32,000 nt of DNA from Cereibacter sphaeroides 2.4.1 (GTDB taxonomy: Bacteria; Pseudomonadota; Alphaproteobacteria; Rhodobacterales; Rhodobacteraceae), in NCBI RefSeq assembly GCF_000012905.2, contig NC_007488.2, positions 1 through 32,000 of the forward strand, in the 5' to 3' direction. Shown one piece after another: positions 1-32,000 of this stretch; positions within the stretch are counted from its first letter, which is position 1; each line of letters begins with the position of its first letter. A program made the position numbers and the translations under genes. Below the pieces are notes generated by a model that did no database searches, was not told the DNA's origin, and was given only the letters and a program-made list of their open reading frames with translations.

Positions 1-1553
1 GAACTGTCGCCTCTTCCTGTCGGGACAATGGAGGATCGGCGGCATGGGATGGGTGCTGATGAGCGAGCGCGAACTGAACCGCATCGAGATCCTGTCGAAG
101 GTGCTCGATCGGAGGATGACGACGACGGAAGCCTCGGTTCTGCTGGCGATCGGCCCGCGTCAGGTGCAGCGTCTGCTGCGACGGTTGCGCGAGGACGGCG
201 CGGCGGCAACGCGGCACGGGTTGCGCGGGCGACCGTCGAACCACCGCCTCTCGCCGGGATTGCGGGACCTTGCGCTGGCCCTCGTGCGGGAGACCTACGT
301 CGATTTCGGCCCCACGCTCGCGGCCGAGAAGCTGGCCGAGCGCGACGGCCTGCATGTGTCGCGGGAGACGCTGCGGAAGTGGATGGTCGAGGATGGGCTC
401 TGGCTGTCGCGTCCTCAGCGCCGGAGGTTTCACCAGCCGCGGCTGCGGCGCGAGCACCTGGGCGAACTGGTTCAGATAGACGGGTCCGATCATCATTGGT
501 TCGAGGATCGCGCACCAGCCTGCACGCTGCTCGTCTTCATCGACGACGCGACGAGCCGGCTGATGGAGATGCGCTTCGTGCCCTCCGAGAGCACCTTTCG
601 CGCTAATTCGCGGCGCTGGATTGCTACTGGACGCGGGACGGCAGGGCAAGGGTTTCTACTCCGACAAGCATTCGGTCTTCCGCGTGGCGAGGCAGGACGC
701 GCGGACCGGCCATGGCATGACGCAGTTCGGCCGGGCGCTGGCCGAGTTGAACATCGAGATCCTCTGCGCCAACTCCTCGCAGGCCAAGGGCCGGGTCGAG
801 CGGGCGAACCGCACCTTGCAGGACCGGCTGGTCAAGGAGATGCGGCTTGCAGGCATCAGCGACATGGAGGCCGGGAACGCCTTCCTGCCCGGCTTCATCG
901 AGCGGCACAACGCGCAGTTCGCCAGGGTGCCTGCCCGGCCGGACGACCGGCACCGGCCGCTGAACCTGCCCCCGGACCGGCTGGCCGACATCCTGTGCTG
1001 GCGCGACCAGCGCTACGTCGGGAACCAGCTCACCTTCACCTACGAGCACCGGCGGATCCTGCTGGAGGAAAGCGACCTCACGCGCGGCATCGTGGGGAAA
1101 TACGTCGACACCTACGCCTTCCCGGACGGACGTTTTGAAGCTCGATGGAAAGGCATCTCGCTCCCCTACCGCAGCTTCGATCCCGAGCAGCAGCATGTCA
1201 CCCACGCGGCCATCACCGCGAACAAGCGGCTCAGCGACGTCCTGGCGCTGGCGAGGAGCCTGCAGGAAAGCCAACCCCCGCGCGTGAGCCGCGTCGGCCG
1301 GCAGCGCACAGTCTACGAGCCGACGGGTCGGCGGAACGACGGCTGGAATTCGAAACTGGCCCGCCGCGCCAGGCAGCGGGCGGACGGGACGGCGAAGCCT
1401 CCCGACATCGCGGCGGAATGACCGTGCGGACCCGGAGCGTTCCGCCCCCGCCGGCCCCGTCCCTACGGCCCTTCCTGACGAGAGCGGGCCGGGGCCGGCT
1501 CAGCCCTGCGACACCGGGACGACATTTCTACTTTGCACGCCAGGCGACACTTT
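1..1553 (+). mobile_element. Insertion sequence copy, ISNCY-family-like (single HTH + DDE/rve transposase). The left end lies at or just outside the window start.
   Basis: Encloses the transposase frames at 44-1421. Candidate terminal inverted repeat: AACTGTCGCCT (2-12) versus the reverse complement of 1543-1553 (AAGTGTCGCCT), 10/11 matched with a perfect TGTCGCCT core. The left flank is not visible, so no target-site duplication can be checked. Confidence 0.5.
44..1421 (+). pseudogene. ISNCY-type transposase, disrupted by frameshift(s) near 564-655
   Basis: The N-terminal part (frame of 44; likely ATG at 59) reads MSERELNRIEILSKVLDRRMTTTEA...GRPSNHRL...VQIDGSDHHWFEDRAP...LLVFIDDATSRLMEMRFVPSESTF. 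The C-terminal part (frame of 621) reads GFYSDKHSVFRV...NSSQAKGRVERANRTLQDRLVKEMRL. Together they make one HTH + integrase-core protein, but in two frames. A TGA at 561-563 closes the second frame upstream. The third frame (607-648, FAALDCYWTRDGRA) may carry the bridging residues, which would imply two shifts. Confidence 0.75.
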
Positions 1554-1732
1554 AACTTGGTGACAACAGTCGGAGCCCGTGCCTTCGGGTCCGGCCGGCG
1601 GCCCCGCTCCCGCCCCGAACGCGGCGGCCGTCCGCGCTTCTTCGCCGATGGCGCGAAGGCGGATTGCCCTCGCCGCCCGCATCTGGTCCAGTCGCGGCCA
1701 AGCGCAGCAACGGCAGAAGAAGCAGATCCGGC

Positions 1733-2095
1733 ATGAAGACTCCGAACGGCCAAACCGCCTCCTGGCCCGCGCCTGCGGCGCCCGACATGCGCCGCAGCGT
1801 GGTGGCGCCCGATCTCGTCGTCGAGGGCGAGATGTCCTCGGCCGGGCCGGTCGACGTGCAGGGAACCGTCGTGGGCGGCGTGGAGGCGCCCGAAGTGGTG
1901 GTCGCGGAGGCGGGCCGCATCGAGGGCTCGGTCACCGCCCACGATCTCGCCGTTCTGGGCCGCATCTCCGGCTCGGTCTCGGCGCGGCAGGTGAGGCTCG
2001 GGCCGAGCGCCGTCGTTCAGGCCCATGTCCTGCACGAGCGCATCGCCATCGAGGCCGGTGCCGAACTGGACGGCCGGCTCCAGCGCAAGGCCTGA
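1733..2095 (+). CDS. Bactofilin (polymer-forming cytoskeletal protein, DUF583 fold)
   Basis: Beta-helical repeat signature: VVAPDLVVEGEMSSAGPVDVQGTVVGGVEAPEVVVAEAGRIEGSVTAHDLAVLGRISGSVSARQVRLGPSAVVQAHVLHERIAIEAGAELDGRL. ATG at 1733 chosen; 1787 is an alternative start and the ORF opens at 1664. Confidence 0.8.
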   Translation: MKTPNGQTASWPAPAAPDMRRSVVAPDLVVEGEMSSAGPVDVQGTVVGGVEAPEVVVAEAGRIEGSVTAHDLAVLGRISGSVSARQVRLGPSAVVQAHVLHERIAIEAGAELDGRLQRKA

Positions 2096-2298
2096 TCCGT
2101 CTCACCTGATCCTTCGCAAGGATCCCGGCATTCGGGAATACCTCCCCCATGCGGCCGAAGGTCCCGTCAGGGGCCTCCCTCCCACGCGCAGCCTCTTCCA
2201 GCGGATCGGGAGTCCCCGATACGAGCACCGCCGCCACGCACGTCGGTGTCTCTCCCAAGCCCGGATGCCCCGCACCGGCTCGGCGCGCGCCCGTCATG

Positions 2299-2520
2299 AT
2301 CCAGCCGCCCGATCTGCCGCGTCCCCTCCTCTCGTGATGAGGAGGCCCACCGGCACTCCGGTCACGTTTTCAGCCAAAGCCAAGCTGCCCGATGTGCCGC
2401 CCTCTCCTCCCTTGAGCCTTGAGGAGAAGGCCAACCGTCGACCCGGCCACGTTCCTGCCAGTGCCAAGCTGACCTGTTCGCCGCCCGCTCCTCCCGCGAG
2501 GAGAAGGCCCACCGGCGCCC
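2299..2520. repeat. Three imperfect tandem units (~80-81 bp period), each with a CTCCTC-loop-GAGGAG hairpin followed by (A)AGGCC(C/A)ACCG
   Basis: Hairpins: 2325-2345 (CCTCCTC/GAGGAGG, 7-nt loop), 2403-2427 (TCTCCTC/GAGGAGA, 11-nt loop), 2488-2503 (CTCCTC/GAGGAG, 4-nt loop). Conserved upstream flank GCC(A)AGCTG.CC.G.T.T.GCCGC in each unit. No convincing coding frame: GC3 is about 70 percent, with AGA/AGG/CGA/TTG codons. Confidence 0.6.
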
Positions 2521-2658
2521 CCGAGCCGCACCGCCGCCCCGCGAGACATCTTGCCCAAGGCAGCGGATCGTCCTTCGCAGGACCTGCGTCCTTGAAAGCC
2601 GCGCTCAGATCGACGAAAGTTCTTCCAGAAACGAAACCAAATGATCGGATGTCTGCCC

Positions 2659-3468
2659 ATGATGCGGAGTCTTGAACGGCACGCCGTCATCCTCGGGCTC
2701 CTGCGCCAGCAGGAGCATGTCACCATCGAGGCCATGGCCGCGGCCTGCGACGCGTCGCTCCAGACCATCCGGCGCGACCTCAACCAGCTCGGCGAGGACG
2801 GGCGGGTGGTGCGCTATCACGGTGGGGCGCGGCTCGCCGACCATGCCCGCAGCGCCACCTACGAGGTGCGGAGCGCGAGCCATGTGCGCGAGAAGGTGGC
2901 GGCGGGCCAGCTGCTCGCCCGCTTCATCCCCGACGGCGCCACGCTCTTCATCGCCGGCGGCTCCACCCTCGCGCTTGCCGCGCAGGAGCTCCGCGCCTGC
3001 GAGGGGCTGACGATCGTCACGAACAACCTCCATGCCGCCGTAACCCTTTATGACAAGACGGGTTTCGACGTCTGCGTCCTGGGCGGCACCATGCGGCCCG
3101 CCAGCGGATCGATGATCGGCGAAGAGGCGGTGCGCATGATCGAGCGCTATTCGCTCGACTTCGCGGTGATCGGCACCTGCGGGATCTCGCCCGACGGCGC
3201 CCTTCTGGAATATGACCAGAGCCTCGTGCCGCCCCTCCTCGCCATGATCTCGAACGCACGCCGCACGGTGCTGGTGGCCGACGGATCGAAGTTCGGCGCC
3301 AAGGGAATCGTGCGCGCCGCCCCCCTCTCGGCGGTGAACCATTTCGTGACCGACCGCGCCCCCGAAGGCCGCGCCGCCGACCTGCTCGCCCGCACCGGGG
3401 TGAAGGTGCATCACCCCGCCAATCCCAACCTGAGCTCGCAGGACGCGGCGGCAGATGGCCGTGAATGA
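2659..3468 (+). CDS. DeoR/GlpR-family transcriptional regulator (N-terminal HTH plus sugar-phosphate-binding domain)
   Basis: MMRSLERHAVILGLLRQQEHVTIEAMAAACDASLQTIRRDLNQLGEDGRVVRYHGGA is a canonical DeoR HTH. The C-terminal DeoR effector domain follows (TLFIAGGSTL...IVTNNL...GG...DFAVIGTCGI). The start is ambiguous among 2641, 2659 and 2662. Confidence 0.85.
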   Translation: MMRSLERHAVILGLLRQQEHVTIEAMAAACDASLQTIRRDLNQLGEDGRVVRYHGGARLADHARSATYEVRSASHVREKVAAGQLLARFIPDGATLFIAGGSTLALAAQELRACEGLTIVTNNLHAAVTLYDKTGFDVCVLGGTMRPASGSMIGEEAVRMIERYSLDFAVIGTCGISPDGALLEYDQSLVPPLLAMISNARRTVLVADGSKFGAKGIVRAAPLSAVNHFVTDRAPEGRAADLLARTGVKVHHPANPNLSSQDAAADGRE

Positions 3469-3507
3469 CCAGAATAGTCCAGAACCGAAGAAAATATCTG
3501 ACTCATA

Positions 3508-3536
3508 TTGACAATAATTCACAACAACGATCATAT
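3508..3536 (+). promoter_or_regulatory. Candidate sigma70-type promoter/operator of the ABC-catabolic operon
   Basis: AT-rich island in a GC-rich context. Perfect TTGACA at 3508-3513, a 17-nt spacer, then TCATAT at 3531-3536. TCATAT also occurs at 3503-3508, so the pair may be direct-repeat half-sites for the adjacent DeoR regulator. Confidence 0.35.
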
Positions 3537-3641
3537 CGGCCCATCCGGTCCCCGTAGCGCGAGGAGGCGCGACCGGATCCAGCGGCCCGTGGAGCGGGCC
3601 GGCCATCGGCCCGGTCAGGACCGGGTCCTCAGGGAGGGAAC

Positions 3642-4931
3642 ATGAGACAGTTCATCATCGGCGCCGCCGTGGCGCTCGTTGCCGTGCCGGCCGCAGCGCA
3701 GGAGTTCGACTGGCGCAAGCACGAGGGCGAGACGATCAACGTCATGCTGAACAACCTCGCCTGGACGCAGCTGATGCGCGACCGGATCGAGGCCTTCACC
3801 GAGGCCACCGGCATCAGGGTGCGCGCCGAGACCTTCAGCGAAGAGCAGTACCGCACCCGCCTGACCACGCTTCTTCAGGGCGGCTCGAGCGAGCTCGACG
3901 TCTTCATGACCCTGCCCTCGCGCGAGGCGCCGCTCTTCGCCTCGAACGGCTGGTATGCCGATCTCGCGCCGCTCCTGAAGGGCGAGGCGACCGATCCGGC
4001 CTACGATTACGACGATTTCAGCGCGGCCCTGCGCCAGAGCGGCGTGGTGGGCGAGACCATCACCAGCGTGCCGATCAACGTCGAGGGCCCGCTCTTCTAC
4101 TGGCGCCGCGACATCTTCGAGAAATGCAACGTCGAGAAGCCCGAATATCTCGAGGATCTGCCCGCCGCGGCCGAGAAGATCCGCGCCTGCGACAGCGCGA
4201 TCACGCCCTGGGCCGCCCGCGGCCTGCGCGGCACCGTGGGCTACCCGCTCGGCGCCTTCGTCTACAACATGGGCGGCGACTTCATGGATGCGGACGGCAA
4301 GGCCTCGCTCTGCCTGCCGGGCACGATCAAGGGCCTCGACCTCTACGGCTCGATGCTGCGCGACTACGGCCCGCCGGGCGCCACCAACCACACCTTCACG
4401 CAGGTGATGGACCTGCTGGGTCAGGGCCGCGTCGCCATGACCAACGAATCCTCGAACGAATTCTCGACCCTGATGAAGCATGAGGGCCGGGCCGAGGACA
4501 TCGGCGTGGATGTGCTGCCCGGCGGGCGCGAGTCCGGCACCTCGAAACCCGTGGTCATCAACTGGAGCCTCGCCGTCTCGGGCCTCTCCGAGAACAAGGA
4601 AGCCGCCTGGTATTTCGTCCAGTGGGCCACCGGCGCCGAGAACCAGGAGGCGCTCGCCACGCAGGGCATCGCCCCCTCGCGCGTCTCGGTCTTCAACGGC
4701 GAAGGCTTCCGCAACTGGGCCAGCGAAAGCCGCCCGCGCGGCGAATGGCTCGAGGCGCTGCTCGAGATCTCGCAGACCGGCTCCTCGCTCTACCAGACCC
4801 CCTCGCTGACCCGGACGCCCGAGGCGCGCGAGATCCTGTCGAACGTGGTGCAGCAGATCGTGCTGGGCCAGACCGACGCCGAAACCGCCGCCTGCGCCGT
4901 GACCGACGAGGTCCAGGCCCTGCAGAACTGA
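3642..4931 (+). CDS. ABC transporter periplasmic substrate-binding protein (carbohydrate, family 1 SBP)
   Basis: Sec signal MRQFIIGAAVALVAVPAAAQE. Strong SD (GGGAGGGA) 5 nt upstream. Typical sugar-SBP length (429 aa) and context, directly upstream of MalF/MalG-like permeases. Confidence 0.9.
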   Translation: MRQFIIGAAVALVAVPAAAQEFDWRKHEGETINVMLNNLAWTQLMRDRIEAFTEATGIRVRAETFSEEQYRTRLTTLLQGGSSELDVFMTLPSREAPLFASNGWYADLAPLLKGEATDPAYDYDDFSAALRQSGVVGETITSVPINVEGPLFYWRRDIFEKCNVEKPEYLEDLPAAAEKIRACDSAITPWAARGLRGTVGYPLGAFVYNMGGDFMDADGKASLCLPGTIKGLDLYGSMLRDYGPPGATNHTFTQVMDLLGQGRVAMTNESSNEFSTLMKHEGRAEDIGVDVLPGGRESGTSKPVVINWSLAVSGLSENKEAAWYFVQWATGAENQEALATQGIAPSRVSVFNGEGFRNWASESRPRGEWLEALLEISQTGSSLYQTPSLTRTPEAREILSNVVQQIVLGQTDAETAACAVTDEVQALQN

Positions 4932-4936
4932 TCGCG

Positions 4937-4978
4937 GCGGGCCTTCGGGCCCGCAGCCCCCGGACCTTCGGGTCCGGG
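4937..4978 (+). terminator. Two consecutive GC-rich hairpins with UUCG tetraloops between the SBP and permease genes (intercistronic attenuator or mRNA stabiliser)
   Basis: GCGGGCC-TTCG-GGCCCGC (4937-4954) and CCCGGACC-TTCG-GGTCCGGG (4959-4978), both perfect stems, start 6 nt after the SBP stop codon. No clean U-tract follows. Confidence 0.5.
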
Positions 4979-5075
4979 TCCCTTCTCTGCCGCAGGCCCG
5001 TGCCGGCCGCAGCCCTCCCCTCCCGTTTCAGCCAGGAGAGCCCCATGCCCCCCCCGGTCCCCCGGCCAGCAGGCC

Positions 5076-5912
5076 ATGTCGGCCCGCTGGATGATCCTGC
5101 CCGCCGTCGTCATGACGCTGGCCATGGTCATCTTCCCCTTGGGCTTCGCCATCTATCTGAGCCTCGGCGGCAACGGCACGCTGCCGGCCCTGGGCCTCGG
5201 CCATTACAGCCGCCTCGTGGCCGACCCCGCCTTCTGGAGCGCGCTGCGCGTGACGCTCGTGCTCTTCGTGGTGGCGCTCGTGCTGCAGCTGGTGCTGGGC
5301 ACCGCGCTCGCGCTGGCGCTCAACCGCTACAATGTGGTGCGCGGGCTGGTGCGGACGGCGATCCTGTCGCCCTTCATGCTGCCCCCCGTCGTGGTGGGCA
5401 TGATCGCCATCGTCGTGCTCGATCCGGGCCTCGGCGCCGCCAACTGGATCCTCGAGAGCCTGGGCCTGCCGCATTTCCTCTGGCTCGCCTCGCCGCGCTG
5501 GTCGCTGCTGGTGGTGGCGCTGATCGACACCTGGCAATGGACGCCCTTCGTGGCCCTGATCGTGCTGGGCGGCCTGCAGGCCCTGCCCGCCCGGGTCTAC
5601 GAGGCGGCCGAGATCGACGGCGCCAGAGGCTGGAGCCTCTTCTGGCACGTCACGCTGCCGCTCCTCGGGCCGACGCTCCTGACCGCCGCCGTGCTGCGCT
5701 CGGTCGATCTGCTGCGCTTCTTCGACATCATCTACATCACCACGCAAGGGGGGCCCGGCAACGCGACCACGACCCTCAACATCCAGGCCTACAAGCTGGG
5801 CTTCGACTTCATGGATGTGGGCTACGCCTCGTCGGTGATGATCGTGCTCGCCCTCATCGTCCTCGGCTCGGTGGTCTTCTTCGCCAGCCTGCGCAAGAAG
5901 GTGTCCTGGTAA
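5076..5912 (+). CDS. Carbohydrate ABC transporter permease (MalF/UgpA-like)
   Basis: Six-TM profile. EAA-type loop [28 protein letters not shown]. Confidence 0.9.
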
Positions 5913-6724
5913 TGTCCGACACGCCCCGCTCCCGCTGGTCCACCCCCGTCTTCACGATCGGCGCGCTGCTGTTCATGTCGCCGATCCTCTGGATGGCGCT
6001 CTCGAGCCTGAAGAGCCCGCAGGAGGTGACCGCCTATCCGCCGAAGCTCCTCTTCACCCCCACGGCCGGCAACTATGCCGAGCTGTTCGGGCGGACGGAC
6101 TTCCTGCACAACACCTTCAATTCCTTCGTGGTGGCCGGCGCCTCGACCCTCCTCGGGCTCGTCATCGCGATCCCTGCGGCCTTCGCGATCTCGTGGCACC
6201 GGATGGTCTGGCCCGCGACGGTCAGCCTCTTCGCCCGGATGGCGCCCGGCACGCTGTTCCTGCTGCCCTGGTTCATCATGTTCTCGAAGCTCGGCATGGC
6301 GGGCGGCTACACCGCGCTCATCCTCGCCCATGCGGTCATCACCATGCCGCTCGCGCTCTGGATCCTGCTGCCCTATCTCGACGCCACCCCGCGCGAGATC
6401 GTGGAAAGCGGCCAGATCGACGGCTGCCGCAGCGGCACGATCCTGATCCGCCTCGTGCTGCCGATGATCTATCCCGGCATCGTGGTGGCGACGATCATGA
6501 GCTTCGTCTTCTCCTGGAACTACTTCCTGTTCGCTCTGGCGCTCTCGGGCTTCGACACCAAGACCGCCATCGTCGCCTCCTTCAACTTCATCGGCGAGGG
6601 CACGACCAACTGGGGCGCGCTCATGGCCGCGGCCACCGTCATCGCGCTTCCGCCGCTGGTCCTGACCTTCACCGTGCAGCGCTGGCTCGTCTCGGGCCTC
6701 TCCTTCGGCGCCGTCAAGGGCTGA
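5912..6724 (+). CDS. Carbohydrate ABC transporter permease (MalG/UgpE-like)
   Basis: ATG at 5912 overlaps the upstream stop (TAATG, 5910-5914). EAA loop [31 protein letters not shown]. The long upstream extension in the ORF track (from 4622) is a shadow frame. Confidence 0.9.
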
Positions 6725-6756
6725 CCGGCCCCGCCCCCCACGCAAGGTTTCCTGAT

Positions 6757-7815
6757 ATGAGCACCGTCCACGTCCGCAACGTCAAAAAGAGCTACTCCGA
6801 CCTGACCGTGATCGAGGATCTGTCCTTCGACATCCACGACGGCGAGTTCATGGTCTTCGTCGGCCCCTCCGGCTGCGGCAAGTCCACCCTCCTGCGCATG
6901 ATCGCCGGGCTCGAATCCTTTCAGGGCGGCGAGGTGGCCATCGGCGCGCGCGTCGTGAACGGCGTGCCCGCGCGCGACCGCAACATCGCCATGGTGTTTC
7001 AGGATTACGCGCTCTATCCGCACATGACGATCCGGGACAACATGTCCTTCGGCCTCAAGATGCGGAAGACGCCCAAGGCCGAGATCGAGCGGCGGGTGGC
7101 GGCGGCGGCCGAGATCCTCCAGATCGGCCACCTGCTCGACCGCAAGCCCCGCGCGCTTTCGGGCGGCCAGCGCCAGCGCGTGGCCATGGGCCGCGCCATC
7201 GTGCGCGAGCCCGACGTGTTCCTGTTCGACGAGCCGCTCTCGAACCTCGATGCCAAGCTCCGCGTCGAGGTCCGCACCGAGATCAAGCGGCTTCATGCCC
7301 GCCTCGGCGCCACGATGATCTATGTGACCCACGATCAGGTCGAGGCCATGACCATGGCCGACCGGATCGTGGTGCTGAAGGGCGGCGCGGTCGAGCAGAT
7401 CGGCACCCCGCAGGAGCTCTATCGCGAGCCGCGCACCCGGTTCGTCGCGGGCTTCATCGGCTCGCCGGGGATGAACTTCGCCCCCGCCCGGATCGAGGGC
7501 GACGTGGCCACGCTCGTGACCGGCGACCGGGTGGCCGTGCGCCGCGTCACCCCCGGCACGGGCGCGGTGCAGGGCGAGATCGGCATCCGCCCCGAACATG
7601 TGCAGCTGGCCGACCCGCACGGCCCGGGCGTCGAGACACTGGTCGATGTGGTCGAACCGCTCGGCGCCGACACGCTGGTCGCGGTCCGGCTCGACGAGGC
7701 GCAGCTCATGGTGCGCCTGCCCGGCGAGATCATCCCCGCCGAGGGCGACCGCCTGCGGCTTTCCTTCACCCCCGGCGCGACGATGGCCTTCGACGCGCAG
7801 GGACTGCGGATCTGA
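6757..7815 (+). CDS. ABC transporter ATP-binding protein (MalK/UgpC-type with C-terminal regulatory/TOBE domain)
   Basis: Walker [11 protein letters not shown]-loop, signature [14 protein letters not shown], Walker [14 protein letters not shown]-loop YVTHD. Confidence 0.92.
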
Positions 7816-7842
7816 TCCGCGCCGGACGACAGAGGTAGACCC

Positions 7843-8856
7843 ATGAAGGCAGCGATTTTCGACGGCAGCCCGACGCTCCGGCTGACCGACCTTCCGATTC
7901 AGGAACCCGGCCCCGACGAGGTGCTGATCCGCATCGATTCCGCCACGATCTGCGGCACCGATCAGCATATCCTCGAGGGCAAGTTCTGGGCGAAGCCCCC
8001 GGTGGTGCTGGGCCATGAATTCGCGGGCTACGTCGAGCGCGTGGGCGAGCGGGTGCAGAACTGCAGGCCGGGCGATCTCGTCTCGGTCGAGCCGCATGTC
8101 TATTGCGGCTGCTGCAAGCCCTGCCGGCTCGGCAAGCCGCATCTCTGCCTCGACCGTCTGGCTTGGGGGATCAACCTCAACGGCGGGTTCGAGCAATATG
8201 CCACCGTGCGGATGGACACCGTCTATCAGGTGCCGGAAGGCATCGGCCCCGAAGAGGCGGCTCTGGGCGAGATCACCGGCTGCTGCATGCACGGGATCGA
8301 CCGCGTGGGGGTCGAGCTCGGCGATCTCGTCGTGATCCTCGGCGGCGGCGCGGCGGGCCTGATCCTCGCCCGGCTGGCCGAGCTGCGCGGGGCCGCGCGC
8401 ATCGTCATCTCCGAGCCGAACGCCGCCCGGCGCGAGCAGATCCGCGCCTTCGGCTACCCGGACGTGGTCGACCCGCTGAACGAGGATCTGGCCGCCCGCA
8501 TCGGCGCCCTGACCGACGGGCTCGGCGCCGACGTGGTGATCGAGGCCGCGGGCCGCGCCGAGACGGCCGCGCAGGCGGTGGAGCTCGTCTGCCACGGCGG
8601 GCGCGTCCTCTTCTTCGGCGTGGCCGCCCCCGGCACCATGGCCGCCATCGAGCCGAACCGGATCTTCGCGCGCGAGATCACGGTCGTGGGCTCGATCCGC
8701 AACCCCTATACCCACCACCGCGTGATGGAGATCCTGCCCCGGCTCCGGCTGAAGGACATCGTCACCCACCGCTTCCCGCTGGAGAATATCGCCGAGGCCT
8801 TCGACGCCGCCCACCGCGGCGAGGGCCTCAAGATCTGCATCAAGCCGAACGGCTGA
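7843..8856 (+). CDS. Zn-dependent medium-chain alcohol/polyol dehydrogenase (sorbitol or threonine dehydrogenase-like)
   Basis: Catalytic Zn ligands CGTD...GHEFAG. Structural Zn cysteine cluster CGCCKPCRLGKPHLC. Rossmann motif VVILGGGAAGL. Confidence 0.9.
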   Translation: MKAAIFDGSPTLRLTDLPIQEPGPDEVLIRIDSATICGTDQHILEGKFWAKPPVVLGHEFAGYVERVGERVQNCRPGDLVSVEPHVYCGCCKPCRLGKPHLCLDRLAWGINLNGGFEQYATVRMDTVYQVPEGIGPEEAALGEITGCCMHGIDRVGVELGDLVVILGGGAAGLILARLAELRGAARIVISEPNAARREQIRAFGYPDVVDPLNEDLAARIGALTDGLGADVVIEAAGRAETAAQAVELVCHGGRVLFFGVAAPGTMAAIEPNRIFAREITVVGSIRNPYTHHRVMEILPRLRLKDIVTHRFPLENIAEAFDAAHRGEGLKICIKPNG

Positions 8857-8934
8857 CCCACCCCACCCCGGCCGTGCGCCCCCCCGCGGACCCTCTTCCG
8901 CGGCCGGCGGAGCCATGCCCCTGAAGGAAAGACC

Positions 8935-10380
8935 ATGACCGATTTCAGACGCGAGAAGATCCTCGTCGGCGGCGACTGGATCCAGGCCGACGCGGGCGGC
9001 CGGATCGAGGTGACGAACCCGGCCACCGGCGCCGTGATCGGCACCGTCCCCGATGCGGGCGCGGCCGAGACGGCGCGCGCGGTGGCCGCCGCCGAAGCGG
9101 CCTTCGGGCCGTGGCGCGCCCTTACCGCGGCCGAGCGCGCGACCCATCTGCGGAGGCTCGCTCAGGCGATCCTCGATCACCGCGAGGCGCTGGCCGAGCT
9201 TCTGACCGAGGAACAGGGCAAGCCCCTGGCCGAAGCCCGCGGCGAGGTCGGCATGAGCGCAGCCTACATCCAGTGGTTCGCCGAAGAGGCCCGCCGCGTC
9301 TATGGCGAGGTGATCCCCTCGCCCTGGCCCGACCGGCGGCTCCTCGTCACCCGGCAGCCGGTGGGCGTGGTGGCGGCGATCACGCCCTGGAACTTCCCCT
9401 CCTCGATGCTCGCCCGCAAGATCGGCCCCGCGCTGGCCGCGGGCTGCACCGTCGTGGCCAAGCCCGCCAGCCAGACGCCCTTCTCGGGCCTGGCCTGGGG
9501 GGTGCTGGGCGAGATGGCGGGCCTGCCCGCGGGCGTGCTGAACATCGTCACGGGCTCGGCCCGCGCCATCGGGGGCGAGCTCACCGCCAACCCATCGGTG
9601 CGCAAGATCACCTTCACCGGCTCCACCCCCGTGGGCAAGGTGCTGCTCGCGCAGGCCGCGGGCACGGTGAAGAAGATGTCGATGGAGCTCGGCGGCAACG
9701 CGCCGTTCCTCGTCTTCGACGATGCCGATCTCGACCGCGCCGTCGAGGGCGCCATCGCGGCCAAGTTCCGCAACGCGGGCCAGACCTGCGTCTGCACCAA
9801 CCGCTTCTACGCGCAGGCCGGCATCCACGATGAGTTCGTGAAGCGGCTGGCCGCGGCCACCGCCGCGCTGAAGGTGGGCCCGGGCGCACAGGACGGATCC
9901 GAGATCGGCCCGCTGATCGACGCGGCCGCGGTGGCCAAGACCGAGGAGATGGTGGCCGACGCCACCGCCAAAGGCGGGCGCATCGTCACCGGCGGGCGGC
10001 GGCACACGGCCGGCGCGGGCTTCTACGAGCCCACCGTCATCGCCGACGCGACCGACGCCATGACCTTCGCCCGCGAGGAGATCTTCGGCCCCGTGGCCCC
10101 GGTCTTCCGCTTCGAGACCGAGGAGGAAGCGATCCGGCGCGCCAACGCCACCGAGTACGGCCTCGCCTGCTACTTCTACACAAGCGATCTCGGCCGCGCC
10201 TTCCGCGTCTCCGAGGCGCTCGATTACGGCATCGTCGGCGTGAACGAGGGGCTGGTCACCACCGAGGTCGCCCCCTTCGGCGGGGTGAAGGAGTCGGGCT
10301 TCGGCTCCGAAGGCTCGCACCACGGGATGCAGGATTACCTGACGCTGAAATATACCGCGATGGGAGGGCTCGGCCGATGA
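8935..10380 (+). CDS. NAD(P)+-dependent aldehyde dehydrogenase, GabD (succinate-semialdehyde dehydrogenase)-like; candidate sulfolactaldehyde dehydrogenase
   Basis: ALDH motifs ITPWNFP, KITFTGSTPVGK, MELGGNAP (catalytic Glu), FRNAGQTCVCTNR (catalytic Cys), EEIFGPV, EYGLACYFYT. These match the GabD subfamily over the full length. Confidence 0.92.
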   Translation: MTDFRREKILVGGDWIQADAGGRIEVTNPATGAVIGTVPDAGAAETARAVAAAEAAFGPWRALTAAERATHLRRLAQAILDHREALAELLTEEQGKPLAEARGEVGMSAAYIQWFAEEARRVYGEVIPSPWPDRRLLVTRQPVGVVAAITPWNFPSSMLARKIGPALAAGCTVVAKPASQTPFSGLAWGVLGEMAGLPAGVLNIVTGSARAIGGELTANPSVRKITFTGSTPVGKVLLAQAAGTVKKMSMELGGNAPFLVFDDADLDRAVEGAIAAKFRNAGQTCVCTNRFYAQAGIHDEFVKRLAAATAALKVGPGAQDGSEIGPLIDAAAVAKTEEMVADATAKGGRIVTGGRRHTAGAGFYEPTVIADATDAMTFAREEIFGPVAPVFRFETEEEAIRRANATEYGLACYFYTSDLGRAFRVSEALDYGIVGVNEGLVTTEVAPFGGVKESGFGSEGSHHGMQDYLTLKYTAMGGLGR

Positions 10381-11432
10381 CCCGCCGCCACGCCGTAGCC
10401 CTCATCCCCGGCGACGGGATCGGCCCCGAGGTGATCGACGCGAGCCTCGAGGTGCTGGAGAAGGTGGCGCGCCTCCACGGCTTCGCGCTCGACATGACCC
10501 GCTTCGACTGGTCCTGCGACCGCTACCTCGCCACCGGCCGCATGATGCCCGAGGACGGGATCGACCAGCTCCGCCCCCATGCGGCGATCCTTCTCGGCGC
10601 CGTGGGCTGGCCCGCGCGCGTGCCGGATGCGGTCTCGCTGCACGGGCTTCTGCTGCCGATCCGCAAATCCTTCGACCAGTTCGCCAACATGCGCCCGCAC
10701 AGGCTTTTGCCCGGCGCCACCGGGCCGCTGAAGTCCGAGGCCTTCGACATCCTCTGCATCCGCGAGAACACCGAGGGCGAATATTCCGGCGCGGGCGGGC
10801 GGATCCATGTCGGCACCCCGGCCGAGGTGGCGGTCGAGACCTCGATCTTCACCCGCCGCGGCGTCGAGCGCATCCTGCGCTTCGGTTTCGAACAGGCGCG
10901 GCGGCGCTCGGGGCGGCTCGCCTCGGTCACCAAGTCGAACGCGCAGAAATATTCCATGGTCTTCTGGGACGAGGTGACGGAAGAGGTCGCGGCCGATTAT
11001 CCCGACGTGACCGTCTCCCGCTACCATATCGACGCCATCGCGGCGCGGATGGTGATGGCGCCCGAGACGCTCGACGTGGTGGTGGCCTCGAACCTTTTCG
11101 GCGACATCCTGACCGACCTCGGCGCGGCCATTCAGGGCGGCCTCGGCTTCGCGCCCTCGGCCAACATCAACCCCGACCGCAGCCAGCCCTCGATGTTCGA
11201 GCCGGTCCACGGCTCGGCCCCCGACATCGCGGGGCGCGGCATCGCGAACCCGGTGGCCACGCTCTGGTCCGCGGCCCTCATGCTCGACCATCTGGGCGAG
11301 GAGGCGGCCGGCCGGTCGCTTCTCGCCGCGCTCTCGGCCGTCACCGCCGAGGGCCGCCTCCGCACACCCGATCAGGGCGGCCGGGCCTGCACGACCGATG
11401 TCGCGCGCGCCGTGGCCGACCGCCTGTCCTGA
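10377..11432 (+). CDS. Tartrate dehydrogenase/decarboxylase or D-malate dehydrogenase-like enzyme (isocitrate/isopropylmalate dehydrogenase superfamily)
   Basis: IPGDGIGPEV N-terminus, LRKSFDQFANMRP, IRENTEGEYSG, NLFGDILTDLGAAIQGGLG, FEPVHGSAPDIAGRGIANP. The start overlaps the ALDH stop (ATGA, 10377-10380). Confidence 0.88.
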   Translation: MTRRHAVALIPGDGIGPEVIDASLEVLEKVARLHGFALDMTRFDWSCDRYLATGRMMPEDGIDQLRPHAAILLGAVGWPARVPDAVSLHGLLLPIRKSFDQFANMRPHRLLPGATGPLKSEAFDILCIRENTEGEYSGAGGRIHVGTPAEVAVETSIFTRRGVERILRFGFEQARRRSGRLASVTKSNAQKYSMVFWDEVTEEVAADYPDVTVSRYHIDAIAARMVMAPETLDVVVASNLFGDILTDLGAAIQGGLGFAPSANINPDRSQPSMFEPVHGSAPDIAGRGIANPVATLWSAALMLDHLGEEAAGRSLLAALSAVTAEGRLRTPDQGGRACTTDVARAVADRLS

Positions 11433-11461
11433 CCCCCCTTCCCCTCGAAAGGATTTCTCCC

Positions 11462-12331
11462 ATGGCCTCCACCCCGGATCTCTCGGCCCTCCAGCGTCCC
11501 TCGGGCGCCTTCGCCATGCTCGCCATCGACCAGCGCGAGTCGATGCGCGCCATGTTCGCCGACACTCAGGCCGAGCCGGTCAGCGACCGCCAGCTCGTCG
11601 ATTTCAAGCTCGAGGCGCTGCGCCACCTGACGCCCCACGCCTCGGCGGTGCTGATCGACCGGCCCTTCGGCTGGCAGCCCGCGCTCGAGGCGGGCGTCGT
11701 GGCGCAGGGCTGCGGCCTCATCGCCGCCGCCGACGAATTCCACGCCAGCGCCGACGAGATCGTGGCCGATGCGGGGCTCGACGATCTGGTGGTGCCCGAG
11801 GCGGTGAAGGCGCAGGGCGCGCAGGCGCTGAAGCTGCTCGTGGTCTGGCGCCCGGACGGCAACCCCGAAAAGCGGATCGCGCTGGTCGACGAATTCGTGG
11901 CCCGCTGCCGCCGCGCCGGGCTCATCTCGCTGATCGAGCCCGTGTCGCGCAAGCCGCTCGACGGGCGGCCGCACGATCTGCACGACGGCATCCTCGCCGC
12001 CGCGCGCGAGCTCGGCAACCGCGGCCAGGACATCTACAAGGCCGAAGTGCCGCTCCATGCCGCGGGCGACGAGGCCGAGGTGCGCCGCCGCTGCGCCGAA
12101 CTCACGGAAGCCATCGCCTCGCCGTGGGTGGTGCTCTCCTCGGGCGTGGCGCCGGACCGGTTCCCGACCGCGGTGGAATGGGCCTGCCGCGAGGGCGCGC
12201 AGGGCTTCCTCGCCGGACGCGCGGTCTGGAAAGAGACCATCGGCGCCCCCGACATGGCCGAGGCGCTGCGCACCACCGCGGTGGACCGGCTGAAGCGGCT
12301 GTGCGAGACGGTGGACCGGGCGGTCGGCTGA
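11462..12331 (+). CDS. Class I aldolase of the LacD/YihT family; YihT (sulfofructose-1-phosphate aldolase)-like
   Basis: [57 protein letters not shown]...GFLAGRAVW. From memory these track E. coli YihT more closely than tagatose-bisphosphate aldolase LacD (ALAFDQRG). Confidence 0.85.
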   Translation: [289 protein letters not shown]

Positions 12332-12356
12332 CGGCCCGCGGCGGAAGGAGAGCGCG

Positions 12357-13256
12357 ATGAACGTTCGGGTGGCCTGCGTCGGCGGGGCGGTGCTGGATCG
12401 GGTCTACGAGGTCGCGGCGCTGCCCGGCACCGACGGCAAGTCCCGCGCCTCCTCCTACCGCGAGTTCGGCGGCGGGATGGCGGGCAATGCCGCGGTGGCG
12501 ATCGCCCGTCTGGGCGGGCAGGCCCGCTGGTGGGGCCGCGTGGGCGACGATGCCATCGGCGCGGGCGTGCTGGCGGGGCTCGCGGCCGAGGGCGTGGCCA
12601 CCGCCGAGGCGCGCGTGGTGGAGGGGGCGGTCTCGTCCCACTCGCTCGTCCTCTCGGATGCCGAGGGGCGGCGCGCCATCGTACTCTACCGCTCGGACGG
12701 GCTCGACCCCGATGCCTCGTGGCTGCCGCTCGCGGCGGTGGGCGGGCTCGATGCGGTCCTGGCCGACAACCGCTGGATCGACGGGGCGGTGGCCGCCCTC
12801 ACCGCCGCGCGCGCGGCGGGCCTGCCGGCGGTGCTCGATGCCGATGCGGGCGCCGACCCCCGCAGCCGCGAGGCGGTGCAGGCGGCCTCGCATGCGATCT
12901 TCTCCGAGCCGGGGCTGGCCGAGATCTACGGCACCTCCGACCCCGACGAGGGCCTCCGCCACGCCGCGGCCGACGCGCCCTTCGTGGCGGTGACGCTGGG
13001 CGAGGCGGGCCTGCGCTGGCGCGACGCCCGAGGCGGCCTCGCCTCGCTGCCCGCCTTCCCCGTCCGGGCGGTCGAGACGGTGGGCGCAGGCGACGTCTTC
13101 CACGGCGCCTTCGCCCTCGCGCTGGCCGAGGGCCAGCCGCCCGAGGACGCGCTCCGCTTCGCCGCCGCCACTGCCGCGCTGAAATGCCGGGGCTCGGGCG
13201 GCCGCGCGAGCTATCCCGGCCGCACCGCCGTCGAGGACCTGCTGCGGCAGGGCTGA
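12357..13256 (+). CDS. PfkB-family sugar(-phosphate) kinase; YihV (sulfofructose kinase)-like
   Basis: RVACVGGAVLDRVY, GGGMAGNAAVAIARLG, GRVGDD, VLADNRWIDGA, FSEPGLAEIYG, VGAGDVFHGAFALALAEG, AALKCRGSGGRA. PfkB signatures 1 and 2 are present. The SD GGAAGGAG lies upstream. Confidence 0.88.
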   Translation: MNVRVACVGGAVLDRVYEVAALPGTDGKSRASSYREFGGGMAGNAAVAIARLGGQARWWGRVGDDAIGAGVLAGLAAEGVATAEARVVEGAVSSHSLVLSDAEGRRAIVLYRSDGLDPDASWLPLAAVGGLDAVLADNRWIDGAVAALTAARAAGLPAVLDADAGADPRSREAVQAASHAIFSEPGLAEIYGTSDPDEGLRHAAADAPFVAVTLGEAGLRWRDARGGLASLPAFPVRAVETVGAGDVFHGAFALALAEGQPPEDALRFAAATAALKCRGSGGRASYPGRTAVEDLLRQG

Positions 13257-13572
13257 CGGCGCCCCTTCACATCAGAAAGAGAAATACCCTTCAGCCGGGG
13301 GGAGCATCGGCCTGCCCCTTTCCTCCGAAAGCAGAGGCAGGGGGAAGGGGCTTCGGCCCAATGCCCGCCCTGGCCGCCCATTCACCGAGCGATGTCGCCC
13401 CTTTCAGCCGAAAGCTCGGCGAATTGCGGAGGGCAGGCCGGGCTTTTGCCGGTTCGATTTCAATCCCCACGCTGCTAGGCTCTGCCGCGGACAGGGCGCC
13501 TGCGCAAAATGGCCGCGTCATCGCGCCTTTTGCGGCCCGTCCGGTTCAGTTCATAGTATCGGGATTGGTTCA

Positions 13573-14637
13573 ATGCCTCCTTCTCGCGAGGTCCAATGGC
13601 ACAGGCAGCGGCATTCGCAGCGTCTGGAAGCGCTTCAGGCCTGCCGGATGATTGCAGCGGTCGCCGTCGTGCTGTTTCACGCGAACAATTTCGTCCTGCC
13701 GATGCGGCTCTACGAGGGCGAAACCCTCTGGCGCGGTTTCGGCATGGGCTATGCCGGCGTCGAATTCTTCTTCGTCCTTTCGGGCTTCATCATCGCCCAT
13801 ATCCATGCCGCCGATATAGGGCGGCCGGAACGGGCAGGCCGCTTCCTGCAAAAGCGATTCCTGCGGATCTATCCGCCCTACTGGATCGTGCTGAGCGCGC
13901 TCGTGCTGATCTATGTCGCGCTCGAGGGAATCGTCTCACCCTCGCGTCTGGCTCCCGCGGCGCTTCTGCGCGATTATCTGCTGATCCCCGCGCCGCAGAG
14001 GCCGCTCCTGTCGGTCGCCTGGACGCTGAAACACGAGATCCTGTTCTATCTCCTGTTCGTCCTCTTCATCCTCAGGCGCGAGATAGGCGTCGTCGTCTGC
14101 GCGCTCTGGCTCGCGGGCACGCTCTCCCAGATCCCCGCAGCGTCCGAGACGCCGCTCTTCGCCACCCTCTTCTCGCCCTACAACATTCTCTTCGGGATGG
14201 GCGTGGCGGTCGCGCGCCTTCACCGCCACCTGCCCGAAAGCCTCGTCTGGCCGCTCCTGACGGCGGGCGGCGCGGGCTTCCTTCTGGTCGGGCTGAGCGA
14301 GCAGTTCCTCGTCGCCTGGCCGCTGCCTCTCCGCTGCCTCGCCTATGGCCTCGCCGCCGCCGCGGTGATCGCGGCGCTGGCCCGGGCACAGACGGGGGCG
14401 CCCGGCTGGTGCGTGTTTCTGGGCGATGCCTCCTATGCCATCTACCTGATCCACCTGCCCGTGATGAACATGGTAGCGGTGCCGCTCGCCCGGACGGGCC
14501 TGCAGGAGGTCCTGCCTCCCGCGGTCCTGTTCGTCTTCCTCGTGGGCCTGTCGATCCTCGCGGGCGCGCTCTTCCACCGGGGCGTCGAGCGCGGGTTGCT
14601 CGCCGCGCTCCGGCCCCGGCGGCGGGCCACGCTCTGA
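13573..14637 (+). CDS. Acyltransferase family 3 (OafA/YrhL-type integral membrane O-acyltransferase)
   Basis: RLEALQACRMIAAVAVVLFHA..., GVEFFFVLSGFII, RFLRIYPPYW, AWTLKHEILFY, DASYAIYLIHLPV. About 10 TM segments. Confidence 0.85.
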   Translation: MPPSREVQWHRQRHSQRLEALQACRMIAAVAVVLFHANNFVLPMRLYEGETLWRGFGMGYAGVEFFFVLSGFIIAHIHAADIGRPERAGRFLQKRFLRIYPPYWIVLSALVLIYVALEGIVSPSRLAPAALLRDYLLIPAPQRPLLSVAWTLKHEILFYLLFVLFILRREIGVVVCALWLAGTLSQIPAASETPLFATLFSPYNILFGMGVAVARLHRHLPESLVWPLLTAGGAGFLLVGLSEQFLVAWPLPLRCLAYGLAAAAVIAALARAQTGAPGWCVFLGDASYAIYLIHLPVMNMVAVPLARTGLQEVLPPAVLFVFLVGLSILAGALFHRGVERGLLAALRPRRRATL

Positions 14638-14653
14638 CGGCGCGGGGGGCCTG

Positions 14654-16588
14654 ATGCGCGCCGCCCTCCTGCCGCTCCTCTGCGCCCTCTGCGGCGCGGC
14701 CACCGCCGGGGACTGCCCGGCCCCGCCCGACACCGCCGCAGCCCTGCAGGGCTGCGAGGTGATCTATCTCGCCCCCGACGGGCGCGACGACTGGAGCGGC
14801 CGCCGCGCCGCGCCCCTGCCCGACGGCAGCGACGGGCCGATGGCGAGCCTTGAGGCCGCACGCGACGCGGCCCGCGCGCGCGGCGGGCCCGCCACCCTCG
14901 CGCTGCGCGGCGGCGACTACCGCCTCCTCGATCCGGTCGCCTTCGACGCGCGCGACAGCGGCCTCCGCATCGTGGCGGTTCCGGGCGAGCGGCCGGTGCT
15001 GCACGGCGGCCCCGCGCTGGAAGACTGGCAGGAGGAGCCGGGCGGCCTCTGGTCGGCATACTTCGATCCCGCCCGCGCCGCCCTCGGCCTTTTCCTCGAC
15101 GGGACGCGCCAGATCCCCGCGCGCTTCCCGAACCTGCCGCCCGACGCCACCCCCCGCGACGGCTGGCTCTTCGCCGACCGCCCCCTGCCCGAGATGGAGC
15201 CGAACCACCAGATCCGCATCCGCCCGGCCGACCTGCCCGCCTTCGCCCGTCCCGAGGGCCTCTCGGTCCACATCGTCGGCGGCTTCGTGCCGGGGATGCA
15301 GTGGGGCAGCGACATCCTCCCCGTCCTGTCGGTCGATCCCGGCACCCGGATCGTCGGCACCGGCGGCACCGGCTATTTCTTCACCGGCGAGGGCAGCCGC
15401 TATTTCCTCGAAGGCCGGCGCGAGTTTCTCGATGCGCCGGGCGAATGGTGGCAGGACGCGGCCGCAGGGCGCCTCCTCTACCGCCCTCCCGTCGCGGATC
15501 CGTCCCGCCACAGGCTCGGCGCGGCCACCCTCGCCACCTTCCTCGAGATCTCGGGCGCAGAGGATCTGCAGGTCACGGGCCTCGAATTCCGCGACGCGGC
15601 GATCCTCGGCACGGGCAAGTTCGGCACCGACATGCGCAGCTACGGCGCGATCCGGCTCACCCACGCCGACCGCGCCCGGATCGACGGCAACCGGTTCGAG
15701 AATGTGGGCGTGGCGATCCATGTCACCGAAAGCCGCGACGTCCTCCTCTCGGGCAATGACATCGCCCATGCGGCCGGCAACGGCATCTATGTCGGCACCA
15801 GCTGGGGCTCGTTCGGCCGCTCGGACGGGGTGAGGATCGCCGGCAACCGCATCCGCGACGTGGGCGAGGTCTTCTTCGAAAGCGCCGGCATCTGGCTGCA
15901 GGCCAGCGACGGATTCCGCATCGAGGGCAACCTGATCGCCGGCGCCGCGCAGTTCGGCATCAGCGCGGGCTCGCTCTGGGGGGCCGAGGACGCGAGCCAC
16001 GACGGGCTCATCCACGGCAACATCCTGCGCGACAGCAACCGGCAGACCGCCGACGGCGGCGCGATCAAGCTGATGGGCGCGCAGATGGACCGCCAGCGGA
16101 TCGCCGTCGAGGGCAATCTCGTCACCGGCACCGACGCGCTGACGAACCGCCCGGACGGCAGCTTCTGGCCGCCGCGCCACGAGGATCCGGCGGACTGGCC
16201 CGGCCCGATCAGCTGGGCCATCTATCTCGACGAGCGGGCGAGCGGCAACCGCATCGCGGGCAACCTGCTGATCGGCAACGTCACCGGCATCGGCATCAAC
16301 GGCGGCTGGGCGAACGAGGTGCGCGGCAACGTGATCCGCGACGGCACGGCCAGCGCCTTCCGCATCGACGACGCGACCGGCCGGTCCTGGCACCCCGACT
16401 GGGCGGCACCGAACCGGATCGAGGAGAATACGGTGGTGACCGACCGCCCCGGGACGCCGATGGCCCATGTCCATGCGCCCGCGCATGGCGCGGCCTTCGT
16501 GGAAATCGGCCCGAACCGCCTCCTCGCCGAGCCCGCGCCGCCCCTGCCCCCGGGCCTCGCAGATCCCGGCGACTGCCCGCCCGGCTGA
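14654..16588 (+). CDS. Secreted right-handed parallel beta-helix repeat protein (pectate-lyase-fold; putative polysaccharide-active enzyme)
   Basis: Signal peptide MRAALLPLLCALCGAATA-GD. Repeated PbH1-like turns: IDGNRFENVGVAIHV, LSGNDIAHAAGNGIYV, IAGNRIRDVG, IEGNLIAGAAQFGI, IHGNILRD, VEGNLVTG, IAGNLLIGNVTGIGI, VRGNVIRD. Confidence 0.8.
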   Translation: MRAALLPLLCALCGAATAGDCPAPPDTAAALQGCEVIYLAPDGRDDWSGRRAAPLPDGSDGPMASLEAARDAARARGGPATLALRGGDYRLLDPVAFDARDSGLRIVAVPGERPVLHGGPALEDWQEEPGGLWSAYFDPARAALGLFLDGTRQIPARFPNLPPDATPRDGWLFADRPLPEMEPNHQIRIRPADLPAFARPEGLSVHIVGGFVPGMQWGSDILPVLSVDPGTRIVGTGGTGYFFTGEGSRYFLEGRREFLDAPGEWWQDAAAGRLLYRPPVADPSRHRLGAATLATFLEISGAEDLQVTGLEFRDAAILGTGKFGTDMRSYGAIRLTHADRARIDGNRFENVGVAIHVTESRDVLLSGNDIAHAAGNGIYVGTSWGSFGRSDGVRIAGNRIRDVGEVFFESAGIWLQASDGFRIEGNLIAGAAQFGISAGSLWGAEDASHDGLIHGNILRDSNRQTADGGAIKLMGAQMDRQRIAVEGNLVTGTDALTNRPDGSFWPPRHEDPADWPGPISWAIYLDERASGNRIAGNLLIGNVTGIGINGGWANEVRGNVIRDGTASAFRIDDATGRSWHPDWAAPNRIEENTVVTDRPGTPMAHVHAPAHGAAFVEIGPNRLLAEPAPPLPPGLADPGDCPPG

Positions 16589-16620
16589 GGCCTCCGCGCC
16601 TCCCCGGAAACGACCCCGCC

Positions 16621-17685
16621 CTAGTCCGCCGGAGGGCGCGGCCGCAGCAGCCGCAGGAACAGCATCGCGGCCATCGGCCCCAGCAGCGCCACGGCAAAGA
16701 GCCGGATCGTCTGCAGCGTCATCACGAAGGCCACGTCCGCCTCGGCCCCGATGGCGATGATCGCGATGGAATCGATGCTGCCCGGCACGGTCGCGAGCAG
16801 CGCGCTTAAGGGATCCACATCCGCGATCCACGACAGAAGCAGCCCCGAGCCCGCGCAGAAGAGGATGAGGAGAAGGCTCGCCGCCACCAGCGCCGGCAGG
16901 GCGCGCAGGCCCGTGCGCATCAGCTCGGGCGTGAAGCGCAGCCCGATCTGCAGCCCGAGCCACAGGAAGGCCGCCGCCACCAGCCAGCCCGGCATGGCGA
17001 TATTCACCCCCGCCACGCTCAGCCCCGCGGCGAGCGTCAGCGGCACCAGCGAGGCGCCCGCCGGAAGCGCGGGCAGCCAGCGCGCCGCGGCGACGCCGAG
17101 GGCCGCGATCCCCCCGGCCCTCAGGGTCGAGAGAAGACCCGGCGCGGCGGTCCCGCTCAGCGGATGGGCGCCCGTCCCCGCCAGCAGCATCGCCACCCCC
17201 ACCATCGACGAGATCACCATCATCAGCCGCAGGATCTGGATGAAGGCCACCATCCGGCTGTCGAGCCCGCGCTCGTGCGAGATGGCGATGACGGTGCCGG
17301 CCATGCCGGGCAGGAAGCCCCAGATCGCCACCTCGCGGTCGATGCCGGTCCAGGCCGCGGCGATGAGCCCGGTGGCGCAGGCGGCAAGGAAGGTCAGCAC
17401 GACGAAGATGCCCAGAACCGGCCCGAGCTCGACCGCGCGGGCGAGGATGCCCGGATCGATGTGCAGCGCGATCAGGCAGCCCGCGATGCCCTGCGCCGCC
17501 TGATAGGCGGGCCGCGGCATCCGCACCTGCGCGCCCCGCAGGCCGAAGATCGCGCCGAGGATCAGCGGCCCCACCATCAGCCCCGCCGGCAGGCCCAGAG
17601 CCTGCAGCCCCTGCCCCGCCGCGAGGCCCCCCACGGCGAGAACCGCCCATTGCAGCCAGGCCGGCCAGGCGGCGATCCGCTTCAT
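16621..17685 (-). CDS. AbrB-family duplicated membrane protein (putative ammonia-monooxygenase-like/AbrB transporter-like)
   Basis: MKRIAAWPAWLQWAVLAVGGLAAG...GPLILGAIFGL. Internally duplicated hydrophobic halves with GFLPGMAG and TVPGSIDS motifs. The upstream continuation of this frame to 19707 is non-genic. Confidence 0.8.
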   Translation of the reverse strand: MKRIAAWPAWLQWAVLAVGGLAAGQGLQALGLPAGLMVGPLILGAIFGLRGAQVRMPRPAYQAAQGIAGCLIALHIDPGILARAVELGPVLGIFVVLTFLAACATGLIAAAWTGIDREVAIWGFLPGMAGTVIAISHERGLDSRMVAFIQILRLMMVISSMVGVAMLLAGTGAHPLSGTAAPGLLSTLRAGGIAALGVAAARWLPALPAGASLVPLTLAAGLSVAGVNIAMPGWLVAAAFLWLGLQIGLRFTPELMRTGLRALPALVAASLLLILFCAGSGLLLSWIADVDPLSALLATVPGSIDSIAIIAIGAEADVAFVMTLQTIRLFAVALLGPMAAMLFLRLLRPRPPAD

Positions 17686-17958
17686 GCTCTCTGTCTCATG
17701 TCCCGTTCCCGCAGGCGCGCCCGACGGCCTCCTCTTAAGCCGTGCCCCCGGCAGAGGAAAGGCGAAGCCGCCTCTGCCGGCCGTTCTCAGCGCAGGTTGC
17801 GGCAGCCGCCGCGCGACATCCGCGTGGGCAACGCGGGGAAGGACGATCCCGCAGGGGTCGCCCGCGCGGGCCACGGGGCGATGATCGAGACCCGCGCGCA
17901 GGCGACAGGAGCAGAGCACCGCGGCCGCGCCCCAACCCGCGGGAGCCGGAGGACGGCT

Positions 17959-17981
17959 GAAAGAGGGGGCGGTCAGCCCCC
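17959..17981 (-). terminator. Candidate intrinsic terminator of fsr (the stop codon lies in the loop)
   Basis: On the minus-strand RNA: GGGGGC-UGACC-GCCCCC followed by UCUUUC. A 6-bp G/C stem at 17965-17970 pairs with 17976-17981. Confidence 0.4.
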
Positions 17982-19178
17982 CTGATGCGGCTCGAGACGG
18001 GGCAGGAACCAGGCCAGAAGCCCGATCAGCGGCAGGAAGGCGCAGATCCGGTAGACGGTCTCGACGCCGTAGCTTTCCGCGAGCACCCCGAGGAGCGCGG
18101 CCGCGATCCCGCCCAGACCGAAGTTCAGCCCGTAGAACAGCCCGCCGATCAGCCCGATCCGGTTCGGCAGCAGGTCCATCGCATAGATCAGGATCGAGGC
18201 GAAGGCGCTCGCCATGATGAGGTTGATCGCCACCGTCAGCACGCCCGTCCAGAACAGGTCCGCATAGGGCAGCATCAGCGTGAGCGGCAGCGGCCCCAGC
18301 ACCGAGATCCAGATCACCCGCTGCCGGCCGATCCGGTCGCCCACGATGCCGCCGATCAGCACGCCCACCGCGGCTGCCACGAGGAACAGGAACAGCATCA
18401 CCTGCGCCGAGGGGATCGACAGGCCGAACCGCTCCATCAGATAGAAGGTGTAGAACGACCGGAAGCTCTCGCCGTAGGCGTTCTTGGCGAACATGAGCAG
18501 CGTCAGCACCACGAGGCCCACAGCGATGGTGGCGGGCGCATGGCGCGGTGCCGCGCCCCCCTGCCCCGCCTTGGCCCGGCGCGCGGCGAATTCCGCGCTG
18601 ATCGCGCGCTGGCGGCTGCCGATCCACGACAGGAGCAGCATGGCCAGCAGGGCGATGACGGCAAAGCCCGCGAGGCTCGGCTGGCCGCACGGCACGATGA
18701 TGAGCGCGGCCGCGATCGGCCCGAGCGCGCCGCCCGCCTGCCCGCCCACCTGAAAGATCCCCTGCGCGAGGCCCTGCCGCCCGCCCGCCGCATAGCGGGC
18801 CATGCGCGTGGCCTCGGGGTGGAAGATCGACGAGCCGATCCCGATCAGCGCGACCGAGACGAGGATGGTCCCGTAGCTCTGGGCATAGGCGAGGCTCACC
18901 AGCCCCGAGAGCGTGAACATCATCCCCACCACCGGCGAGTAGGGCATGGGCCTGCGGTCGGTCAGCGTTCCCACCACCGGCTGCAGAAGCGAGCCTGCGA
19001 TCTGGAAGGTCATGGTGATCATGCCGATCTGCACGAAGTCGAGCCCGGCGGACTCCTTCAGGATCGGATAGGCGGCGGGGATCAGCGACTGCATCAGGTC
19101 GTTGAGCAGATGGGTCAGCCCCAGAACCACCAGCACGGCGAGGTGGGTTCCGGAACGGGTCACGGTCGCGGTTGTCAT
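17973..19178 (-). CDS. fsr: MFS transporter, fosmidomycin-resistance protein (Fsr) family
   Basis: LTHLLNDLMQSLIPAAYPIL, FVQIGMITMTFQIAGSLLQPVVGTLTDRRPMP, FHPEATRMARYAAGGRQGLAQGIFQVGG, FYTFYLMERFGLSI, YRICAFLPLIGLLAWFLP. Collinear with E. coli Fsr as recalled. ATG at 19178 (MTTATV...). Confidence 0.88.
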   Translation of the reverse strand: MTTATVTRSGTHLAVLVVLGLTHLLNDLMQSLIPAAYPILKESAGLDFVQIGMITMTFQIAGSLLQPVVGTLTDRRPMPYSPVVGMMFTLSGLVSLAYAQSYGTILVSVALIGIGSSIFHPEATRMARYAAGGRQGLAQGIFQVGGQAGGALGPIAAALIIVPCGQPSLAGFAVIALLAMLLLSWIGSRQRAISAEFAARRAKAGQGGAAPRHAPATIAVGLVVLTLLMFAKNAYGESFRSFYTFYLMERFGLSIPSAQVMLFLFLVAAAVGVLIGGIVGDRIGRQRVIWISVLGPLPLTLMLPYADLFWTGVLTVAINLIMASAFASILIYAMDLLPNRIGLIGGLFYGLNFGLGGIAAALLGVLAESYGVETVYRICAFLPLIGLLAWFLPRLEPHQGG

Positions 19179-19618
19179 GTCGGTAACTTCGGCTTTGGAT
19201 GGGCCCCCGTGGGGCAACCGGCCCAGTTGCACATAGACGCCCGCCCGTCGCAAGAGCGCAGGCCCCCCGCCCGCGCCTTTCTCCGCAGGCCTGTCCCCGC
19301 GGCAACACCGAAATAAAAGCGTTTTTCATCCGTTTCTTGCCGGGCATCCCACGCGTGAACGGGCCGATGGCCCGGGCCCGCTCCTCCTGCAGGCCGTCTT
19401 CCACCTCATCCGCGCGGGGGCCGGAAAAGCTGCCCTGACCATGGCAGGTCGGCGATGCCACCCCTCCTCCGGGCGCCTTCGGGCCGGAACGCAGAGCCCC
19501 CCTCTCCCGCCGCTCCGCAGTCGGGCAGCCCCGCTGCCGGATGCGCGCCTGCGGCACTGCGCCCATGGTCCTTTGCCCCGCCGCCGCTAGCTTGGCAGTC
19601 AGCAACGACGAGAGACCG

Positions 19619-20317
19619 ATGACCCGCCTCCTGCCCCTCCTCACCCTTCTGGCCGCTCTGGCCTTCGCCGCCTCGCCGCTCACCACGCAGGGCTTCAACG
19701 GCTTCACCGCCGACCAATTCCCGATCCCGCAGGTCGATCCGCCGGTGCAGCCCGCGGGCTACGCCTTCGCAATCTGGGGCGTGATCTATCTCTGGCTGAT
19801 CCTCGGCGCGGGCTTCGGCCTCTGGAAGCGCGCCCGCGACCCGGACTGGCAGCGGATGCGGCCGCCGCTGCTGGCGAGCCTCGCCATCGGCGCGGCCTGG
19901 ATCCCGGTCGCCAATGCCGCCCCCGTCGCCGCCACCGCCATGATCTGGGCCATGCTCGCCGGCGCCGTGGCCGCGCTTGTCCGCAGCGGTCCCCGCGATC
20001 CCTGGTGGCAGCGCGCGCCCGTGGCCCTCTATGCAGGCTGGCTCACCGCCGCGGCCTCTGTGGCGCTGGGGCTGGTCGCGGCCGGACACGGCCTCCTGTC
20101 CGCAGAGGCGGCAGCGCTTGCGGCCCTCGCCCTCGCGCTGGCCTGTGCCCTCGCCGTGATCCTCCGCGGACCCCGCGCCCCCGCCTACGGCACCGCCGTG
20201 GCCTGGGCGCTCGGCGGCGTGGTCGTCTCGAACCTCGCGCCGCTCAACCTGCCCGTCCTCACCCTCGCCGGAGCGGGCCTCCTCCTCACAGGCGTCCTCA
20301 CGCTCCGCCGCAGCTGA
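19619..20317 (+). CDS. Integral membrane protein, possibly TspO/MBR-related (tryptophan-rich); function unknown
   Basis: Signal/TM MTRLLPLLTLLAALAFAA, then five or more hydrophobic segments. GYAFAIWGVIYLWLILGAGFGLW resembles the TspO TM1-2 region. The family assignment is tentative. Confidence 0.6.
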   Translation: MTRLLPLLTLLAALAFAASPLTTQGFNGFTADQFPIPQVDPPVQPAGYAFAIWGVIYLWLILGAGFGLWKRARDPDWQRMRPPLLASLAIGAAWIPVANAAPVAATAMIWAMLAGAVAALVRSGPRDPWWQRAPVALYAGWLTAAASVALGLVAAGHGLLSAEAAALAALALALACALAVILRGPRAPAYGTAVAWALGGVVVSNLAPLNLPVLTLAGAGLLLTGVLTLRRS

Positions 20318-20321
20318 CAGG

Positions 20322-20342
20322 GGTGCCCGACGCCCGGGCACC
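20322..20342 (+). terminator. Hairpin immediately after the membrane-protein stop
   Basis: GGTGCCCG-ACGCC-CGGGCACC, a perfect 8-bp stem 5 nt after the TGA at 20315-20317. No U-tract. Confidence 0.35.
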
Positions 20343-20356
20343 ACCCCCCGCACCGC

Positions 20357-20385
20357 CTTGTGGCACCCCTTCCCCGCACCACAAG
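20357..20385. promoter_or_regulatory. Inverted repeat upstream of repA (candidate RepA/RepB operator)
   Basis: CTTGTGG-N15-CCACAAG, about 100 bp upstream of the repA start. repABC operons are autorepressed through operator repeats in this position. Confidence 0.3.
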
Positions 20386-20486
20386 ATACGGAAGATTCTC
20401 CTTGCCCGAATCCCGGATCTCGCGCATTCATTTACGCCAAGAGGCGAAGATAACAGAAAATGCCGTAACAAACGGCGGAGAGCGGG

Positions 20487-21665
20487 ATGCAAGTGAAGGA
20501 ACGGATCGACCGCCTTGTGGGCGATCATGCGGCGCGCCTGTCGGAGCGGCTGATGGCCCACCGGGCGCAGCTCTTCCCCCCGAACGCCCGCAAGGAGCTC
20601 CGGCGCTTCACCTCGGGCGAGGTGGCGGCCCTGCTCGGCGTCAAGGATGCCTATCTGCGCAAGCTCAGCCTCGAGGGCCGCGGCCCGCAGCCCGAAACGG
20701 GGCCCGGCGGACGCCGCCTCTACCGCTCCGACGACATCATGGAGCTGCGCACGCTGCTCGAGAAGCGCGCCAAGGCGCCCGGCACCTACCTGCCGGGCCG
20801 GCGCGAGGGCGACCATCTTCAGGTCATCACCGTGATCAATTTCAAGGGCGGCTCGGGCAAGACCACGACCGCCGCCCACCTCGCGCAGAAACTGGCGCTC
20901 GACGGCTACCGGGTGCTGGCCATCGATCTCGATCCCCAGGCCTCGCTGTCGGCACTGCACGGATTCCAGCCGGAATTCGACCTGCTCGATGGCGGCACCC
21001 TCTACGATGCCATCCGCTACGAAGATCCGCTGCCGCTCTCGTCGGTGGTGCAGAAAACATATTTCACCGGGCTCGACATCGTGCCGGGAAATCTCGAACT
21101 GATGGAATTCGAGCATGACACGCCCCGCGCCCTCTCCGTGCGCGGCGGCAACCTTTTCTTCACCAGGATTTCGGATGCCTTGGCGGAGATCGAATCCGAC
21201 TACGACCTTGTGGTGATCGACTGCCCGCCGCAGCTGGGGTTCCTCACCATGTCCGCCCTCTCCGCGGCGACGGCCGTGCTCGTCACCGTCCACCCCCAGA
21301 TGCTCGATGTCATGTCCATGTGCCAGTTCCTGCTCATGACCTCCAACCTGCTCGGCGTGGTCGCCGACGCGGGCGGCGACATGAGCTACGACTGGATGCG
21401 TTATCTCGTTACCCGCTACGAGCCGGGCGACGGGCCGCAGAACCAGATGGTGAGCTTCATGCGCTCGCTGTTCGGCGACCATGTGCTGAACCATCCGGTG
21501 CTGAAATCGACCGGCATCTCGGACGCGGGCCTGACCAAGCAGACGCTCTACGAGGTGGAGAAAAGCGATTTCACCCGCTCGACCTACGAACGCGCGATGG
21601 AGAGCCTGAACGCGGTGAACAAGGAGATCGAGGGGCTGATCCAGACCGCCTGGGGGCGCACATGA
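20487..21665 (+). CDS. repA: RepA, ParA-type partition ATPase of a repABC replicon
   Basis: N-terminal HTH-like region (FTSGEVAALLGV...LRKL). Deviant Walker A INFKGGSGKTTTAAHLAQ. AIDLDPQASLS, VVIDCPPQLG. SD GGAGAG upstream. Confidence 0.93.
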   Translation: MQVKERIDRLVGDHAARLSERLMAHRAQLFPPNARKELRRFTSGEVAALLGVKDAYLRKLSLEGRGPQPETGPGGRRLYRSDDIMELRTLLEKRAKAPGTYLPGRREGDHLQVITVINFKGGSGKTTTAAHLAQKLALDGYRVLAIDLDPQASLSALHGFQPEFDLLDGGTLYDAIRYEDPLPLSSVVQKTYFTGLDIVPGNLELMEFEHDTPRALSVRGGNLFFTRISDALAEIESDYDLVVIDCPPQLGFLTMSALSAATAVLVTVHPQMLDVMSMCQFLLMTSNLLGVVADAGGDMSYDWMRYLVTRYEPGDGPQNQMVSFMRSLFGDHVLNHPVLKSTGISDAGLTKQTLYEVEKSDFTRSTYERAMESLNAVNKEIEGLIQTAWGRT

Positions 21666-22612
21666 GCCGCAAGAACATCCTTCAGGGCCTGATGGCCGGC
21701 ACCCCCTCCCCTGCCCCGGCGGCCGCCGAGCGTCCGCGGGCCACCAAGGGGGCCATCGGCGCCGTCTCGCGCTCCATCGCCGATCTGAAGGCGCGCGCGG
21801 TGATCGAGGTCGATCCGTTCCTGATCGACGCGGGCGGCCTGCAGGACCGGCTCGAGAGCGACGCGGCCGAGGATGCCGAGCTTGCCCGCTCCATCGCCAC
21901 CTACGGCCAGCAGGTTCCGGTGCTGGTGCGGCCGCATCCCACCGATGAAAATCGTTTTCAGATTGTCTATGGCCGCCGCCGCGTGCTGGCACTGCGCGAT
22001 CTCGGCCAGCCGGTCAAGGCGCTGGTGCGCGATCTCGACGACCGCGAGGCGGTGCTGGCTCAGGGTCAGGAAAACACCGCCCGGCGCGATCTCTCCTTCA
22101 TCGAGAAGGTGAATTTCGCCCGCCAGATGGCGGATGCGGGCTATGACCGCAAGGCGATCTGCGACGCCCTGTCGGTCGACAAGACCTTGATTTCGCGTAT
22201 GGTTTCGGTTTCCGAACGGGTGCCCGTCGCCCTGATCGAGGCGATCGGCGCGGCCTCCGGCATCGGGCGCGACCGCTGGCTGGCCTTGGCCGAGCTGATG
22301 GAGAAGACCGACGACGATCTCGATACGCTGATCTCCACCATGTCGCTCACCGCCGAGGGACAGGGGTCGGACCAGAGGTTCGAGGCGCTCTTTTCCTATC
22401 TGTCGGGCCAGAGGCGGCGCGAGCCCCCTGCCCCGCTGCGCACCGAGCCGATCACGGGCCACGACGGCCGCCCCTTGGGCGACGTGAGCCGCGGTGCGGC
22501 CTCGGTCGTGCTGCGGCTGCGCCGAAGCCATGCGAAAGGGTTCGAGGAGTGGTTGCTCCAGAACCTGCCCGATCTTCACCGTTCCTGGCAAAGCGATCGG
22601 AACGGGAAGTAA
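21662..22612 (+). CDS. repB: RepB, ParB-type centromere-binding protein of a repABC replicon
   Basis: ATGA overlap with the repA stop (21662-21665). ParB box motifs GQQVPVLVRP...FQIVYGRRRVLA and QGQENTARRDLSFIE, plus the HTH region ICDALSVDKTLISRM. Confidence 0.9.
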   Translation: MSRKNILQGLMAGTPSPAPAAAERPRATKGAIGAVSRSIADLKARAVIEVDPFLIDAGGLQDRLESDAAEDAELARSIATYGQQVPVLVRPHPTDENRFQIVYGRRRVLALRDLGQPVKALVRDLDDREAVLAQGQENTARRDLSFIEKVNFARQMADAGYDRKAICDALSVDKTLISRMVSVSERVPVALIEAIGAASGIGRDRWLALAELMEKTDDDLDTLISTMSLTAEGQGSDQRFEALFSYLSGQRRREPPAPLRTEPITGHDGRPLGDVSRGAASVVLRLRRSHAKGFEEWLLQNLPDLHRSWQSDRNGK

Positions 22613-22657
22613 CGACGCCCCGCAACCCACAGAGAAAGGAGCACGACCGGCAGAACG

Positions 22658-22710
22658 AAAAAGCCCCCCAGGACATGACATCCCGAGAGGCCCATTCTTG
22701 ATCTAGCACC
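22658..22710 (-). ncRNA. Predicted repABC counter-transcribed antisense RNA (ctRNA, incAlpha/RepE-like) in the repB-repC intergenic region
   Basis: A minus-strand promoter (see next feature) is followed about 50 nt later by a hairpin, CCUCUCGGGA-UGUCAUG-UCCUGGGGGG, with a 10-bp stem including G-U pairs (22663-22690). It then runs into CUUUUU (complement of AAAAA at 22658-22662). Size and position match known repABC ctRNAs. The 5-prime end is estimated. Confidence 0.55.
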
Positions 22711-22714
22711 TCGA

Positions 22715-22743
22715 GAATAGCTGCGGGACTGCACGGCTGTCAA
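22715..22743 (-). promoter_or_regulatory. Promoter of the antisense ctRNA
   Basis: The minus strand reads TTGACA (22743-22738), a 17-nt spacer, then CTATTC (22720-15). Confidence 0.5.
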
Positions 22744-22786
22744 CACCTCCCGGGTGGCCGGATCTCTTTTGCTGCGTGACATCGCC

Positions 22787-24070
22787 ATGCACCACATTTC
22801 CCTGACGCCCTTCGGGCGCCAGCCGGTGACGGCTGGGATCCTCGCGAGCCAGCGGCTCGCCGAGGCGCGGTCCCCCCTGCCCGAGATCGACAAATGGGCG
22901 CTGTTTGCCGACCTCCGCACCGCGCGCGCTCGCTTCGGCGTCTCGGACCGGGATCTGGCCGTCCTCTATGCGCTGCTGAGCTTCCTGCCCGGCCGGGTTC
23001 TGACCGACGCGGCGCCGCTCGTGGTTTTTCCGTCGAATGCGACGCTTTCGGACCGGGCGCATGGCATGGCCGAGAGCACGCTGCGCCGTCATCTCGCGGC
23101 GCTGGTCGAGGCAGGGCTCGTGGCGCGGCGCGACAGTGCGAACGGCAAGCGCTACGCCCACCGCAACCGCGCGGGCGAGCTGGTGACGGCCTATGGCTTC
23201 GACCTGCGCCCCCTGCTCGTCCGGGCGGCGGAGATCGCCGAGACGGCGGCGGCTCTCGAGGCTGAAGCCGAAGCGATGGCGCGGGCCCGGACGGCCTTGG
23301 TGCTGAAGCTCCGGGATGCGACCAAGCTCGCCGCCTACGCCGATCCGGAGGGCCGCGCTGCGGGGATCGAGCCGCGGCTGATGCCGATCCGGCGTGCCCT
23401 GCGCCGGCGACTGACGCTGGCCGATCTGGCCGAGATGGCGCGGACGCTCGACCTGGTGCTCGGGGACATCCGGAGGACGCTGGCCCTTCGCGCAGCGGAA
23501 ATGGACGGCACAGTCGGCCGGATCGAGCGGCACCATACAGAATCAAAGACAGAATCTTCTGATCTTGAAGGCGGGCATGCCTGTGGAAAGACCAGCGGCG
23601 AGGCTGAGAAAGATTGCCGAAACATCGGCGGTGAGAGCCCGGACGAAAAGGCTAACAGACCCTCACCCAACCGGGCGGAACCTGACGAAGCGCGCCCCGA
23701 GGAACTCGCCTCGCTGGAGATTAACGACAATCAGCGGCCTGCCCCGACACTTCCGCTGGGACTTGTCCTGAAAGCCTGCCCGGATCTGGAACCCTATGCG
23801 CCCGAGATCCGCAACTGGCGCGACCTGACCGCCGCTGCGAGCCGGCTGCGGGGCATGATGGGCATCACACCCTCCGCCTGGGAAGAGGCAAAGGCGGAAA
23901 TGGGCGCCGAGACGGCGTCCGTTGCGCTCGCCGCCATCCTGCAGCGCTTCGCCTCGATCCGGAATCCGGGCGGCTATCTCCGGGCCCTCACCCGTCGTGC
24001 CAGCGAGGGTGCCTTCTCGCCCACGCCGATGATCATGGCGCTGCTCGCCGAGACACGTGAGGCCGCTTGA
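22787..24070 (+). CDS. repC: RepC replication initiator of a repABC replicon
   Basis: MHHISLTPFGRQPVT..., DKWALFADLRTARARFGVSDRDLAVLYALLSFLP, VVFPSNATLSDRAHGMAESTLRRHLAALVEAGLVARRDSANGKRY. C-terminal SAWEEAKAEMGAETASVALAAILQR...NPGGYLRAL. ATG at 22787 preferred over the ORF opening at 22754. Confidence 0.92.
   Translation: MHHISLTPFGRQPVTAGILASQRLAEARSPLPEIDKWALFADLRTARARFGVSDRDLAVLYALLSFLPGRVLTDAAPLVVFPSNATLSDRAHGMAESTLRRHLAALVEAGLVARRDSANGKRYAHRNRAGELVTAYGFDLRPLLVRAAEIAETAAALEAEAEAMARARTALVLKLRDATKLAAYADPEGRAAGIEPRLMPIRRALRRRLTLADLAEMARTLDLVLGDIRRTLALRAAEMDGTVGRIERHHTESKTESSDLEGGHACGKTSGEAEKDCRNIGGESPDEKANRPSPNRAEPDEARPEELASLEINDNQRPAPTLPLGLVLKACPDLEPYAPEIRNWRDLTAAASRLRGMMGITPSAWEEAKAEMGAETASVALAAILQRFASIRNPGGYLRALTRRASEGAFSPTPMIMALLAETREAA
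23530..23720. other. Candidate oriV inside repC (locally lower-GC segment with short direct repeats)
   Basis: The lowest-GC stretch of repC. ACAGAATC occurs twice at a 12-bp spacing (23537-23544 and 23549-23556), each containing a GANTC (CcrM) site. It encodes a low-complexity linker (ESKTESSDLEGG...DEKANRPSPNR). In characterised repABC plasmids the origin lies within repC. Confidence 0.4.
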
Positions 24071-24253
24071 GACGCACCTGAGGGAGTGTGTCCGGTCCGA
24101 ACGATTGCCGGGTGCGAGCGGTGGAAATGCGCAGCTATGGACAGAGAGCTGTGCTTCTGCCCGTAAGGTGAGAGGAGGAGCTTGCTTCTTTGTGTTTGGG
24201 TGGCGAGACGGTTTGTGAGCGGCTCGACGGCACCGACGCCGTGGACGTTGAAA

Positions 24254-24269
24254 GTTGACAGCTGTCAAC
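24254..24269. promoter_or_regulatory. parS centromere site 1
   Basis: Perfect palindrome GTTGACAGCTGTCAAC fits the repABC parS consensus GTTNNCNGCNGNNAAC. The palindrome extends to 18 bp (24253-24270). Confidence 0.75.
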
Positions 24270-24410
24270 TCGCAGGGCGGGTTCACAGCGACCTGCGTGG
24301 GGGACGACGATTTCGGCCGGATGCCTTCGGCATGGGACGGACCATTTCTCGAGTGTGAAGTGTGCGGGCGCCCATTGGCGGACCCTCGGCGACCGACGGG
24401 CGGGTGAAAA

Positions 24411-24426
24411 GTTGACAGCTGTCAAC
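24411..24426. promoter_or_regulatory. parS centromere site 2
   Basis: Identical GTTGACAGCTGTCAAC. The palindrome extends to 22 bp (AAAGTTGACAGCTGTCAACTTT, 24408-24429), 157 bp from site 1. Confidence 0.75.
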
Positions 24427-25689
24427 TTTCGAAACGGTATCCTCGCACCGAGACCTCCAGGTCACGCGGTCGCCCCGCAGCACCCGTAAAATGCGGAAAA
24501 TTGACTTGAATTGGGACGCTGCTTGAGCGCAGCAGAGTCTCGATGCGCCGAAGGTGAAGTTTCTGCTGCCCGCTCGATCGCGACGAAGGCGCCTCAAGGC
24601 TGGCCGAAAGACAGGCGCATCAGGCGGACAAAGGGTAAGAGACCTCGTGATCCGCCGCCGACTCTGCCGCGATGCGCGCGTCGTCGGGTCTCATTCTTCT
24701 TTCGGCAACAGCCGGTCTGGCATGCGTCTGGCAGACGGCGCGCCGTGGAGGAACCGCAATGGCAGAGCCGCGCGACCCGGATTGCACGCTCGGACAGGTC
24801 TGGCGGGCGTGTCGACAGAGCGTGGAATTGAAGCCCACAAGTTCTTCGGGAGAGGGCGGTGTCCGATGGTCTGAAGGCGAAGAGAGACAGATGGCGCGGG
24901 CGTGTCGGGCGGGTGCGGTCTGATAAACGCGCGGCAGGCGGGAGCAGGCAACGAGGCTAAGGGTGCGACTGCGAGAGCTCCCGGCGCTACAAGGTCCGCA
25001 CGGGTCAGAGTCCGAAATGGATCACGGGGGAGCGGACGGTCGACAGCGCGGCGAAGAGGAGGCTGCCGCGAGGTGCGTCGGTCGCCGGTTGCAGAAGCCA
25101 GCGCGCACGGCACTCCGGCTTGGCCGGGGCTTTGCGGCAAGGCCGGACCGGCTTCCGGGGGCAATGCCTGTGGCCTCCGTAAAGGAGCGGGAGCCGGGTT
25201 GCCGGCACCGGCGCACAGGGAGTGCGGCTTGCATCGCCATGTTGCGGCGAACAGAGGCAGGTCGGCACTGGCGGCGGAATCCTCCGGTCACTGCGGAGCA
25301 GCGCAGACTCGGCCGACGGGGCCGGCGGACAGACGCCCATCCCGCAGTGTTGTGCGTGGGAGCGGAGGCGAGCTGGCGCTGCGGGGCAGGGTCCTCGGGC
25401 GACGCAGCGCCAGCATGCTCACGCCGCGTGGCGGGGCGTGCCCCTGTCACGCGGCTCCGCCCGCAGGCTTCGGTGAGGCGCGGCCGGAGCGTTTCAGGGA
25501 CATGCTGTCTTCGAACCGGTCGCCGGGTGCTGGCGGACGCCGATGGAAACGGGGCGGGCGACGGAGAGGTGGCGGCGCACGATCTCGCGTGCGGGCGCGC
25601 CGGCTTCCGCTGAGGTGACGCGGGCGACCGGGGACGTGGGCGGCGGCTCTCGACCGGACTGTCGGCGGGGGCGAACCTCGCGCTCGGGG

Positions 25690-26165
25690 CGCTCGATGCC
25701 GAGCGGGCGGGGCAGGGTCCTCGACGCCTGCGCGCGACTGGGGGCAGGGGTGACAGACGGTCATTTCCCGCTGGCGGTCCGGCAGACCGACAGCGGCATC
25801 CAGACCGACATGAATGCGAAGGAGGTGCTGGCCCATGCGGCCGACATGGCGGCGGGGCAGGGGCCGGGGACGCGCGCGCCGGTCCATCCGAACGATCGCG
25901 TCAACCGCAGCCCGTCCTCGAACGGCCGTCTCCCGACCGTGATGCAGATGGGTCGTGGATGAGGCGCGCGGATCGCGGCCGCGCCCGAGGAGCGGGCGGG
26001 CCTTCGGAGGCATCCCCCGGCTCGGGCGGGCTCATCCAGACGAGAGGGCGCCGGTGTCGCTGTCGCAGAGGGTCGCGGCCGCGGCGGCAGGGTGTTGGAG
26101 GTATTTCGGCGGGGCCGATCCTTTGCGGGGGGATCGGGGAACCTGTTGGTGGGAGCGGTCGGTAA
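25690..26165 (+). pseudogene. Decayed, frameshifted and internally deleted relic of a class II fumarate hydratase (fumC/aspartase family) gene
   Basis: Frame 1 reads HFPLAVRQTDSGIQTDMNAKEVLAHAA...VHPNDRVNRSPSSNGRLPTVMQMG, compared with FumC (E)[26 protein letters not shown]...[24 protein letters not shown]. After a stop, frame 2 reads GRAHPDERAPVSLSQRV, compared with GRTHLQDATPLTLGQEI. A third frame reads LCGGIGEPVGGSG, compared with LGGTAVGTG. Conserved catalytic residues are mutated and about 17 codons are missing between blocks. Confidence 0.6.
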
Positions 26166-26218
26166 GGAGGGGCGCACGGCGGTAGTTAATTAAAACATTC
26201 ATTCGTTTCGTATCGAGT

Positions 26219-26237
26219 TGACTCATTAGTGAAGTCA
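26219..26237. promoter_or_regulatory. LysR-type T-N11-A box / candidate promoter in an AT-rich island
   Basis: TGACT-N9-AGTCA interrupted palindrome, with TTGACT at 26218-26223. It sits inside a roughly 60-bp AT-rich patch (26186-26245) upstream of the LysR gene. Confidence 0.35.
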
Positions 26238-26418
26238 CGCGCAGATGGTGCCGTTGCGCGGGCCGGGCGAGGCGGCTCGGCGCCTGAGGGAGGACAGCAT
26301 GACAAGATCCAGCACCGGCGCTGCGGCGATCCCATCCGCAGCGCCGCCTGCCTCCGCTGGCGCGAGATCGGCTGAGGCGGCTCCGGCGCGGGGCCGCGGG
26401 GGGCTCGCCTATGCCGAG

Positions 26419-27303
26419 ATGAACCCGCGGCAGCTGTGGCATTTCGAGACGCTGGCGCAGATGGGCTCGGGGACGGCGGCCGCGCGCTATCTCGGCATCT
26501 CGCCCTCGGCGCTGGCCCAGAGCATCGCGCGGCTCGAAGGCGAGCTCGGGCTCGATGTCTTCGACCGCAGCACGCGGCCCGCGCGGCTGACCGAGGCGGG
26601 GCAGCTGTTGCTGGACTATGTGGCGCGTTTCGCGGCCGAGACCGAGGCGCTGCGGGAGCGGTTCGCGCAGGAGCGCGGCGAGCAGAGCGGCATCCTGCGG
26701 ATCGGCTGCGGGCCGCGCTGGATGGTCGACATCATCCCGCGCGCGGTCGAGGCCTTCCTGCGGCTCTATCCCGCGATGCGGGTCGCCATCGTGGCCGACC
26801 AGATGACGCGGCTCGCCCAGCGGCTCGAGGACCGGCAGATCGCGCTGATGTTCGGCACGATCGACATGGTGCGCCACTACACGCACCACGAGGTGATCGA
26901 GATGAAGGCGGACCGCTTCACCATCGTGGCGCGCTCGTCGCATCCGCTGCACGGGAAGGGCGCCCTGTCGCTGGCCGAGCTCGCGCGGGAGCGGTGGATC
27001 TTCAGCGATCCCTCCTCCTCCTCGTCGGTGGCGCTGCGCGAACTGCTGCGGCGCACGGGTCTCGCGCCCATCGTGCCGACGGTCGAGCTGTCGGACACGC
27101 TGGCGGTGGCGGCGATGCTGCGGCGGACGGATCTTCTGGCCATCGTCAGCGCCTCGACGGTGCGCACCCTCGACGAGATCGAGGCGCTGCCCATCGACTT
27201 CCAGCTGCCCGAGAGCCGCTCGGGCGTGATCCGGCTGCGCGACCGCAGCCTGAGCGCGGCCGAAAGCGCCTTCATCGACGAGGTTCAGCGCACGTTCCTG
27301 TGA
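26419..27303 (+). CDS. LysR-family transcriptional regulator
   Basis: HTH MNPRQLWHFETLAQMGSGTAAARYLGISPSALAQSIARLEGELGLDVFDRSTRPARLTEAG followed by the LysR substrate-binding domain. The ATG at 26419 gives the canonical N-terminus. Upstream in-frame starts (26299, 26245) would add an Ala/Pro/Arg-rich extension. Confidence 0.85.
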   Translation: MNPRQLWHFETLAQMGSGTAAARYLGISPSALAQSIARLEGELGLDVFDRSTRPARLTEAGQLLLDYVARFAAETEALRERFAQERGEQSGILRIGCGPRWMVDIIPRAVEAFLRLYPAMRVAIVADQMTRLAQRLEDRQIALMFGTIDMVRHYTHHEVIEMKADRFTIVARSSHPLHGKGALSLAELARERWIFSDPSSSSSVALRELLRRTGLAPIVPTVELSDTLAVAAMLRRTDLLAIVSASTVRTLDEIEALPIDFQLPESRSGVIRLRDRSLSAAESAFIDEVQRTFL

Positions 27304-27709
27304 TCGAGCTGCCGATGCGGTGAGGGCCGCAGCGGGATCCGCCGCGCCGCGGAGGCGATGACGCGCGGGCCCTCCGGGGAGCGCATCGGCGCGCGCGCGG
27401 GGCCGCCGGCCGCCTGCGCCGGGCGGAAATCGGCCCGGATCGCGCCTGTCGCCGGGCCCGGGGTCGATCGCGGCCGATCCTGCGGCATCGGCGAGGCGGC
27501 CGGGACCGGGGCGGCGCATCTTCTTCTTCCTCTTCTTCTGGCGAAAGCCGCATCTTTTGGGGTGGGGCCAGCCGTGCTACTGCGGCGACGGCCTTCGGAT
27601 CCGGCGCGGTCGCGCCGGAGGGGGCCGGCGACCCGGCGCGGCAGGTCTGGGACGATCCGGGGCCGTGCGGCCCGAGGGCCGCCCGCGGAGGATCGAGGGG
27701 AAGAGGCGG

Positions 27710-28645
27710 ATGAGCGAGGCTATACGAAGGGCGGAGGCCATCGACTTCGGACCCGACGCGCAGGATCTGCTCTGGCTGTCGCAGGATCCGGTCGCGGTCT
27801 TCGATGCCGAAGACCGGCTCCGCGCCGCCAATCCGGCCTATTGCGCGACCTTCGGCTGCGATCCGGCCGAGGCGCCCTCGTGGCGCCAGATCATGCGGCG
27901 CAATCACGCGATGCGGCAGGGCGCGCTGATCGTCACCGAGGATTTCGAGGGCTGGCTTGCGGCGGCGGCCGCGAGTCGCGGCCGGGTGCCCTTCCGCGCC
28001 TACGAGGCCGCGCTCCACGACGGGCGCTGGATCTGGATCACCGAGACCACGGCGCCCGACGGGCGGATGCTCGTCCATGCGACCGATGTGACGCGGCTGC
28101 GCTCGGAGAGCCTTGCGCTGCGCAGCGAGCGGGATGCGGCGCAGCGGGCCTCCTGGACCGATCCGCTGACCGGGGTGCCGAACCGGCGCTTCGTGATGGA
28201 TCATCTGGAACGCTGGCTGGATCAGCAGCCCCGCCACGGCACCTTCGGCACCCATGCGCTGGCGGTGATGGACCTCGACCGGTTCAAGCAGGTGAACGAC
28301 CTCTATGGCCATACGGCGGGCGATGCGGTGCTGGTCTCCTTCTGCCGCATCACGACGGACAGCATCCGCTCCGTCGACCTGTTCGGCCGGTTCGGCGGCG
28401 AGGAATTCGTGCTGTTCATGCCGAACTGTCCGCTGGAGACCGCGCAGGCGCGGCTCGAGCGGCTGCAGGAGGCGCTGGCTGTGGCGGTGGTCTCGCCCGA
28501 TCTGCCCGCGCTGCGCTGCACCTTCTCGGCCGGGCTCGTCGCGATGCGGCGCGACAAGGACGTGCATCACGCGATCCGCCGCGCCGACCGGCTGCTCTAC
28601 CGCGCCAAGGCCGACGGACGGGCCTGCGTGCGGGCGGAGATATGA
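27710..28645 (+). CDS. PAS-like sensor domain plus GGDEF diguanylate cyclase
   Basis: DPLTGVPNRR, DLDRFKQVNDLYGHTAGD, the active site GGEEF with an RSVD (RxxD) I-site five residues upstream, and RADRLLYRAKADGR. SD GAGGGGAAGAGG upstream. Confidence 0.88.
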   Translation: MSEAIRRAEAIDFGPDAQDLLWLSQDPVAVFDAEDRLRAANPAYCATFGCDPAEAPSWRQIMRRNHAMRQGALIVTEDFEGWLAAAAASRGRVPFRAYEAALHDGRWIWITETTAPDGRMLVHATDVTRLRSESLALRSERDAAQRASWTDPLTGVPNRRFVMDHLERWLDQQPRHGTFGTHALAVMDLDRFKQVNDLYGHTAGDAVLVSFCRITTDSIRSVDLFGRFGGEEFVLFMPNCPLETAQARLERLQEALAVAVVSPDLPALRCTFSAGLVAMRRDKDVHHAIRRADRLLYRAKADGRACVRAEI

Positions 28646-28730
28646 GGCAGGGGAGCGCCCGGAGGCGGGCCGTCCCGGGGGGCGGGGCCGGGTGGACGAC
28701 GCGCGGTGCCTGCGGCCGGAGCGCGGCGGA

Positions 28731-30200
28731 TCAGGCGCGCTCGCGGGCGGCGCGGTCGATCAGGGCGATCCCCTCGGGGATCCGTTCGGCCGAGATCGTG
28801 GCATAGCCCAGCCGGAAGACCGGGCAGCGCGCGGGGGGTGTCTCGAAGAAGACCGAGCCCGGCTCGATCAGCACGCTGTCGGCATGGAGCCGCGCGGCCA
28901 GCGCCTCGCTGTCGGTGCCCTCGGCGCTGACCCAGACGCTGGAGCCGCCCTGCACCGCCGCCCCCTCGATCCTGAGGCTCGAGGCCGCCAGCGCCTCCTC
29001 GAGCACGCGGCGGCGGGCCTTCAGCGTCTGGCGCAGCCGCACGATATGGGCGTCGTAATGGCCGAGCGCGAGGAAATAGGCGGTGATGCGCTGCAGATGG
29101 CTCGGCGGATGGCGCAGGATCATGGCGCGCAGCGCCCGCGCCCGGGCGATGAAGGGGGCAGGGGCCACCATGTAGCCGATGCGCAGGCCCGGAAAGAGCG
29201 ATTTCGAGAAGCTGCCGATGTAGATCACCCGCCCCGATCCGTCGAGCGACTTCAACGCCGGGGCGGGCGGCGCGAGATAGGACATCTCGAAATCGTAATC
29301 GTCCTCGATGATGAGCGCGTCGAGCTCTTCCGCGCGGCGCAGAAGCTCCTGCCGGCGGGCCAGCGGCATGGTGGCGCCGGTGGGGATGTGATGGCTCGGC
29401 GTGGCGATCACGAGGCGCGTGGCCTCGGGCAGCCGCGCCGGATCGAGGCCCATCGCATCGACCGGCAGGAAGTGGATCGGGCTGCTGGCGCGGCGCAGCG
29501 TCTCGGCGAAGTCGGGATAGCCCGGCTCTTCGGTCACGGCGAGCCGGTCGATCCGGGCCAGCAGCTCGACCGCCAGATAGAGCGCGTTCTGCGCGCCGAG
29601 CGTGACCAGCACCTCGTCGGGCTCGGCCTGAAAGCCGCGGCGGGGCAGGGTGTTCGAGCAGATGTAATCGACGAGCAGCGGATCGTCGGCGCCGTAGCGG
29701 TCGGCCGCGAGATCCGAGAAGTCGCGCGTGCCGAGCGCGCGGCGCGCGCAGTCGCGCCAGGCGTGATGGTCGAAGAGGGCGGGATCGACCTGCCCGAAGA
29801 TGAACGGATAGCGGAAGGCGCGCCAGTTCGAGGGCTTGCGGATCACGCGGCGCGGCTGGTCGTGCTCGGCCCACCAGTCCTCCCAGCGCACGAGGCCTGC
29901 CCGCGTGCGGGCGCCCGCCACCGGCTCCATCCGGCGATGCGGCACGGTGGCCGCGACCGCGATGCCGGAGCGGGGCAGGGCCTCGAGATAGCCCTGGCTG
30001 ATGAGATCCTGATAGACGAGCGTCACCGTCATCCGCGACACGCCCAGACCTTGGGCGAGGCGGCGGCTCGAGGGCAGGCGCGCGCCGGGGCGGGCGCGGG
30101 ATTCGAGGATGGCGCGCACCACCGCCGCCGCGAGACGCCCCTGCAGCGTCGGCGCATCGTCGCGCAGGAAGATCGCCTCGATCGGGATCCGGCTCTGCAT
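28731..30200 (-). CDS. MocR-subfamily GntR regulator (wHTH fused to a fold-type I aminotransferase-like domain); possibly TauR-like
   Basis: N-terminal GntR wHTH (LPSSRRLAQGLGVSRMTVTLVYQDLISQGYLEALPRSG). A long linker, then a PLP-domain (ATPSHHIPTGATMPLARRQELL..., YIGSFSKSLFPGLRIGYMVAP with the Lys). Confidence 0.9.
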   Translation of the reverse strand: MQSRIPIEAIFLRDDAPTLQGRLAAAVVRAILESRARPGARLPSSRRLAQGLGVSRMTVTLVYQDLISQGYLEALPRSGIAVAATVPHRRMEPVAGARTRAGLVRWEDWWAEHDQPRRVIRKPSNWRAFRYPFIFGQVDPALFDHHAWRDCARRALGTRDFSDLAADRYGADDPLLVDYICSNTLPRRGFQAEPDEVLVTLGAQNALYLAVELLARIDRLAVTEEPGYPDFAETLRRASSPIHFLPVDAMGLDPARLPEATRLVIATPSHHIPTGATMPLARRQELLRRAEELDALIIEDDYDFEMSYLAPPAPALKSLDGSGRVIYIGSFSKSLFPGLRIGYMVAPAPFIARARALRAMILRHPPSHLQRITAYFLALGHYDAHIVRLRQTLKARRRVLEEALAASSLRIEGAAVQGGSSVWVSAEGTDSEALAARLHADSVLIEPGSVFFETPPARCPVFRLGYATISAERIPEGIALIDRAARERA

Positions 30201-30260
30201 CTGGACCTACATTCGCTCTGAACTGGACATATCCGAGCGGGATCGCTGCGGCAATATGTC
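30201..30260. promoter_or_regulatory. Divergent control region with CTGGAC direct repeats and a GACATAT/ATATGTC inverted repeat
   Basis: CTGGAC at 30201-30206 and 30223-30228 (22-bp period). GACATAT (30226-30232) faces ATATGTC (30254-30260). MocR regulators bind spaced direct repeats. The first repeat, CTGGACCTAC, resembles the TauR site CTGGACYTAA as I recall it. Confidence 0.4.
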
Positions 30261-30309
30261 GTCATGGATTCGCCACAAGAGCGAGCCGCCAACAGAGAGA
30301 GAGACCGAG

Positions 30310-31311
30310 ATGACCCAAGCGCAGACATTCCTCGCCGGAACCGCCCTGGCCCTGCTGGCCGCCCTGCCGGCCTGGGCCGAAGAGTTCCGCATCGCCGTGG
30401 GCGATGGCGCGGGCGGCACGCAGGAGGCGCTCGGCAAGGCCTTCGTCGCGGCGCTCGAGAAGGAGTCGGGCGGCGAGATGACGGGCAAGCTGTTCCTGAA
30501 CGGCCAGCTCGGCGACGAGCAGGACACGGTGACGGCCGCGGCTACCGGCACGCTCGACTTCTCGATCCTCGCGATCAACAACATCACGCCCTTCTCGCCC
30601 TCGGTGGGCACGCTGACGCTGCCCTATGTCATCCTGAGCCAGGAGGATGCCGAGACGGTCACGCAGGGCGAGGTCGGCCGGCAGATGATCGAGAAGACGG
30701 TCGAGGATGCGGGCGTGCGCATCATCGGCTGGGGCTATTCGGGCTTCCGGGTGCTGACCAATTCGAAGAAGCCCGTGGCCTCGGTCGAGGACATGCAGGG
30801 GCTGATCGTGCGCGTGCCCAAGAACGAGATCATGATCGAGACCTACAAGAGCTGGGGCATCAACCCCACGCCGATGGCTTGGGGCGAGACCTTCGCGGCG
30901 CTTCAGCAGAAGGTCGTGGACGGGCAGGACAATCCCTACATGACCGTCTATGCGATGAAGTTCGACGAGGTGCAGAAATATGTCACCGAGCTGCGCTACA
31001 TCTTCTCGATCGAGCCGCTGATCGTGAGCGAGGCCCTGTTCGAGGGGCTGAGCGAGGAGAAGCAGGCGCAGATCCTCGCCGCGGGCGAGGCGGCGACGCA
31101 GGCCTCCTCGGCCTTCCTGCGCGAGCAGGAGAGCCGGATCCGCGACGAGCTGGTGGCGCGCGGCATGGAGATCACGCCGCCCGCGGACGGCGAGAAGGGC
31201 TTCATCGAGCTGGCGACCGCGCAGGTCTGGCCCAAGTTCGCCGACCAGATCGGCGGCATCGAGGTGCTGAACGGCGTCTTGACCTCGCTCGGCCGGCCCA
31301 CCGTCCAGTAA
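30310..31311 (+). CDS. TRAP transporter substrate-binding protein (DctP family); possibly TauK-like
   Basis: Signal peptide MTQAQTFLAGTALALLAALPAWA-EE. DctP-family length and motifs (LRVPKNEIMIETYKSWGINPTPMAWGETFAALQQKVVDGQDNP). The ORF-track start at 30109 is an upstream shadow extension. Confidence 0.9.
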   Translation: MTQAQTFLAGTALALLAALPAWAEEFRIAVGDGAGGTQEALGKAFVAALEKESGGEMTGKLFLNGQLGDEQDTVTAAATGTLDFSILAINNITPFSPSVGTLTLPYVILSQEDAETVTQGEVGRQMIEKTVEDAGVRIIGWGYSGFRVLTNSKKPVASVEDMQGLIVRVPKNEIMIETYKSWGINPTPMAWGETFAALQQKVVDGQDNPYMTVYAMKFDEVQKYVTELRYIFSIEPLIVSEALFEGLSEEKQAQILAAGEAATQASSAFLREQESRIRDELVARGMEITPPADGEKGFIELATAQVWPKFADQIGGIEVLNGVLTSLGRPTVQ

Positions 31312-31363
31312 CCGCCCGTCCCGTCCCGCGACGCATCTTCCAGCCCTCTGTCGGAGGTCTTCC

Positions 31364-31924
31364 ATGCCTGCTGTCTGGTCGTTCCTGGACAGGTTCGAAA
31401 GCCATGTCTGCCGGGTGATCCTCGCCCTTTTCGTCACGCTGCTCTTCGTGCAGATCGTCGCCCGGCAGGCCTTCGGCTTCTCGATCACCTGGATCGAGGA
31501 ACTGTCGGTCATCCTGTTCGTGTGGTTCGCCTATTTCGGGGCCGCCTATGCGGCCCGGATCGCGGCCCACAACCGGGTGTCGTTCCATCTGAACGCGCTG
31601 CCCCGCGCCAAGGCGCGCCTCGTCGAGGCGGTGGGCGACCTGTTCTGGATCGGCTTCAACCTCGTCTTCATCTGGCAGTCGGTCCAGTTCATCGACCGGC
31701 TGAAGCCCTTCGTGAAGGCGCAGACGCTGGGCTGGCAGATGCGCTACGTCTATCTCGTGCTGCCCATCGCCTTCGCGCTGATGACGCTGCGCATCCTGCA
31801 GGTCAATTACATGAAGCTCGTGCAGGGCGTCGATCCGCGCGACCCCGACCGCGCCGAGGTCGAGGACATGATGGAACTGGCCGAGGACGAGATCCGCCAC
31901 TTCGACGCGCGGGGTCGCAAGTGA
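31364..31924 (+). CDS. TRAP transporter small permease (DctQ family)
   Basis: Four-TM protein, WIEELSVILFVWFAYFGAAYA motif, located between the dctP-like and dctM-like genes. Confidence 0.88.
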   Translation: MPAVWSFLDRFESHVCRVILALFVTLLFVQIVARQAFGFSITWIEELSVILFVWFAYFGAAYAARIAAHNRVSFHLNALPRAKARLVEAVGDLFWIGFNLVFIWQSVQFIDRLKPFVKAQTLGWQMRYVYLVLPIAFALMTLRILQVNYMKLVQGVDPRDPDRAEVEDMMELAEDEIRHFDARGRK

Positions 31925-32000
31925 TGGACGGCCTTTTGATCGAAATCCTGTTCGGGGCCTTCTTCGCCCTCATGCTTCTCGGCGCGCCGATCACCGTGGC
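31924..32000 (+). CDS. TRAP transporter large permease (DctM family), 5-prime fragment truncated by the window end
   Basis: The ATG at 31924 overlaps the dctQ stop (GTGATGG). MDGLLIEILFGAFFALMLLGAPITV is a typical DctM N-terminus. Confidence 0.7.
   Translation, partial: MDGLLIEILFGAFFALMLLGAPITV

Follow-up and report, generated by a model that had tools for sequence, protein, structure and literature searches.

Genes and features of the operon

The operon lies in a window of 32,000 nucleotides (the whole stretch of DNA that was analysed), which matches the 114-kb plasmid of Cereibacter sphaeroides 2.4.1 at 100% identity and carries repABC, bearing out the plasmid location proposed in an initial annotation of this DNA. 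Ten plus-strand open reading frames extend from 2659 to 13256, with gaps of -4 to 173 bp, and all ten gene families are upheld by Pfam and NCBIfam (Table 1). The TAATG at 5910-5914, joining the stop of permease 1 to the start of permease 2, and the ATGA at 10377-10380, shared by the genes of the aldehyde dehydrogenase (ALDH) and the tartrate/D-malate dehydrogenase-family enzyme (TDH), are both exact. The co-directional genes, families and overlaps of the initial annotation are all confirmed; the window peptides that it quoted are all present, and its four E. coli peptides are each found unchanged in K-12 YihT/YihV.

Table 1. Features of the operon, with positions in the window
Feature	Position	Strand	Basis
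DeoR/GlpR-family regulator	2659..3468 (alternative ATG 2641)	+	PF08220 + PF00455
CUT1-family periplasmic solute-binding protein (SBP), signal peptide	3642..4931	+	PF01547/PF13416
GC-rich palindrome directly 3' of SBP gene	4939..4960	+	inverted repeat
ABC permease 1	5076..5912	+	PF00528
ABC permease 2	5912..6724	+	PF00528
MalK/UgpC-type ABC ATPase	6757..7815	+	PF00005 + TOBE_2
Zn-dependent medium-chain (polyol-type) dehydrogenase (Zn-ADH), named 'W-type' MDR	7843..8856	+	PF08240 + PF00107
GabD/SSADH-like ALDH, candidate sulfolactaldehyde dehydrogenase	8935..10380	+	TIGR01780
TDH, candidate (S)-sulfolactate dehydrogenase	10377..11432	+	TIGR02089
Class I aldolase, YihT (sulfofructose-1-phosphate aldolase) family	11462..12331	+	PF01791
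PfkB kinase, YihV (sulfofructose kinase) family	12357..13256	+	PF00294
Weak terminator-like hairpin 3' of last gene	13432..13450	+	consensus scan

C. azotoformans and Aquamicrobium sp. LC103 have all ten genes in this order, with proteins 66-85% identical, so the arrangement is a conserved one rather than a product of chance. The palindrome behind the SBP gene may, by its sequence, fold into an mRNA-stabilising hairpin. The weak hairpin behind the kinase gene, no better than shuffled expectation in the consensus scan, serves only to mark the likely 3' limit of the operon. The regulator is 35% identical to E. coli CsqR and scores equally against GlpR models, and its orthologues (65-88% identity) stand at the cluster head in three related loci (L006, L010 and L011).

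The kinase and the aldolase

By sequence, the kinase is assigned to the YihV family. It is 48% identical to E. coli YihV and scores 223 bits (4e-65) against YihV 7ag6, versus 113 bits (1.5e-31) against ribokinase. An identity as LacC or FruK was rejected, as the tagatose-kinase model (34 bits, cut-off 420) and the 1-PFK models (40-41 bits, cut-offs 216-292) fall far below their cut-offs; the IolC model gives 76 bits (cut-off 300). YihV has a catalytic Asp244 in GXGD, the sugar ligands Asp13 and Ser95, and a sulfonate triad, Lys27-Arg138-Asn109 (PMC8006165). Equivalents of Asp13, Lys27, Ser95, Arg138, Asp162 and Asp244 are kept in the window kinase, hence two of the three triad residues, while Asn109 is replaced by Leu. 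At this position all window-type kinases have Leu, Ile, Val, Ala or Tyr, which weakens the case for a sulfonated substrate, bulkier hydrophobic residues being more in keeping with a carboxylate. However, actinobacterial-type sulfo-EMP kinases also do without the triad, so it may not be universal.

The aldolase is likewise placed by sequence in the YihT family, being 43% identical to E. coli YihT. It scores 245 bits (6e-72) against the YihT structures (1to3/7ag7), versus 62 bits (6e-16) against LacD 5hjl; a LacD identity was rejected on this difference and on the LacD equivalog, which gives 47 bits (cut-off 432). PRK12858 gives 156 bits (cut-off 184), and the nearest NCBIfam model bears the name tagatose-1,6-diphosphate aldolase. 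YihT has a DeoC/LacD fold with Schiff-base Lys193 and a phosphate/sulfonate site of Ser226, Ser227 and Arg253 (PMC8006165). All four residues are present in the window aldolase and invariant across a 22-member family alignment; Ala26 corresponds to YihT Ser27, whose contact is through backbone and water. Both enzymes thus go with YihT/YihV and not with LacD/LacC/FruK, as the initial annotation had it, and their likeness to YihT/YihV, which far exceeds that to every other enzyme of solved structure, favours a sulfonated substrate.

In the aldolase tree, the family including the window clade is split from outgroups in 95/100 bootstraps. The remaining lineages of this family belong to enterobacterial yih clusters or to clusters of the actinobacterial type, the latter with YihS (60-64% identity), YihQ-like proteins, SlaB-like ALDH and TauE, and with aldolases 54-64% identical to that of the window. 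That sister lineages occupy genuine sulfo-EMP clusters and bracket the window clade speaks for a sulfonate and against a carboxylate. The next solved relative after YihT is the DUF2090 protein 8tnf, probably an aldolase that accompanies IolC and acts on a substrate with a carboxylate tail; a kinase-aldolase fusion match in the NCBIfam search is consistent with this identity, which would point towards a carboxylate. PGAP labels the window copy 'aldolase' and the enterobacterial copies 'sulfofructosephosphate aldolase'. The sulfo-EMP gene grouping by which Sharma et al. 2023 recognise YihT-type aldolases (PMC10665668) is not found here, since neither the window nor any window-type locus has YihS/SqvD, YihQ or YihR.

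Dehydrogenases, uptake and related loci

The structures nearest to the Zn-ADH are 4ej6, threonine dehydrogenases and sorbitol dehydrogenases, and its orthologues (53-85% identity) are always adjoined by a PfkB kinase and an aldolase. The best solved relative of the SBP is the sorbitol-type 4rya (3.5e-22), while the SQ-glycerol binder SmoF gives 4.7e-6; the ATPase scores 492 bits against the UgpC subfamily model (cut-off 432). The ALDH, with 657 bits against TIGR01780 (cut-off 646), 682 bits against the E. coli GabD model, and E-values of 6.6e-189 to E. coli GabD and 1.3e-167 to the SLA dehydrogenase RlGabD (8c54), is GabD-like, as first described. It carries Cys285 and the ELGG-motif Glu at 251, and by family it appears to fill the slot for sulfolactaldehyde disposal held elsewhere by YihU, GabD or SlaB-type enzymes. 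Its Arg161/Arg279 correspond to Arg171/Arg289 of RlGabD, a pair proposed as sulfonate binders (PMC10599462), and their retention favours a sulfonate. The TDH gene is translationally coupled to that of the ALDH via the ATGA overlap. Its product scores 550.6 bits against TIGR02089, above the tartrate-dehydrogenase equivalog cut-off of 470.4, matches P. putida TDH 3flk at 4.8e-111 and is 52% identical to E. coli DmlA, making tartrate, D-malate and sulfolactate its candidate substrates.

The enzyme set is common to many bacteria: modules of Zn-ADH, PfkB kinase, aldolase, GabD-like ALDH and TDH-like enzyme are also present in Alphaproteobacteria and Bacillus, where TRAP transporters stand in for the ABC system and class II for class I aldolases. 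In Consotaella and Bacillus infantis the order is TRAP-MDR-PfkB-class II aldolase-ALDH-Iso_dh, with MDR 61-66% and TDH 55-72% identical to those of the window. The module is thus kept, with non-orthologous replacements like those that distinguish sulfo-EMP from EMP2. TRAP uptake implies an organic anion, so these transporters point to an anionic substrate. Together with the replacements they favour a sulfonate; carboxylates are the typical TRAP cargo, which fits a carboxylate as well.

These data bear on the fallback of the initial annotation, a route for a non-sulfonated hexitol or ketose 1-phosphate; if neutral and galactitol/tagatose- or fructose-1-phosphate-like, it would yield DHAP and glyceraldehyde. 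The sorbitol-type SBP relative, the likeness of the Zn-ADH to sorbitol and threonine dehydrogenases and the name of the nearest aldolase model agree with it, but the low LacD, PRK12858, tagatose-kinase and 1-PFK scores, the retained anion-binding Lys27/Arg138 pair and the TRAP transporters in orthologous modules do not. Moreover, the SSADH-like and D-malate-dehydrogenase-like tail disfavours it, and glycerate would leave the TDH without a role, making this route very improbable.

At every window-type locus a polyol-type dehydrogenase, from one of three unrelated MDR lineages or from the SDR family, accompanies the kinase and aldolase; this synteny spans Alpha- and Betaproteobacteria, Firmicutes, E. 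coli and actinobacterial-type contigs, and YihS is never present. At sister loci an SDR takes the place of the Zn-ADH; its nearest relatives are gluconate 5-dehydrogenase and KduD, both of which act on carboxylate sugars, and a PF04199 hydrolase, by family a possible lactonase, often accompanies it. This kinship and this pairing weaken the case for a sulfonate. The locus tails vary as well: some have an ALDH plus a further enzyme, others (L008 and L020) a YihU-like reductase, and those of the actinobacterial type an ALDH together with TauE. This variation, which parallels that of known sulfoglycolysis, favours a sulfonate. In Variovorax the TDH slot is filled by a DmlA-like enzyme that shares 68% identity with its E. 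coli counterpart; together with the equivalog score of the TDH, this makes genuine D-malate or tartrate plausible. In an anaerobe (L104), a Zn-ADH relative sits with transaldolase, Fe-ADH and enzymes of the 4-hydroxybutyryl-CoA type; the dependence of these on a carboxylate counts against a sulfonate.

Neither SQ isomerase, sulfoquinovosidase, TauE, SuyAB nor Xsc adjoins any of the ~35 window-type loci, which likewise weighs against a sulfonate. In a search that covered the window, the whole plasmid annotation and all window-type loci, no SQ-SF aldose-ketose isomerase (PF07221 or PF02952) was found. The operon holds no C3-sulfonate exporter (YihP or TauE), the TDH coming after the ALDH. The xsc, tauZ and pta genes lie ~22 kb away on the same plasmid, in favour of sulfonate metabolism; the plasmid has no annotated sulfopyruvate decarboxylase, which counts against a sulfonate. 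An ordinary sulfo-EMP pathway on sulfoquinovose, with isomerase and sulfoquinovosidase encoded at other genomic sites and with Zn-ADH and TDH as passengers or for side reactions, is unlikely, given the syntenic dehydrogenase without YihS, the coupled ALDH and TDH genes and an SBP like polyol binders and unlike SmoF. In its support, some public annotations already give the names sulfofructose kinase and SFP aldolase to the proteins of Cereibacter, the PF07221 isomerase homologue of Paracoccus wurundjeri lies outside its cluster (PMC12421959), and E. coli Nissle is reported to grow on SQ without yihS (PMC12608037).

A candidate pathway and its relation to known systems

Taken together, there is about an even chance that the operon serves to import and degrade an anionic sugar alcohol, most likely a 6-deoxy-6-sulfohexitol. 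The route would share its middle steps with sulfo-EMP and differ in entry and exit. Under the control of the DeoR repressor, the CUT1 ABC system would import an anionic hexitol-like compound, e.g. reduced sulfoquinovose, and the Zn-dependent polyol dehydrogenase would oxidise C2 to a 2-ketose (sulfofructose or an epimer), replacing the absent aldose-ketose isomerase. The YihV-like kinase would then form the ketose 1-phosphate, which the YihT-like class I aldolase would cleave to DHAP and sulfolactaldehyde. The GabD-like ALDH would yield (S)-sulfolactate, a steric analogue of D-malate, for oxidation by the TDH to sulfopyruvate; the latter might be handled elsewhere, e.g. via sulfoacetaldehyde and Xsc-Pta of the same plasmid. 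No natural sulfo-hexitol is known, the literature search having found no paper, and this counts against a sulfonate.

The same architecture could serve a carboxylate anion, a serious if tentative alternative. Here, an aldonic-type acid sugar alcohol would be oxidised to a keto-acid sugar, phosphorylated at its terminal CH2OH and split into DHAP and the semialdehyde of a C4 acid, malate or tartrate; the SSADH-like ALDH would convert this to D-malate or tartrate, from which the TDH would form pyruvate and CO2 or glycerate/oxaloglycolate. YihT/YihV-like enzymes would have shifted from sulfonate to carboxylate recognition. Besides the TDH score, the Variovorax enzyme, the GabD score of the ALDH, the SDR with its possible lactonase and the 4-hydroxyacid-CoA route beside the anaerobe's module, it is supported by its products, DHAP and pyruvate, which leave no orphan sulfonate. 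By carbon count, however, a hexonate would give tartronate semialdehyde, unfit for an SSADH-like ALDH or TDH, and D-malate or tartrate would need a 7-carbon acid sugar; we know of no abundant natural one. The Paracoccus homologue in a sulfonate island (PMC12421959) also argues against it.

Thus, the sulfoquinovose-type operon of the initial annotation stands in part. Kinship to YihT/YihV, the conserved module and sister lineages in sulfo-EMP clusters uphold it, while related loci without YihS, sulfoquinovosidase or a TauE-type exporter, and the replaced Asn109, do not; a sulfonate is a candidate substrate, and sulfoquinovose itself a weaker one. The pathway is undescribed, since no sulfoglycolysis variant with this enzyme complement was found in 2026 reviews (PMC12890257, PMC13436972) or literature searches, as originally stated.

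Compared with E. coli K-12 sulfo-EMP (yihO-W: YihS, YihV, YihT, YihU, CsqR), the operon shares related kinase, aldolase and DeoR proteins, catalytic and phosphate-site residues, and the logic of cleaving a ketose 1-phosphate to DHAP and a C3 aldehyde. Unlike K-12, it is devoid of YihS, YihQ, YihR, YihU and MFS transporters for import or export; the substrate would enter by way of an ABC importer, whose SBP is polyol-like, and a Zn-dependent polyol dehydrogenase, and at the exit the aldehyde would be oxidised, not reduced, with the TDH next. Actinobacterial (Arthrobacter-type) sulfo-EMP clusters, which hold the closest context-defined aldolase relatives, also have an ABC importer, DeoR and a GabD/SlaB-type ALDH, theirs making sulfolactate. 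In contrast to the window, they carry YihS and/or YihQ-like or Gfo/Idh/MocA enzymes, TauE sulfolactate export and a kinase from another PfkB lineage, with Arg27 and without Arg138, and the window adds the TDH. The myo-inositol lower pathway (IolC, IolJ, IolA) works alike, with PfkB acting on a carboxylate-tailed ketose, an aldolase yielding DHAP and an acid semialdehyde, and then an ALDH, but with another aldolase family; the window has no inositol dehydrogenase, dehydratase or hydrolase genes.

The 'short yih cassette' of E. coli Nissle 1917, described solely as truncated yihTUVW (PMC12608037), resembles the operon in its YihV/YihT homologues, DeoR and lack of sulfoquinovosidase. A Zn-ADH of a different MDR lineage (29% identical to that of the window) directly follows yihT in place of yihS, which favours a sulfonate. 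Unlike the window, the cassette has the full Lys-Arg-Asn triad, YihU reductase, MFS transporters and a mutarotase; it is not induced by sulfoquinovose (PMC12608037), which weakens the parallel to sulfonate metabolism. Cluster 2 of P. wurundjeri, of the same bacterial family as the window host, is a proven sulfonate (sulfofucose/sulfolactate) island with SuyAB, SlcC and ComC (PMC12421959). Its sulfo-ED-like route and lack of GabD-like ALDH and TDH differ from the window. It holds the MDR MDP0926266 ('threonine dehydrogenase'), which is up on sulfofucose and does not oxidise SLA, a PfkB and a PF01791 aldolase, without isomerase; their role was left open by the authors, who suggested sulfotagatose (PMC12421959). 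This B-type MDR is 26% identical to the window Zn-ADH and 45-50% identical to the MDR preceding a YihV-like kinase in L015, L020 and L027, and the presence of such a set in a proven sulfonate island favours a sulfonated substrate.

The operon and its YihT- and YihV-like enzymes

The ten-gene, co-directional operon proposed in the initial annotation was present exactly as described, with gaps of -4 to 173 bp and with the overlaps TAATG (5910-5914) and ATGA (10377-10380) as stated, and its gene families were assigned with Pfam and NCBIfam. The plasmid-borne location was borne out as well, because the window matches the 114-kb plasmid of Cereibacter (Rhodobacter) sphaeroides 2.4.1 at 100% identity and includes its repABC genes. 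Promoter and terminator scans of the operon gave no signal exceeding shuffled expectation.

Features of the window and of the compared loci
Locus	Feature	Position	Strand	Assignment
Window	ISNCY-family transposase	44-1420		
Window	bactofilin-like 'polymer-forming cytoskeletal protein'	1732-2094		
Window	ten-ORF operon	2659-13256	+	
Window	gene 1, DeoR/GlpR regulator		+	Pfam/NCBIfam
Window	gene 2, CUT1 solute-binding protein (SBP)		+	Pfam/NCBIfam
Window	genes 3 and 4, BPD_transp_1 permeases		+	Pfam/NCBIfam
Window	gene 5, MalK/UgpC-type ATPase		+	Pfam/NCBIfam
Window	gene 6, Zn-dependent medium-chain dehydrogenase (MDR; Zn-ADH)	7843-8856	+	Pfam/NCBIfam
Window	gene 7, GabD/SSADH-like aldehyde dehydrogenase (ALDH)	8935-10380	+	TIGR01780, 657 bits, cut-off 646
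Window	gene 8, tartrate dehydrogenase-family enzyme (TDH)	10377-11432	+	TIGR02089, 550.6 bits, cut-off 470.4
Window	gene 9, DeoC/LacD-family aldolase		+	Pfam/NCBIfam
Window	gene 10, PfkB kinase		+	Pfam/NCBIfam
Window	acyltransferase and right-handed parallel beta-helix repeat protein	13573-16588	+	
Window	'seryl-tRNA synthetase' ORF (232 aa)	19620-20318		
Window	70-aa 'lyase family protein'	25752-25964		
Window (L013)	start of taurine cluster, running past the window; tauR	28733-32000	- (tauR)	
Window	tauK	30312-31313		
Window	tauL	31366-31926		
Window	tauM	from 31926, beyond window end		
L005, Arthrobacter sp. YA7-1 plasmid pYA7-1a	sulfo-ED-like and sulfo-EMP-like cluster	1647-15143		
L016, Variovorax sp. 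E3	Iso_dh gene after ALDH, DmlA-like	18365-19279		
L027, freshwater	second YihT-like aldolase	8196-9077		
L086, E. coli Nissle 1917 (NZ_CP022686.1)	'short yih cassette'	2849522-2858222		
L104/L105, metagenomic Firmicute	operon with two MDRs	4217-17677		

The transposase and the bactofilin-like gene lie directly upstream of the operon, and the former suggests that the operon arrived as a mobile block; in other Cereibacter species, related operons are carried by plasmids or chromids. The acyltransferase and beta-helix genes begin 316 bp after the operon and share its strand, and they probably have nothing to do with the operon because they are missing 3' of its orthologue in Aquamicrobium (L010). 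Two ORFs beside the repABC region, the 'seryl-tRNA synthetase' and the 'lyase family protein', look like gene fragments.

The likeness of the aldolase and kinase to E. coli YihT and YihV, noted at first from the sequence alone, is confirmed by database comparison, and the four quoted E. coli peptides are exact substrings of the K-12 proteins. Among all solved structures, the aldolase matches the Salmonella and E. coli sulfofructose-1-phosphate (SFP) aldolases best (6e-72, 245 bits), followed by a DUF2090 protein (72 bits) and the LacD tagatose-bisphosphate aldolases (<=62 bits). For the kinase, the best match is sulfofructose kinase (4e-65, 223 bits), with lower scores for the uncharacterised Agrobacterium kinase 2rbc (186 bits) and for ribokinases (113 bits). 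By BLASTP against E. coli K-12, the aldolase, kinase and regulator are 43%, 48% and 35% identical to YihT, YihV and CsqR, respectively, and the models for LacD, 1-phosphofructokinase, tagatose kinase and IolC were missed by wide margins.

With respect to residues whose functional roles have been described (Sharma et al. 2021, PMC8006165), the aldolase retains Lys193 (Schiff base), Ser226, Ser227 and Arg253, all invariant across a 22-sequence alignment, and the kinase retains Asp13, Lys27, Ser95, Arg138, Asp162 and Asp244. The Asn109 position of the Lys-Arg-Asn sulfonate triad is occupied by Leu; it is systematically hydrophobic in kinases of loci resembling this operon (window-type), and the whole triad is missing from the kinases of actinobacterial-type sulfo-EMP loci.

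Homologous loci and the head dehydrogenase

A contig search with a single aldolase query returned four loci, and tblastn searches of plasmids with the aldolase and kinase yielded few contexts that were informative; the Sinorhizobium meliloti and Mesorhizobium copies had unrelated neighbourhoods. In all, ~100 homologous loci were gathered, and their neighbours were typed by tblastn with a reference panel, or by Pfam where genes were called. The aldolase family falls into three context classes. The enterobacterial class comprises the long yih cluster and a 'short' form. The actinobacterial-type loci, whose aldolases are 54-64% identical to the window aldolase, carry another PfkB lineage, a YihQ-like glycosidase, a SlaB-like ALDH, TauE and, in some loci, YihS (60-64% identity), and are genuine sulfo-EMP clusters. 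The window-type class is spread over Alpha- and Betaproteobacteria and many freshwater and soil contigs; every such locus has a YihV-like kinase, a transporter and a polyol-type dehydrogenase, and none of those typed has YihS, YihQ or TauE. In neighbour-joining trees, the whole family stands apart from outgroups in 95/100 bootstraps, with the enterobacterial clade at 100/100 and the window-type clade at 54/100, and with no resolved deeper order among the three lineages. Contexts and tree together place the window aldolase as one lineage in a family in which the other members with a defining context are sulfo-EMP aldolases.

Two further arrangements were observed among these loci. Besides their window-type aldolase, six freshwater clusters (L024, L027, L028, L030, L032 and L073) encode another YihT-like aldolase at equivalent positions between the kinase and a CsqR-like regulator; this second enzyme is very divergent, at 24-30% identity to YihT of E. 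coli. The Arthrobacter cluster L005 combines an SDR, a DgoD-type dehydratase, a DHDPS-type aldolase and an SMP-30 lactonase (sulfo-ED-like) with a PfkB kinase, a YihT-like aldolase, a SlaB-like ALDH, TauE and a Gfo/Idh/MocA enzyme, without YihS, and may be a dual-route or hybrid sulfosugar locus.

The dehydrogenase adjoining the kinase and aldolase takes four forms: a W-type MDR (window, Aquamicrobium, L018, Kaistia), a B-type MDR (Belnapia and freshwater loci), an N-type MDR (E. coli Nissle, L031, L033, L046), and an SDR, frequently accompanied by a PF04199 metal hydrolase, that has KduD and gluconate 5-dehydrogenases as its nearest structures. Because the three MDR types share only 25-31% identity, the polyol-type dehydrogenase appears to have been recruited repeatedly, which argues that it would be needed for function; it is the obvious candidate to take the place of the absent isomerase. 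In a structure search, the window SBP was much closer to a sorbitol-type binder (3.5e-22) than to the SQ-glycerol binder SmoF (only 4.7e-6), a search that did not tell sulfonate from carboxylate.

The set of five enzymes recurs with non-orthologous replacements: MDRs 53-66% identical to the window Zn-ADH also occur in TRAP-MDR-PfkB-class II aldolase (PF01116)-ALDH-Iso_dh operons. The module of Consotaella salsifontis has an ALDH and a TDH 67% and 72% identical to those of the window, that of Bacillus infantis has a TDH at 55%, and Petroclostridium and another Firmicute show a like arrangement without ALDH and TDH. The Consotaella TRAP SBP scores 125 bits with an isethionate binder vs 138 bits with sialic-acid and other binders, and its class II aldolase scores 195 bits with SqiA (8q57), about equal to generic FBP/TBP aldolases; neither comparison set sulfonate apart from carboxylate. 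The exchange of a class I for a class II aldolase in these operons parallels YihT of sulfo-EMP vs SqiA of EMP2 (PMC10665668).

Proposed pathway and the nature of the anion

The pathway skeleton proposed here is, in our judgement, quite probable. The ABC importer would bring in an anionic hexitol, which the Zn-ADH would oxidize at C2 to a 2-ketose; the YihV-like kinase would form the 1-phosphate, the YihT-like aldolase would cleave it via a Schiff base to DHAP and an anionic aldehyde, and the GabD-like ALDH and the TDH-family enzyme would yield in turn a 2-hydroxy acid and a 2-oxo acid. TRAP systems carry organic anions. Such uptake, together with kinase residues Lys27 and Arg138, the SSADH-like ALDH and the D-malate-dehydrogenase-like last enzyme, makes a neutral hexitol, the non-sulfonated alternative of the initial annotation, very unlikely, and the substrate is predicted to be an anionic polyol. 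A route confined to Zn-ADH, ALDH and TDH (DHPS to SLA, SL and sulfopyruvate) was rejected, as the dehydrogenase co-varies with kinase and aldolase independently of ALDH and TDH (L014, L015, L099, L102, L103).

A sulfonate is the leading candidate for the anion, and we give it about an even chance. The aldolase is bracketed phylogenetically by sulfo-EMP lineages, and further grounds are carbon counting, the ALDH residues, the variation of the pathway tail, the Paracoccus and Nissle clusters and the taurine cluster on the same plasmid, each described below. The intermediates would then be sulfofructose (or an epimer), SFP, sulfolactaldehyde, (S)-sulfolactate and sulfopyruvate. By carbon counting, the aldehyde released with DHAP should carry its anion on the fourth atom to fit an SSADH-like ALDH, and the acid formed from it should be acceptable to a D-malate-type dehydrogenase; a C6 sulfosugar would satisfy both enzymes by way of sulfolactaldehyde and (S)-sulfolactate. 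(S)-sulfolactate and D-(R)-malate have the same spatial configuration. A carboxylate solution would require a C7 acid sugar, of which we know no abundant natural example. A hexonate to 5-keto-hexonate route was rejected, its product tartronate semialdehyde leaving the ALDH-TDH pair no role; desulfonation by TDH is ruled out chemically, a sulfonate not being a beta-carboxyl leaving group. The window ALDH also retains equivalents of Arg171 and Arg289, proposed for sulfonate binding (PMC10599462).

Several observations count against a sulfonate. The TDH is a regular tartrate/D-malate family member, with a DmlA-like gene in its place in Variovorax; Asn109 of the kinase triad is systematically replaced; the SDR head enzyme and its possible lactonase resemble enzymes of acid-sugar metabolism; and the Nissle cassette is not induced by sulfoquinovose (SQ) (PMC12608037). 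Beside the window-type clusters inspected, no sulfonate-specific gene was found save a TauD-family dioxygenase ~4 kb off in L027, and no natural sulfo-hexitol is reported in the literature. An anaerobe with an MDR 54% identical to the window Zn-ADH has a transaldolase, an Fe-ADH and AbfD/AbfT-like enzymes, the last of which need a carboxylate.

The operon of that metagenomic, probably anaerobic Firmicute (L104/L105) encodes DeoR, two MDRs, a CUT2 ABC system, a 433-aa transaldolase-family protein, a shikimate-DH-like protein, the Fe-ADH, NifU, an AbfD/HpaB-like protein and an acetyl-CoA hydrolase/transferase. This may be a fermentative equivalent, with the aldehyde reduced and activated as a CoA ester. 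In Variovorax, the Iso_dh after the ALDH is 68% identical to E. coli DmlA and only 45% to the window TDH, and the second half of its gene appears frameshifted. Next to it comes a PF00596 gene (class II aldolase/adducin family), which at 70-78% identity also stands after the aldolase of freshwater loci L024, L027, L032 and L073.

The 114-kb plasmid also carries tauR-tauKLM-tauXY-xsc-tauZ-pta, so that two organosulfonate-related loci share one replicon. Through xsc, encoding sulfoacetaldehyde acetyltransferase, this cluster provides sulfoacetaldehyde desulfonation; the sulfopyruvate decarboxylase needed to reach sulfoacetaldehyde is not supplied by it. The known R. sphaeroides taurine cluster opens with a MocR-type regulator and a TRAP transporter, and just past the window comes a tauXY-like pair, an NTF2-like protein with an FAD oxidoreductase, followed by xsc, a putative sulfate exporter and pta.

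More tentatively, and with rather less confidence than in the sulfonate itself, the operon may represent a widespread new sulfosugar branch in which an NAD-dependent polyol-type dehydrogenase feeds a reduced sulfosugar to sulfofructose kinase and aldolase without an isomerase, with the TDH-family enzyme as a new type of (S)-sulfolactate dehydrogenase; the C3 sulfonate would therefore be metabolised further, not excreted. The reduced sulfosugar would be 6-deoxy-6-sulfohexitol, which is not a known natural product, or SQ reduced by a nearby aldo-keto reductase. Such reductases lie near three loci (L011, L027, L102), and it is a matter of speculation that they could convert SQ to the hexitol.

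Relation to known sulfoglycolysis

SQ turnover, estimated at ~10 Pg per year, is a major arm of the sulfur cycle, and to our knowledge every described SQ route begins with an isomerase, a C1 dehydrogenase or an oxygenase. The operon is of real interest to the sulfoglycolysis field. No description of the MDR/SDR-kinase-aldolase-ALDH-TDH module was found in the literature, nor anything on sulfo-alditols, on sulfolactate with tartrate dehydrogenase, or on sulfofructose with polyol dehydrogenases. The earlier view that it matches no described variant agrees with the 2026 reviews, which list none such (PMC12890257, PMC13436972), and a 2023 survey of YihT homologues explicitly dropped sequences outside sulfo-EMP groupings (PMC10665668, section 7). 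Some Cereibacter copies are already auto-annotated 'sulfofructose kinase / SFP aldolase', and KEGG, IMG and UniProt use YihT/YihV homology to annotate 'sulfofructose' enzymes. If the substrate is a carboxylate sugar, the operon would define an undescribed acid-sugar pathway, and such homology alone would over-predict sulfoglycolysis in metagenomes. If it is a sulfonated polyol or ketose, a new entry reaction would be added, probably together with a natural sulfonate not described before; a new family of sulfolactate dehydrogenases would be assigned; genes in about one quarter of complete E. coli genomes, including that of probiotic Nissle 1917, would gain a function; and an enzyme whose role a 2025 study of Paracoccus did not explain would be accounted for.

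The pathway tail varies in the manner of known sulfoglycolysis: the window has ALDH and TDH, L008 and L020 have a YihU-like reductase, and the actinobacterial-type loci pair ALDH with an exporter. In the sulfonate island of Paracoccus wurundjeri (Paracoccaceae), the MDR MDP0926266, a PfkB kinase and a PF01791 aldolase accompany SuyAB, SlcC, ComC and sulfofucose ED enzymes; the MDR is up on sulfofucose and does not take sulfolactaldehyde as a substrate, and the presence of kinase and aldolase without an isomerase has already been remarked on (PMC12421959). Compared through translation of its published sequence, MDP0926266 is a B-type MDR, 45-50% identical to the MDRs of L015, L020 and L027 and 26% to the window enzyme. 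The Nissle cassette, published as a truncated yihTUVW (2025, PMC12608037) and found in 1,326/5,426 complete E. coli genomes, has a Zn-ADH, two MFS transporters and an aldose 1-epimerase after yihT in the same orientation, and looks like a complete alternative pathway, not a remnant. Both it and the window operon carry a Zn-ADH with YihT/YihV-type genes, N-type in Nissle and W-type in the window, and the principle of an isomerase-free entry would account for the orphan Zn-ADH of Nissle as well as for MDP0926266 of P. wurundjeri.

Follow-up and report, generated by a model that had tools for sequence, protein, structure and literature searches.

An operon on a plasmid of Cereibacter sphaeroides 2.4.1 encodes a dehydrogenase related to TtuC and DmlA which, judged from its sequence, belongs to a well-delimited subfamily, so far uncharacterised, in which the surroundings of the active site are remodelled. 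The gene is translationally coupled to that of a GabD-like ALDH and is followed by orthologues of the sulfosugar enzymes YihT and YihV. It is quite possible that in this operon the subfamily enzyme acts in a route from sulfolactaldehyde through (S)-sulfolactate to sulfopyruvate. We tentatively propose that it represents a new class of (S)-sulfolactate dehydrogenase, derived from the isopropylmalate dehydrogenase superfamily and closing a non-canonical sulfoglycolysis that begins with an oxidoreductase, not with an isomerase, and ends in sulfopyruvate.

Gene structure and family assignment

The window, i.e. the whole stretch of 32,000 nucleotides that was analysed, is carried entirely by a 114-kb repABC plasmid. 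The start codon of the dehydrogenase gene (ATG, 10377-10379) shares the tetranucleotide ATGA with the TGA stop codon of the upstream ALDH gene. A Shine-Dalgarno-like GGGAGGG (10362-10368) is located within the ALDH gene, 9 nt 5' of the dehydrogenase start. A consensus scan for promoters and terminators yielded nothing over the shuffled expectation. The overlap, from which the first-pass annotation had derived coupled expression with the GabD-like ALDH, was thus confirmed, and the pairing of the two genes recurs in other genomes.

The protein matched the Pfam family Iso_dh (PF00180; 301 bits, residues 7-342) and the NCBIfam model TIGR02089 for tartrate dehydrogenase (550.6 bits, cut-off 470.4), and scored 468.7 against NF006048, under the cut-off of 501. 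The closest solved structure is Pseudomonas putida tartrate dehydrogenase (TDH; 3FLK, 375 bits), and a look-up in the ESM Atlas returned only clusters of “putative tartrate dehydrogenase”. The PF00180, TIGR02089 and 3FLK matches bear out the earlier placement in the TtuC/D-malate dehydrogenase family. The gene product is predicted to be an NAD(P)+- and Mg2+/Mn2+-dependent 2-hydroxy-acid dehydrogenase of the tartrate/D-malate branch of the isopropylmalate dehydrogenase superfamily. PF00180 was its only Pfam match; the families of SlcC (PF00389/PF02826) and ComC (PF02615) (PMC12421959, Table S2) were not matched, in keeping with the initial remark that known sulfolactate dehydrogenases belong to other families.

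Table 1. Genes of the operon around the dehydrogenase gene, with positions in the window.
Feature	Position	Strand	Evidence
DeoR-family regulator	2641..3468	+	NCBIfam GlpR/DeoR models; 35% identical to E. coli CsqR (blastp)
ABC substrate-binding protein, polyol type	3642..4931	+	Best PDB match sorbitol-binding 4RYA, 82 bits
Two ABC permeases	5076-5912 and about 5912-6724	+	BPD_transp_1, UgpA-like matches
ABC ATPase, MalK type	6760..7815, start approximate	+	ABC_tran, OB_MalK and TOBE_2 in ORF 6193-7815
Zn-dependent alcohol/polyol dehydrogenase (Zn-ADH), threonine/sorbitol dehydrogenase-like	7843..8856	+	ADH_N, ADH_zinc_N
GabD/SSADH-type ALDH, candidate sulfolactaldehyde (or malic semialdehyde) dehydrogenase	8935..10380	+	TIGR01780, 657 (cut-off 646)
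TtuC/DmlA-related dehydrogenase, distinct subfamily	10377-11432	+	351 aa, ORF confirmed
Class I aldolase, YihT (sulfofructose-1-phosphate aldolase) orthologue	11462..12331	+	43% identical to EcYihT
PfkB kinase, closest to sulfofructose kinase YihV	12357..13256	+	PDB 7AG6, 223 bits; 47.6% identical to EcYihV

Active-site neighbourhood of the subfamily

The catalytic and substrate-binding core of the dehydrogenase is intact. Three Arg (R96, R106, R129), a Tyr (Y136), a Lys (K186) and an Asn (N188) contributed by the partner subunit, and three metal-binding Asp (D219, D243, D247) match those of 3FLK, E. coli DmlA (52% identical) and LeuB in the alignment. However, the residues flanking this core in mainstream enzymes, namely a Trp seven residues before the first Arg, the Arg next to it, Val/Ile past the second Arg-Pro and Gly-Ile past Lys-x-Asn, are not kept. 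The comparison with TtuC/DmlA that the first-pass annotation had called for gave a conserved core with altered surroundings.

When 123 subfamily sequences were compared with 23 mainstream TtuC/DmlA sequences, H89, K97, H108, A189-Q190, A220, T246, Q253 and a three-residue loop deletion proved invariant in the subfamily (123/123). At these signature positions 21-23 of the 23 mainstream sequences differ (all 23 at H89, T246 and Q253). The mainstream sequences carry Trp at position 89 without exception (23/23), and their usual residues are Arg at 97, Val at 108 and Gly-Ile at 189-190 (20-21 of 23). The column of position 89 holds Glu in the LeuB of this genome, Trp in TtuC/DmlA and His in the subfamily. 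A189-Q190 adjoin the catalytic Lys186 and Asn188, and A220 adjoins Asp219. In isopropylmalate and isocitrate dehydrogenases, recognition of the C3 substituent presumably falls to the Glu87-equivalent column and the residues past Lys-x-Asn. The smaller and more polar residues at the signature sites would suit a bulkier tetrahedral anion.

The subfamily is monophyletic and forms a clade apart from mainstream TtuC/DmlA (SH-aLRT 97); its members are at least 69% identical to one another and 48-58% identical to the mainstream enzymes. Such a separate subfamily with what appears to be a remodelled neighbourhood of the active site provides new support for the sulfolactate reading. The dehydrogenase is not the DmlA of the cell, because a true DmlA orthologue (72% identical to DmlA; C2:453796) is encoded on the second chromosome. 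This orthologue and a second mainstream paralogue sit there in a LysR-TctCAB locus.

Neighbouring genes and proposed pathway

The gene of the DeoR-family regulator is also the first gene of the corresponding operons in Bradyrhizobium and Aquamicrobium. The substrate-binding protein scored just 29 bits against the SQGro-binding SmoF, and is 66-77% identical to its counterparts in those two operons. The Zn-ADH, for which no NCBIfam model attained its cut-off, is 85% identical in both. The best PDB match of the ALDH was E. coli GabD (632 bits), and it matched the malic semialdehyde (MSA) dehydrogenase 8S33 (573 bits) and the sulfolactaldehyde (SLA) dehydrogenase 8C54 (562 bits) equally well. It is 72-77% identical to the ALDHs of other YihT-type clusters and only 56-59% identical to SSADH-like genes of amine loci. 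The anion-binding residues of the ALDH were considered as a marker of sulfonate or carboxylate substrates and rejected, since the Arg pair is common to SSADH, MSA dehydrogenase and SLA dehydrogenase (PMC10599462, PMC11353897).

Similarity and residue conservation identify the aldolase and the kinase as orthologues of sulfofructose-1-phosphate aldolase and sulfofructose kinase. The aldolase scored 237-246 bits against PDB entries of YihT and at most 72 bits against any other aldolase. With residue roles taken from PMC8006165, it keeps the Schiff-base Lys193, the phosphate-binding Ser226/Ser227 and the phosphate/sulfonate-binding Arg253, while Ala26, which makes a water-mediated contact in YihT, is replaced by Ser. 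The kinase keeps Asp13, Lys27, Ser95, Arg138, Asp162 and the catalytic Asp244, and in its sulfonate triad (Lys27-Asn109-Arg138) Asn109 is replaced by Leu. A hydrophobic residue at this position is common to related clusters without GH31. We rejected the replacement as evidence against a sulfonate substrate, since the sulfo-EMP2-type kinases of GH31-linked clusters also lack the whole triad. The two neighbours are by far closest to YihT and YihV, the genes named at the outset, with most substrate-binding residues kept. Homologues of the aldolase (46-64% identical) occur alongside a GH31 glycosidase and an isomerase resembling fucose isomerase, i.e. in recognisable sulfoglycolysis clusters, and its product is therefore most simply sulfolactaldehyde.

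We infer from these data every substrate identity in the following scheme, including sulfolactate, as well as the fate of sulfopyruvate. An imported sulfonated C6 polyol or sugar would be converted by the Zn-ADH to a 6-deoxy-6-sulfo-ketohexose, which would be phosphorylated by the YihV-like kinase and cleaved by the YihT-like aldolase to DHAP and (S)-sulfolactaldehyde. The GabD-like ALDH would oxidise the latter to (S)-3-sulfolactate, and the dehydrogenase, which most likely takes the product of the coupled upstream ALDH, would oxidise its C2 hydroxyl to yield 3-sulfopyruvate. (S)-sulfolactate is a spatial analogue of D-malate in which a sulfonate replaces the beta-carboxylate, and for this reason no decarboxylation would follow the oxidation. 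Malate dehydrogenases of other families accept sulfolactate/sulfopyruvate in coenzyme M synthesis of methanogens, a plausible precedent, by analogy, for malate/sulfolactate cross-reactivity.

No above-threshold match to ComC (PF02615) or sulfopyruvate decarboxylase (TIGR03845/6) and no match to the CuyA-type family (TIGR01275) was obtained in the genome. SuyAB was not found either, the single PF04295 match being a UxaA-like ORF of 500 aa that is not SuyB-sized. Therefore, sulfopyruvate would have no known sink in this genome, and no known consumer of sulfolactate was found either. Some 22 kb away, the plasmid also carries an Xsc-TauZ-like-Pta locus, a point in favour of the sulfonate reading; loci of the Xsc type release sulfite from sulfoacetaldehyde. 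We speculate that sulfopyruvate might be passed to this thiamine-diphosphate enzyme, Xsc, or to another decarboxylase, with release of sulfite. No Xsc above cut-off was detected in the Bradyrhizobium and Aquamicrobium that carry the operon. As for upstream steps, sulfoquinovosidase (GH31, PF01055) was matched neither in the window nor anywhere else in the genome, and no sulfoquinovose isomerase (PF07221) was found in the window. The one PF07221 (YihS-family) gene of the genome stands alone beside cbb genes on chromosome 1.

Occurrence in other genomes

The gene order ALDH-Iso_dh recurs in Cereibacter azotoformans, Bradyrhizobium sp., Aquamicrobium sp. LC103, Burkholderia sp. and a metagenome contig, with junctions that overlap by 4 nt or 1 nt or leave a gap of 1-20 nt. 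Therefore, the juxtaposition is not by chance. The subfamily was found in at least three kinds of loci; of 12 distinct loci examined, 10 have a GabD/SSADH-type ALDH directly beside its gene. GabD-like ALDHs adjoin it in two locus kinds: sulfosugar-type kinase/aldolase clusters (Cereibacter, Bradyrhizobium, Aquamicrobium, Burkholderia and metagenomes) and amine-catabolic clusters. The pair accompanies YihV/YihT-type genes in two architectures, one with a Zn-ADH (Cereibacter, Bradyrhizobium and Aquamicrobium) and one with an SDR and a cyclase-family protein (Burkholderia), across which the ALDH and Iso_dh proteins are 70-79% identical.

Besides FAD amine oxidases and an omega-transaminase, the amine loci contain an ArgE-like deacetylase and ALDHs of the aminobutyraldehyde-dehydrogenase-like and SSADH-like kinds. 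Sulfonate genes were not seen in them. Their subfamily members carry identical signature residues. In the tree, the YihT-linked members do not form a single clade, and the contexts interleave so that at least two to three context changes are needed. This suggests, as far as sequences can tell, one activity serving both sulfosugar-type and amine loci, which in the latter would more simply be D-malate oxidation. The first-pass annotation had looked to the context of orthologues as a test. The YihT/YihV-type clusters of Cereibacter, Bradyrhizobium, Aquamicrobium and Burkholderia agree with its proposal, whereas the amine loci devoid of sulfonate genes do not.

Both in an even draw of 401 Alphaproteobacteria and in a set covering 401 genera of the same family, the aldolase was found only in the genome of the window itself, which shows that the cluster is rare. 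A scan of genome contigs with the single aldolase protein returned only near-identical Cereibacter copies, one 66%-identical copy in a Rhodovarius MAG and a distant Leucobacter match. In 80 metagenome loci, a TtuC-like gene together with ComC and SuyAB in the absence of SlcC, or together with ComDE, was not seen; a TtuC-like gene occurred only in L066 and L069, with a desulfonation gene near neither. The same co-occurrence was absent from the Bradyrhizobium and Aquamicrobium genomes, in which Ldh_2, PF04295 and sub-threshold ComD-like matches lay away from the operon.

Alternative substrates

If the pathway is not sulfonate-related, the ALDH and the dehydrogenase could turn malic semialdehyde into D-malate and this into pyruvate and CO2. 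The operon would then degrade a carboxylated compound, and the dehydrogenase would belong to a variant subfamily of decarboxylating D-malate dehydrogenases. We consider this somewhat unlikely. Every residue needed for oxidation and beta-decarboxylation is kept, the ALDH matches 8S33 as well as 8C54, and a self-contained route to DHAP and pyruvate fits the lack of desulfonation genes. In the amine loci, malate would arise from a hydroxylated diamine or amino acid by way of the SSADH-like ALDH. However, a seven-carbon carboxylated substrate is required, for example a C7 deoxy-sugar acid whose ketose-1-phosphate would be cleaved to DHAP and 3-hydroxy-4-oxobutanoate, and we know of no natural source for it. 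The aldolase and the kinase are orthologues of sulfosugar enzymes, the aldolase grouping among those of GH31-linked clusters, and the genome already has its 72%-identical DmlA orthologue. For the carnitine operon of Acinetobacter baumannii, the succession of a GabD-like MSA dehydrogenase (8S33) and a DmlA-type D-malate dehydrogenase has been biochemically reconstituted (PMC11353897), and in E. coli the gene dmlA neighbours yeaW and yeaX, which encode a carnitine monooxygenase. Yet E. coli DmlA and P. putida TDH have the mainstream Trp, Arg and Val in place of H89, K97 and H108, the Acinetobacter enzyme being placed with them by its authors' description alone. The alternative of a malate- or tartrate-like acid, already raised in the first-pass annotation, thus gains from the amine loci and the Acinetobacter precedent and loses from the YihT/YihV orthologues and the non-mainstream residues.

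It is unlikely that the substrate is another 2-hydroxy acid with a polar C3/C4 group (a tartrate isomer, 3-amino- or 3-hydroxy-malate, or 2-hydroxyglutarate) or that a broad enzyme takes both D-malate and sulfolactate, its position behind an ALDH then reflecting a common class of products and no single substrate in particular. The location of the subfamily changes in columns for C3-substituent recognition, the three or more locus kinds and the description of E. coli DmlA as a generalist enzyme (PMC11353897) are consistent with such a role. Against it, the frequent ALDH adjacency indicates an acid of the C4 type that carries a distal anion, and the operon encodes neither a transporter nor any further enzyme for acids resembling tartrate. 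A coupling of the oxidation to loss of the sulfonate, giving pyruvate and sulfite or sulfate directly, had also been suggested by analogy with beta-decarboxylation. Beyond this analogy, its one argument is that the genome yielded no known desulfonating enzyme. We regard it as highly improbable on chemical grounds. Decarboxylation-like C-S cleavage of a beta-keto sulfonate would expel SO3, for which we know of no enzyme, whether in this superfamily or elsewhere. Sulfopyruvate is stable as a metabolite, with decarboxylases, reductases or transaminases dedicated to its turnover, and the alignment shows no additional catalytic residue, for instance a nucleophile. Oxidation of sulfolactate from the ALDH to sulfopyruvate, as originally proposed, is favoured by the conserved coupling, the YihT/YihV-type neighbours, the distinct subfamily and the likeness of D-malate to (S)-sulfolactate; the amine loci, the lack of downstream genes, the missing sulfoquinovosidase and the lack of Xsc above cut-off in Bradyrhizobium and Aquamicrobium weigh against it.

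Significance

Few pools of organic sulfur are larger than those of sulfoquinovose and its C3 products, and to our knowledge the enzymes linking sulfolactaldehyde to sulfite come from just a few families. We found no literature on a sulfolactate dehydrogenase of the isopropylmalate/tartrate dehydrogenase family or on sulfonated hexitols. If the sulfolactate reading is true, the dehydrogenase would be a fourth, unrelated family of sulfolactate dehydrogenases and a new enzyme type for sulfur cycling. The reading of sulfonate-degrading capacity from genomes would change, because the subfamily genes are now all annotated as “tartrate dehydrogenase”. It would also help to define a class of kinase/aldolase clusters without isomerase and glycosidase, one of which was noted and left unexplained in a study of Paracoccus wurundjeri (PMC12421959). 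Even if the substrate is D-malate, the finding of a distinct subfamily would stand, with its pairing to a semialdehyde dehydrogenase and the altered residues around its active site.

Comparison with known systems

The dehydrogenase shares its fold, family and length with P. putida TDH (3FLK) and E. coli DmlA, as well as the substrate Arg triad and the Tyr, Lys, Asn and three Asp, and differs from them by its separate clade, the flanking residues and the loop deletion. Unlike the locus of the two mainstream paralogues in the same genome, its locus is not of the LysR or dicarboxylate-transporter type. The carnitine operon of Acinetobacter baumannii encodes a malic semialdehyde dehydrogenase and a D-malate dehydrogenase (PMC11353897), so that there, as proposed here, a GabD/SSADH-type ALDH feeds a TtuC/DmlA-family dehydrogenase. 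Its ALDH substrate, 3-hydroxy-4-oxobutanoate, is an isostere of the sulfolactaldehyde proposed here. However, the Acinetobacter dehydrogenase is described by its authors as an orthologue of DmlA and hence mainstream, which the window dehydrogenase is not, and the context is a carnitine monooxygenase in place of a kinase and an aldolase.

The E. coli sulfo-EMP pathway (YihS, YihV, YihT, YihU and YihQ) resembles the operon in its kinase and aldolase (43-48% identical orthologues) and in the CsqR-like DeoR regulator. The comparison extends to the sulfo-EMP2 variants of Arthrobacter and Bacillus; the GabD/SlaB-type ALDH of the operon is the type known from sulfolactate-excreting variants. In contrast to sulfo-EMP, the operon lacks isomerase, mutarotase and sulfoquinovosidase genes and has the Zn-ADH and the polyol-type binding protein instead. 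An extra dehydrogenase behind the ALDH sets it apart from both pathways.

SlcC and ComC of Chromohalobacter salexigens and P. wurundjeri catalyse the reaction proposed here, sulfolactate to sulfopyruvate, and SlcC acts on the same (S) enantiomer. Their folds are unrelated to that of the dehydrogenase, and they form a racemising pair that feeds SuyAB, whereas ComC and SuyAB were not found in this genome. In cluster 2 of P. wurundjeri, a LacI-SBP-SDR-Zn-ADH-PfkB-aldolase sub-operon (MDP0926261-270) lies directly beside suyAB-slcC-comC (PMC12421959, Table S1). Likened by protein families alone, this sub-operon shares with the window a Zn-ADH, a PfkB kinase, a DeoC-type aldolase and a CUT1 ABC transporter. 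The cluster is an organosulfonate island without the ALDH/Iso_dh pair, where SlcC, ComC and SuyAB adjoin instead, and its Zn-ADH showed no sulfolactaldehyde oxidation in vitro (PMC12421959). By analogy, the position of such a sub-operon beside suyAB-slcC-comC may be taken as support for the sulfonate reading of the window operon.

Operon and replicon carrying the target dehydrogenase

The contig carrying the window is 114,179 bp long and has repABC-type genes, and the window is its first 32 kb. The genome, about 69% G+C, totals 4.6 Mb over seven contigs, and the closest database proteins (97-99% identical) come from Cereibacter sphaeroides, C. sediminicola and C. azotoformans. The target dehydrogenase belongs to an operon that runs from a DeoR regulator to a PfkB kinase. 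Its translational coupling to the aldehyde dehydrogenase (ALDH) gene, proposed in the first-pass annotation, was borne out, as were the target's exact coordinates: the start codon at 10377 and the stop codon of the ALDH gene share the sequence ATGA, with GGGAGGG located 9 nt before the start. The operon lacks genes for an isomerase, a mutarotase or a glycosidase, and GH31 had no match in the whole genome. The only YihS-family gene of the genome is isolated, between regulatory genes and a cbb cluster (RuBisCO, PRK, FBA, FBPase).

Coordinates of the operon and of related features (G000, this genome; C1, C2 and C4, its contigs)
Feature	Position	Description
Operon	2641-13256	ten genes, all in one direction
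DeoR regulator		first gene of the operon
CUT1-type ABC transporter		binding protein nearest to a sorbitol-binding protein
Zn-dependent alcohol dehydrogenase (Zn-ADH)		after the ABC transporter
GabD/SSADH-type ALDH	8935-10380 (+)	stop overlaps the target start
Target dehydrogenase	10377-11432 (+)	351 aa, Iso_dh domain
Class I DeoC/LacD aldolase	11462-12331	after the target
PfkB kinase	12357-13256	after the aldolase
Taurine-type sulfonate locus (L012)	window 30109-32000 onward to G000:C4:39173	Xsc locus on the same plasmid
Fused DctQM of L012	C4:31522-33264	TRAP transporter
YihS-family (PF07221) gene	G000:C1:3044675-3045982	36% identical to E. coli sulfoquinovose isomerase
Mainstream paralogues (L025)	G000:C2:449500-454850	two genes in tandem
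Bradyrhizobium PfkB kinase	L014:5603-6538	not orthologous to the window kinase

The target dehydrogenase and its subfamily

Assignment of the target to the TtuC/D-malate dehydrogenase family was confirmed. The Iso_dh domain spans the full protein, which scored 550.6 bits against the NCBI equivalog model for tartrate dehydrogenase (cut-off 470.4), and the nearest solved structure is P. putida tartrate dehydrogenase. The family catalytic core is complete (R96, R106, R129, Y136, K186, N188, D219, D243 and D247), both when the protein is aligned to 3FLK by HMMER and when it is aligned with E. coli DmlA and the LeuB of this genome.

The genome encodes three paralogues of the TtuC/DmlA branch, namely the plasmid-borne target and two mainstream genes on the second chromosome. 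The latter are preceded by genes for a LysR regulator and a TctCAB tricarboxylate-type transporter. One of the two shares 72% identity with E. coli DmlA, and theirs is probably the classical tartrate/D-malate dehydrogenase locus in Cereibacter sphaeroides. The target is only 52-55% identical to these paralogues and to DmlA. Homologues at E ≤ 1e-100 were present in 95 of 401 evenly drawn alphaproteobacterial genomes, with identities outside this genome of 48-58% and a single exception of 71%. A collection of 5.8 billion proteins contained more than 120 proteins 70-99% identical to the target. In a maximum-likelihood tree the target-like proteins, hereafter the subfamily, form one clade separate from the mainstream (SH-aLRT 97).

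Comparison of 123 subfamily sequences with 23 mainstream sequences, DmlA among them, revealed 31 distinguishing columns (residue at least 90% conserved in the subfamily and present in at most 10% of the mainstream). The first-pass annotation had pointed to the active site for comparison with TtuC/DmlA, and several of these columns flank catalytic residues: K97 directly follows R96, H108 follows R106-P107, A189-Q190 follows K186-x-N188, A220 follows D219, and T246 directly precedes D247. Also distinguishing are Q253 and a three-residue deletion that takes out a mostly conserved Arg/Lys. H89 occupies a column with an invariant Trp in the mainstream and Glu in LeuB. The equivalent residues, facing the C3 substituent, are Glu87 in Thermus IPMDH and Ser113 in E. 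coli ICDH. Judged from their position in the sequence, the residues listed here may contact the substrate. The signature residues are identical across all subfamily contexts, YihT-linked and amine loci alike, with genomic context covering only about 22 of the 123 sequences.

Aldolase, kinase and entry substrate

The window aldolase scored 237-246 bits against solved YihT structures and at most 72 bits against any other aldolase, and the window kinase scored 223 bits against the YihV structure; they share 43% and 48% identity, respectively, with their E. coli counterparts. By the residue roles described for YihT and YihV (PMC8006165), the aldolase retains Lys193, Ser226, Ser227 and Arg253, and the kinase retains Asp13, Lys27, Ser95, Arg138, Asp162 and Asp244, with Asn109 replaced by Leu. 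Aldolase homologues 46-64% identical occur in clusters where a GH31 glycosidase is accompanied either by a YihV-type kinase or by a fucose-isomerase-like gene, for example in Georgenia alba and many metagenome contigs. These GH31-containing clusters are recognisable sulfo-EMP and sulfo-EMP2 clusters. Among the kinases of the inspected loci L066-L145, the full Lys-Asn-Arg sulfonate triad of YihV was confined to E. coli-type clusters. Where GH31 accompanies a fucose-isomerase-like gene, the kinases carry Arg in the Lys27 column and lack Arg138; where the cluster has no GH31, a hydrophobic residue fills the Asn109 column.

In the simplest reading, the window aldolase would cleave a 6-deoxy-6-sulfo-ketohexose 1-phosphate to DHAP and sulfolactaldehyde. 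To judge by the Zn-ADH and the polyol-type binding protein, the pathway input may be a sulfonated polyol, or an aldose may enter by an oxidoreductive route. A search of the literature turned up nothing on compounds of this kind.

Genomic contexts of the subfamily

The whole operon was found again in Bradyrhizobium sp. (ALDH 75% and dehydrogenase 79% identical, 4-nt overlap) and Aquamicrobium sp. LC103 (77% and 76%, 1-nt overlap). The Bradyrhizobium PfkB gene precedes the ALDH gene, whereas that of the window follows the aldolase gene; its local match to the window kinase covers 52 residues only, and the rest of the operon is syntenic. An ssu-like cluster (NMT1 binding proteins, luciferase-type monooxygenase, ABC transporter) lies just downstream. 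Burkholderia sp. (L027) has the pair (ALDH 72%, dehydrogenase 71% identical) with kinase and aldolase in another architecture, in which an SDR and a cyclase-family protein take the place of the Zn-ADH, together with an MFS transporter, a porin and a triose-phosphate isomerase gene. This second YihV/YihT-type architecture, without isomerase or GH31, is shared with Labrys wisconsinensis (L028) and comprises LacI, SBP, permeases, PfkB, a PF04199 cyclase-family protein and an SDR, with the ALDH-Iso_dh pair in Burkholderia. The pair was absent from the Labrys-type aldolase clusters and GH31-type clusters inspected. In metagenome contig L066, kinase, ALDH, dehydrogenase and aldolase genes are consecutive. 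For six further metagenome subfamily proteins, the longest contig had the same length as that of an aldolase homologue, suggesting that they may be linked to the aldolase too.

Five loci outside YihT-type clusters (in Falsirhodobacter deserti, Neorhizobium sp., Rhizobium binae, genome G357 and locus L024) have the subfamily gene adjoining ALDHs in clusters that resemble amine catabolism. They contain FAD-dependent amine oxidases, an omega-aminotransferase, an ArgE-like deacetylase, GNAT acetyltransferases, a GhrA-like 2-hydroxyacid dehydrogenase, an aminobutyraldehyde-dehydrogenase-like ALDH, AsnC regulators and peptide-type or CUT1 transporters, and no sulfonate-related genes were visible in the five. 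These clusters come from Rhizobiales and Rhodobacterales. Among the four loci other than that of R. binae, comparison with the window ALDH revealed an SSADH-type ALDH, 56-59% identical to it, in three: Falsirhodobacter, Neorhizobium and G357. The clusters may convert a hydroxylated diamine or amino acid to D-malate. Two further, different contexts were found in Paracoccus pantotrophus and a Hyphomicrobiales locus (L031). Next to the subfamily member and another Iso_dh gene, L031 has an aldose epimerase, an SDR, a GntR regulator and an IlvD/Edd-family dehydratase, a set reminiscent of Entner-Doudoroff-type (sulfo)sugar oxidation; aldolase or ALDH genes were not seen within 8 kb. YihT-linked members are scattered over at least two or three places in the subfamily tree.

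Product sink and candidate substrates

In this genome, ComC and a CuyA-type gene were not found, nothing scored above cut-off for sulfopyruvate decarboxylase, and no SuyB-sized PF04295 gene was present, the single match being a 500-aa UxaA-like ORF. The taurine-type locus on the plasmid encodes a TRAP transporter and an FAD-dependent oxidoreductase as well as Xsc (TIGR03457, 922 bits), Pta and a YeiH/TauZ-like membrane protein; these last three lie 22 kb from the operon. Xsc was not found above cut-off in Bradyrhizobium or Aquamicrobium.

From sequence and gene context, the reading we rank first, though at slightly less than even odds, is that the target oxidises sulfolactate in this operon. 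This is favoured because the kinase and aldolase are orthologous to sulfosugar enzymes, because the subfamily rather than the mainstream type was recruited repeatedly with its own ALDH orthologue group (72-77% identical), and because this genome has a genuine DmlA at another site. However, it is weakened because the same enzyme type serves loci whose simplest product would be a carboxylated hydroxy acid, and because the product sink is missing in this genome. Oxidative decarboxylation of D-malate by the target would give a tidy and closed pathway, but it requires a seven-carbon substrate, for which no candidate compound is named, and seems rather unlikely. Action on another acid, or a broad range, is unlikelier still, and desulfonation by the target is highly improbable.

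Comparison with known systems

A sub-operon of Paracoccus wurundjeri contains the same families (LacI, SBP, SDR, permeases, Zn-ADH, ATPase, PfkB and aldolase), the likeness being by family. It adjoins suyAB-slcC-comC and was left unexplained by its authors, and its Zn-ADH did not oxidise sulfolactaldehyde (PMC12421959).

For the possible oxidation of sulfolactate, a characterised malate analogue exists in Acinetobacter baumannii, where a GabD-like malic semialdehyde dehydrogenase yields D-malate, which is then turned into pyruvate and CO2 by a DmlA-type enzyme (PMC11353897). In E. coli, dmlA adjoins carnitine monooxygenase genes. Malic semialdehyde differs from sulfolactaldehyde solely in the distal anion. 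According to the stereochemistry of sulfolactaldehyde (PMC12421959), (S)-sulfolactate is the enantiomer from sulfoglycolysis and, because of the priority rules, D-(R)-malate is its spatial counterpart.
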